IMG/VR virus record: IMGVR_UViG_3300017766_002093
Span: 1 to 48,053 of that record
Reading direction: 5' to 3' (one strand)
DNA length: 48,053 nt
Source of the DNA: a virus
Taxonomy: Duplodnaviria > Caudoviricetes
Shown piece after piece: positions 1 through 48,053 of the stretch (the stretch's first letter is position 1; each line of letters starts with the position of its first letter). The notes under the pieces are model-generated. The model made no database searches. It saw only the letters and a program-made list of their open reading frames with translations, and had not been told where the DNA came from. Both the position numbers and the translations under genes were made by a program.

Positions 1-123
1 CCCATGCCCCGCGCTTGCAGGATGCACCAATAGCATTGGTATTTTCCCAGCGTTCCAATCCCGCACAGTATCATTAGCGTTTCGAGCCGACATCGCCGTT
101 GCTTTTGGGAACGCTTTTAACAA
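1..123. repeat. Terminal direct repeat, copy 1 (circular contig overlap)
   Basis: 1-123 is identical to 47931-48053, and the helicase reading frame continues across the junction. Confidence 0.97.
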
Positions 124-1167
124 TCGCTCGCGATCCGACTTAAAATGGAACGCCACGAGTAGCGGCTCACCATTGAACTCGTTAACTATATTCTCTAGCG
201 CCTGGATCTTAACATCATGCACCTCTCGCCATTCTTTACCGCCGATAGGCGCGTCATCGCTTTCGGTTAGCGGGTCTACATACACCGCGCCATTCGCTAT
301 TTGGAGTAGTTTTTGCGATTTCGACGCGCCATTAACGGCCTCGACCGGTCTGCCCGATAACTCCGTAAAGAATCGATCTTCCATTTCTTTGTAGTGCCCC
401 CGCGCCCGAATCGGTAGGTCTACAAACCGGTTAACCACAAAAGGTTCCTGTAGATCGAACCAATCCTCGGAGCGGATCGTCAGGCATACATCTGCGATCG
501 CATTGTGTATCAAATCCTGCGCTTGCGGTAACGCGTCATACCCGAAACCGTCGGGTCGTATACGAAAATACCTATCTCGATACGCCGTAAAACTACGGCC
601 TAACCTCTTCCCGCCGTCCAGAAACCATATCTGCCCCCATAGATCCAGTAGCCCGTTGGGAGATGGCGTGCCTGTTAGCTCGATGAAATTCCTAACATGC
701 GTGTGCGCTACCTTGGCTAGCGCCTGCGCGCGAGAACCACCCTGCCGCAGCCGGAAACTCTTTAGCCGGGTGCTTTCGTCCGCGATCACACGCCCGAACG
801 GCCACCGGTTTTTGTAGTGGTCGATCAGCCAAGGCAAAGCCTCGTAGTTCGTCGTGTAAACCGAGGCGTCGAACGCCAGCGCACGCAGCCGTTCTTTCGC
901 CGTACCTACTACCGGCATCACGGACAGCGCACTGAGATGACTCCACAGCCGCGCTTCGCTGGGCCAGGTCTCCTTGGCTACGAGTAGCGGAGCCAGCACC
1001 AACGTCGGGTGACTCTCCCCACACTGTTGCGCCTCGCTTATAGCGGTCAGTGTCGCTGCCGTTTTGCCGGTGCCCATACCCGCCCAGATCGCTGATCTGG
1101 GCCGGTCGTGCTGGTAATCAATGATTAGGCTCTGGTACTCTCTGGGCCTAAATTTTTTTCTATCCAT
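1..1167 (-). CDS. SNF2-family helicase, N-terminal part (continues at 47685-47930; ~470 aa in total)
   Basis: Not in the ORF track. Read by hand from ATG 1167: MDRKKFRPREYQ..AIWAGMGTGKT (motif I)..LVLAPLLVAKETW; in frame with ORF 47685..48053 through the repeat. Confidence 0.93.
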   Translation of the reverse strand, partial: MDRKKFRPREYQSLIIDYQHDRPRSAIWAGMGTGKTAATLTAISEAQQCGESHPTLVLAPLLVAKETWPSEARLWSHLSALSVMPVVGTAKERLRALAFDASVYTTNYEALPWLIDHYKNRWPFGRVIADESTRLKSFRLRQGGSRAQALAKVAHTHVRNFIELTGTPSPNGLLDLWGQIWFLDGGKRLGRSFTAYRDRYFRIRPDGFGYDALPQAQDLIHNAIADVCLTIRSEDWFDLQEPFVVNRFVDLPIRARGHYKEMEDRFFTELSGRPVEAVNGASKSQKLLQIANGAVYVDPLTESDDAPIGGKEWREVHDVKIQALENIVNEFNGEPLLVAFHFKSDRERLLKAFPKATAMSARNANDTVRDWNAGKIPMLLVHPASAGHG

Positions 1168-1418
1168 ATATTCACTTCTTCTATCGTTGATAAAACCGCG
1201 ACGTTAGCGCCGTGGTGCTCTAGCCGCCGGTGTTCTAGTGTTTGCGATATCCGCGTACTTCCGCCGGGGCGTTTCAGTTCCACGAAAAATACGAACCCTT
1301 TGTGAATCACCACCCGGTCGGGCGCGCCGTTCCGTCCGATCCAGCGCAATTTACGCACGAGCGCGCCTCTCTGCCGCGAGCTCTTGGTAAAATGCTTCTC
1401 TATTTCGGACTCTCTCAC
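1125..1418 (-). CDS. VRR-NUC domain nuclease
   Basis: ESEIE..GAPDR..FVELKRPGG..Q PD-(D/E)xK pattern; usual position between polymerase and SNF2 helicase. Confidence 0.9.
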   Translation of the reverse strand: MRESEIEKHFTKSSRQRGALVRKLRWIGRNGAPDRVVIHKGFVFFVELKRPGGSTRISQTLEHRRLEHHGANVAVLSTIEEVNIWIEKNLGPESTRA

Positions 1419-1513
1419 AGTCCAAAAATCCTAGCTAGTTCCAACCAGGCGAGGTGTACCACTATCGACCACGATATGAACGCGGTCAGTATTAACGCTA
1501 AATGATCTTTCAT
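1415..1513 (-). CDS. 32-aa hydrophobic (single-TM) peptide
   Basis: MKDHLALILTAFISWSIVVHLAWLELARIFGL; ATGA overlap with the polymerase stop and GTGA overlap with the VRR-NUC start. Confidence 0.65.
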   Translation of the reverse strand: MKDHLALILTAFISWSIVVHLAWLELARIFGL

Positions 1514-3582
1514 TTTCCATACCTCCGTGATGTAAAACCCGCTGCTGCTAGCGGTAGCCCGTCCGCCCAAGGCGAACTAGAGGTCATTATCGTTGACATT
1601 CGGGCTAGTGTCAAATCTTTTGCACCCTCTGCAACAATCTCGTCGTGTACGCGCAACACTACTTCGTAACCCTCCGCCTCCAGCGTTGGGAGGGCGTCAA
1701 ACAATATATCCCGGCTAGCTGCTTGGGTTATGTTTTCCAGCAATTTACCTCCGGACGTGGCTATGCGAGACCATTTACGAGTGTACTGGTGTACGCCCAT
1801 GTACGATAACGAGCCCTCCTGGTATTGTATACTTGGATAGCATAACGATCTGCCGGATGGTAATTTTATGCGTAACCACGAGCCCTCTCTGCGTAACAGC
1901 AGTCTACCTCGGAATGGTACTACCTCCATCGGTTCGTTAACGGCCTTTATCGCCGCGTTTTCGAGCTCTTTCCACGAAGAGGCCACGGCTGGATTACTCC
2001 GACGCCATAGGCGTTTTAACGCCTCGCAAGCTATCCAGGCCCTCTTTGTCAGCCCGTAATCGTTTAACCTCTTTGTTCGAGTTAGCCAGCCGTGGAAATC
2101 CTCAGCCTCGGTCACGACGTCTGGCGGTAACGTAGGTGTCACCTCCTCCGCCAGGGCCTCGATGTCGAACCCATAGCCTAGCGCCCCCACCACAAACGCA
2201 CCAACGCCGCCTTGGTATCCTAGCATTAGCTCGAAAACCTTACCGATCGACCGTTGAAACGAATCAACGTCAATATGCTCTACCCTGAACGCCTGCGCAT
2301 ACGCGAGCCTATATAAGTCGGGACCCTCTTTCCGGTCGAATGCCTTGAACGCTTCCAGTTTCCAATACTCGCCGACTAGCCAGGACACCATGCGACCCTC
2401 GATATTAGCCAGATCGCAAACGTATAGCAGTTTACCCTCGGGCGCGATTACTATGCTGCGCACGAGCGAGGTCGCGAGCAACATCGTGTTATCAAAAAAT
2501 TGTCTATGGAATCCGTGGGTCACGGCGTCGACGCCATAGGATATTTCCGGTTTGGATAACAACCCTCGACTAGGTAGATTCTGAGGCTGGAACATCCGGC
2601 CAGCATCTCTCCCCGTGCGTGACGCTCCACAAAACTGTATCGTCCCCCTCAGCCGTCCGTCGCTGCTGAGGCAGGAGCGCACTTTTTTGTATTTAGCGGT
2701 AGACGCCGACGACGCCTGCTGCCGTAGTAGCAGGAGTTCTCTTAGCGCGGGTTCTAAATCTGGTAGCGCTAACAGTTCGGTTACGGTAGATTTGGTCAGA
2801 TCATCTACCAGGATGCCGTGTTCCTGCAGTATGTAGTCTATCGTTTTATCTCGTTTCGTTGTTGTGTTTAATGCGCCTGCGGTTAGGTCACCGGTCTGCT
2901 GCCGTAGGAGCGCTTGCTCCTCTTTAATCATAGCCATAGCGGCATCGACCAGCGGCACGTCGATCAGTAGCCCTCGATCGTTTACCCTTCTATCGATCGC
3001 ATAGAACTCCTGCTCGCGCGTGTTGTTTGGGTAGTTCCACTTCGGCATTTTATTATGTGCGTTGCGCATGGCCTCTACGTCCTGCGTCGCGTACGCCATA
3101 AAACGCGACCATTCCTCCGGATGTGTGTCGCGAGTAGCGCGTCGTGCCTTGCAATTTTTCGGGCGAGGCTGGCAGAATAAGCGCACAAGCGCTCGCCCGT
3201 CCTTATCCTTAGCTTTATCCGTCGGCAGTCTTAGCGCCTGGCATAGCGCGCCCAATCCGGCGGGGAGTGAGTGCTCTAATGCTTGAATCATTGTGTCCCG
3301 CCAATGGTTATCGAGGGGTGCTAGTTCCGGGTGTCGACGGAGTATTACATTCCTATCGAACATATTGTTATGTGCCCATACATACGAAGCGTTGTGGATA
3401 CCCGCGGTTAATTCTTCAGGTAGTTTCTCACCGTTTACGAGATCAACGCACCTAGCGGGTTCGTCATCTATCGCGTACGCAAAGAGCAGAATTTCACACG
3501 CTTCAGCGTAGAGATAGGTGCCTGCGGAGATAGGCACCTCGCTATATGTTTCTAGGTCTAGCCATAGGTTCGTTGGTTTCAT
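1510..3582 (-). CDS. DNA polymerase family A (APSE/BPP-1 type) with 3'-5' exonuclease
   Basis: DLETYS exo I, HNNMFDR exo II, RTGR..QPQNLP, motif A DLANIEGR, motif B RSIGKVFELMLGYQGG, motif C VHDEIV. Confidence 0.97.
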   Translation of the reverse strand: MKPTNLWLDLETYSEVPISAGTYLYAEACEILLFAYAIDDEPARCVDLVNGEKLPEELTAGIHNASYVWAHNNMFDRNVILRRHPELAPLDNHWRDTMIQALEHSLPAGLGALCQALRLPTDKAKDKDGRALVRLFCQPRPKNCKARRATRDTHPEEWSRFMAYATQDVEAMRNAHNKMPKWNYPNNTREQEFYAIDRRVNDRGLLIDVPLVDAAMAMIKEEQALLRQQTGDLTAGALNTTTKRDKTIDYILQEHGILVDDLTKSTVTELLALPDLEPALRELLLLRQQASSASTAKYKKVRSCLSSDGRLRGTIQFCGASRTGRDAGRMFQPQNLPSRGLLSKPEISYGVDAVTHGFHRQFFDNTMLLATSLVRSIVIAPEGKLLYVCDLANIEGRMVSWLVGEYWKLEAFKAFDRKEGPDLYRLAYAQAFRVEHIDVDSFQRSIGKVFELMLGYQGGVGAFVVGALGYGFDIEALAEEVTPTLPPDVVTEAEDFHGWLTRTKRLNDYGLTKRAWIACEALKRLWRRSNPAVASSWKELENAAIKAVNEPMEVVPFRGRLLLRREGSWLRIKLPSGRSLCYPSIQYQEGSLSYMGVHQYTRKWSRIATSGGKLLENITQAASRDILFDALPTLEAEGYEVVLRVHDEIVAEGAKDLTLARMSTIMTSSSPWADGLPLAAAGFTSRRYGK

Positions 3583-3586
3583 GTTC

Positions 3587-3724
3587 TTACAAGGCTTGTT
3601 CTTTTAGTATTTCCGGTAACTCCAGATCCCAAATCTCTCGGTTTTCGCTATAGAGCATGAGCATTGCCGTTGCGATTAGTACAGATATATACAATATCGT
3701 TGTGAATATAATAAGACAGCACAT
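3587..3724 (-). CDS. Small membrane protein (45 aa)
   Basis: AGGAGA RBS upstream of ATG 3724; N-terminal hydrophobic helix. Confidence 0.6.
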   Translation of the reverse strand: MCCLIIFTTILYISVLIATAMLMLYSENREIWDLELPEILKEQAL

Positions 3725-3744
3725 AATATTTCTCCTGTTGTTGT

Positions 3745-3985
3745 AAAAATGCCCGTCTCTCCGGGCTGTCACCGCGTAGGCGGTTCTCTGTACGTTTTGA
3801 GTCGATGCCGTTTTAAAGTGAGGCTACCCTTTTAATGCGCATATCGTTAATAGTTATTACTCGGGTCGTCCGATAATTGCACAGCGTACTGTCCAAGCGG
3901 CAGAGTGTCGCCGCTGGGTCCGTTTAGTCCGGAGGTTTCCCCCTGGGGAACGTGGTGCCCATACGTAGAAATCCTCACTCCCATC
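3745..3985 (-). ncRNA. Candidate structured intergenic RNA ending in a terminator-like hairpin
   Basis: Long-range AGTGAGG/CCTCACT pairing, several internal hairpins, and GCCCG-GAGAGA-CGGGC followed by ATTTTT. Confidence 0.45.
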
Positions 3986-3997
3986 TATGATGTTAGT

Positions 3998-4561
3998 TTA
4001 TGCGAACCCAAAATCGTCTGCAGCGTCGTCGACCGTCAGGTCCTCAAAATCTTCGTCAGAGGCTAGGCTACCACCGAACGGCTCACCATCACTTATGAAC
4101 TGTACGCCTAACAGAGTACAACGTAAACCTGGTGTGCTGCCATCCTGAGCCCAGGTCTCAACTGTGGCGTTGACGTAGCAGCCGCCGTACGGTTTCCCGC
4201 TGCTTTCCGTGAGCACGTCACCCCTGCCTCCGCGTCCAACTACGGCGGGGGGTCCTTTGCTTTCACTCCTTTTTGCCGCGAGTATCCACGCACCCTCGTA
4301 CTCCTCGCGATCCATTAGATCGCCATTGCGATAGCAGAATTGGGTTTTACTACCCTCGTACGCTTTGAGCTTGTTTGGGGCCTTAGCGCCCCATTTTTCT
4401 TTAGCAGCCTCCTCTATAGCTGCCCGTATGTTTTTATCGTTCTCGGAACCCGGTGCGATAATGAACGCCGCCCGATAGGCAGGTTTCGAGCCCTCTTCGT
4501 ACGCCGAAGCGTGGAACAAGGAAGGAAAACTCAGTCTTACATTCTTTAAAAATACTTTCAT
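3998..4561 (-). CDS. ssDNA-binding protein (DUF2815 / T7 gp2.5-like)
   Basis: NVRLSFPSLF, YGGCYVNA, LLGVQFISDGEPFGG, acidic tail ending DDFGFA. Confidence 0.92.
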   Translation of the reverse strand: MKVFLKNVRLSFPSLFHASAYEEGSKPAYRAAFIIAPGSENDKNIRAAIEEAAKEKWGAKAPNKLKAYEGSKTQFCYRNGDLMDREEYEGAWILAAKRSESKGPPAVVGRGGRGDVLTESSGKPYGGCYVNATVETWAQDGSTPGLRCTLLGVQFISDGEPFGGSLASDEDFEDLTVDDAADDFGFA

Positions 4562-5805
4562 GATTTTAACTCCTCAAAGTCATTTTCTAAATCGTCTAAA
4601 ATTAACGCCGGTCTTTTATCCGAGACTGGCGCAACGGTGGGTTTGCCGGGGGTTCTTGTCACTAGAGCCTGCAGCTTCTCCCAAACATCTTTGGGCACTG
4701 TTTTCTGCGCTACAGTGGGAGATACCACGATTTTTGTGTATACGCTGTCCGTCGACACCCCCGCTATCAGCATGGTCTTAGCCGCGTCTTCCGGATCACC
4801 CCACGCCCTGTTGCCTTGTTTACCCTCGACCAGCTTATGTCCTGGTACCTCCTGCCCAGAAATTAGCAGATCACGTACGCGGGTCTCCACGGCACGAACC
4901 CACGCCTCTATCAACGGCAACTTTTCATAATACTCTGCTAGCTCCGCCGGGGTTATCCCAACATACGTTAACGGCTCGAAACCGCCTATGCCCGTAACGT
5001 ACGCAGCCAGTGCCTTACAATTCGCCTGTGCGCTGCAGAAACTATTACTACAATGCGCGCCGGGCTTGGCGTATGCGCTCAGTTGCGCAAGCCCCGTTTC
5101 CATATCAACCACAGCCTGCGCCGCCGCAGTGGCCTGTTCTACGAGGGCATCGAGCTCCTCATAAGAACACTCGTATTCCGGATAGTGATCTAACCGGGGT
5201 TGGTGTATCACTATCCGCACCCGTGGTTTCGCGGGGAAATACTGCTCAAATTCCCGCAGGGCTCCGAGGGCGTAAAACATCAACTGTTTATTGCTCTCGG
5301 CCTCCACGCGCTTTCCCCGGCCGTACTTCAGGTCGTGAACTTGGAGCTCGGTGTCGGTTAGAATAACCACGTCACCAGTCCCCTCGGCACCCTCCTCGCC
5401 GGTTATGTGGTCTATAGCTAGTTTTCTTTCGCTGAACAGAATACCAGTTTCTCCCTGGTATTGTTTCACACGGGTGATAAACGCCCCGATATTGCTCACC
5501 ATCTCGTCATCCACTAGGAAAGCCGATCGCACCTTCTCGTCGCCACTAGCTACCGCTAGAGGCTCATCGCTCCAGGTACAGATCTCGTCCCCACTGTAAT
5601 ACTCGCGTATCTGAATCGTTTTACCCAGGTACGACGCTGGCGTCGCATGATTTTGCAAGCACTCGCTGGCCAGAAAATGCGCCGCCGTACCCTCATCTGC
5701 GAACGCGGACGATCTTTCTGGTGGGGTGATTGACTCTAGTAGCACCGACGCCGGGCACGAGATCCATTTTTCGGCCCCGCTAGGGGACAGTTTAGCGTGC
5801 CCCAT
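4558..5805 (-). CDS. DUF2800 Cas4-like PD-(D/E)xK exonuclease
   Basis: HAKLSPSGAEKWISCP, EGTAAH, GTGD..DLKYGRG, QLMFYALG, C..FC..C cluster; start placed at ATG 5805. Confidence 0.9.
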   Translation of the reverse strand: MGHAKLSPSGAEKWISCPASVLLESITPPERSSAFADEGTAAHFLASECLQNHATPASYLGKTIQIREYYSGDEICTWSDEPLAVASGDEKVRSAFLVDDEMVSNIGAFITRVKQYQGETGILFSERKLAIDHITGEEGAEGTGDVVILTDTELQVHDLKYGRGKRVEAESNKQLMFYALGALREFEQYFPAKPRVRIVIHQPRLDHYPEYECSYEELDALVEQATAAAQAVVDMETGLAQLSAYAKPGAHCSNSFCSAQANCKALAAYVTGIGGFEPLTYVGITPAELAEYYEKLPLIEAWVRAVETRVRDLLISGQEVPGHKLVEGKQGNRAWGDPEDAAKTMLIAGVSTDSVYTKIVVSPTVAQKTVPKDVWEKLQALVTRTPGKPTVAPVSDKRPALILDDLENDFEELKS

Positions 5806-6232
5806 ACTTATCCGCCTCCTCCCGGATGTCGTCCACGAGTGCCTGATACCTCTCAATCGGGAGACTCTCCCTGGTTATCACCGCACTGCCGCAGTGTTTT
5901 CGCAGTAAAGCGCCGCCTATATCGCGACTTTTGTCCAGTCCTACCCGGTCTCGGATTTTTCCAAGTGCCTCGAAGAAAATTTCCTTAACCTCCACGAAAG
6001 ACATGCTCGGTGCAGCCGAGGGCGCGGTAGCGCTTTCTTCTGTTACCGATTCGGACACGGAGGGCGCTTCGGACTCGGCGACATTCGGCGTCGGGTCCTC
6101 GGCTTGGGGTTTCTTTTTTCGCTTTACCGGCTCGGGTTCCCCCACTGCCGCCGCCGGTTGTTGGGCGGAAACCTTCTGCGCTATCAACTCCAGCGCATCG
6201 GCGATGCGCTCTATATTCCTTTCTATACTCAT
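5792..6232 (-). CDS. Hypothetical replication-module protein
   Basis: MSIERNIERIADALE N-terminal helix, Ala/Pro/Glu linker and helical C-terminal domain; typical upstream neighbour of DUF2800. Confidence 0.75.
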   Translation of the reverse strand: MSIERNIERIADALELIAQKVSAQQPAAAVGEPEPVKRKKKPQAEDPTPNVAESEAPSVSESVTEESATAPSAAPSMSFVEVKEIFFEALGKIRDRVGLDKSRDIGGALLRKHCGSAVITRESLPIERYQALVDDIREEADKYGAR

Positions 6233-6534
6233 GCTAATCCTCCTGTTGCATCATCGTCGGTATGGCAGAAGCAAGCCAATTTACGGGCGAGCGCTTCTTC
6301 CAGGGTTGTTGGTAGTTGCAGCGCTTCGACGCGCTGCACGAGTTCTGGTATCGACAGCTTAGCTAGCTCTGATACCTGTTGCTCTCGCACCGCCTTTCGC
6401 TCAGCGATAGCGCTATCTATCGCCGCATTGTTGGTGCTCGGGGGTGCCTCGGTGGCTAACGCTTTCGCTATAGCCTCTGGCGCGTTCTGTGCAGCTAACT
6501 CATTTAGCTGCGTCAGGGTTTTTAATCCGTGCAT
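6229..6534 (-). CDS. Hypothetical protein
   Basis: AAGGAG RBS; overlaps its neighbours in an operon-like way. Confidence 0.7.
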   Translation of the reverse strand: MHGLKTLTQLNELAAQNAPEAIAKALATEAPPSTNNAAIDSAIAERKAVREQQVSELAKLSIPELVQRVEALQLPTTLEEALARKLACFCHTDDDATGGLA

Positions 6535-6794
6535 TTTCTTACTCCTTTATATAGTACGTCATAGTTCAAACTTCTTTTATCCCCGAATTCCTGCAGGCGT
6601 TCTCTAACGTCGAGCGGATCGATAGTATACCCTCCGCCGTTTCGGGCTTTATGCAGGCATAGCCCGAGTTCGATTCGAAGCTCCGCCGGGGTTAGATCCC
6701 CTAGCCTCGTCGCGAATCTGTGATGCGGATTCCACACCTTGTCATCGAACCGGGTTCTCTGTGCCCGGTGTATCTCAAAACCGAATATTCTCAT
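6522..6794 (-). CDS. Hypothetical protein
   Basis: AGGAGAG RBS; first gene after the leftward promoter at 6862-6890. Confidence 0.7.
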   Translation of the reverse strand: MRIFGFEIHRAQRTRFDDKVWNPHHRFATRLGDLTPAELRIELGLCLHKARNGGGYTIDPLDVRERLQEFGDKRSLNYDVLYKGVRKCTD

Positions 6795-6861
6795 CTTTCT
6801 CTCCTGGTAATTTAGAGCCTAGCCTGCGCTCACGAATTATGGCTACGACTCACAGGAGTGC

Positions 6862-6890
6862 AATATACTCCAATTAAATTTTAATTGCAA
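6862..6890 (-). promoter_or_regulatory. Leftward sigma70-like promoter with conserved spacer
   Basis: TTGCAA-17 bp (TTAAAATTTAATTGGAG)-TATATT; same -35 and spacer core as 12741-12769 and 12790-12818. Confidence 0.75.
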
Positions 6891-6899
6891 CTGATTATT

Positions 6900-6927
6900 T
6901 TGCTGCATCGACTGCAATATTTATGAT
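6900..6927 (+). promoter_or_regulatory. Possible rightward promoter for the HTH/primase genes
   Basis: TTGCTG-16 bp-TATGAT upstream of the AAGGAGG RBS of 6963. Confidence 0.4.
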
Positions 6928-6962
6928 AGTCTATAAAAACAACACACCGAAGGAGGTAAACA

Positions 6963-7262
6963 ATGAACGATTACAGAATGCGCGACGTACGCTGGCACCG
7001 CGAGGATACGGTTTCATCACCGCTGGCCGAGTGGTTACGCATTGCGCCGCCATACCTGCGGGATGAGCTCGCACATAGAGCCGGCACATCGTCGCAATAC
7101 CTGGCTAACCTGGCTCGCGCACACAGGGAGAACCCAAAGGTGCGATTGGCGCTGGCTATAGTGCTGTCCGCTAACGCGATACGGCGAGAGGTTAAGGACG
7201 AAATGATACTGCCGGTAATAACACTGGCTAGTATAGCCAAAACTACCCGCAGGGGGAGATAA
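6963..7262 (+). CDS. Cro/YdaS-like HTH regulator
   Basis: RDELAHRAGTSSQYLANLA HTH pattern; strong RBS; divergent position upstream of the primase. Confidence 0.75.
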   Translation: MNDYRMRDVRWHREDTVSSPLAEWLRIAPPYLRDELAHRAGTSSQYLANLARAHRENPKVRLALAIVLSANAIRREVKDEMILPVITLASIAKTTRRGR

Positions 7263-7264
7263 AT

Positions 7265-9187
7265 ATGAATTGGGGTGCATCACAGGAGGATTGGTTTACG
7301 TTTGTATACCAATTGAATCTCGGGGAGGATCTGCTGCCTGTCGTAAGCAATCCGGAGGCTAAACTCTCTCCGGTTACCGCGCTGAAAACCTTAGGCAAAA
7401 CGCCTAGTGTTTTCGATCGCTCGGGTCGTGTTACCGGGGTTGCGCAGTGGACGCAACACTACGCTACTACGGCAGAACTGGAACGATGGATGGCGGAGCC
7501 GGATTATGGGCTGTGTTTGATCGGCAGAAACGTGATCGGCATAGACTGCGATTTGACGGATTACGCATTCGCAACACGTGTTAACGCATTTATAGATAAT
7601 TTTTTAGGATTGCAATTACCCGTCAGATTCCGGCGGGGTTCGCCCAAATTCCTGCTAGCCGTACGTGTCGGACAGCACATAAACAAACGCGTAATCCACA
7701 CGGAGCACGGGATAATCGAGATCCTGGGAGCCAAACAGCAATTCATCGTCGCAGGTGCCCACATCGAACGGGATGGTGTGAGCCGTTCGCGGTACGAATG
7801 GCGCGATTTAGACTCGGGTATACCTACGATAACACTAGCTCGATTGCAGGAACTAATCGACGCGCTGCAAAATCAATACGGGGTCGCGACAACAAACGAT
7901 CGGCAACTAGCGATTGCGGATCGGGCACTCACACCGGTTGCGCAGGCACTATACGATAAGGGTCTTGTGTTATCTGTCGCGTCGGACGGCCTGACGTTGA
8001 ATGTCGAATGCCCGTTCTCGGAGCTACACACCACAGAGTCGAGCGAGACTACTACACAGTACCGTCCTGCACATACCGGTGGTTATGACCGCGAGGCGAT
8101 AATATGCAAACACGGGCACTGCGAGAACCGCTCAATTGAGCTATACGAGCGCGCACTAGGCATAGATCCTAGTAACGATTTCGAGGCCATTCCAGACGAC
8201 GAGCTAACGGAGGAGGTTTCTCACGAATCGTCGACGGGATTCGTTATCCAGTCAGCGGCGTCTTTCGCAGATTCCGACATCGAACTAGAGTTTTTTATCG
8301 ACGGGCTTCTGCCCAGGGCGACCATCGGGCTGCTGTACGGCGGCGCAGGAGAGGGTAAAACGTTTATCACCTACGACATGGTTGCTAGTATTGCCTCTGG
8401 TCTCGACCAGTGGTGTGGTCGAAAAATAAAATCCGGCTGCGTGTTGTATGTATGCGCCGAAGGGCAGGTTGGTTTTCGACGCAGGATACGCTCCTGGGCG
8501 CAGGATCGTGGGGTACCGCTAGACAACATACAACTGCATGTTTTACCGGCTGCTCCGGATCTAATGCACAAAGGGCAGGTAAGGGCGCTCATCGCTGAGA
8601 TAGCGCGTTACCCGGTGTCGTTTGACCTCATCGTAATCGACACGTACGCGGCCTGTATGTCGGGGGATGAGAACGCGGCCAAGGACGCCGCTGCTGTAGT
8701 AGCTAGTTGTAAGGCGCTGAATCGCCACGCCGGTGCGATGATTCTGCTCGTACATCACTCCGGCAAAAACACAACGACGGCGAGAGGTTCTAGCGCGTTA
8801 AGAGGCGCGGTAGATTTCGAGGCGTTTGTATCCAGACAGAAAGAGGATCGCTCTATCCGATGTTTGAAACTAACGAAGTTGAAAGACGGCGGAGATGATT
8901 CTGACGTAGAGATCGCATTCAGGTTGCAACAGGTTGAGCTCGCGCCAGGGATAACATCGTGCGTGTGTAGCTATGACGTGGCCGTGCCTAGTACCGATAA
9001 AAAATCAGCATATCCAGCAGAATATGAGGCGTTTATTGCTAACTACTATCTACATGCTGGGGTGTGGCCGGATGTTAACACCGTGCAGAGCTCGGTCCCA
9101 GGACACAAGCCCTCGGTGTTCGATGCGGCGGTCAAATCTGGATTGATTAGGGTAGAGGGCGGCTATGTGTTGTGTGAATTGGTATAG
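7265..9187 (+). CDS. Primase-polymerase (Prim-Pol) fused to an AAA_25/RepA-like helicase
   Basis: IGIDCD primase motif, CPF..H..C.H..C zinc motif, Walker A GGAGEGKT, IVIDT Walker B, LVHHSGK..RGSSAL. Confidence 0.92.
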   Translation: MNWGASQEDWFTFVYQLNLGEDLLPVVSNPEAKLSPVTALKTLGKTPSVFDRSGRVTGVAQWTQHYATTAELERWMAEPDYGLCLIGRNVIGIDCDLTDYAFATRVNAFIDNFLGLQLPVRFRRGSPKFLLAVRVGQHINKRVIHTEHGIIEILGAKQQFIVAGAHIERDGVSRSRYEWRDLDSGIPTITLARLQELIDALQNQYGVATTNDRQLAIADRALTPVAQALYDKGLVLSVASDGLTLNVECPFSELHTTESSETTTQYRPAHTGGYDREAIICKHGHCENRSIELYERALGIDPSNDFEAIPDDELTEEVSHESSTGFVIQSAASFADSDIELEFFIDGLLPRATIGLLYGGAGEGKTFITYDMVASIASGLDQWCGRKIKSGCVLYVCAEGQVGFRRRIRSWAQDRGVPLDNIQLHVLPAAPDLMHKGQVRALIAEIARYPVSFDLIVIDTYAACMSGDENAAKDAAAVVASCKALNRHAGAMILLVHHSGKNTTTARGSSALRGAVDFEAFVSRQKEDRSIRCLKLTKLKDGGDDSDVEIAFRLQQVELAPGITSCVCSYDVAVPSTDKKSAYPAEYEAFIANYYLHAGVWPDVNTVQSSVPGHKPSVFDAAVKSGLIRVEGGYVLCELV

Positions 9188-9204
9188 CCGCCATTGGAGA
9201 GGGG

Positions 9205-9774
9205 TTAGTTGTGCGTCGGTATGTCAGGTACAACATGCACCGGCCATGCCTGCCCCTTCGTTAATTTTTTAGCATATACGTTAGCGATTTTCTCGGAGAA
9301 AAACCCTTTAGCCGCTACTCTATGCGATTGCGTATACTGGTCGACATACTGCACCACATGCACCGTCAAATTTCCTCCCGCCTCAGCACAGCCCTGCCAC
9401 AGCAGGGACAGATTTGTCTGGGTTTCGGCGGTCTCCGCGCTCGGCTCAGTGTTGATTGCAATACCCGGTGCTTCTTCGCTGCTGCGTATTGCGTCATCCC
9501 CATTGCTATATCCATCAACGCCGCTTCTGTCGCCGCGCTCCGTTTTCTCGCCATTATTAGTACGCTCCTTTTTGAAAACTATGTTTAGTACCACCGTAGC
9601 CAGTTGCTCACAATCGCTATAGTTACGCGTACGGTACCACTGTTGCGGTAACGGGTGCTCTATAAAACCCTGGTCGATCTCCTCTAGCAGCGCCGTACCC
9701 TCTGGCTGTTGTCGTAGTCTGAACGGGGTCCTAACACCAAATAGGTATACCTCGTCGTTTCTCAGTTGTAACAT
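9205..9774 (-). CDS. Hypothetical protein (possible read-through of two genes; internal TTG start at 9369)
   Basis: AGGAG RBS before ATG 9774; second GGAGG RBS before in-frame TTG 9369. Confidence 0.55.
   Translation of the reverse strand: MLQLRNDEVYLFGVRTPFRLRQQPEGTALLEEIDQGFIEHPLPQQWYRTRNYSDCEQLATVVLNIVFKKERTNNGEKTERGDRSGVDGYSNGDDAIRSSEEAPGIAINTEPSAETAETQTNLSLLWQGCAEAGGNLTVHVVQYVDQYTQSHRVAAKGFFSEKIANVYAKKLTKGQAWPVHVVPDIPTHN
9366..9554 (-). CDS. Small HTH protein with a CPCCG zinc knuckle
   Basis: AAGGAG RBS; GMTQYAAAKKHRVLQSTLSRA HTH pattern; nested in another frame of 9205..9774. Confidence 0.75.
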   Translation of the reverse strand: MARKRSAATEAALMDIAMGMTQYAAAKKHRVLQSTLSRARRPPKPRQICPCCGRAVLRREEI

Positions 9775-9854
9775 TGCCTCACTCCTGTAAATTTAATATA
9801 AACGTATCTGTATCCCCCAGCGAGATAACGTAACACCGAGCGCGTTTATGTTAT

Positions 9855-10262
9855 TTAGGTTCGCACCCTCTCTAGGTTCGCACCCTCTAGGTTCACACCC
9901 TCTAGGTTTGTGTAATGTAGGTTCGCACCCGTTAGGTTCGCACCCTTTAGGTTCGCACCCTTTAGGTTCGCACCCGTTAGGTTCGCACTCTCTAGGTTCG
10001 CACTCTCTAGGTTCGCACTCTCTAGGTTCGCACTCTCTAGGTTCGCACTCTCTAGGTTCGCACTCTCTAGGTTCGCGCCCCGCAGATTAACACCATGTAG
10101 CCTCGCACCCCTGAGGCTCGCGCCCGTTAGGTTCGCTCCTCGTAGCCACGCGCCCGTTAGATCCGCATATTCTAGGTTCACACCTGCCAGAAACACCCCG
10201 GCCAGTGTATCGCTTGGTATCTCTAGCATTATCTCGCCGTCTAATCCTCGTATATCGAGCAT
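9855..10262 (-). CDS. Pentapeptide-repeat protein 1 (C-terminus frameshifted by a 2-bp insertion)
   Basis: A(N/D)LxG/S repeats; GGAGGAG RBS; one 17-bp unit near 9858-9874 in place of the 15-bp unit. Confidence 0.9.
9981..10070. repeat. Six perfect 15-bp tandem copies (GTTCGCACTCTCTAG) encoding ANLES
   Basis: Read directly from the sequence. Confidence 0.95.
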
Positions 10263-10285
10263 TTTTACTCCTCCAAATTAAACCC

Positions 10286-10313
10286 CCGGATTACGCGCCG
10301 TGGAATCGCGTGT
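10286..10313. repeat. 28-bp hairpin direct repeat, copy 1
   Basis: CCGGATTACGCGCCGTGGAATCGCGTGT; 25/28 identical to 10522-10549. Confidence 0.9.
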
Positions 10314-10327
10314 TGTTTGCTAACAAG

Positions 10328-10509
10328 TGAAGCGGGCTGGGCTTGATACCAGCTACGGCATGGGCTTGCCGCAATCGACGGACTCGAACCGCCACAGCGA
10401 ATGAATCTACCCGCTACTTTCAGATAGTCGCTCCCTAGAAAAGCGTAGTTCCCGATTTCACCCCAAATCGCCTAAACCCTAACCACACGTCCTTTCGTGC
10501 TGCCGCTTC
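10328..10509 (-). ncRNA. tRNA-like RNA (~182 nt) with an expanded multi-hairpin insert
   Basis: Acceptor GAAGCGG/CCGCTTC+A, D-like arm GCAC-GAAAGGAC-GTGT, T-like arm GCTGG-TATCAAGC-CCAGC, plus an internal GGCGG-TTCGAGT-CCGTC arm. Confidence 0.65.
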
Positions 10510-10521
10510 CTTCTTAGCTCT

Positions 10522-10549
10522 CCGGATTGCGCGCCGGGGAATCGCGCGT
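10522..10549. repeat. 28-bp hairpin direct repeat, copy 2
   Basis: CCGGATTGCGCGCCGGGGAATCGCGCGT. Confidence 0.9.
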
Positions 10550-10580
10550 ATCAGCCAACAAAACACTTAAAAATCAGCAC

Positions 10581-10766
10581 TTATTTTCTAAGGTCCCTTA
10601 CGTCCGCACAAATATCACCACGATACGTTCGTATCATCAAACCGCCAAGCGCCCTGCACTCGAGGTCTTGTTCCCTTTTTTTGTCGTTCACATTGGTAAT
10701 TAGATACGCGAGTAATGCAGCGGTTATGAGACCTACAACCAGAATAAGTTTTTGATCGCTATTCAT
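10581..10766 (-). CDS. Small membrane-anchored protein
   Basis: GGAGGG RBS; N-terminal TM helix; two Cys (CRALGG..C). Confidence 0.75.
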   Translation of the reverse strand: MNSDQKLILVVGLITAALLAYLITNVNDKKREQDLECRALGGLMIRTYRGDICADVRDLRK

Positions 10767-10781
10767 TTTCTAAACCCTCCA

Positions 10782-11684
10782 TCAAGATAGGTCCGCGCCC
10801 TCTAGGTTCGCGCCCGTTAGGTTCGCGTACTCTAGATCTGCGCCCGTTAGGTTCGCGTACTCTAGATCTGCGCCCGTTAGGTTCGCGCCCTCTAGGTTCG
10901 CGTCTGTTAGGCTCGCGCCCGTTAGGTTCGCGCCCTCTAGGCTCGCGTACTCTAGGTTCGCGCCCGTTAGGTTCGCGCCCGTTAGGTTCGCGCCCTCTAG
11001 GCTCGCGTACTCTAGGTTCGCTTCCCGGAGGTTTGCGTACCGTAGTTTCGCGCCCTCTAGGTTCGCGCGTTCTAGGTTCGCGCCCTCTAGGTTCGCGCCC
11101 TCCATGTTAACGCCCCATAAAAAAGCGCCCTCTAGGTTCGCACCTCGCAGGTCGGCGCCATTTAGGTGCACGTCCCCTAGGTTCGCGCCCTCTAGGTCCG
11201 CGCCCTCTAGGTTCGCGCCCGTTAGGTTCGCGTACTCTAGATCTGCGCTAGATAGGTTCGCTTCCCGGAGGTTTGCGTCTGTTAGGCTCGCGCCCGTTAG
11301 GTTCGCGCCCGTTAGGTTCGCGCCCCGTAGATTCACACCCGATACGTTCGCGTTCCATAGTTTAGCGCGTCCTAGGTTCGCGCCCTCTAGGTTCACACCC
11401 ACCATGTACGTGTTTACTAGGTTCGCACCAAATAGGTTCGCACCTCGCAGGTCGGCACCATTTAGGTTCACGCCCGTTAGGTTCGCACCAAATAGGTTCG
11501 CACCTCGCAGGTCCGCGCCCTCTAGTTTCACATTCCACAGGTTCGCGCCCTGTATATCCGCACCCGTTAGTTTAGCGTTCTCTAGATCCGCGCTAGATAG
11601 GTTCGCGCACCGTAGATTCGCCCCATTTAGCGTATCGCCTGGGACCTCTAGCAATACGACGCCGTATATATCTCGTATTTCCAC
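10782..11684 (-). CDS. Pentapeptide-repeat protein 2
   Basis: Almost entirely A(N/D/S)LxG repeats after a 19-aa leader. Confidence 0.93.
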   Translation of the reverse strand: MEIRDIYGVVLLEVPGDTLNGANLRCANLSSADLENAKLTGADIQGANLWNVKLEGADLRGANLFGANLTGVNLNGADLRGANLFGANLVNTYMVGVNLEGANLGRAKLWNANVSGVNLRGANLTGANLTGASLTDANLREANLSSADLEYANLTGANLEGADLEGANLGDVHLNGADLRGANLEGAFLWGVNMEGANLEGANLERANLEGAKLRYANLREANLEYASLEGANLTGANLTGANLEYASLEGANLTGASLTDANLEGANLTGADLEYANLTGADLEYANLTGANLEGADLS

Positions 11685-11685
11685 G

Positions 11686-12354
11686 TTAGATTTCCCTGTA
11701 GGTAGCGTCTGTTAGGTTCACGCCCGTTAGGTTCGCACCAAATAGGTTCGCACCTCGCAGGTCGGCACCATTTAGGTTCACGCCCGTTAGGTTCGCACCA
11801 AATAGGTTCGCACCTCGCAGGTCCGCGCCCTCTAGGTTCGCGCCCGTTAGGTTCGCGCCCTCTAGGTTCGCCTGGGCTAGGTCGGCGCTCTGTAGGTCCG
11901 CGCCCCGTAGGTCCGTGCGCTTCAGAGTAGCACCCACTAGCCTCACGTTACGCAGGTGCGCATATCGTAACCTCGCGCCTCCTAGGGTCACATCACGTAG
12001 ATCCGCGTAATCTAGGCGCGCGCCCGTTAGGTTCGCGCCCTTTAGGCTCGCGTACTCTAGATCTGCGCCCGTTAGGTTCGCGCCCTTTAGGCTCGCGCCT
12101 ATTAGGTACGCGCCCTCTAGGTTCGCGCCCGTTAGGTTCGCCTCCCGGAGGTTCGCCTCCCGGAGGTTCGCTTCCCTTAGTTTCGCGTGACACAGGTACG
12201 CGCCGCGTAGGTTTGCGCCCGTTAGGTTCGCCTCCCGGAGGTTCGCCTCCCGGAGGTTCGCCTCCCGGAGGTTCGCGTTTTGTAGATCCGCACCAACCAA
12301 CGTATCGCCTGGGAAATCTAACAACTCCTCTCCGTTTATATTTCGTATCAGCAT
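11686..12354 (-). CDS. Pentapeptide-repeat protein 3
   Basis: AAGGAGGG RBS before ATG 12354; leader [19 protein letters not shown] is homologous to those of paralogs 1 and 2. Confidence 0.93.
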
Positions 12355-12423
12355 CTCACCCTCCTTTGTAAAATTGTGCCCGTTAGGTTCACCCAACCAA
12401 CGTATATGCTCGACATCCTCATC

Positions 12424-12708
12424 TCAGACGCCAGGGTATTTAGTGCCCTCTACCTCCGGTGGGAGCGTGTCGTCGTGCCGCGCCAGAATCTTCGCCGCGA
12501 GCGCAGCCTCCACACCAGAGCGCCATTCTCCCTCTGTGATCCCCCAGTCCTCACAGTCGGCAGGAATCGCGGGTCCTTGTAGCACCTCCCGCAGATCCGA
12601 CTCCGAGAGGTCGTTAAAACACGCCTCCGCAAATCCTGTTAAGGGGACCCGTAACCACCCATAATTGTTCGGGCGTCCATATTTTTCACACAATTCTCTA
12701 TCAGTCAT
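12424..12708 (-). CDS. Acidic hypothetical protein, first gene of the early leftward operon
   Basis: AGGAGAG RBS directly downstream of the tandem promoters. Confidence 0.8.
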   Translation of the reverse strand: MTDRELCEKYGRPNNYGWLRVPLTGFAEACFNDLSESDLREVLQGPAIPADCEDWGITEGEWRSGVEAALAAKILARHDDTLPPEVEGTKYPGV

Positions 12709-12740
12709 TTTTTCTCTCCTAGAAATTTAATTGAAATTGC

Positions 12741-12769
12741 ATAATACGCTAGTTAAATTTTAATTGCAA
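12741..12769 (-). promoter_or_regulatory. Leftward sigma70-like early promoter
   Basis: TTGCAA-TTAAAATTTAACTAGCG(17)-TATTAT. Confidence 0.8.
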
Positions 12770-12789
12770 GCAACGCCTAGCGAAATCGG

Positions 12790-12818
12790 ATAATACACTG
12801 GTTAAATTTTAATTGCAA
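12790..12818 (-). promoter_or_regulatory. Leftward sigma70-like early promoter (tandem copy)
   Basis: TTGCAA-TTAAAATTTAACCAGTG(17)-TATTAT. Confidence 0.8.
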
Positions 12819-12967
12819 GCATTTTTTTTGCGGCGATTTGAGGCGTTGGAGATCCGGAGGGTATCCGTTAGTATGTTTTTCTCTAAAAAATCGATCCTGC
12901 GCGATCCTGGCGCGGATTGGACGCCCATTTGAGTCCTATTTTTAACCCAGAGTAGCGAAAACGTCCC

Positions 12968-13051
12968 TCGCGTACGCGACACGCGTGCGCGCGCGCGCAC
13001 TCGCGCTCGTAGAGGGGGTCTCTCCTAAAGAGAGTACCCCCACTACTCTAC
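12968..13051. other. Palindrome/hairpin cluster (candidate origin or packaging site)
   Basis: Palindromes TCGCGTACGCGA and GTGCGCGCGCGCGCAC; long hairpin GGGGGTCTCTC-CTAAA-GAGAGTACCCCC. Confidence 0.4.
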
Positions 13052-13124
13052 ACGGAAGCACCCCCTGGAGGGGAGCCTCCGCATAGAGGACGCGCGAGAC
13101 CCACCCCACCTAAAACGAAATAAT

Positions 13125-13153
13125 TTGCATATTTTTTTGGATAGGAGTATGCT
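13125..13153 (+). promoter_or_regulatory. Rightward sigma70-like promoter
   Basis: TTGCAT-17 bp-TATGCT upstream of 13183. Confidence 0.6.
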
Positions 13154-13182
13154 AGTTTTTCGATTAACACAAGGGGCAAAAA

Positions 13183-13998
13183 ATGTTATACAAGTACAGA
13201 TTGAGTAATCCTGAGGCAATTGGGGTGTACTATGCCCCAATAGAGTTGGCACCTGACGCTATAAACGCTGTTATGCTGACGCACGCCGCTCGCACGGTGG
13301 ATGTGACGCCGCTTACGGAGGTGTTGCGGGTAGAGGAATATCCCGACGCCCCGCGCGTGGAGTTGTATTTCGTTACACCCGGCGGATTTATAACCACGCA
13401 CCAGGGCACTACGGCCATGGAGCTCATGCTCGATGCGATTTTTATCGCGGGAGGAGCACCTGAATCTATCGTGTTCCTCGGTAGCCGGGCGAGTGGGCTG
13501 CCCAAAATTGTGCAGACACGATCGGAGGTGCTGAAACCCGGCGCTACCGCGATTCTGCGCAGGCTCGTTAAGGAAGAGAGCCTCCTCGCCACGGACATAA
13601 TACAAAAAACCCCCGTCGGGGAGGTCGTGTCCCCACGTAACAACGAGATCGCCCTGCGAGGATTAGCGCGCAGGGGTTTGGTCGAGGTTACCTCGGCGGG
13701 TGTTACGCTGACGATGGATGGGCATTTGATAGCGCAGGACCTACCTACGCTAAAAGAGCCGGACATCCCGAGCGCGACTCGTTCCCGCCGTTTTAGTAAA
13801 ACGGAGCAGCACATCCTCGATGCTCTCAAGAGCACGGACGGCTCGTTCAGACCTCGCCTGCGGGGTGATGTGATCGAGGACGTTTATCTGCGCCAGGGAC
13901 ACAAAGCGGACCACGGCAGCCGGATCTCGGTTACCATAGACGGGCTGGTTGCGGCTGGCGTGGTGAGTACCGGGGTAAGTGGGTATTTGTTTTTATAG
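13183..13998 (+). CDS. Hypothetical protein, possible winged-helix domains
   Basis: 271-aa ORF with AAGGGG RBS; LRGLARRGLVEV and IDGLVAAGVV wHTH-like ends. Confidence 0.7.
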   Translation: MLYKYRLSNPEAIGVYYAPIELAPDAINAVMLTHAARTVDVTPLTEVLRVEEYPDAPRVELYFVTPGGFITTHQGTTAMELMLDAIFIAGGAPESIVFLGSRASGLPKIVQTRSEVLKPGATAILRRLVKEESLLATDIIQKTPVGEVVSPRNNEIALRGLARRGLVEVTSAGVTLTMDGHLIAQDLPTLKEPDIPSATRSRRFSKTEQHILDALKSTDGSFRPRLRGDVIEDVYLRQGHKADHGSRISVTIDGLVAAGVVSTGVSGYLFL

Positions 13999-14045
13999 TG
14001 GTTTTTAATTGTTGTATAATTTCAATATATTATAGGAGAAAAATT

Positions 14046-14318
14046 GTGGACAACTGGGATTACGATTGCGCAGAAAGTATATTGTTCGAGCTAACTGGAA
14101 CGACAACACCGACGCATGAGGACGTGAAACAGTATGGTCTCGGTGATATAGCGGGGGAACTGGTTGGTCGAGGAGTCACGTTTACTCATACTGTGACCAT
14201 GATCGTCGCAGGGGGCGAACCGACCGCGATAATGGAAATTTACGAGTTTCCGGACGATTCGAGTTTTATTATCGAGAGGGGGCCCTCCGATTTTAATTTT
14301 TCAGGAGAATTACAATGA
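14046..14318 (+). CDS. Acidic hypothetical protein
   Basis: AGGAGA RBS before GTG 14046. Confidence 0.65.
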   Translation: MDNWDYDCAESILFELTGTTTPTHEDVKQYGLGDIAGELVGRGVTFTHTVTMIVAGGEPTAIMEIYEFPDDSSFIIERGPSDFNFSGELQ

Positions 14319-14539
14319 GGTTAGAGATACCTGACATAAAATATATAGCGCAGGACGCCAACGGTAGGGTGTTCGGATACACTGCGGAACCTACTCACCA
14401 GGATTACGGCGCATTCCACGCAACCGGCCACGTAACCGTACTGGCCCACGGACGGTGCAATCCAGATTGGGGGAGCACGCTGGTGTGCCTGGAATCCGAT
14501 TCGTACGATTACGACGATGGTATATTGAAACGGCTCTAA
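14315..14539 (+). CDS. Hypothetical phage protein
   Basis: AGGAGA RBS, ATGA overlap, YIAQDANGRVFGYTAEP pattern. Confidence 0.75.
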   Translation: MRLEIPDIKYIAQDANGRVFGYTAEPTHQDYGAFHATGHVTVLAHGRCNPDWGSTLVCLESDSYDYDDGILKRL

Positions 14540-14578
14540 AAACTTGACTATTTCGTCCATGTGTGATCCAATCCGCGC

Positions 14579-15151
14579 ATGGACGATTTTGAAAAATTTT
14601 TCACTAGAAACCCTCCCGATCTGTCGCAGGCTGAGCAGATTTGGATTGAGGAGTACATCGCTACAGGGTCCGAGGAAATGGCAGCGTTCAAAGCCGGCGA
14701 CATTTTCCAGGAGACCCCACCATCGGCACGGTTCCACTACGAACTAAAACGCCGGAAGGAATACTATAAACTGGAGTCTGATAAGCGCCAGCGAATGATC
14801 TTTAACGAGATCGCGCGCTTGGCCTTCTTTGATCCTGCCAGGCTATACGACAAGCGGACCGGGAAAATGCGTGATATCCTGTCGATCGACGACGACACAC
14901 GAGCGGCCATCGCTGGCCTGGACGTTGAAGCGGACGAGGAGACAGGTAGAACCAAAACACGTATTAAACTAGCCGATAAACTCAAAGCGCTACAGCTGCT
15001 AGCGCAGAACGAAGAGCTCCTAAGAGAAACACTAACCGTCAAGCTCGAACTCAGCGACAAGGAGGCGGCCAGGCGCATAGCATTCGCCATGGCCAACGGC
15101 TTGCACGCGAGCGGCGATAATGCCGAAAATCCTAGCAACAGCAAAGAGTAA
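14579..15151 (+). CDS. terS: Terminase small subunit
   Basis: EIARLAFFDP..DDDTRAAIAGLDV..IKLADKLKALQLL pattern typical of the Terminase_2 family. Confidence 0.8.
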   Translation: MDDFEKFFTRNPPDLSQAEQIWIEEYIATGSEEMAAFKAGDIFQETPPSARFHYELKRRKEYYKLESDKRQRMIFNEIARLAFFDPARLYDKRTGKMRDILSIDDDTRAAIAGLDVEADEETGRTKTRIKLADKLKALQLLAQNEELLRETLTVKLELSDKEAARRIAFAMANGLHASGDNAENPSNSKE

Positions 15152-15175
15152 CTAGCATAAAGGAGATTCACAACC

Positions 15176-15994
15176 ATGTCACGCATTCTAACATCATTAC
15201 ACGGGCGCAAGCTCGGCATCGACCACCAAGGATTTGCCCTGTCACAGAAGGGATTTGTGGCGGGCGAACACGGTCGCCAGGTATCGCTACCGTCACCTAA
15301 CCGGGTGGCGTTTTTCGATGATTTCATAACCCTGGACACAAACCACTGGTTAGCCACTGAGGGTACGGACTCCGCGACTAGCGCCGCCGCGATACTGAGC
15401 GGCGGAATAGGCGGTGTACTACGACTCACAACCGGCGACGCTGGTACTGGCCTGGCCGCAGATACCGAACAGATCACGGGCACCGCGTTACAGTGGCAGG
15501 CGAGCAACGGCAATCTGGTGTTCGAGGCTCGGGTAAAACTGTCCGCGATCACTACCTGCTATGTGTTCCTCGGATTCACGGATACCGTAGCTGCTGCGCT
15601 AGAGGCTCCGATCATGTCGGCAGCGTCCGCTGATACCATCACGACCAACGCGGCAGATGCGGTCGGATTTGTATTCGATACTCGCATGTCTACGGATACC
15701 TGGTGGATCGCTGGGGTAGCGAACAACGTGGACGCGACGCACCAGAACACTACCTACGCACCGGTTGCTGACGACTACGAGACGTTCCGCATCGAGATCA
15801 CAACGGCAGGCGCGGCGGATTTCTACAGAAACGGTATACAGGTAGGTACTCGTATGTCCGGTGCTGTTACCGCTGGCGTGGATCTGACACCGCATATCAG
15901 CGTGAGCAAAACGTCCGTAGCAGCCTCAATGACTATGGACATTGACTACGTACATATCGCGATGGATCGCGCTGCTGACGGCGGCGCAGTATAA
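15176..15994 (+). CDS. Virion structural protein (beta-sandwich/lectin-like; possible head fibre)
   Basis: Strong RBS; A/T/G-rich; FFDDF...IDYVHI pattern; followed by a stable hairpin. Confidence 0.6.
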   Translation: MSRILTSLHGRKLGIDHQGFALSQKGFVAGEHGRQVSLPSPNRVAFFDDFITLDTNHWLATEGTDSATSAAAILSGGIGGVLRLTTGDAGTGLAADTEQITGTALQWQASNGNLVFEARVKLSAITTCYVFLGFTDTVAAALEAPIMSAASADTITTNAADAVGFVFDTRMSTDTWWIAGVANNVDATHQNTTYAPVADDYETFRIEITTAGAADFYRNGIQVGTRMSGAVTAGVDLTPHISVSKTSVAASMTMDIDYVHIAMDRAADGGAV

Positions 15995-16006
15995 TAATCC
16001 GGACAC

Positions 16007-16028
16007 TCGCGCCTCTTCGGAGGCGCGA
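16007..16028 (+). terminator. cUUCGg hairpin (terminator or mRNA stabiliser)
   Basis: TCGCGCCT-CTTCGG-AGGCGCGA; no U-tract. Confidence 0.5.
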
Positions 16029-16054
16029 TATGTATGACGCAATAGGAGAGATCC

Positions 16055-16351
16055 ATGGGACGAAGAGCAAAGCAGACAGAAGGCGAGCAGCCGGACGAGC
16101 AGCCGGACGAGGGCACCAGCCAGGCGCAAACGGAGCGCCGAGCGCTACGAATACGTGCGTATTTGGCTAGGCTGCTACGATACAAACAGCTACCGATCGG
16201 GCACGAGGGTCGCGACGATAAGATGGCCGCGTATACCGCGCTATTGTCGCAGGAGGACCCAGAGCGCTATGCGGAACTGCCCGACAACGTAGACGAGCTA
16301 CGGGCACTACTGCGCCGAGCGCATAACGAATACTTGGAGGTAAAATCATGA
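16055..16351 (+). CDS. Hypothetical protein
   Basis: AGGAGAG RBS; coupled to the next gene. Confidence 0.7.
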   Translation: MGRRAKQTEGEQPDEQPDEGTSQAQTERRALRIRAYLARLLRYKQLPIGHEGRDDKMAAYTALLSQEDPERYAELPDNVDELRALLRRAHNEYLEVKS

Positions 16352-16680
16352 GCGCGCATCCCGTATCGAGGGACGGTATACTGGAGGCGTTTCTATCTCC
16401 AGCAACCGCAGCAACACACACCCTGGTTGCCGCAGCAGGCACCGGTAATAAAATTCAGGTTATGGCTCTGGCCCTGGTCGCCGGAGGTGCGAACACCGTA
16501 ACCATGAAATCGGCAACGACAGCTATAGGCCCCGAGTGGGATCTGGCGGTTAATGGTGGACTGGTGCTACCCTATAATCCTAACGGGTGGTTCACCACCG
16601 CCGCGAACGAGGTACTGGCGGTAACACTCTCTGCGGCGCAGAAAGTGGGCGTTCACGTAATATATAGGTTAGTACGATGA
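16348..16680 (+). CDS. Small beta-rich putative virion protein
   Basis: GGAGG RBS, ATGA overlap, A/T/V/G-rich. Confidence 0.65.
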   Translation: MSAHPVSRDGILEAFLSPATAATHTLVAAAGTGNKIQVMALALVAGGANTVTMKSATTAIGPEWDLAVNGGLVLPYNPNGWFTTAANEVLAVTLSAAQKVGVHVIYRLVR

Positions 16681-16985
16681 AAGGGGTGGCCGATCTGATC
16701 TCGCAGGTATTGAGTAACGGTAGGGCCGTTGCTCCGCCGGACGTAGCCAGCGAGCTAGAACCACATCCGATACACGTACTGCCCTCGGCAACGAAACGAG
16801 CTATCCGGAACGCAGAACGGTTGATCCGGCTCAACTCGTTACAGAACCCTACGGAATCGGAAGTACAATCGATTCGCGATTGCGTGAAAACAATTGCGGA
16901 TTTGGGTTTTAGACCCCCACGAAACTCCCGAGAATGTCGGGAAATGATAGACCAATTAGGAGCAGCGCATGGCGACAAATCTTAA
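16677..16985 (+). CDS. Hypothetical protein
   Basis: ATGA overlap within the operon. Confidence 0.6.
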   Translation: MKGVADLISQVLSNGRAVAPPDVASELEPHPIHVLPSATKRAIRNAERLIRLNSLQNPTESEVQSIRDCVKTIADLGFRPPRNSRECREMIDQLGAAHGDKS

Positions 16986-17424
16986 TCTATTTGACAATTG
17001 GCGGAAAACAGTCGCTAATCCTACGCGAGCCGCAGCTATAGCGGGTACGCTCAAAATGGCGCTGTTCAAAACTTTTTCACCGAGCCAGAATACCGACGAC
17101 TTTTACAACGATCTGACGGCGGGAACCAACGAGGTAACTGGGAGTAACTACTCCGCTGGGGGTAATGCTCTAGCGTCGCCTACGTGGACGGGTCCAGATG
17201 GCTCCGGCGTACTGACGTTCGACGCGGACGACCCAGCAACGTGGGCACAACACGCCTCGGGTTTTACGAACGCCAGGCGCGTTATTATCTACTACGATAC
17301 TGCAGTCGCTAGCACGTCCACTCTGGTCGCGTACAGTGATGATTTTGGCGCTGACGTAGGTAACACCGCTGCTGACGTAGTAATCACTCTGAACGCCTCT
17401 GGTATCTATACCTCACCACGGTAA
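16969..17424 (+). CDS. Putative minor virion/fibre-associated protein
   Basis: EVTGSNYSAGG..FDADD..W..ARRVIIYYDT..DFG..GI pattern seen in phage minor tail proteins. Confidence 0.7.
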   Translation: MATNLNLFDNWRKTVANPTRAAAIAGTLKMALFKTFSPSQNTDDFYNDLTAGTNEVTGSNYSAGGNALASPTWTGPDGSGVLTFDADDPATWAQHASGFTNARRVIIYYDTAVASTSTLVAYSDDFGADVGNTAADVVITLNASGIYTSPR

Positions 17425-17663
17425 TGGGTACTATTACACTGACTAAAACCAGCGAGTGTGCGGCAGGGGATCATTGGAACATCACGGTTACCGGCGATGC
17501 GAATAGAGAGATCCCCGGCCTGTACGCTCCGGACCTGTTAGCTCCTATAACGGAGACTGACGAGATGATATTCCTACGGGTCGCCCTTCGCCTGGCTAAA
17601 ATCGGGCGCACACAAAACCAGCTACGCACGGCGCTCAACAATGGGCTAACCATCACGATATGA
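17424..17663 (+). CDS. Hypothetical virion-cluster protein
   Basis: TAATG overlap. Confidence 0.7.
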   Translation: MGTITLTKTSECAAGDHWNITVTGDANREIPGLYAPDLLAPITETDEMIFLRVALRLAKIGRTQNQLRTALNNGLTITI

Positions 17664-18811
17664 CTCAGCTCGTACTACCCGGTCATCTACAGCGTACGCC
17701 AATGTGGAACCGTCGAGACGCCAATACCCTGGGCTCTACGGTGCTAAACGCAACGGGCGAAACGCTCTGTATGATCGGTTACGTCACACTAGAAAACCCT
17801 CTAAGCGGAAGCAAAACTCTATCCGCCGCTGGTGGAGGTAAAATTGTGTGGCGCTCGGCTAGCGTTACATTCGCCAACGGGAGCTCCACGTTCGACGTAG
17901 GTATTCAGGATGTATCTACGGCTGCCGCACCGGGTAGAGGTGACGGAACCTTTGACGTTAAGGCGTCGTTTACCGGGGGTGGTGGTGGTATAACGGCCAA
18001 CGCCGCCAACACCAGTACGATGACGAGCGGCACAAAAACGATAGCACAAGGGGACCTTGTTGCCCTAACGTTTGCGATGACCGTGCGGGCTGGCACGGAT
18101 GTGGTTACAGTCTCTCTATCAACAATAGCCCCGAGCGGACCACCTGATCCAACAATACCATTCTGTTGTGATAATACTGGGGGGAGCTATGCCAGGAACG
18201 CTGGAGGTGCGGTTCCCAACGCGTATATCGTTTTCGATGATGGTACTGTGGGGTGGATATACGGCTGCGCGTACGTGAATGCTCTCGGCACCGTAGCGTT
18301 CAATTCTACTACAGGCACAGCAGACGAGTATGGCAATATTGTGTATCCCCGCGCGCCTACGTATGCGATGGGGTTGTCGGCGGTGTTTTCTGCGGTAGCG
18401 TCGCCTGCCTCCGCCGCGTCGATGGAATTAATACTCTACTCCGACCCCCTCGGAACACCGGTTGCGGAACGAGTGGAGACTATCGAATCGGAGAGTATAG
18501 GTAGCGTGGCAGGTGAACTATTGTGTATGTTCACGACGCCGTTTTTAATGAGGGCGTATACGAGCTATGCGTTAACAGTTAGACCCACGACAAACACGAA
18601 CTGGACGCTACGCTATCACGATAACCACACTACGGCGGAAGCCGCTAAAACCGGAGCCCCTAACGCGAATTGCTACGCGGTTAGACGTCTGAATAATAGC
18701 GGAGCATTCTCAGATTATAACGGAGGAACTGCGAAAACCCGAGCGATGACAATGTGGTTGCATACCATGTATGTACAGCAGAATTACAACCAAGCCGGGT
18801 GGTCGATGTGA
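17660..18811 (+). CDS. Putative virion appendage/receptor-binding protein, paralog A
   Basis: T/G/A-rich, beta-rich; aligns end to end with 18808..19956. Confidence 0.7.
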   Translation: MTQLVLPGHLQRTPMWNRRDANTLGSTVLNATGETLCMIGYVTLENPLSGSKTLSAAGGGKIVWRSASVTFANGSSTFDVGIQDVSTAAAPGRGDGTFDVKASFTGGGGGITANAANTSTMTSGTKTIAQGDLVALTFAMTVRAGTDVVTVSLSTIAPSGPPDPTIPFCCDNTGGSYARNAGGAVPNAYIVFDDGTVGWIYGCAYVNALGTVAFNSTTGTADEYGNIVYPRAPTYAMGLSAVFSAVASPASAASMELILYSDPLGTPVAERVETIESESIGSVAGELLCMFTTPFLMRAYTSYALTVRPTTNTNWTLRYHDNHTTAEAAKTGAPNANCYAVRRLNNSGAFSDYNGGTAKTRAMTMWLHTMYVQQNYNQAGWSM

Positions 18812-19956
18812 CTCAGTTGGTGTTGTCAGGAACGCAAGAACGACTCCCAAGTCTACACCCGATAGACCCCTCAGCGGTCGCCGCTTCGGTGATAACGGTG
18901 AACGCGGCTGGTGAGACGCTGTGGTTCTGCGGCTATATAACCCTAGAAAACCCTCTGAGCGGGAGCAAAACTCTATCCGCCGCTGGTGGAGGTAAAATTG
19001 TGTGGTACGCCTCTACCGTTACCTTCGCCAACGGGAGCTCAACGTTCAAGGTCGGTATCCAGGATCTATTATTCGGTTCTGGTAGCGTAGCGCAGGGCGA
19101 TGGGACATTTGACGTTGAGGCGTCGTTTACCGGAGGTGGTGGAGGCATAACAAATAACGCCACTAACGAGAGCGCGATGACAAGCGGCACCAAAACCATA
19201 GCGCAGGGGGATCTCGTTGCTATTACATTTACCATGACGGCACGGAGTGGCGCGGATACGGTGAGCGTTTTAGCACAGAGCCCCGGTGTGTATACCGCGA
19301 ACATGAACTACCCTGTGAGTTCCAATAACACCGTGGGCGCCACGGCGGCAACCGCAATACGACCTAACGCATACATTGTTTTTGATGATGGTACTGTGGG
19401 GTGGATATACGGCACCGCGTACATCTCCGGGGCGATGGCCTCTATCACGTATAACTCCGGAACCGCTACGGCCGACGAATACGGCAATTTAATAATACCG
19501 AAGGACATATTCCATGCGGCAGGTATCGGGGGTTTGATAGCCAACACTACCGCCGGGGCGAATTTCGAGGCGATACTGTACTCAGACCCTCTCGGAACAC
19601 CGGTTGCCGAGAGAACGACGACAGTGACTCAGGCAACTACAGCGGCTCAAACGGGAGGGATAATCCTGTTTAGCTCTCCGTTCAGGATGAAGGCAGGGAC
19701 CCCCTACGCGATAGCGATCCGGCCAACAACGACCACTAGCATTGTACAGTATTATCACGACGGGCATACTACGGCAGCAGCCGCCAAGGTGGGACCACCT
19801 AACGCGAATTGCTATGCCGTCAGGCGTTTGGATAATTCGGGCGCGTTCTCCGACTATAACGGAGGCACCGCGAAAACCAGGCTTATGATATTAAGTGCGA
19901 TAGGAATGCACATACCACAGAATCGAAACCAAGCAGGCTACCAATTGAGGCTCTAA
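18808..19956 (+). CDS. Putative virion appendage/receptor-binding protein, paralog B
   Basis: GTG start at 18808 (MTQLVLSG, compare MTQLVLPG in A); GTGA overlap. Confidence 0.7.
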   Translation: MTQLVLSGTQERLPSLHPIDPSAVAASVITVNAAGETLWFCGYITLENPLSGSKTLSAAGGGKIVWYASTVTFANGSSTFKVGIQDLLFGSGSVAQGDGTFDVEASFTGGGGGITNNATNESAMTSGTKTIAQGDLVAITFTMTARSGADTVSVLAQSPGVYTANMNYPVSSNNTVGATAATAIRPNAYIVFDDGTVGWIYGTAYISGAMASITYNSGTATADEYGNLIIPKDIFHAAGIGGLIANTTAGANFEAILYSDPLGTPVAERTTTVTQATTAAQTGGIILFSSPFRMKAGTPYAIAIRPTTTTSIVQYYHDGHTTAAAAKVGPPNANCYAVRRLDNSGAFSDYNGGTAKTRLMILSAIGMHIPQNRNQAGYQLRL

Positions 19957-19957
19957 T

Positions 19958-20269
19958 ATGGCGAATGCAAACCCACCTACCAAAAACCAAGCATTCTATT
20001 TTTACGTAACGCTACGCGATACGACGGATAGTTTTTCAATCAAAAGTTCCCCGACTATCGCGGCGGGGGATTTTAAGGTCTCCACGGATGGGGGCGCGTT
20101 TGCCAACCTAACGACCTTACCGGCGGTCACTCCTGCGTCCAGTGTCGGGGTAAAAATCTCGCTGTCCGCAACGGAGATGAACGGCGACCAGGTGCTCGTA
20201 GTGTGGCAGGATCAAACAGACCCGAAGGAGTGGGTATCGGATAGCCTGTGTATAAACACCACGGCCTAA
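19958..20269 (+). CDS. Small beta-rich putative virion protein
   Basis: PTIAAGDFKVSTDGGAFANLTTLP..LSATEMN pattern; tight spacing. Confidence 0.65.
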   Translation: MANANPPTKNQAFYFYVTLRDTTDSFSIKSSPTIAAGDFKVSTDGGAFANLTTLPAVTPASSVGVKISLSATEMNGDQVLVVWQDQTDPKEWVSDSLCINTTA

Positions 20270-20276
20270 AATCTAA

Positions 20277-21050
20277 ATGTCCTGGCGCCTATACTTAGGT
20301 AATAGACCCTCAACGATACAGGTAGACCTGAACGCCGCGACGTTTACGTTTACCAGGAAGAGTATCGTATTCTATTGGGGCGTAGCCCTAGCCGCCGCAC
20401 AGTTCAATTTTACAGAACAGGCTCCGACGATACAGACTAGCTACGCTCTCGGCGTAGCACAGTTCGATTTTACGGAGAGCGCTTTTGACTGGCGACTTGC
20501 GCGATCCCTAAGCACTGCCTCGTTCAGCATGACCCAGGCAGCGCCATGGATTACCCAGACCTACGGTACGAACGTCGCTACGTTAGATTTCACCGAGCAA
20601 GCCGCAGGCAGACACTTCGCAGTAGACGTAGACAACGCCCCGACGTTCAGTTTCTCTGGTGCTTCTGTAACGTATGACTATCAATACAGCGTTGCCGCGC
20701 AACAACTATCGTGGTCCCCGCAGGCGATAAACATAAGTAGAGTCCTGAATCTTTCGTCGCCGACGCTCGCGTTAACGCCAAACGTCACGGCTACAGTGTT
20801 AAGTGTAGTTCTCTCTGCGGCGGGTCTCACAATGACACCGACGGACATCGTTAAACACACTTTAGTGTGGATGCAGTTAGGGGTGGCAGCGCTATCTACT
20901 ACTACGCACGCAATACAAAACACGCTGAGGCTCAACTTAGACCACGGCGTAGCGCAGCTTACGATACGAGTAGCGATATACATCTCGATCGGGGGCGTCA
21001 TCCTAGCGGGACTAGCCCGGTTGCGTACCCTGACAGGTACGGGACTATGA
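20277..21050 (+). CDS. Putative fibre protein with ~20-aa repeats
   Basis: Recurring A..F.FTEQA-like units. Confidence 0.6.
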   Translation: MSWRLYLGNRPSTIQVDLNAATFTFTRKSIVFYWGVALAAAQFNFTEQAPTIQTSYALGVAQFDFTESAFDWRLARSLSTASFSMTQAAPWITQTYGTNVATLDFTEQAAGRHFAVDVDNAPTFSFSGASVTYDYQYSVAAQQLSWSPQAINISRVLNLSSPTLALTPNVTATVLSVVLSAAGLTMTPTDIVKHTLVWMQLGVAALSTTTHAIQNTLRLNLDHGVAQLTIRVAIYISIGGVILAGLARLRTLTGTGL

Positions 21051-22594
21051 GGTTAGAGGACGTAATCCGCGCGGTTAAAGGGATGCCCCAGAAGGACCGG
21101 GACGAAGCCATCTCCATAGCCCTCGCGGTAACCGAGCACATGCCCTGGGTGCCGAACCCCGGACCACAGAGCGACGCGTATTTCTCCCCAGCGGACGAAC
21201 TATTCTATGGGGGGCAGGCAGGGGGTGGTAAGTCGGATCTGCTGATCGGTTTAGCACTAACAGCACACAAGAACTCGCTACTGCTACGCCGTACGAACCG
21301 GGAGGTAAACGGGCTGGTCGAGCGGCTAATGTCAATACTCGGATCGCGCGATGGGTATAACGGCCAGACGGGCGTTTGGCAGTATAAGGATCGCCGGATG
21401 GAGCTCGGCGGCTGCCAACTAGAGACGGATAAACAGAAGTACAAAGGGCGCGCACGGGATCTGTACGGGTTCGACGAGCTATCGGATTTTACAAAATCGC
21501 AGTACGAATTTATTATTGGTTGGAACAGGTCCACCGAACCGAATCAGCGGTGCCGAGTGGTCGCGGCAGGAAACCCGCCGACAACGGCAGAGGGTCAGTG
21601 GGTAGTAGAACGCTGGGCAGCTTGGTTGGATCAACGGCACCCTAACCCCGCCCAACCAGGGGAGTTACGCTGGTATACCCGAAATGAGAAGGGCGAGGAG
21701 ATTGAGGTAGACGGGCGAGGCCCCCATAAGGTAGGCGGGGATTTAGTATTCGCCAGGTCTCGAACGTTTATACCCGCACAGTTGGCCGATAATCCGGATT
21801 TGAAAGATACCAATTACCAGGCCAGCTTGGACGCGCTCCCTCCCGAATTACGCGCCGCTTATCGCGACGGGAATTTCCTAAGTGGGGCGGTAGACGATCC
21901 ATTCCAATTAATACCTACGGCGTGGGTCGTGGCCGCCCAGGAACGTTGGGAGCCGCGCCCTCCCATGGGCGTGCCTATGTGCGCAATAGGATGCGACGTG
22001 GCCGTAGCTAAAGACAAATTTGTGCTGGCACCCAGGTACGACGGATGGTTCGCCCCGTTGGTAGTGATACCTGGGCGAGAGGTAGCCAGTGCGCAGCTAG
22101 CAGCAGGTAAGGTAATCGCCACGAGGCGGGATAACGCTAAGGTCGTCGTGGACGTGGGAGGAGGATGGGGCGCCGATTGTTACGGGCATCTACTATCGAA
22201 CGGCATAGACTCCTTTGCGTATATGGGTGTTAAGGCCACGAACCAGAAGCTCGGGCAGTTCACATTTACCAACGTTCGTACGGCGGCGCTTTGGTCGTTT
22301 AGAGAGGCGTTAGACCCGTCTAAACCTGGTGGATCCGCCATAGCTTTGCCCCCGAGCAATACGCTTCGCGCGGATCTGTGTGCGCCGCAGTATGAGGTGC
22401 GACGCAAAGGGGATGGTATGGTCGTGGTGGCCGAATCCAAGGAGGACGTACGCGCGCGGCTTGGCCGATCTCCTGACGAGGGGGACGCGGTAGTCATGGC
22501 GTGGTATACTGGCACAAAACAACACAATATTTCAGAAGGGTGGGGGAAAAGAAACACACCCCCGGTTGTTAATCGAGGAAGGAGGTACACTTAA
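21047..22594 (+). CDS. terL: Terminase large subunit
   Basis: PNPGPQ, YGGQAGGGKS Walker A, FDEL Walker B, GNP coupling motif, IGCDVA, RSPDEGDA; ATG 21047 with ATGA overlap. Confidence 0.96.
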   Translation: MRLEDVIRAVKGMPQKDRDEAISIALAVTEHMPWVPNPGPQSDAYFSPADELFYGGQAGGGKSDLLIGLALTAHKNSLLLRRTNREVNGLVERLMSILGSRDGYNGQTGVWQYKDRRMELGGCQLETDKQKYKGRARDLYGFDELSDFTKSQYEFIIGWNRSTEPNQRCRVVAAGNPPTTAEGQWVVERWAAWLDQRHPNPAQPGELRWYTRNEKGEEIEVDGRGPHKVGGDLVFARSRTFIPAQLADNPDLKDTNYQASLDALPPELRAAYRDGNFLSGAVDDPFQLIPTAWVVAAQERWEPRPPMGVPMCAIGCDVAVAKDKFVLAPRYDGWFAPLVVIPGREVASAQLAAGKVIATRRDNAKVVVDVGGGWGADCYGHLLSNGIDSFAYMGVKATNQKLGQFTFTNVRTAALWSFREALDPSKPGGSAIALPPSNTLRADLCAPQYEVRRKGDGMVVVAESKEDVRARLGRSPDEGDAVVMAWYTGTKQHNISEGWGKRNTPPVVNRGRRYT

Positions 22595-22764
22595 TGGCTA
22601 GTCTATTTTCTAAACCAAAAATGCCACCACCGCCGAAAGTCATACCCATGGCGGACGAGGCGGCTATCTCCGCCGCAAAGCGGAAAAGTTTAGCTGCTCA
22701 GCAAAAGCGCAGCGGAAGGCAAAGCACAATATTATCGCAGGGTGACACGCTAGGAGGTCGGTGA
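22594..22764 (+). CDS. Small basic virion protein (T7 gp7.3-like position)
   Basis: Not in the track. MASLFSKPKMPPPPK..KRSGRQSTILSQGDTLGGR; AAGGAGG RBS; lies just before the portal. Confidence 0.8.
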   Translation: MASLFSKPKMPPPPKVIPMADEAAISAAKRKSLAAQQKRSGRQSTILSQGDTLGGR

Positions 22765-22766
22765 TT

Positions 22767-24410
22767 ATGAGCTCAGCAGAGGATCTCGTCACACAAGGGA
22801 AAACGCTATTTAACAAGCGGCAGAGCCTCCTCAGTTTATGGCAAGAACTGGCGGAGAACTTCTACCCGGAACGCGCCGACTTTACCTCGGATCGCTCTTT
22901 AGGCACAGAGTTCGCCTCCGACCTAGCCAATACGGCTCCTGTGTTGTTTCGGCGGGACCTCGCTAACTCGCTCGGTGGTATGTTACGTCCGACCAATAAG
23001 CAGTGGTTTCACACTCGCACGAGTAACTACGAGGATCTCGATACCGAGAGCCTGCGCTGGTTAGAACGAGCGGAGCAACGACAACGGCGAGCCATGTACG
23101 TCAAAGACGCCCAATTCCGGCGAGCTATGACAGAGCACGATAACGACCTGGCGACATTCGGGCAAGCCGTGTTGCAACTATCCCTAAACCGGAAACGAAC
23201 GCAACTGCTGTATCGCTGTAGGCACCTGCGCGACTGTGCTTGGCTGGAGAACGACGAGGGTGTGATCGATTGTGTGTATCGCAAGTGGAAGATGCGCGCG
23301 CTAGATGCGGTAGCACACTGGCCTGAAACGGCGGGATATAAACTGCGGGAACTCGCGAGTAAAGAACCCTATACGCTAGTGGAACTATGGCATTGCGTAA
23401 AACCTACGCCAGAGGACTACAAACCGGAGAAGGGGAAACTTAAAACCATATACAAATCCTACGTTGTCTATGCGGAAGAAGCGACCCTACTAGAGGAGAT
23501 AGGCGTCAATTTTCTAGGCTATGTAATCCCTCGTTGGCAAACCGTATCAGGATCTCAGTACGCGTTCTCTCCCGCCTCTATCACCGCGCTACCGGACGCG
23601 AGAACCCTTCAAGCGATGACGGTGACGTTGTTAGAAGCCGGAGAGAAAAGCGTTACACCTCCGTTGCTAGGGGTCCAAGAGGCGTTGCGTTCCGATGTGA
23701 ACGTGATGGCCGGCGGCATTACGTGGGTCGACCGGGAGTATGACGAACGACTAGGTGAGGTGCTTCGTCCGCTAACTATAGACAAGAGCGGCATCCCTCT
23801 GGGTATGGAATTAGCGGCAGGCATAGAGGCCCGTCTACGTGACGCATGGTTAATTAGTAAACTCAACATGCCCCCCGTGGGCGGCCCGGATATGACGGCT
23901 TATGAAGTAGGGCAACGAGTACAGGAATGGATACGGCAGGCGCTACCTTTGGTTGAACCGATCGAAACAGAGAGCAACGGCGGTGTCTGCGACGCTACGT
24001 TCGATATACTCATGGCGCAGGGTGTTTTTGGTGTTCCACAGGACAGGCCAGCTACTTTGCAGGATACTGAGGTTGTATTCACATTCGAGTCTCCTCTGCA
24101 CGACGCCCTGGAGCGAGTCAAAGCGCAGAAGTACATGGAAGCGCTTTCATTACTCGCCAATGCTACAGCGGCAGACCCATCTACCGCACACATACTGGAT
24201 CACACTAAAGCTGTTAGGGAGGCGCTGAATTGCTCTGGCGTACCAGCCGAATGGATGCGAACTACCGATGAAGTGCGGGAACTCGCCGACGCGGATAGGC
24301 AGGCACAACAGACTGCGGAACTTCTCGCTCAGTTACAACAAGGCGCGGATGTGGCCAGAACCCTTGGCACCACCCCCACGCCTTCGGGCACTTTAGGGGC
24401 AGGACAATGA
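22767..24410 (+). CDS. Portal / head-to-tail connector
   Basis: SLWQELAENFYP, PRWQTVSGSQY, MTAYEVGQR, FESPL; size and position fit. Confidence 0.92.
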   Translation: MSSAEDLVTQGKTLFNKRQSLLSLWQELAENFYPERADFTSDRSLGTEFASDLANTAPVLFRRDLANSLGGMLRPTNKQWFHTRTSNYEDLDTESLRWLERAEQRQRRAMYVKDAQFRRAMTEHDNDLATFGQAVLQLSLNRKRTQLLYRCRHLRDCAWLENDEGVIDCVYRKWKMRALDAVAHWPETAGYKLRELASKEPYTLVELWHCVKPTPEDYKPEKGKLKTIYKSYVVYAEEATLLEEIGVNFLGYVIPRWQTVSGSQYAFSPASITALPDARTLQAMTVTLLEAGEKSVTPPLLGVQEALRSDVNVMAGGITWVDREYDERLGEVLRPLTIDKSGIPLGMELAAGIEARLRDAWLISKLNMPPVGGPDMTAYEVGQRVQEWIRQALPLVEPIETESNGGVCDATFDILMAQGVFGVPQDRPATLQDTEVVFTFESPLHDALERVKAQKYMEALSLLANATAADPSTAHILDHTKAVREALNCSGVPAEWMRTTDEVRELADADRQAQQTAELLAQLQQGADVARTLGTTPTPSGTLGAGQ

Positions 24411-24694
24411 CAGTTAAGAATAAAGTAGAACAACCCGATCCGTTTAGAAGCGCGGATTGGGAGTTAGCCGACGCGAGCGCTATACAGGCTTGCGTACGGG
24501 GGCAGGCGACCCCAGAGCAGCAGCAACGCGCGATCAACTGGGTCGTGTATAGCGCGTGTTTGGTCGATGATATTGAGTATCGTACAAACGATCGGGATCA
24601 CGCATTTGCTAGTGGAAGAAGATTCCCGGCATTACAGCTACGCAAGTTGCTGAGTATAAATGTCGGGGCATTACGACAATTAAAAAAGGAGTAG
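24407..24694 (+). CDS. Conserved portal-adjacent protein (Bbp19-like)
   Basis: QQQRAINWVV..RDHAFASGRRF pattern. Confidence 0.7.
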   Translation: MTVKNKVEQPDPFRSADWELADASAIQACVRGQATPEQQQRAINWVVYSACLVDDIEYRTNDRDHAFASGRRFPALQLRKLLSINVGALRQLKKE

Positions 24695-24700
24695 AGCGTC

Positions 24701-25654
24701 ATGGCTGAAAACAATATCCTAAACACCAACACAGAGGGTACGGATGAGGAGACTACGGAAACCGTTAACACAAACCAACCGGCGGAGGGTGTTGTACCTC
24801 CGAGCCCAGCCTCAGGAACAACCCAAGAGCCTTCAGAACCACCAGCTAACGACTGGTTGGCGATACGAGAGCGCGTCGCCGGGAGCGACGAAAAACTACT
24901 GAAACAACTATCTCGTTATACGACGCTGGAGGATGCGTTGAAGGGTGGTGTAGAGGCGCGCAATAAGCTCGGCGGTATGAAGGCGTTGCAACCCTTAACG
25001 GACAAATCCACCCCGGAGGAGGTCGCAGAGTATAGAAAGGCGTACGGCATACCCGAAAACCCAGAGGGTTACGCCATTGACCTGCCGGATGGGTTGGTGC
25101 TCGGAGACGCGGATAAGCCCGTGGCGGATCGGGTAATAGCTGTTGCGCATAAACATAACGTTCCCCCCGCAGCGGTTAACGCCATAATAGCGGAGCACCT
25201 GACGGCACAGGAGGAGATCCTGGGCGAGCAGATCGCCAAGCAGCAACAGGCGTACAAGGAAAGTTTACAATTTTTGAAATCGGACGATGGGTGGGGTCGG
25301 GAGTTCGACAGTCGGGTTAATTCAATAAAGAATTTTCTGGCGGCTACTGCACCGGAGGGCACGCCGGAATTGCTAATGGGCGCACAACTAGCTGACGGTA
25401 CGCCTCTGGCGAATCATGTGCCCTCGCTCATGTGGTTGGCGAATCTAGCAGGGGAGTTCAACCCTATGCCGGTATTGCCAGGAATTAACGAGTCAACACC
25501 TACCGCCTCGATCGAGGAGGAAGTTGCCAAGCTGCGCAAGATGATGGGCGATAAAAATAGCGACTACTGGAAAGGACCTCTAGCGCAAGCCAATCAAGAT
25601 CGCATGTATAAGCTGGGCGAAGTGTTAGCTGAACGACAAAAAAGAGGGGCTTGA
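24701..25654 (+). CDS. Capsid assembly scaffolding protein
   Basis: Acidic Pro-rich N-terminus, GIPENPEGY, SDYWKGP; lies before the capsid gene. Confidence 0.8.
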   Translation: MAENNILNTNTEGTDEETTETVNTNQPAEGVVPPSPASGTTQEPSEPPANDWLAIRERVAGSDEKLLKQLSRYTTLEDALKGGVEARNKLGGMKALQPLTDKSTPEEVAEYRKAYGIPENPEGYAIDLPDGLVLGDADKPVADRVIAVAHKHNVPPAAVNAIIAEHLTAQEEILGEQIAKQQQAYKESLQFLKSDDGWGREFDSRVNSIKNFLAATAPEGTPELLMGAQLADGTPLANHVPSLMWLANLAGEFNPMPVLPGINESTPTASIEEEVAKLRKMMGDKNSDYWKGPLAQANQDRMYKLGEVLAERQKRGA

Positions 25655-25679
25655 CACACAGTTACGAATCTGATATTTT
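25651..25679 (+). promoter_or_regulatory. Promoter for the capsid gene
   Basis: TTGACA-17 bp-TATTTT. Confidence 0.65.
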
Positions 25680-25684
25680 AACCG

Positions 25685-25773
25685 CAAGTCGAAGTAGGCC
25701 CCGACGAGCAGGTAGTGCGCCCCGACAAGGACAACCGTAACAACCTGCCAGGATCGGACACCCCGAAGAACTT
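25685..25773 (+). promoter_or_regulatory. Structured 5' leader of the major capsid gene
   Basis: Nested stems CAAGT/ACTTG and GCAGGT/ACCTGC with a repeated GCCCCGA...GGACA motif. Confidence 0.5.
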
Positions 25774-25810
25774 GAAGATTTTTTTTCAACTTTTTTAGGA
25801 GTGCCCAATC

Positions 25811-26647
25811 ATGGCAGAATCCGCCGCGCAAATCCAATACCGCCAGGAGTTCATCGCTGGCTTTGAACAAAACCAAACACTCTTACGCCAGACCGTAACC
25901 TCTGAGAGCGTAATCAAAGGCAATCAGGCTACGTTTCTCGTAGCAGATTCCGGCGACGCTTCCGCCGTTACCCGTGGGCTTAATGGTCTTATCCCTGGCC
26001 GTGCTGATAGCCTGACGCAGAACACCGCAACCTTGGCTGAATGGCACGACAAGGTGGTTAAAACCGGTTTCAACATTTTCCAATCCCAAGGCGATCAACG
26101 TCGCATTATGCAAGAGACCACGCTCGGCGTTGTCAACCGCAAGATCGACCAGGACATCATCGGCGAACTGAATGGTGGCAGTGTGACCCAGGACACGGGA
26201 ACAGCACAACAGGCCAGCCTGTCGTTGGTTATGTACGGCCTGGCGATTCTGGGTAATAACTCAGTACCTTTGGACGGCAATATCAGCGGACTGATTACCC
26301 CGGCGTTCTGGGCATACTTGATGCAAACCAAAGAGTTTACCAACGTTGAATATGTTAACAACAAGCCGTTCACAAACGCGCCTGTTATGTTCCGCTGGGC
26401 AAACGTAAATTGGATCGTGCACCCGAACCTACCAGGCAAAGCCACCAACGCGGAGAAGTGCTTTCTGTACCACCGCAACGCTGTGGGACACGCTATTAAT
26501 CCAGCAGGCATCAACAGCACCATCGGCTACGTCGAAGAGCACGATTATTCCTTCGCGTTGTGTACCGTATACATGGGTGCGAAGCTGCTGCAGGCAGAAG
26601 GCGCAGTGATTCTGAACCACGACGGCTCAGCCTTCGCTGCTCAATAA
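25811..26647 (+). CDS. Major capsid protein
   Basis: Follows the scaffold; QYRQEFIAGFEQ..LR, NRKIDQDII; host-like codon usage. Confidence 0.88.
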   Translation: MAESAAQIQYRQEFIAGFEQNQTLLRQTVTSESVIKGNQATFLVADSGDASAVTRGLNGLIPGRADSLTQNTATLAEWHDKVVKTGFNIFQSQGDQRRIMQETTLGVVNRKIDQDIIGELNGGSVTQDTGTAQQASLSLVMYGLAILGNNSVPLDGNISGLITPAFWAYLMQTKEFTNVEYVNNKPFTNAPVMFRWANVNWIVHPNLPGKATNAEKCFLYHRNAVGHAINPAGINSTIGYVEEHDYSFALCTVYMGAKLLQAEGAVILNHDGSAFAAQ

Positions 26648-26666
26648 TTCTTCGGAGGATTAAAAA

Positions 26667-26963
26667 ATGGCTTACGCTACTACTGATACCTTTATTTGCA
26701 TTACCAACGCCGCTTTGGCCGTAGGGCCACGGATCTTCTATCACGAATCAGCCGACGCCTTGGCTGCTGTTAATACCTCCGGTTTCATCACCGATGGGAC
26801 GAACAAAGGGCTACGAGCCGGGGATCTGGTAATGCACCGGGATACTTCCGGCGCAACCGGTGACGTGTCCCTGCACCGTGTGCTGACCGTTAGCTCTACC
26901 GCGCCAGGCGCCGTCGATCTGACAGATGGTACTGTGATCTGCGCCGGAGCTAACGCTGATTAA
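26667..26963 (+). CDS. Putative capsid decoration/cement protein
   Basis: GGAGG RBS; follows the capsid gene; small and A/T/G-rich. Confidence 0.65.
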   Translation: MAYATTDTFICITNAALAVGPRIFYHESADALAAVNTSGFITDGTNKGLRAGDLVMHRDTSGATGDVSLHRVLTVSSTAPGAVDLTDGTVICAGANAD

Positions 26964-27058
26964 TACGGTTGCTTGACGCAAACCGCCCTTGGGTGGTATT
27001 TTATGGGGGGCGAACAGTTAATGTTTTCCCTCCATACTTTTTCAAGGGGTTAAAAAAA

Positions 27059-27481
27059 ATGATAGTACCAAACCGCGTCAAAGAAGCAAGCTATGTCCGC
27101 AACATCTTTTCGGCCACCCCCGAACAGGGCACCCCGATCGAAACCGTTGTAAAGAGCGATTATTGGGCGCACGCCACCCGGTTGTTCCATGTCCTAGACC
27201 ACATTGAAGTTGTGCCCGAGGACGGAGCTTATTACGTGGAGCTCCTAGTAACCCATGTTGGTAAGAACTTCGTCAGAGTCGTTGAACTGCGAAGGACAGT
27301 ATTAGAGGAGCCCTTCACCACCGACGAACCAACCGATAGCGCGTATACGCTAGGCCACCGTGGCGCTATAAAGTTATGGTGTGTGATGCGAAAATCAGAT
27401 AAACAGATTATCCATGAAGGCTCGTTAACTAAAAAAGAGGCAATCCAGTGGCTCAACGAATTTGAGTTAACTAGCAGATGA
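27059..27481 (+). CDS. Hypothetical protein
   Basis: AAGGGG RBS before ATG 27059; ATGA overlap with the next gene. Confidence 0.7.
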   Translation: MIVPNRVKEASYVRNIFSATPEQGTPIETVVKSDYWAHATRLFHVLDHIEVVPEDGAYYVELLVTHVGKNFVRVVELRRTVLEEPFTTDEPTDSAYTLGHRGAIKLWCVMRKSDKQIIHEGSLTKKEAIQWLNEFELTSR

Positions 27482-28110
27482 CAACACAACTGATTGTTTA
27501 CAACCTTGCGCTAGCGGCATTAGGCGAGCGCAAGGCCGTGGCAACCTCGGACGCCACGGAGCCTGTGCGGATTCTCGATAACATTTGGACGAATGGTATC
27601 CGTGAATATTGCCTAGAACAAGGGCATTGGAAATTCGCGTTGAAGGACGAGGAATTAACGCCGTCCGTGACCGAGATTCCCACCTTCGGATACACCAACG
27701 CGTTCGCCGTACCCGCGAATTTCGTGCGACTGAGTGCGATGAGTTCAGACGAGTATTTCAATTCTGTCGTTACGCAGGTACAACAGAAAGGGCAATACTG
27801 GTACTCCGATCTGGATCTGCTGTATGTGCGCTACGTGTCAAAAGCGACTACGCTAGGCTACGACGTAACCAACTGGCCCGAGACGTTCTCAAAGTTCGTA
27901 GCACTGCAAATGGCGTACGACGCCGCAGAACGTGTAAACCCGGATAGGAAACTGAAGGTCGAAATCGAGCTACGCGAAGCGAAGAAAAACGCTTTAGCTA
28001 AGGATGCGGTTGAGGGCCCTACACAGTTTCTACCCATGGGCACCTGGTTGGCTAATCGCGGCTCCCGAAATCGAGGGCGTAACAGTCGTAACTCACTATA
28101 CGGGAGCTAG
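27478..28110 (+). CDS. Tail tubular protein A / adaptor (T7 gp11-like)
   Basis: VYNLALAALGE..HWKFA..FGYTNAFAVP..YVRYVS pattern. Confidence 0.88.
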   Translation: MTTQLIVYNLALAALGERKAVATSDATEPVRILDNIWTNGIREYCLEQGHWKFALKDEELTPSVTEIPTFGYTNAFAVPANFVRLSAMSSDEYFNSVVTQVQQKGQYWYSDLDLLYVRYVSKATTLGYDVTNWPETFSKFVALQMAYDAAERVNPDRKLKVEIELREAKKNALAKDAVEGPTQFLPMGTWLANRGSRNRGRNSRNSLYGS

Positions 28111-28115
28111 CTCGG

Positions 28116-30797
28116 ATGGCCGTCACGGACTATCAGTTAACGTTTAATCGTGGAGTAGTCAGTCAAAAGGCCAGAGCACGGGCGGACGTAGCTCGGATAG
28201 CCATGTCGGCGGAGGAGCAGATGAACTGGCTACCGCAGACACTAGGGCCTATGCAGTTCAGACCCGGTACAGAATATATAGGATCCACATATACCACTAC
28301 CGGCGCGATTAAACACCTCCCATTTATATTTTCGATTAACGATACCGCGCTCATAGAGGCTACGGACGAATTCGTGCGTGTTAGGGTCGACGAGGTTTTG
28401 ATAACCCGGCCTAATGTATCCACCACCGTAACCAACGGAGACTTCGATACCGATATAGCAAGTTGGACCGATGCCGACGAGGGCGCGGATAGTGTTTCGG
28501 AATGGGTAACCGGTGGGTATATGAGGCTCACGGGTAGCGGGGTAAACGCCGCCCGTCGTAAGCAGACGCTAACCGTAGCCGTTATAGATCAGGATGAAGA
28601 ACACGCGCTGCGTGTTATCGTTGCTTACGGTAACGTCACCCTACGGGTGGGTAGCGCGACCACAGCAGATGACTACATAACCGAGACGGTGCTAGGAGTA
28701 GGGGAACACTCGCTGGCGTTTACACCAACAGGCGCTTCGGTATACGTTAGTGTGAGTAACGCCTCGACGTATCCGGCGTACCTCACTAGCGTAAATGTTG
28801 AGTCCGGTGGGGTAATGTCGTTTACGACAGGGCTGCTACCTGCTGAAACATTAGACGAGATTAGATACGCGCAATCCGGTGATATTCTTTTTATAGCGCG
28901 TGGAACGACGCGAAAACCTGTAAAGATCGAACGCCGGGGTACTAGATCCTGGTCGTTGGTGGATTACTTAGCTGATAAAGGGCCTTTCCTAGCGGCCAAC
29001 ACCGGCTCGGTAACGTTGGCGGTGGACGCAGTAGCCGCTACGGCAGCAGACCCTACCGTCACGGTTACCGCGTCGCGAGAGTATTTTAAGTCCACTCAGG
29101 TTGGGGGGCTATTGAGGATCACCTCTACAGGGCAAACAGTATCTAGTTCCCTGGGCGCTCTCGATGCGACAACAAATTCGATACGTGTTACTGGTATCGG
29201 GGACTCCCGACGCTTTACAATAGCCATAAGCGGTACGTGGGTCGGGACCATCGACCTGGAGCAATCGATAGGGGAGGAGGGCTCTTGGACTACTGTAGAC
29301 TCTTGGACGTTAAACACCACCGAGACCTACAACGACACCCTAGATAACCAAATAATTTACTACCGGCTGAAAATGTCGGCGTATACCTCGGGCTCTGCAA
29401 CCGCGTCTCTTAGCATACCCACGGGGTCTATAACCGGCATCGGTCGAATAATAACGTATACGAGCCCCACGTTAGTTGACGTTTTCGTTTTACAGGATTT
29501 CGGCAGTACGACAGCTACCTCAGATTGGGCGGAGGGAGCCTGGAGCAGCCGGCGGGGATTTCCTTCCGCTGTGTGCTTTTTCGAAGCTCGCCTATATTGG
29601 GCTGGTAAGGATCATATATGGGGCTCTACGGTAGACGACTATTATAACTACGACATCGACTACGAGGGGGACGCTGGACCTATCGACCGGTCTATAGGTT
29701 CGGGCCCTGTCGACACTATTAACTGGTTGGTGCCTCTTAACAGTATACTAATGGGGGCTCAGTGCGCAGAGCACATAGGTCGGTCGACGGGATTTGAGGA
29801 GCCAATAACACCGAGCAACTTCAACCTCCGAGAGGGGTCGACCTTCGGCTCCGCCCCGGTTGAGTCTGCTAAGGTTGATTCGTCTTGCATCTTCGTCGAT
29901 AGAACAGGCACTAGGGTTATGCAGTCCGTGATTACGGAGGCCAATCGCGTCGAGACTATAGAGTTGTCTGTTCTTTGTCCTGAGCTCTGCCGCCCTGGTA
30001 TAAAACGCATAGCCGTGCAGCGACGACCAGAGACTAGGGTACACCTGCTACGGTGCGACGGCACTGTAGTGATACTTACGTTTGATAAAGTCGAGGAATT
30101 AAAGTGCTTTACGACATGGGAAACCGCTGGGCTCGTCGAGGATATATGTGTTATACCCACAAATGCCGTCGAGGATTTGGTATATTATACGGTAGCGCGA
30201 GAGGTTGACGGCGCCGTTGTACGATACCTGGAACGCTGGGCGGAATTGACCGAGGCGCAAGGTGGCGTGATAAATAAAATCGCGGATTCATTCCTGATAC
30301 ATAATGGTGTTTCAACAACCATAGTCTCGGGGCTAGACTATTTGGAAGGGTGTACGGTCGTCGCGTGGGGTAATAGCAAAGATTTAGGCTCTTATACGGT
30401 GGCCAGTGGCTCTATAACGCTATCCGAGGCTACGACGTACGCTGTGGTAGGATTATCGTACTACGCGAACTATGTGAGCAATAAGTTGGGGTTCAACCTC
30501 TACGGTGCTACAGGTATAAAAAAGGATAACCGGGTTACACATTTGGGGTTAGTCCTAGACGATACGGACGCGGACGGGTTGGAGTTCGGGACGGAATCCT
30601 CCTATTTGGACTCGTTGCCTCCTATCGAAGAGGCAGCCGCCGTGACAACTAACTATTTATGGGATAGCTATGACCAAGAACCAGTGCCTGTTAACGGAAC
30701 TTTTAATTTCGACACGCGGCTTTATCTTAAGGCGACGGCGCCGAAGCCGTGCACAGTAGTGGGGTTGACGATAGATATGGTCACCGCAGCTAAATGA
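28116..30797 (+). CDS. Tail tubular protein B / nozzle (T7 gp12-like)
   Basis: FNRGVVS..RAD..GPMQFRPGT, YAQSGD, GAWS..GFPSAVCFFEARL. Confidence 0.9.
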   Translation: MAVTDYQLTFNRGVVSQKARARADVARIAMSAEEQMNWLPQTLGPMQFRPGTEYIGSTYTTTGAIKHLPFIFSINDTALIEATDEFVRVRVDEVLITRPNVSTTVTNGDFDTDIASWTDADEGADSVSEWVTGGYMRLTGSGVNAARRKQTLTVAVIDQDEEHALRVIVAYGNVTLRVGSATTADDYITETVLGVGEHSLAFTPTGASVYVSVSNASTYPAYLTSVNVESGGVMSFTTGLLPAETLDEIRYAQSGDILFIARGTTRKPVKIERRGTRSWSLVDYLADKGPFLAANTGSVTLAVDAVAATAADPTVTVTASREYFKSTQVGGLLRITSTGQTVSSSLGALDATTNSIRVTGIGDSRRFTIAISGTWVGTIDLEQSIGEEGSWTTVDSWTLNTTETYNDTLDNQIIYYRLKMSAYTSGSATASLSIPTGSITGIGRIITYTSPTLVDVFVLQDFGSTTATSDWAEGAWSSRRGFPSAVCFFEARLYWAGKDHIWGSTVDDYYNYDIDYEGDAGPIDRSIGSGPVDTINWLVPLNSILMGAQCAEHIGRSTGFEEPITPSNFNLREGSTFGSAPVESAKVDSSCIFVDRTGTRVMQSVITEANRVETIELSVLCPELCRPGIKRIAVQRRPETRVHLLRCDGTVVILTFDKVEELKCFTTWETAGLVEDICVIPTNAVEDLVYYTVAREVDGAVVRYLERWAELTEAQGGVINKIADSFLIHNGVSTTIVSGLDYLEGCTVVAWGNSKDLGSYTVASGSITLSEATTYAVVGLSYYANYVSNKLGFNLYGATGIKKDNRVTHLGLVLDDTDADGLEFGTESSYLDSLPPIEEAAAVTTNYLWDSYDQEPVPVNGTFNFDTRLYLKATAPKPCTVVGLTIDMVTAAK

Positions 30798-31135
30798 TAC
30801 AGTTCCGAGCAGCCTCTCGTGAGGATCTACTACGATACTACGACGGTACTATTCCCGCGACCATGCGCGCCTGGTTGGCAGAGGACGAGAGCGGGGTTTT
30901 AGGTATCGCAGGGGTGTACTACCAACACGGGCAAAAAGTTGTGTTCAGCGATATGACTACCCGCGCCGAGGTTTTCAGGGTTTCTATAATGAAAATGGCG
31001 CGGCACGTATTATCGCAAATAAGTGGGACGTTGTATGCTGTAGCCGACCCGAAGAGGGGAACCTCCCGCCGATTCCTTGAACGGCTAGGGTTTGTTAAGG
31101 TTGACTACGCGGACCACATATTCAAAAGGGAGTAA
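30794..31135 (+). CDS. GNAT-fold protein (T7 gp13-like position)
   Basis: C-terminal SRRFLERLGF motif; position after the nozzle. Confidence 0.7.
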   Translation: MIQFRAASREDLLRYYDGTIPATMRAWLAEDESGVLGIAGVYYQHGQKVVFSDMTTRAEVFRVSIMKMARHVLSQISGTLYAVADPKRGTSRRFLERLGFVKVDYADHIFKRE

Positions 31136-31141
31136 TCAGAT

Positions 31142-31642
31142 ATGCAAGCCATCCCCGCAGTTTTAGGTGTTATGAGCTTCGCCGGCTCCGTCTTGGGGGG
31201 CTTGGGTTCTATGCAGGAGGGTCGCGCACAGAACGCCATGGCCAAGTACGAAGCCCGGCAAATGGAGGCGCAAGCGAAGGCGGCAGAGGCCGCAGGGCAA
31301 CGCGCTTCTGCCGAGAAGCTACGCGAGTCACGGCTGCTACAATCTCGCGCGCTAGCGATAGCTGGGGCGTCCGGTGCGGGTGTTAGCGACCCGAACGTGC
31401 TCCAAATCGTCTCAGGCATCGCGGGGGAGGGTACTCGGAATGCCCTAACAGAATCCTTTAACGCCAGGTCTCGGGCCGAGGGGCTGCGCGCGCAAGCAGG
31501 CGCCACACGCCTGACGGGCAAGAACGCCCAGAAAGCAGGGTTTATTAACGCGGGTGCTACGATCTTAGAAGGTACGGCGCGCGCAGGTTCCTTCGGCCTC
31601 GATCCGAAGGGTACATCCAATGCTCGTTGGTTCGGATTCTAA
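31142..31642 (+). CDS. Internal virion/ejection protein (gp14-like)
   Basis: G/A-rich hydrophobic N-terminus, A/Q-rich helices, AGASGAGV. Confidence 0.8.
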   Translation: MQAIPAVLGVMSFAGSVLGGLGSMQEGRAQNAMAKYEARQMEAQAKAAEAAGQRASAEKLRESRLLQSRALAIAGASGAGVSDPNVLQIVSGIAGEGTRNALTESFNARSRAEGLRAQAGATRLTGKNAQKAGFINAGATILEGTARAGSFGLDPKGTSNARWFGF

Positions 31643-31644
31643 CT

Positions 31645-33321
31645 ATGCCAAGACTACCTACGATAGACGATATAAACCGAGTAGCGCCTCAACCTGACTT
31701 CACCGTAGCGCAATTCCGGGGGGATCTTGCTCCGCAAGCGTTAAAGCACCTGGGTCGCACGGTAGAACGCACGGCGGATATGGTGCGGGAGTTTCACGAC
31801 GAGATCGAGGAAAAACGAGCTATGGAGGCCGTCGTAGAACTGCGCCGCAGGCAAAATTTAATGACGGTGGGAGAGTCGGGATACGCGCGTTTGCGTAATG
31901 GTGCCGCGACACATGAGGGCGTCTTTAAGAAGTACCAGGATCTACATAAGAGCGTAACAGAGGATTTGAGTAAAAATCTCAGCCCCAGAGCACGCGCCAT
32001 GTTCCAACAAAAAGCCACATCTGAGCGCGAGAATTTTGAGGCCGGGTTCCTTACGCACGCTATGCGCGAGGACATATCTCACACCGACGAGATTTTCAAA
32101 TCGCAAACGGCTATGCACGCCGAGACTATGAGCGCCATCTACGATAACCCGGAGCTCGTGTTGCGAGAACGCGCGGCACAGCAAGCTAACATAGCTCGCT
32201 ATTTAGAAAAAACGGGGGTGCGCGATCCTGCCGTGGTCGAGCACATCACCCAACAGTCGTTAGCCGCCGGGCACGAATCGATCATTAGGGCGTATATCGC
32301 GACTAACAACACCGCAGCCGCTAAGCAGTATTTGGACGGTGTTAAGCATGAGATCCCGACCACGACGGAAAAAGCCCTCAACACTTTGTTAAAACCCGCT
32401 ATCGCCGACCAAGCTGGGCGTGGCGTGGCTGAGAAAATGTTTGAGATGTATCGTTCTGGTAAAGGTGCCCTGGCGATTCAGCAGGAAAAACTCAAGCTCA
32501 CGGAGGGTATGAGTCCTGAAACGCTACGAGTCGCGGACAATATTTATGGTGATCTCGTGACAGCGGTGGATAAGGATACTAAAAAAGCGAAGGGGGCTCT
32601 GCTCCTGCGCGCCATGGGTGGAGAAACTATAACCGAATCTCAAATCGCCGAGGTGGCGCAGACAAACCCGGCACTGGCCGCGACGCTGCGAAAACAGCTA
32701 GACGCGCTCAAGAAAGGCTCCGTAGACGGCAAACCGGCGAGCCTCAGTTCTATGTCGATCTACGCGCGGACGATGGATAAGATCCGAAACGGTGAGATAG
32801 AATCCGCTGAAGAGATTGGGGAACTAGCGGGGGTGCTAAAAAATGCAGATGTCAAATCCCTAATCTCCGCTTTTAATTCCCGCGAGAACGCGGCCAACAA
32901 GTTTAAAATACCTAAAACTTTGATAGACGCCGGCAGACCAAAAGGTGCGAATACTACCGCGAATAAAGAAGCCTACAAGGGTTTTATAGAACAAAAGCTG
33001 CAGGACTGGAAAGACCAGAACCCTGGACGTGTACCAACGCCGGAGGAGCAACGGGCGATAATACAATCCGCTGGCGAGGAACACGTAGAGGTTAACAAAT
33101 ATTGGTTCAATAGTGAGACTCCCGCGTATAAGCTGGGTGAGGGCGCAAAAACATACCCACGACGGTACGAGCAGTTATTGCCTGACGCAACCTCGGAAGA
33201 AAGAGCGGACGCATATAACTTTGTATCCGGGTATAATGCTTCAAAACGCCGAGGGGATGTCAGCTATTCCGAAGCGGAGTTACTAGAGATTTGGCGAAAT
33301 AAGGATACTATAATCAAATGA
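31645..33321 (+). CDS. Internal virion/ejection protein (gp15-like)
   Basis: MPRLPT start; helical; lies between gp14-like and the giant protein. Confidence 0.72.
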   Translation: MPRLPTIDDINRVAPQPDFTVAQFRGDLAPQALKHLGRTVERTADMVREFHDEIEEKRAMEAVVELRRRQNLMTVGESGYARLRNGAATHEGVFKKYQDLHKSVTEDLSKNLSPRARAMFQQKATSERENFEAGFLTHAMREDISHTDEIFKSQTAMHAETMSAIYDNPELVLRERAAQQANIARYLEKTGVRDPAVVEHITQQSLAAGHESIIRAYIATNNTAAAKQYLDGVKHEIPTTTEKALNTLLKPAIADQAGRGVAEKMFEMYRSGKGALAIQQEKLKLTEGMSPETLRVADNIYGDLVTAVDKDTKKAKGALLLRAMGGETITESQIAEVAQTNPALAATLRKQLDALKKGSVDGKPASLSSMSIYARTMDKIRNGEIESAEEIGELAGVLKNADVKSLISAFNSRENAANKFKIPKTLIDAGRPKGANTTANKEAYKGFIEQKLQDWKDQNPGRVPTPEEQRAIIQSAGEEHVEVNKYWFNSETPAYKLGEGAKTYPRRYEQLLPDATSEERADAYNFVSGYNASKRRGDVSYSEAELLEIWRNKDTIIK

Positions 33322-36300
33322 CAGAAGAAATCTTCGATCTGATCCGTAAACAAAAGCCGTCGTTATTGACTCCAGAAGTTCCGACGGCTTTTGCACCTTC
33401 TCCGATACCAAAACCCCGCGTCAAACCGCTTGGGGGAAACGCCTTCGCACAGGACGAATTAGCTCTGGCGCGCGACCGCTCAGCCTACAGTGATCCTAAA
33501 CAAGCCGCGCGTAACCGTGGTTTATCGGCTTCGCTGGGTGTTAACCCGATCTTACTACCGCCGGATGCTGAGGCGCAGGCGTTTGTTAAGAAGCGCAGCG
33601 AGATGGACAAACTCATCGAGAACAATCCCGGACTGGCGCGTTTCCTCTTGAAACAAAAAAATAACGCCGAGGTAGTAGGTCGGGATTACGAGCCTATGGA
33701 GCGTACCGAGATTTTACTCAAGAGGCTATTCACAGACCCTATGGTTTCCGCGTTAAAGGGCGTCGTATCTTTTAACGAGGCTCTTGTGGGTTTACTCGAT
33801 ACCCGTTTAGGTGGGCGAGTAGGTAAGGGCCTGGAGGACGCCGGCTTTAAGTTTAAGGCCACCCAAAAAATTCTCGACCAGGCGTACTCGGAGCCGACGC
33901 AGCGCTTAATAAAAGAGATTGGGGAAACAGAGGGTTTTTTAGAGACGGTAGAGGCTCTCGTTACCCGTCCATCCGCAGCCGCTAACATGCTGCTGCAATC
34001 TGGCGGGCCTATGTTGGGCGCGGGTGGTATAGCTCAAGGACTGCTTAAGGTAGCGCCTGCGTTATCACCGTTGGTTGCGGGGGCTTTAGGAGAGTCGTTA
34101 GTAATAACGGGAGGTATTTCTGAGAAGGTGCGACAGGAATCTCCCGACGGACTAACAGACGCGCGACAGGCGTTACTGGCGCAAGCTGGCGGTGCAGCGG
34201 GTTTCGCGTTCAATCTGTTAGGGGGTAAGATAGCCGCTAAGCTGGGCGTCACGGACGTGGATACCTGGATGGCGAGCGGCGCGGCTAAAAAAGTGATGGA
34301 TGAGGCCAAAGTTCCTCCGAGTCTAGTCGCGAAAATTTTAGGTGGTGCCGCCGTAGAAGGCGCGGTGCAGGAGATGCCGCAGTCCGCCGCCGAGGTTATC
34401 GCTGAGAATATCGCGCTTGGAAAACCCTGGAATCGTGGAGTCGAAGAGGCCATGGCCACGGGTCTCGTGCTCGGTAGTGTTATGGGTGCGGGAGTGCAGG
34501 CGCTACCCACTCGGAATACGACTGTCGACAAAGCCCTGGATACGTCCGCACTGAAAAAATTTAAGGAGCTAAGCCAAGCAGCTCACGCGCAGGAAACGCG
34601 CAAGATTCTCGGGGACCTGGCTAAAGAAACCGCCTCGAACCCCGTCCGGGAGAGGTCGCCGGAGGCGTTCGCGGAGTTCATCGACGAGGTTACGGAGGAT
34701 TCAGTTGTTAAGGAACTATACGTCGATGCTAAGGCGCTGGACGAAACACTGAGCCAATCCGAGCTTGAGGCCATGCCGGAAGTGGCTAAGGACATTTCGG
34801 TTGCGTTACAAGCCGGGGGTGGCGACGTTCGCATACCTATGTCACTCTACGCTACCCATATATCGGGTAAACCCATCGAGGCCGCGCTAATCGATAATGT
34901 TAGGGCAACCCCAGATGGTATGACGTTCTCCGAATCAGAGAATTTTCTGCAGAGCCTACAGACGAACTTAGAGGATGAGGCTCGGCGGTTGGTTATCGAG
35001 AACGATCCGGTGCTGTCGGAAGCAGATTTTAAACAACAGAACCCGGAGGGTTCATACCCAGACTATCTAAAAGCTCACGCGAATAAGGCGGAGGTGTTCG
35101 CGAACGACCTCCGAACAGTACACGATACCCTTGTCAAAAGCATAGAGAGCACGGGGCGTTTTGACCGAACGGTCGCTGAGCTATATGCAACCCCGCTGCG
35201 AGAATTCTTCGCGAATAACGCGGCCAAGCTGGGTATGATGCCTAGCGAGCTCTACGAGTTGTTGCCCGTAAATTTCGCATCCACACACGTCGAGGGCTAC
35301 AAGCAAGACGAGGATCCTTCCAAGCTAAACACGAACCGCCCAGGCGGTGATACGGCGGCCTTTTTCGCTAAGATGACGCTAGGGCTGGATGGTGTGCCTG
35401 GCGCCGCGTACGAGCCTGTGATACCTCTGCGAGCGGAGCACCGCGAGTTCCTACGGGAATATGAGAAGCACCGAGGGAACTTCGACAACCATATCCGAGC
35501 TAGCATCCCTGGTTTTGGAGAGGTGCAGGTACTAACGGGTAGGGCTATCGTCAGCACATATACCAACGGCGCGGCGGTGCTGGATGTCGGAGCGAGTGAG
35601 GGCTCCTGGGCCAAAACAATAACGGCGCTATCTAACAGTAGTATAGAGACCGACGCGCTGGAGCCGCTCTCTACGATGAAGAACTTTTTTGTCGATAAAT
35701 CTACAGTACCAGGCGCTCGGCAGTTGATGATGCCGTGGGGCGGTAACGGATGGCCGGAGGAGGGCACCGGGGTGGTTATCCCTCCCTTCCGATTGGACAG
35801 ACAGTATGACGTAGTACACGAGTCGATGACGTTCCAATTCATCAACAACGACCGTACGGCACACGTCGCGCTGGTGAAACAAGCGCTGAAGCCCGACGGT
35901 GTTTTCCTCACTGAGGAGAAATTTTCGTCAGACGGAACGGCGGAGTACAAAGCGCGCGAAGCGCAGAAAGACCAATATAAAGCTAGGTACTTTACGGCCG
36001 CGGCAATGACGCAGAAGGCTGAGCAGGTAGTCGTAGGAATGCACGGCAATATGGTACCCCAGAACGAGTACGAGAAAACACTGGCGGCTAATTTCAAATA
36101 CGTCGTGCAATATTGGAGTTCTACGAACTTCGGAGGTTACGCCGCTTCGGACGATCTTGAGGCACTAACGCGTCTGGTCGATAACATTGGCAATACTACG
36201 ACGGAGTTCTCCGCCGACGCGACCCTTGAGGACTTTGCCGCTGATCGCATTCGTGGGATCTTTTCAAAAAAGAACTGGGGCATCGTGACTGCGGAGAACC

Positions 36301-39300
36301 CGAACGCGACGCAACAGAGCGAGGCGCAGAACCAAGCTGCTAACGCGGCGCTACGTGCGGAATTGGACGCTAAGGGTCTTAAGTACGTAGAAGTCAAGGG
36401 TATGTACCCTGGGGACCTGAAAGAGTCGAACTCGTTTTTGGTGTTTGGTATCGACTCCGATGCGGCGGTCGACATCGGGCAGAGATACGGACAGGAGGCG
36501 GTACTAACGCCTCGGGGTTTGGAGTTCTCCGACGGACGACTATTGGCTCCTGTACTGCCGTCTGAGCTAGTCGAGGACGTAGCCAATGCGCCACGAGGTT
36601 ATACTAAGATACCCGGCGATGCCGCTTTTACAGTAACGGACTTCCGTGAGCCTCCGCGCCCAGCCGCGCCGAGTCAACCCGGCAGTATTAGTCTCGTGGG
36701 CGTACACTATTCGAGAGAGTCGCGCGCGATATTGGAAGGCGATCGCTACGGAACCGGTAGGCCGGGTGCGGAGCGCGAACGGGTTTTGTTTGGTTCGGAT
36801 AATCAAAAGCTAAAGACTCGGATAGATTTCTACGTCGACATTGGCAACGGGGTAAAACCCGAGGAGGGCGTCGGCGACACCAGGCACGACGTTGTGCTGC
36901 ACAATCTGTATGATGCTAGTAAGAACGAGCGCGGCTTCAAGGCGGACAGCAATCGCTTTGACGGCATGAACCGTTTTGAGAACCAAGTAATCGAAGCGGG
37001 TTACGATGGGTACTACGTGGAACAAGGCGGCCAGGGTCGGGTGGTGCTGCTGGGTGACGCGGCTAAGAGCGTTCGAGTACCGAGTCGGAACGAGATCGAT
37101 AGCCTAGCCGCTCGCGCTAAGCGCCAGGCGGAGGGTTATAACCAATCAGAGCTATACTCGGCACTCGCTCGCAATATCGAGGGTCTGCGAAAACTCGCCA
37201 ACAAGAAAGGCTTAATTAAAATCGAGCAGGCTAAAACCTGGATCAATTCCCGAGTCGCAGAAGGCAAGTTCAAGAAAGAAGAGGTAGAGGCGGTAGGGCT
37301 CTTGGACTATCTGAACGGCATACTAGAGGATGCCGCCAGTGGTAAACGGGACAAAATAGACCCCTCAGAGCGCGAATCCGTGTCCGTTGAAGCGGTGTTG
37401 GAATACGTTAGGGAGAACGGCGTACAGGTAGAGATCATCTCGTCCGATGAAGGACAGGCAACGAGGTATTACTTCTACGACCGCAACGGTGATCGGCAGG
37501 AGTACGACGATTACAGTAGGGCAGAACGCGAACGGGATTACGCTTACGACCAAGAGATAAGAGACCTGTACGACGAGCTCATTGACGTTAACTACGTAGA
37601 CAGGCCCTACCACCACGGTGGGAGGCTCCTGTATCTGGTTCTAGATAACGATCGTGCTGTTACTTACGAGTTGGGCGAGGAAGAAGAGGACGGGAGTAGA
37701 GTATGGTACGCCGAGGATGAGTATGGTAGTAACTTAGTACGCGACGGGCGAGTTCCCGATGCGATACCTGAAGATGATACCGACGAGTTAATCGAAACGT
37801 TGCAGGACTTTGTTAACGGGCACATAGATGACATCCAACAAGAGGCTGATATACAAACAACTGATGTTGAAGAGGAGGAGGCTTCCGGCGATACAGAGTT
37901 CGGGCGATACACCTTAAAGGGTTCTCGGGACGAATACGTAGAGTTAGCGATAACCCTACCGACCAGTAGGTTCGGTTCGTTTGAGTACAGTACCCATGAT
38001 TTTAGCAATCCCGACGCGAACAACAACCGCATAGCTTTTGCGAGATATACTATCCGAACTTTTAGGGTCTCCAACGACGAAGAACGTGACAGGTTACGCG
38101 CGGAGCTTGACTCCGTTCCCCTCGATGACACAAAGGTGCCGTTGCAAGAGGCCGTGCATAAAGTCCTAGATAATCTAGCGCAGGAACGTTTTAGTCGAGA
38201 TGCGAACGAGCACGAGATGGAAACGGTTTTAGGATTGCTCAGTTGGAAAGTCCAAGGGGAGAAGTCCGACGCCTTCGGGTACTCCTCCGAGACTTGGCGG
38301 ATTATCGAGAACGCGCCCGAGTATCCAGAACTGTTGGCGCTCACTAAAAAACACCTCGAAACCATTGAAAAACGAACGGAATTAAAGTCGGCGCTGAGAT
38401 CCCTCATAGATAATGGCGCCTATAAAAGAGTCCTAGTGATCGAGGAGCTCCAGAGCGATTGGGCGCAACAAGGCCGCGACATCGGCTTTGCATACGAGAT
38501 GGGTAAAGAGGATGACGCCCGTATGAAAGCGCTGGAAGCTGAACTGACCCAGCTAGAAAAAGCCAAGCATAAGGAGTTGTTAGAGACAAACCCAGACCAG
38601 CAGGTGATAGCTGAATTAGCTCGCAAGATGGCGGTGATTCCTCAAAAGATGAGCTACCTTCGCAAGGGTCTCACAGAGGAAGAGATAGAGGCGGACACCT
38701 TGCTTGAAACCCCAGGTACTAACGCGCGGAATAATCCTCGCTTGAAAGACCTGCACCGCAGGGGGGTCGTCCAATCAGCACTAAACAAGCTACGCACCGA
38801 CATACCTAGAGCGCCGTTTACTGCGAACACTAAATCCTGGCTGGCGTTAGTTACCAAGGCGGTACTACGTCACGCAGTGGAAAAGGGTGTGGATTCTGTC
38901 GTCTGGAATACCGGCGAACAACAGAATGCTCGCTACAGTCTCAGTCGTTTAGCGTCGTCGATTACCCTAGCTAGGGATGCGAACTACCACTACCGGATAG
39001 CTCAACTACTGGACGCGAACGGTAGTGAGGTTTCCATTCCCTACCCAATCCAAGGGAAATTAACACTCGCAGAGGTGAAGAAGGCCATAGGCGCAGAACT
39101 TACGGATAAAGCCGTCGAGGCTCTGAACGCGGCGGAGGACGCGCTGCCGCTAGGCTCTATGGGCCCCATTCAGCACACTCTCGACTCAGAGGGTTTAGAG
39201 GTGAGTGGCAAAGGCATGAGAGCTTTTTACGATGCGAACGGCATCTTAGAACAGGTCATGCGGGATGTTGCTAAACTTGGCCGATCCGATATAAAGGGAT

Positions 39301-42300
39301 TCGATTTCACCGGCGTGAATGAGGTGGACGCAGAGCGTGAGCTAGCGGTGCAACAGGGTTTCGACGTCACCGAGGGTTTATCCGAGCGGGTCAACGCCGG
39401 AATGCCTCTATTTCAGAGAGCTCGGGCGGGATTCAATCCGGATACACTAACGATCTCCCTGTCGCAGGGAGCCGATTTGTCCTCTGTTATACACGAAGCC
39501 GGGCACTTTTATCTGGAGGCGTTGGCCGCGATGGCGAAGCACCCCAACGCACCACAACAAATCCGGGACGACTTTCGTAAAACGCTGGAGTGGTTCGGTA
39601 TAACGGGTACAGAAGAGGGTATCCCCGGCGGGGACCTGGAGCAGAAGGCTTTTCACGGATCGCCGCATGAGTTCGATATGTTTTCTACGAGCAAAATAGG
39701 TAGCGGAGAAGGGGCGCAGGCGTTCGGGTATGGGCTATATTTTGCGTCGAGTAAAGCCGTAGCCGAGTATTACCGAGATAACGTCAAGGATCTGAAAAGG
39801 GTAAAAGAGATCAACACTGAGTTGAGCTCTTTAGCGGAGGTAATGGCTCGTTACGAAATCCGGTATCGAAAATACTCAAGCCCGGAGGGGTATGCTGCTG
39901 CCGAAAAGTATGACGCCCTAATAGCGGAAAGGGGCGACCTGATAGCGAAAAGGGGTCGGGTTTACGAAGTGGAACTAAAACCGCAAGAGGATGAATATCT
40001 GCTTTGGGATACGCCGATCAGTGAGCAGAGCGAGAAGGTTCGGGCCGCGCTCTTGTCAGCTTACGATGTAGAGGGTATTAAACTAGCAGAGGATCTCGGT
40101 TATACCGGGGCGCAGTTCTATAAAAACTTCGATCCCGAATCGTCCGAGAAAGACATGTCCGCGCGCTTACACGCCCTCGGTATTCGAGGCATTAAATACC
40201 GCGACGGAATGGGCCGGAACAAGGGTGGGGACTCTTACAACTACGTTATCTTCAGCGATAACGATGTAGAGATTCAGTCATACTACCAGGGCGGAGAGCA
40301 AACACCATCCGGAGGAGCGATACCTACTGGCACTACTCCGGAGGAAATCTGGGATCGGATGACCATAAACCAAAAGCGTCAATACCATGAGCAATGGGCG
40401 CAGTCTTTTGAGCGGTATGCGCTAGAGGGCAAAGCTCCTTCCGTGGAGATGCAATCGGTATTCGCTAGATTCCGAGACTGGATGCTGCGGGTATATTCCG
40501 GTGTTAAAGAATTTCTACGGCAGAACCCTTTGGCCGGTAAGCTGAACGATGACATCCGCGCGGTATTTGATAGGTTGTTGACCTCAGAGGATCGTATCAA
40601 AGAGGCGGAACAAATACGATCCTACCAGGCACTATTCTCATCGGCGGAGGAGGCCGGGGTGTCTCCCGCTGTTTTCAGGGATTATTTGGAATTAGGTGAG
40701 CGAGCTACTGAGGAGGCTATTTCGTTGCTGAGCGCTCGTAGCGTGCGCGATTTGAAGTGGCTTAGTAACGCCAAAGGAAAAGCTCTCAAAACGCTGCAGA
40801 ACACCGTACGCGCTGTTCGTAAAAAACTACGCAGAGAGGCTACCGCCGAAGTGCGAAACGAAACGGTGTACGCCGCAATACGATTCTTGAAACAAGGGCA
40901 GCTAGTAGACGACCAGGGTGAGCTAACGAAAGCCGAGAGAACATTTAAACTAAACGAGCGAGAGCTCGTGGAATTAGGAGTAGACCCCTCTAGGTTCAAA
41001 GGGATGACTTCTGCCACGGGGTTGCCACTAGATCAGGCTGCAACACTATTGGGGTACCCGTCTGGGGGAGCCCTCGCGCAAGCGATCGCCGCTGCGGAAC
41101 CAGAGTTCGACAGGATCTCGGCGCTAGTCGATCAGCGAATGCTAGAGCAACACGGCGATCTAACTACGCCGGAGGCTATGGAACGCGCGGTGGAGCTAGC
41201 GATACATAACGATGTTCGGGCTCGTTTCCTAGCGACGGGTTTGAAACTGTTGACGGAAGGCAAGTCCCGCGCTACTGCAGCACAGATCAACAAAGCTGCG
41301 AAACTCGCGGCGGATTCTGTCATCAACGATAAACGAATACGGGACATAAAACCGCACGCCTACACGCAAGCCGAGGGTAAGGCCAGTCGGCAGGCGCTAG
41401 CGCGTTTGCCGAGGGATCCGCAGGGCGCGATCGAGGCGCAACGCGCGGCACTACTTAACAATCGTTTAGCTAAAGCGGCGGCGGACGCAGTTGAGGAGGT
41501 GGAGCAAACAGTTCGATACCTCAGTAAGTTCAGTAATAATGGTACGCGCGACAACATAGACCCAGATCAACTGGAGCAGATCGACGATCTGTTAGAGCTC
41601 ACCGACCTGCGTAAGGGTGTGACTAACCGCGCGTTAGACAAACGGCGATCTCTCGCAGAGTGGGTAGAGGAGCAGGAACTCGCAGGCATAAACCCTGCGA
41701 TAGACTCAGCACTGCTAGAGGATATAAAGCGCAAGCATTTCAAGGACATGACGCTTAGTGAGCTAAGGAGTCTGTCAGACACTATTAAACAAATCGACCA
41801 TATCGGGCGGCTCAAGAAAAAATTATTATCGGCTCGGGAAAAGGCGGAGTTCAACGCGCTAATGGCCCTCGCTCGCGAATCAATAGAGAAAAACGCGAAC
41901 CGGGTTGTAGTTGAGCAGGAGTCTCGTACGGACGTAGTGGGCACCCTGGGCGCTTGGGGTCGATTCATGCTAGCCGCACACCGGAAATTCAGTTCAATTA
42001 TACGGGAGATGGACGGTGGCAAAGACGGCGGAATCATGTGGCGCATACTCTCGCGGGGGATGAATGAGGCCGGTGACAAGGAAGTTGAAATGCGGCAACA
42101 GGCTGCAGAGGCTTTAGCTAAACTGTTCGATGCGCTACCGGCGCAGGATCACGTACCTGGTAATCTTTACGCCAAGAAGAAAATAGTACCCGGTACGAAT
42201 ATCAGCATGACGCACGAACAGCGCATTATGTTCGCACTGAACTACGGTAACGAAGGCAACCGGCAGCGGTTGCTAGATGGGGGACTATCCGGCCATAAAG

Positions 42301-43931
42301 CGTTATCTATCGTAGATGCGGAGGCGATCCTAGACACACTCACCAAAGCGGATTGGGACTTCGTTCAAGGGGTGTTGGATTTCGTAAACGGCTATTGGGA
42401 GCAGATCGTAGCCCTGGAGGAGAATGTCACTGGGCTGAGTCCTAAAAAAGTCGAGGCGGTACCGATAGTAACCAAATTCGGAACCTACCGAGGGGGTTAT
42501 TTCCCGGCGACTTATGACACTCAACTGTCTACTCGCAGCGAATCGTTAGAAGCTGTTACGGATCTACGGTCCGGGATGCTAGGCGCGTTTGGCCGATCGT
42601 CGGCTAAGAATGGCTACGCCAAAGCGCGCGCTGACTCTGTGGTAGGTCGGCCTCTCTTGCTGAGTTTCAACGCCATAGCGCAGCACGTTAGCTCGGTCAC
42701 CCATCGACTCGCGTGGGAGCCATGGTTGATCGACGCTAATCGAATACTAAGAGCGCTCGATAGTAGTATCCGCGAATTCTACGGCGCGGACATACTCCGC
42801 GAGATGAGGGACACGGTGGTTGATATCGCGCAGGGAGACCTGCCAGCTAAGAGCCCGATAGAACGCGCGTTGAATCACCTGCGTACGGGCGCGACGATCG
42901 TGGGCATGGGTTGGCGCGTAACGACCGCTCTGTTGCAGCCGTCTGGTTTAGCCCAGTCTTGGGTGCGTATCGGCGGCGGGTGGATATCTAAAGGGTTGGC
43001 TCAATTCATGAAAAACCCGAACACTGCGTCGCGATATGTTAACGAGAGATCCAGCCTAATGCGGCGGCGCGACGCTACCATGAACCGGGAGGTCAACGAC
43101 GTACTCAATACTGTGCGTGCCGGTGAGAAAATCTCCATTGTAAAAGCGTCGTTCTTTACGATGATTACTAAAATGCAGCGCGGCGTGGACATACCTACCT
43201 GGCTCGGCGCGTATGAGAAAGCCCTCTACGAGGCAAAGTATGAGCAGGCGGCGGACGAAGCAGCGCGTAAGGAGATCGAGGAGACCGCTGCGGCGATGGC
43301 CGACCAGGCGGTACTCGACTCGCAATCCGGTGGTCAGATCAAAGATCTGGCCAAAGTACAACGCGGACACCCGGCGCTAAAACTATTTACTAATTTCTAT
43401 TCATACTTTAGCGCAACATATAATCTAAATGTTGAAGCTGTACGACGCACAGATTTCAAATCGCCAGCTCAAGTTGGCCTGCTTGCCGGGGATCTATTGC
43501 TGCTGAATTTTGTGCCGGTTGTGTTCAGTTTGGCGCTTAAAAACATGCTGAAAGGGGAGTGCGATTGGGATGATACGGCTTGCCTGGCGGAGAACTTAGG
43601 GCGTGAGCAGGCCAGCTACCTATTCGGGCAGATGGTGCTCCTACGTGAGGTAGGCGCAACTGTGGAGGCAATGACAGGTGGTGCGCAGTATGGTTACTCA
43701 GGCCCCGCCGGTTTACGTTTCTTATCAGACACTTATAAGCTGGGCGTACAACTGAACCAAGGGGAGGCGGATTTGGGACTGTTCAAAGCTGCAAACTCAG
43801 TAGGCGGAGCCATACTCCACTATCCCGCCGGGCAGATTAATGCTACAATCGACGGCATAATAGCAATCGAAAATGGCGACGTAGAAGGTGTGCGCATACT
43901 GCCCGCCTTAATCGCAGGAGCTCCTAAATGA
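33318..43931 (+). CDS. Giant internal virion/ejection protein; large polyvalent protein (CmoA-like MTase, DUF3293-like, two ART-like, zincin)
   Basis: 3537 aa in the gp16 position; G/A-rich hydrophobic N-terminus; LDVGASEG, WGIVTAENP, VHYS..GYDGY, IEELQSDW, HEAGH, FHGSPHEF..GEGAQAFGYGLYFA. Confidence 0.88.
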   Translation: MTEEIFDLIRKQKPSLLTPEVPTAFAPSPIPKPRVKPLGGNAFAQDELALARDRSAYSDPKQAARNRGLSASLGVNPILLPPDAEAQAFVKKRSEMDKLIENNPGLARFLLKQKNNAEVVGRDYEPMERTEILLKRLFTDPMVSALKGVVSFNEALVGLLDTRLGGRVGKGLEDAGFKFKATQKILDQAYSEPTQRLIKEIGETEGFLETVEALVTRPSAAANMLLQSGGPMLGAGGIAQGLLKVAPALSPLVAGALGESLVITGGISEKVRQESPDGLTDARQALLAQAGGAAGFAFNLLGGKIAAKLGVTDVDTWMASGAAKKVMDEAKVPPSLVAKILGGAAVEGAVQEMPQSAAEVIAENIALGKPWNRGVEEAMATGLVLGSVMGAGVQALPTRNTTVDKALDTSALKKFKELSQAAHAQETRKILGDLAKETASNPVRERSPEAFAEFIDEVTEDSVVKELYVDAKALDETLSQSELEAMPEVAKDISVALQAGGGDVRIPMSLYATHISGKPIEAALIDNVRATPDGMTFSESENFLQSLQTNLEDEARRLVIENDPVLSEADFKQQNPEGSYPDYLKAHANKAEVFANDLRTVHDTLVKSIESTGRFDRTVAELYATPLREFFANNAAKLGMMPSELYELLPVNFASTHVEGYKQDEDPSKLNTNRPGGDTAAFFAKMTLGLDGVPGAAYEPVIPLRAEHREFLREYEKHRGNFDNHIRASIPGFGEVQVLTGRAIVSTYTNGAAVLDVGASEGSWAKTITALSNSSIETDALEPLSTMKNFFVDKSTVPGARQLMMPWGGNGWPEEGTGVVIPPFRLDRQYDVVHESMTFQFINNDRTAHVALVKQALKPDGVFLTEEKFSSDGTAEYKAREAQKDQYKARYFTAAAMTQKAEQVVVGMHGNMVPQNEYEKTLAANFKYVVQYWSSTNFGGYAASDDLEALTRLVDNIGNTTTEFSADATLEDFAADRIRGIFSKKNWGIVTAENPNATQQSEAQNQAANAALRAELDAKGLKYVEVKGMYPGDLKESNSFLVFGIDSDAAVDIGQRYGQEAVLTPRGLEFSDGRLLAPVLPSELVEDVANAPRGYTKIPGDAAFTVTDFREPPRPAAPSQPGSISLVGVHYSRESRAILEGDRYGTGRPGAERERVLFGSDNQKLKTRIDFYVDIGNGVKPEEGVGDTRHDVVLHNLYDASKNERGFKADSNRFDGMNRFENQVIEAGYDGYYVEQGGQGRVVLLGDAAKSVRVPSRNEIDSLAARAKRQAEGYNQSELYSALARNIEGLRKLANKKGLIKIEQAKTWINSRVAEGKFKKEEVEAVGLLDYLNGILEDAASGKRDKIDPSERESVSVEAVLEYVRENGVQVEIISSDEGQATRYYFYDRNGDRQEYDDYSRAERERDYAYDQEIRDLYDELIDVNYVDRPYHHGGRLLYLVLDNDRAVTYELGEEEEDGSRVWYAEDEYGSNLVRDGRVPDAIPEDDTDELIETLQDFVNGHIDDIQQEADIQTTDVEEEEASGDTEFGRYTLKGSRDEYVELAITLPTSRFGSFEYSTHDFSNPDANNNRIAFARYTIRTFRVSNDEERDRLRAELDSVPLDDTKVPLQEAVHKVLDNLAQERFSRDANEHEMETVLGLLSWKVQGEKSDAFGYSSETWRIIENAPEYPELLALTKKHLETIEKRTELKSALRSLIDNGAYKRVLVIEELQSDWAQQGRDIGFAYEMGKEDDARMKALEAELTQLEKAKHKELLETNPDQQVIAELARKMAVIPQKMSYLRKGLTEEEIEADTLLETPGTNARNNPRLKDLHRRGVVQSALNKLRTDIPRAPFTANTKSWLALVTKAVLRHAVEKGVDSVVWNTGEQQNARYSLSRLASSITLARDANYHYRIAQLLDANGSEVSIPYPIQGKLTLAEVKKAIGAELTDKAVEALNAAEDALPLGSMGPIQHTLDSEGLEVSGKGMRAFYDANGILEQVMRDVAKLGRSDIKGFDFTGVNEVDAERELAVQQGFDVTEGLSERVNAGMPLFQRARAGFNPDTLTISLSQGADLSSVIHEAGHFYLEALAAMAKHPNAPQQIRDDFRKTLEWFGITGTEEGIPGGDLEQKAFHGSPHEFDMFSTSKIGSGEGAQAFGYGLYFASSKAVAEYYRDNVKDLKRVKEINTELSSLAEVMARYEIRYRKYSSPEGYAAAEKYDALIAERGDLIAKRGRVYEVELKPQEDEYLLWDTPISEQSEKVRAALLSAYDVEGIKLAEDLGYTGAQFYKNFDPESSEKDMSARLHALGIRGIKYRDGMGRNKGGDSYNYVIFSDNDVEIQSYYQGGEQTPSGGAIPTGTTPEEIWDRMTINQKRQYHEQWAQSFERYALEGKAPSVEMQSVFARFRDWMLRVYSGVKEFLRQNPLAGKLNDDIRAVFDRLLTSEDRIKEAEQIRSYQALFSSAEEAGVSPAVFRDYLELGERATEEAISLLSARSVRDLKWLSNAKGKALKTLQNTVRAVRKKLRREATAEVRNETVYAAIRFLKQGQLVDDQGELTKAERTFKLNERELVELGVDPSRFKGMTSATGLPLDQAATLLGYPSGGALAQAIAAAEPEFDRISALVDQRMLEQHGDLTTPEAMERAVELAIHNDVRARFLATGLKLLTEGKSRATAAQINKAAKLAADSVINDKRIRDIKPHAYTQAEGKASRQALARLPRDPQGAIEAQRAALLNNRLAKAAADAVEEVEQTVRYLSKFSNNGTRDNIDPDQLEQIDDLLELTDLRKGVTNRALDKRRSLAEWVEEQELAGINPAIDSALLEDIKRKHFKDMTLSELRSLSDTIKQIDHIGRLKKKLLSAREKAEFNALMALARESIEKNANRVVVEQESRTDVVGTLGAWGRFMLAAHRKFSSIIREMDGGKDGGIMWRILSRGMNEAGDKEVEMRQQAAEALAKLFDALPAQDHVPGNLYAKKKIVPGTNISMTHEQRIMFALNYGNEGNRQRLLDGGLSGHKALSIVDAEAILDTLTKADWDFVQGVLDFVNGYWEQIVALEENVTGLSPKKVEAVPIVTKFGTYRGGYFPATYDTQLSTRSESLEAVTDLRSGMLGAFGRSSAKNGYAKARADSVVGRPLLLSFNAIAQHVSSVTHRLAWEPWLIDANRILRALDSSIREFYGADILREMRDTVVDIAQGDLPAKSPIERALNHLRTGATIVGMGWRVTTALLQPSGLAQSWVRIGGGWISKGLAQFMKNPNTASRYVNERSSLMRRRDATMNREVNDVLNTVRAGEKISIVKASFFTMITKMQRGVDIPTWLGAYEKALYEAKYEQAADEAARKEIEETAAAMADQAVLDSQSGGQIKDLAKVQRGHPALKLFTNFYSYFSATYNLNVEAVRRTDFKSPAQVGLLAGDLLLLNFVPVVFSLALKNMLKGECDWDDTACLAENLGREQASYLFGQMVLLREVGATVEAMTGGAQYGYSGPAGLRFLSDTYKLGVQLNQGEADLGLFKAANSVGGAILHYPAGQINATIDGIIAIENGDVEGVRILPALIAGAPK

Positions 43932-45289
43932 TCGGATCAAGTACACTACTCGACAGCCGGGCTACAGACAGGTGTGGTACCACGGAAGATCCCCCCTCGT
44001 TTGCCGTCAGCGATCCGATTCCTGTTGACTTAGGCTACGAGCCTCACTGTATAGATTGCGATACACTATCCGCTACGCGCTTCGTTATCGTCGCAGTTGT
44101 CGAAACCAATACTCCCGACAACATCCGGGGCGTGATCGTGGACCTAGACGAAGATATAGTCCTAACAGCCGAGGGTGTAGCTACCGTGCGTACTCCGGCC
44201 ACGATAGAATCCACGGTTGCAACGTATAATTACCAGAATGTATACGTCGTGGCCATGAAGGAAAACCAGTTCGTAGCTATAGGTCTCGATAATGCAACAT
44301 CCTCTCTCTATGGTATTGTTTGTAACGTCGCAGCGAATGGCACCATAACACCCAACACTAAAGTATTTCTAGCTAACACCCTGGTTACATCAACCAGGAA
44401 CGTATCTAAAATGCGCATTTCGGAGACGAGATTCGCGCTTTTCTATTCGTCCGATGCTGTGTCCAGCGCGTCCGTGTACTGGTCTATATTTGAGGTCGTA
44501 ACAGATTCCACCTTAACCGAGATAGATAACGGCACTATCAGAGGCGTGGATTCTACTCACGCCTCCGGCCTAGTAGACGTTACACAGGTGCTCCCGGACG
44601 TGTGGGAAGTGCACCATTTTATGACGTTCTACCGGCCTATCGTCGACACTCTAGGCTACGGAACCACCAGGATTCAGGTGTCCGAGTCTGCCATAACGGT
44701 ATTGAGCAAACTGAATGATGTAACTTTCGAGGATTATGGCCCTAATGAGGCTCATACAATCGTCACCTCGCCGTACTGTGCGGTAGTCTCGACGCCGTTT
44801 TTTCCTGGGGCTCCTAATCCCGCGTTAATTATTGCCGGGCATAGGGTGGCTTCGAGCGCCATACGCCTCACACCGTATGATTGGAGATACACAGAACAGG
44901 CGTTCCGCGTGGGGTTGCAGGAGTATACAGAGGATACTGGATGGGTTTTTGGCGCTTTTGACACCTTCGCTTGCTATGATGGGTCTAATTATTGGGCTAT
45001 GGTTGGGTATTGCACCGCGTATCAAGGGGGTTCGCAGGTGCATAAAGTGGGTTGGTATCTACAACCGATAAACGCTGCGGCGCTCTTAGCCGAAGCGGCT
45101 CTCGACGGGCTGGCCTTGTCTGGATACGTCCATGAAACCTTAGAAACTGCTGCAGTTTCTCTGCGGTTTTCCGATTGGAATTTCGCGGAGATAAACGACC
45201 GGTCGATATATGGGGCCTCCCGCCCAATGGTATACATCAATACTGTCGGCACCAACGAGATAGAATTTGTCATTTCCGCGATTAACTAA
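43928..45289 (+). CDS. Putative tail/receptor-binding protein (beta-propeller-like)
   Basis: Follows the ejection proteins; repeated TRFVIV/NQFVAI/TRFALF blade-like strands. Confidence 0.5.
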   Translation: MIGSSTLLDSRATDRCGTTEDPPSFAVSDPIPVDLGYEPHCIDCDTLSATRFVIVAVVETNTPDNIRGVIVDLDEDIVLTAEGVATVRTPATIESTVATYNYQNVYVVAMKENQFVAIGLDNATSSLYGIVCNVAANGTITPNTKVFLANTLVTSTRNVSKMRISETRFALFYSSDAVSSASVYWSIFEVVTDSTLTEIDNGTIRGVDSTHASGLVDVTQVLPDVWEVHHFMTFYRPIVDTLGYGTTRIQVSESAITVLSKLNDVTFEDYGPNEAHTIVTSPYCAVVSTPFFPGAPNPALIIAGHRVASSAIRLTPYDWRYTEQAFRVGLQEYTEDTGWVFGAFDTFACYDGSNYWAMVGYCTAYQGGSQVHKVGWYLQPINAAALLAEAALDGLALSGYVHETLETAAVSLRFSDWNFAEINDRSIYGASRPMVYINTVGTNEIEFVISAIN

Positions 45290-45309
45290 AAAAAAAAGGG
45301 GAGCAGCGC

Positions 45310-45498
45310 ATGTTTGAAGTAGATCCGACAACGGTTAAGTGGTTAATCGGCCAGGTTTTTGTCGCTGCAGCGATATGGGGTGGGATGCGCGCCGATATAC
45401 GCAACATCCATTCGAGGTTGGATCACATCGAGAGGGCGACGAGTTTCGCGCACTCTCGCTTAGATAACCATTTAGAGCGGAGGCATAACGTAGAATGA
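45310..45498 (+). CDS. Holin/antiholin-like membrane protein
   Basis: One TM segment plus a charged tail; directly before the endolysin. Confidence 0.55.
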   Translation: MFEVDPTTVKWLIGQVFVAAAIWGGMRADIRNIHSRLDHIERATSFAHSRLDNHLERRHNVE

Positions 45499-46040
45499 TG
45501 AGAATGAGCGATAAGGGGTTAGCGTTGCTAACCGGATGGGAGGGTGGCGCGGTTAGTAAACCCTACCCTGACTCAACAGGTGTTCTTACGATCGGGGTAG
45601 GCCACGCTTTAACTCGCGACGAACTCAGTAGCGGACGGATATTCATAGACGGGGTTAAAGTGCCTTACTCCTCCGGGCTTACCAAAGAGCAAATGACGCA
45701 ACTATTCCGGCAGGATGTTGCCTACGTGAGCAGCGTCGTCAATATAGGGTTGGGCGCACCTTTTGAGCCGGATTCAGAGAGCGAACGAGAGGCTTTGATC
45801 GCCTCGGGGTCCTTGAATTACGAGCTAACCCAGGATCAGTTCGACGCGCTGGTTTCTTTCGCGTTTAACGTTGGGGGCTCCGCGTTCTTTAGCTCGACAC
45901 TTCGCAAGCGGCTGGTAGCGGGTAAATTCGACGAGGTGCCGACGCAAATGCGCAGATGGATCAGATCAAAGGGGAATGTGGTGGCCGGGCTTATCAATCG
46001 CAGAGAGCAGGAGATCTTACTTTTTGAGGGTAAACTATGA
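45495..46040 (+). CDS. Endolysin, GH24 lysozyme
   Basis: WEG..PYPDSTGVLTIGVGH (E-D-T triad), QFDALVSFAFNVG, GLINRREQE. Confidence 0.95.
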   Translation: MMRMSDKGLALLTGWEGGAVSKPYPDSTGVLTIGVGHALTRDELSSGRIFIDGVKVPYSSGLTKEQMTQLFRQDVAYVSSVVNIGLGAPFEPDSESEREALIASGSLNYELTQDQFDALVSFAFNVGGSAFFSSTLRKRLVAGKFDEVPTQMRRWIRSKGNVVAGLINRREQEILLFEGKL

Positions 46041-46300
46041 AATTCATACTGATTATATTAGTAGCAATAACAATATCCGCCACGGCCTTAGTTGGCTGTA
46101 ATAAGGAGCAGGCTAGGGCGTTCTATGAAACCGCGACGCGAGAGGCCAAAATCCTAAACGCCAAAGTGTGCGCAGAAGAGAATGCGCACTGGCGCGAAAT
46201 TTTTATCACGGCGATACGATCCCAGGTGCCGCTATATCCCGAGGGAGGCTACTGTGAGATCCGTGAGATCATTAACGAACTAATCGATGCGACGGTATGA
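46037..46300 (+). CDS. Lipoprotein (spanin candidate)
   Basis: Signal peptide with LVGC lipobox, downstream of the endolysin. Confidence 0.65.
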   Translation: MKFILIILVAITISATALVGCNKEQARAFYETATREAKILNAKVCAEENAHWREIFITAIRSQVPLYPEGGYCEIREIINELIDATV

Positions 46301-46383
46301 AAGTATTTATACTGTCGGTGCTGGTAAGTATTTTGATTGTGATGTCCTTTGTTTTTGGCGCAATGGTGCGCGGTTGTTTCTAA
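46297..46383 (+). CDS. 28-aa TM peptide
   Basis: MKVFILSVLVSILIVMSFVFGAMVRGCF; ATGA overlap. Confidence 0.5.
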   Translation: MKVFILSVLVSILIVMSFVFGAMVRGCF

Positions 46384-46398
46384 AGGAGACCCATAGGT

Positions 46399-46701
46399 AT
46401 GAATAAGGTTACAGCGTTGTTTTCTATTCCCGACGTATTGAAACATGGCAAAATGGTCGCGAACCCTGTAGCGTGGAAAACCGGCCAGATTACGGTATCG
46501 GTACTGTCGGCCTTCGTTATCACCCTTCTAAATATGGCTAACGTGTTCGGCTATGAGCTACCAGTCACGGATGAGCAGGTCAACGTTATTAGCGCTGGTC
46601 TTGTGTCTTTTGTCGGCCTGTTCTACATACCCGTTACAACGGTCGCCTCTTCCGAAAAAATCGGAATTAGAGTTCCGACCGATCGTAATAACACTAGATA
46701 G
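46399..46701 (+). CDS. Holin-like protein with two TM segments
   Basis: AAGGAG RBS; two hydrophobic helices. Confidence 0.65.
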   Translation: MNKVTALFSIPDVLKHGKMVANPVAWKTGQITVSVLSAFVITLLNMANVFGYELPVTDEQVNVISAGLVSFVGLFYIPVTTVASSEKIGIRVPTDRNNTR

Positions 46702-46768
46702 ATCGGAACTGCCAGGTTTCGTTCCCAACGCTCAGGCGCTCGGCTTCCGGGTTGTGCTCAGGTTTTGA
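46571..46768 (+). CDS. Overlapping lipoprotein (o-spanin/Rz1-like candidate)
   Basis: MSRSTLLALVLCLLSAC lipobox, starting in the +1 frame inside 46399..46701. Confidence 0.6.
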   Translation: MSRSTLLALVLCLLSACSTYPLQRSPLPKKSELEFRPIVITLDRSELPGFVPNAQALGFRVVLRF

Positions 46769-47289
46769 TAGTATCTTTCCTTGATCCACAAAACCCGGCG
46801 CCGTAGGGTATCACGCACTTTCGGTATTTTCTTTCTGCGGGTTGTTCGCGGGTTCGGTATTCCTAGCGCCGCGTATACTAACAATACCGTGGTCAGTGAT
46901 ATGGCCGGAAACGCCGCTTGAGCTTCTTCTCTCGTCGCGCCCTGTAGCGCCATTATAGCCAAGTTGTCACACGGGTAAACGCGCGTGTGTCCTTTTTTCC
47001 TGCGCTCCGCCCGAATCCATTGTTGTAATACCCCTAGCGCTACTCGATGCCCTTCTTGCACCAGCCTTTTTGCGAGCAGGGTAGTGTCCAACAGAGGTTC
47101 TGCGTCGATCGCATCACAGATAATGCACCTAATATTCTCACGCTCACCCGCTGTATATTCGCAATTACTCGCGACGTAGGGCTCTTCTCCGTGGTGTTTG
47201 GTTTGTTCCACTACCCGAGGAGGCAAAGGTGCCAGACCCAGCGCGATGAGCAAGGACGGTTTGTGTAACTCGTGTCTATATTGCTGCAT
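46732..47289 (-). CDS. Hypothetical basic protein
   Basis: AGGAGAG RBS; TAATG overlap with the upstream gene. Confidence 0.6.
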   Translation of the reverse strand: MQQYRHELHKPSLLIALGLAPLPPRVVEQTKHHGEEPYVASNCEYTAGERENIRCIICDAIDAEPLLDTTLLAKRLVQEGHRVALGVLQQWIRAERRKKGHTRVYPCDNLAIMALQGATREEAQAAFPAISLTTVLLVYAALGIPNPRTTRRKKIPKVRDTLRRRVLWIKERYYQNLSTTRKPSA

Positions 47290-47486
47290 TATTTCTCTCC
47301 TAGATCATCCCTGCAACGAGCACACAACCCGCGCACGATTCGTTTATAATAGTATCCGCACTCTGCGCACTCCCCAGCGGTGCCGGGTTCTATCTGTGCG
47401 GCCTGTTCTCTGATCGAGGCTAGTGCCGCGTCCCTATTTTTAGTTTCTAATTCTGTTGCGGCATCGTTTATATCGCTGTGTTTCAT
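47289..47486 (-). CDS. DksA/TraR-type C4 zinc-finger protein
   Basis: N-terminal DINDAA (DxxDxA) and CAECG...CARC. Confidence 0.8.
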   Translation of the reverse strand: MKHSDINDAATELETKNRDAALASIREQAAQIEPGTAGECAECGYYYKRIVRGLCARCRDDLGEK

Positions 47487-47502
47487 TCTTTACCTCTCCT
47501 GA

Positions 47503-47697
47503 TTATTTAGCCGCGCGTAGCGCGTCCTCTATCTCTATAGTTCTCTTTGGCATAGGGCACCACGCTAACAGCCCTTCGCCAGCCCCCCAGGGGCCTTTTA
47601 TCAATACCCCGCCCGTAGTTAGCAACAACATAACCCGACCCTTATCGTCCGGCGGGTAGTATCTCCAATGCGTTTCTCGCGCCGTTAACGTTTCCAT
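47503..47697 (-). CDS. Hypothetical phage protein
   Basis: W..PP...LLLT.GG..G.W..AWCPMP pattern (DUF551-like); GGAGG RBS. Confidence 0.7.
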   Translation of the reverse strand: METLTARETHWRYYPPDDKGRVMLLLTTGGVLIKGPWGAGEGLLAWCPMPKRTIEIEDALRAAK

Positions 47698-48053
47698 TTC
47701 GCCATCGCCTCCAATAATAGTTCTTGCACGGTAGCTTTGGTCTCGACTCGCTTGAGCACAAGCTCATCTATCGTGTCCCTGGCTATTATGTTAATCACGT
47801 AGACTGTTCGGTCGTATCCGGATTGTTGTTGTCTAACCGGGCCTATACGCTCTAACACCTGCTGCCTATGTTCTAAGTTCCAATAATGCCCAAAATACAC
47901 CAACACGCGGCCCCCATGTTGTAGGCTCAGCCCATGCCCCGCGCTTGCAGGATGCACCAATAGCATTGGTATTTTCCCAGCGTTCCAATCCCGCACAGTA
48001 TCATTAGCGTTTCGAGCCGACATCGCCGTTGCTTTTGGGAACGCTTTTAACAA
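47685..48053 (-). CDS. SNF2-family helicase, C-terminal part
   Basis: HPASAGHGLSLQHGG, WNLE..QV.ERIGPVRQ, TIDE helicase C-terminal motifs. Confidence 0.93.
   Translation of the reverse strand: MLKAFPKATAMSARNANDTVRDWNAGKIPMLLVHPASAGHGLSLQHGGRVLVYFGHYWNLEHRQQVLERIGPVRQQQSGYDRTVYVINIIARDTIDELVLKRVETKATVQELLLEAMAKWKR
47931..48053. repeat. Terminal direct repeat, copy 2
   Basis: Identical to 1-123. Confidence 0.97.

Follow-up and report, generated by a model that had tools for sequence, protein, structure and literature searches.

The locus raises the question of what a domain resembling CmoA, the enzyme that makes carboxy-SAM, would be doing inside a giant protein encoded among the virion genes of a podophage. 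The window analysed here is the complete genome of that phage (G000; 48,053 bases, direct terminal repeats, 100% complete), in which a head-tail connector and tail tube genes are followed by three internal-virion-type genes (113, 166 and 564 aa; 30794..33321, plus strand, PHROG matches) and then by an ORF of 3537 aa (33318..43931, plus strand). Two of these three genes match 'internal virion protein' families (phrog_308 and phrog_418) and one matches phrog_1044, an order that agrees with the large ejection-protein position which an earlier note, made from the sequence only, had assigned to the ORF. The answer we prefer, tentatively and at somewhat less than an even chance, is that this protein delivers a SAM-wasting anti-defence cassette composed of a CmoA-derived domain and a neighboring predicted SAM lyase.

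Like polyvalent proteins, the 3537-aa product is encoded in a virion gene block and combines several enzyme domains of unrelated kinds in a single chain. The polyvalent phage proteins described by Iyer et al. 2017 (PMC5512222) are likewise virion-associated chains with numerous modules of different origin, but their marker domains LPD22 (21.1 bits against a cut-off of 28.6) and ART-PolyVal (24.8-26.9 bits against 31.2) are shared with our protein only as weak matches, the ART-PolyVal-like segment of 26.9 bits lying at 39609..39920 (plus strand). A match to phrog_9880 spans aa 2342-3523. Comparison with 17 same-scaffold relatives of 1900-2650 aa delimited an accessory insert of about 1375 aa (aa ~661-2035; 35298..39422, plus strand), flanked by conserved N- and C-terminal parts of the scaffold; in one relative (L262) the scaffold is continuous across the insert site (609 to 619). 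The CmoA-like domain is the first module of this insert and was present in none of the 17 relatives. An HExxH segment which, from the motif alone, we take to be zincin-like (39423..39596, plus strand) is part of the scaffold and not of the insert. Further along, the insert holds three unnamed modules that recur among the best 150 members of the family described below (36732..37058 in 29 of them, 37152..37433 in 37 and a 'QSDW' module at 38457..39110 in 36, all plus strand); Pfam gave no convincing match for any of the three (36732-39110).

Six motifs had been recognized in the earlier note as collinear with those of CmoA, and all of them lie in frame and in that order within the ORF (33318-43931, plus strand): FDNHIRASIPGF at aa 722 (35481), LDVGASEG at aa 755 (35580), SMTFQF at aa 836 (35823), LKPDGVFLTEEKF at aa 857 (35886), MTQK at aa 897 (36006) and YWSSTNFGG at aa 932 (36111). 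Homologs, profile and structure model place a CmoA-fold class I SAM-binding domain at aa 682-968 (35361..36221, plus strand); the kinship proposed for the segment 35420..36200 is therefore borne out by profile and fold, although the homologs make the domain slightly wider. When the PDB was searched with the single sequence, three CmoA chains came on top but weakly (E 0.026-0.096), while a profile of 16 sequences retrieved CmoA chains at E values of 4e-9 to 1e-8, the next protein being at 1.5e-3. The domain also matched PHROG 4752 'tRNA methyltransferase' (E 2.8e-13), and its score with a profile built from 11 canonical CmoAs was 60.6 bits, compared with at most 11.8 for 1000 shuffled sequences; a single-sequence search of loci with the CmoA-like domain found nothing. 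Compared with CmoA (E. coli 4GEK/4IWN; H. influenzae YecO 1IM8; TIGR00740), the domain shares the fold, the order of the motifs and part of the SAM-contact residues, and it keeps the Q-F, E-K, K198 and N-F features of the E. coli enzyme. It differs in its 17% identity to the latter and in its TIGR00740 score, which at 26 bits is far under the curated family cut-off of 193.3, as well as in having 40-aa N-terminal and C-terminal extensions, in lacking Arg199 and Asn132, and in being embedded in a virion-block protein of a genome without cmoB.

The structure model of the domain (pLDDT 95.4) shows a class I Rossmann fold with the CmoA lid. The earlier note had proposed a comparison with CmoA structures, and its outcome depends on the method: VIA puts CmoA first (4gek, Z 22.0, rmsd 2.6 over 219 aligned residues), in a tie with MM_2633 (21.6) and followed by BelI at 20.8, whereas in Foldseek the top place goes to the carboxyl O-methyltransferase CysG and CmoA comes seventh. 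CysG and BelI (9FCY, 9FCE), described in PMC11408123 as carboxyl O-methyltransferases with a His-His-Asp metal motif, thus belong to the same structural clade as our domain; however, no CysG-like His-His metal pair is conserved among 149 family domains, and the sequence profile favors CmoA by five orders of magnitude.

Residues were compared in an alignment of E. coli CmoA with ten stand-alone phage CmoAs (together the 11 canonical sequences), and family counts were taken over 149 domains, that is, the best 150 minus one with a long insertion. The SAM contacts named for CmoA in PMC3663124 include Asp62, Gly64, Ser66 and Asp89 (PMC7496830 was a further source of residue information), and these correspond to D756, G758, S760 and E782; the contact set compared also comprised Y39, N90, D117 and N132, and at these other columns F733 stands for Y39 and S836 for N132, and D117 has no clear equivalent, all three columns being variable among phage CmoAs as well. 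In the account of PMC3663124, Arg199 is the carboxylate ligand. Its column is occupied by Ala901 (Lys900-Ala901, 36015..36020, plus strand, aligned with Lys198-Arg199 of E. coli), just as the earlier note had read the residue after QK. Lys198 is kept in 11/11 canonical CmoAs and Arg199 in 4/11; in the family, the K900 column is Lys in 149/149 domains and the next residue is most often Ala (39), Arg (25), Gln (22), Lys (15) or Asp (14). Arg therefore stands at the Arg199 column in 25 of the 149 domains, and in none of 27 stand-alone phage CmoAs encoded beside Arg-type C5 transferases, every one of which has Asp or Glu there.

A pairwise check placed Glu at this column in the CmoA of phage S-B43 (SpCmoA), which PMC12783734 reports as highly active (kcat 2.33 /s versus 0.23 for the E. 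coli enzyme). We considered, and rejected, the notion that loss of Arg199 amounts to loss of activity, given this Glu and the absence of Arg from all 27 stand-alone phage CmoAs; since an active enzyme has Glu at the same column, Ala901 is no sign of a dead domain. Judged from these alignments, phage CmoA can do without Arg199, which is therefore not diagnostic of activity, and the Arg-to-Ala remark of the earlier note says little about whether our domain works. Ten residues are invariant in 149/149 domains (S729, P731, Q840, F841, R846, K868, K888, K900, N937 and F938) and have counterparts that most canonical CmoAs retain, K888 being paired with Lys185 by local spacing, as a one-residue gap parts them in the alignments. 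Five others, E761, E835, M837, E881 and K884, are new to the family (147-149 of 149) and lacking in canonical CmoAs. The CmoA pocket is described as hydrophobic in PMC10491745; a changed chemistry is thus possible, because the family has gained invariant charged residues and has a long stem in the tree. The added residues are the main argument that the chemistry of this family may have changed.

The 16-sequence profile collected 428 clusters (50% identity) at E <=1e-30 and 654 at 1e-10. Among the best 150 members, 124 reach 1000 aa or more, with a median of 2440, while 11 fall short of 500 aa; an ORF of at least 1000 aa carries the domain in 65 of 81 phage loci. The only cultured carrier in the phage collection is Maribacter phage Panino, with an 1829-aa protein (PANI_CDS0069) at the end of the structural block, and the three loci contributed by GTDB all come from metagenome bins. 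In a quick tree with 48 rows the family formed one clade with support of 100 and a long stem (2.76 changes per column). Its nearest neighbors there are His-type phage CmoAs like that of S-B43, but long branches meet at the family root and leave the sister group unsure. The S-B43 CmoA, from the cmoA-cmoX-cmoY cassette presented in PMC12783734, resembles the CmoA-like domain in being phage-borne, in having His at position 31 and in lacking Arg199; nevertheless, CmoAs of that type are stand-alone proteins of ~220-250 aa with a transferase alongside, whereas the members of the CmoA-like family form a clade of their own on a long stem, are for the most part embedded and usually have no transferase.

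Stand-alone members of the family sit among small hypothetical genes, outside structural blocks. Two such copies occur on one phage-like contig from an Arcicella bin (L162:7340-8221 and 9929-10849), surrounded by small hypothetical genes. In one family protein (P0002, aa ~130-310) a match to PF03059, presumably nicotianamine synthase-like and another SAM-using domain, lies directly ahead of the CmoA-like domain. Four others (P0004, P0005, P0007 and P0008) belong to another class of mosaic proteins, whose modules are parted by short repeated motifs resembling processing sites.

If the domain makes carboxy-SAM, an acceptor enzyme might be expected nearby; the earlier note had seen none, and our searches of the whole genome agree with it, as homologs of C5-methyltransferase, CmoX, CmoY and CmoB were all not found. 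A tblastn search of the window and 81 loci detected no CmoX, CmoY or CmoB, and in the control a partner showed up at 5 of 10 canonical loci. An HMM search of 165 loci with the flanks retrieved for them, among which L163 is a copy of this genome, likewise detected none. Ten further viral fragments gave no match in the partner search, and the matches in one bacterial bin (G099) were uninformative. A C5 transferase was absent from 48 of 50 records with the domain (the longer 50 of the 81) and from 13 of the 15 near-complete ones. The window thus lacks the arrangement of the cmoA-cmoX(-cmoY) cassette, a stand-alone cmoA beside an Arg-type C5 transferase: its domain is embedded and its genome has no such transferase.

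The two records that do encode a C5 methyltransferase, G043 and G044, are instructive. Their enzymes have Arg where ordinary ones have Asn, which is the CmoX signature according to PMC12783734, and GGTPC instead of SPPC; a CmoY homolog (49% identity) lies directly behind the transferase of G044. Related transferases were gathered from 52 loci, with Arg in 49, one ambiguous and two cut, and a stand-alone cmoA was present within the fetched locus in 45. Three of the remaining seven end within 200 bases, and the other four comprise G043, G044 and two fragments whose transferases are nearly identical and whose virion genes fall outside the contig. Six of the genomes are at least 90% complete: G043 and G044 encode the embedded domain but no stand-alone cmoA, and the reverse is true of G065, G072, G074 and G075 (Fisher p 0.067, for genomes that are not independent). 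Because G043 and G044 keep a transferase without a stand-alone cmoA, the embedded domain could supply carboxy-SAM; the pattern hints at such an ability in one lineage, with supply by the host as the alternative.

These transferases are part of a large marine podophage group (L108-L159, e.g. G044:C1:23636-25676) that combines the CmoX Arg with GGTPC, not SPPC, and adjoins cmoA in 45/52 loci and often cmoY. As GGTPC replaces SPPC, the group would be missed by the published SPPC filter.

Ten residues downstream of the CmoA-like domain starts a second one, of the Pfam family DUF3293 (aa 979-1101; 36252..36620, plus strand), for which Pfam, model and motif point to a SAM-lyase fold. With the SAM lyase family PF23780 it gave E 7e-4 and 20 bits, below the Pfam cut-off of 28, and 26 of 37 aligned relatives of the domain matched PF23780 at E <=0.05. 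The model (pLDDT 91.5) has the ferredoxin-like fold of the lyases: in VIA it matched the T3 SAM lyase 7ock (Z 10.4, rmsd 2.9, 117 aligned), then Svi3-3 (Z 5.8), while the SAM-AMP lyase 9gab reached Z 4.2 only, and in Foldseek the top six rows were T3 and Svi3-3 SAM lyases (best E 6e-3). The pattern of conserved or catalytic lyase residues given in PMC7877911 (Gly56, Tyr58, Glu69, Gln104 and Glu105) is matched by G1028, Y1030, E1036, Q1059 and E1060, paired by motif order and not by superposition; in 37 aligned lyase-like modules, Gly and Gln are kept in 37/37 and Glu at the catalytic loop position in 20/37. Sequence and profile searches of the PDB gave no lyase match and a word search found no relative, the likeness being visible only via Pfam and fold. 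Fold and motif together lead us to predict that the domain is a T3-type SAM lyase. It shares with T3 gp0.3 (7OCK, 8BB1), Svi3-3 (6ZM9) and PF23780 the fold (Z 10.4) and the Gly/Tyr/Glu/Gln-Glu pattern, but it is 13-19% identical to the T3 and Svi3-3 lyases and has a shorter loop ahead of the Glu; moreover, the T3 SAMase is expressed early and as a free protein (PMC8406200), whereas the lyase-like domain is part of a 3537-aa structural-block protein.

A lyase-like module was found in 30 of the 150 family proteins, within 150 aa of the CmoA-like domain in 20 of them (on its N side in 11 and its C side in 9), and 120 had no detectable one. A 423-aa fusion (P0027) shows a weak lyase match (E 0.009), and at one locus (L241) a lyase gene scoring 53 bits, over the Pfam cut-off, lies immediately ahead of a stand-alone family gene. 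Adjacency is not special to the lyase, as other modules are as close in 14/15, 12/14 and 19/42 cases, and an HhH-like module is commoner (59/150). We looked for a constant partner in the same chain and rejected the idea, none occurring in more than 59 of the 150 proteins. Enrichment of the pair over background was judged on the 17 same-scaffold proteins, a weak control, and the lyase-like module was in none of them; as most of these have no modules at all, the 0/17 does not amount to a specific enrichment. At the L241 locus (3213-6414), the SAM lyase gene, the stand-alone CmoA-like gene and a DUF7178 gene are close together, and DUF7178 resembles, by eye, the HhH-like module.

In the preferred reading, the CmoA-derived domain would still convert SAM and prephenate to carboxy-SAM, the adjoining domain would cleave SAM, and both would enter the host with the phage DNA in the ejection protein, so that together they would waste host SAM, corrupt it and thereby weaken SAM-dependent defences. 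Carboxy-SAM without an acceptor would be a dead-end product, possibly a competing analogue. Carboxy-SAM synthesis is likely in view of the shared invariant residues and one apparent gene replacement, and delivery with the DNA is likely from the position of the gene; the targets (type I/III restriction, BREX or SAM-AMP signalling) we infer by analogy with the T3 SAMase, which counters SAM-dependent restriction or BREX (10.1101/2023.02.27.530186; PMC8406200; PMC12255297). The SAM-drain idea gains support from the predicted T3 SAM-lyase fold of the neighbor domain. If about four copies were injected, each with 2-10 turnovers per second, they would consume between some hundreds and a few thousand SAM molecules each minute, little compared with the roughly 1e5 in an E. 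coli-sized cell, and by this estimate a bulk drain by few injected copies is doubtful in large cells. A local effect, or one in small cells, is more likely; the cassette could act around the entering DNA, by inhibition, in small cells, or later upon expression of the gene. Extended to the family, the proposal that virion-carried carboxy-SAM synthases, often lyase-fused, turn host SAM into an analogue that poisons SAM-dependent immunity from the first seconds, ahead of gene expression, strikes us as unlikely though worth stating; DUF3293 would in that case be a large unrecognised branch of SAM lyases.

An enzyme of changed chemistry would account for part of the data. The domain could be a small-molecule methyltransferase delivered at infection, its substrate being for example a metabolite with a carboxylate group or a nucleotide that signals alarm, with the lyase as independent passenger; the long stem, the new invariant charged residues E761, E835, E881 and K884, the equal nearness in fold of the carboxyl O-methyltransferases CysG and BelI, and the lack of an acceptor enzyme in most genomes all speak for it. 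Against this stand the retained CmoA signature (Q-F, E-K, K198, N-F) and the missing CysG-like conserved His-His pair; besides, the fusion of a SAM lyase to an enzyme that needs SAM would be self-defeating, and the pattern in G043 and G044 would become a coincidence, so we regard such a methyltransferase as an unlikely, yet serious, contender. Carboxy-SAM might instead not be waste but the donor for a phage or host transferase acting on DNA, RNA or protein, as suggested by G043 and G044, with their intact Arg-type C5 transferases, the CmoY homolog of G044 and the embedded domain as sole CmoA relative; the many uncharacterised modules of P0004-type and other proteins could also include an acceptor. 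The absence of C5 transferase, CmoY and CmoB from this genome, 48/50 records and 165 locus flanks, and of any module co-occurring in more than 59/150 proteins, makes a donor role improbable.

The intact SAM site, the closed lid fold and the pairing with a lyase would equally suit a SAM sponge, or a second SAM-cleaving chemistry without carboxy-SAM, but a few copies of a sponge would be negligible and many of the invariant residues are not among the SAM contacts; we give this very little weight. Hardly any more probable, and if anything less so, is an insert that is not delivered at all, acting late, when the structural gene is abundantly expressed, or being clipped before packaging. The rate argument on injected copies is in its favor, late expression would suit the supply of CmoX in G043 and G044, and the HExxH segment after the insert could, by its motif, process the chain, as Iyer et al. 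propose for such proteins (PMC5512222); yet the insert is internal to the scaffold with conserved parts on both sides, and stand-alone members sit outside structural blocks, among small genes.

Among the open-access matches listed, no paper described virion proteins in which a CmoA-like or lyase domain is embedded, and the main text of Iyer et al. 2017 (PMC5512222) contains none of the terms CmoA, lyase, SAMase or carboxy, though its supplementary lists may include these domains under other names. The parts are already known; the new elements are the finding that Arg199 does not diagnose activity, the apparent gene replacement, the pair of stand-alone genes and the boundaries of the insert. 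Arg199 would no longer serve as a marker for declaring phage CmoA relatives dead. Whether CmoA-driven SAM depletion touches host defence is left open in PMC12783734, and a family that is mostly acceptor-free and repeatedly lyase-paired makes this question testable with domains of 290 aa and 125 aa. The known anti-SAM counter-defence, the T3 SAMase, is an early expressed lyase; if the cassette reading is right, anti-restriction and anti-BREX strategies would gain a second chemistry and a route that is packaged and operates before transcription, and DUF3293 would acquire a function.

Two other regions of the window deserve mention. Three consecutive genes on the minus strand (9855-12396) encode pentapeptide-repeat proteins of 135, 300 and 236 aa, a class of proteins known as DNA mimics. 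Ahead of the terminase, two tandem paralogous genes (17660-19956, plus strand) encode proteins of 383 and 400 aa that match neither Pfam nor PHROG families.
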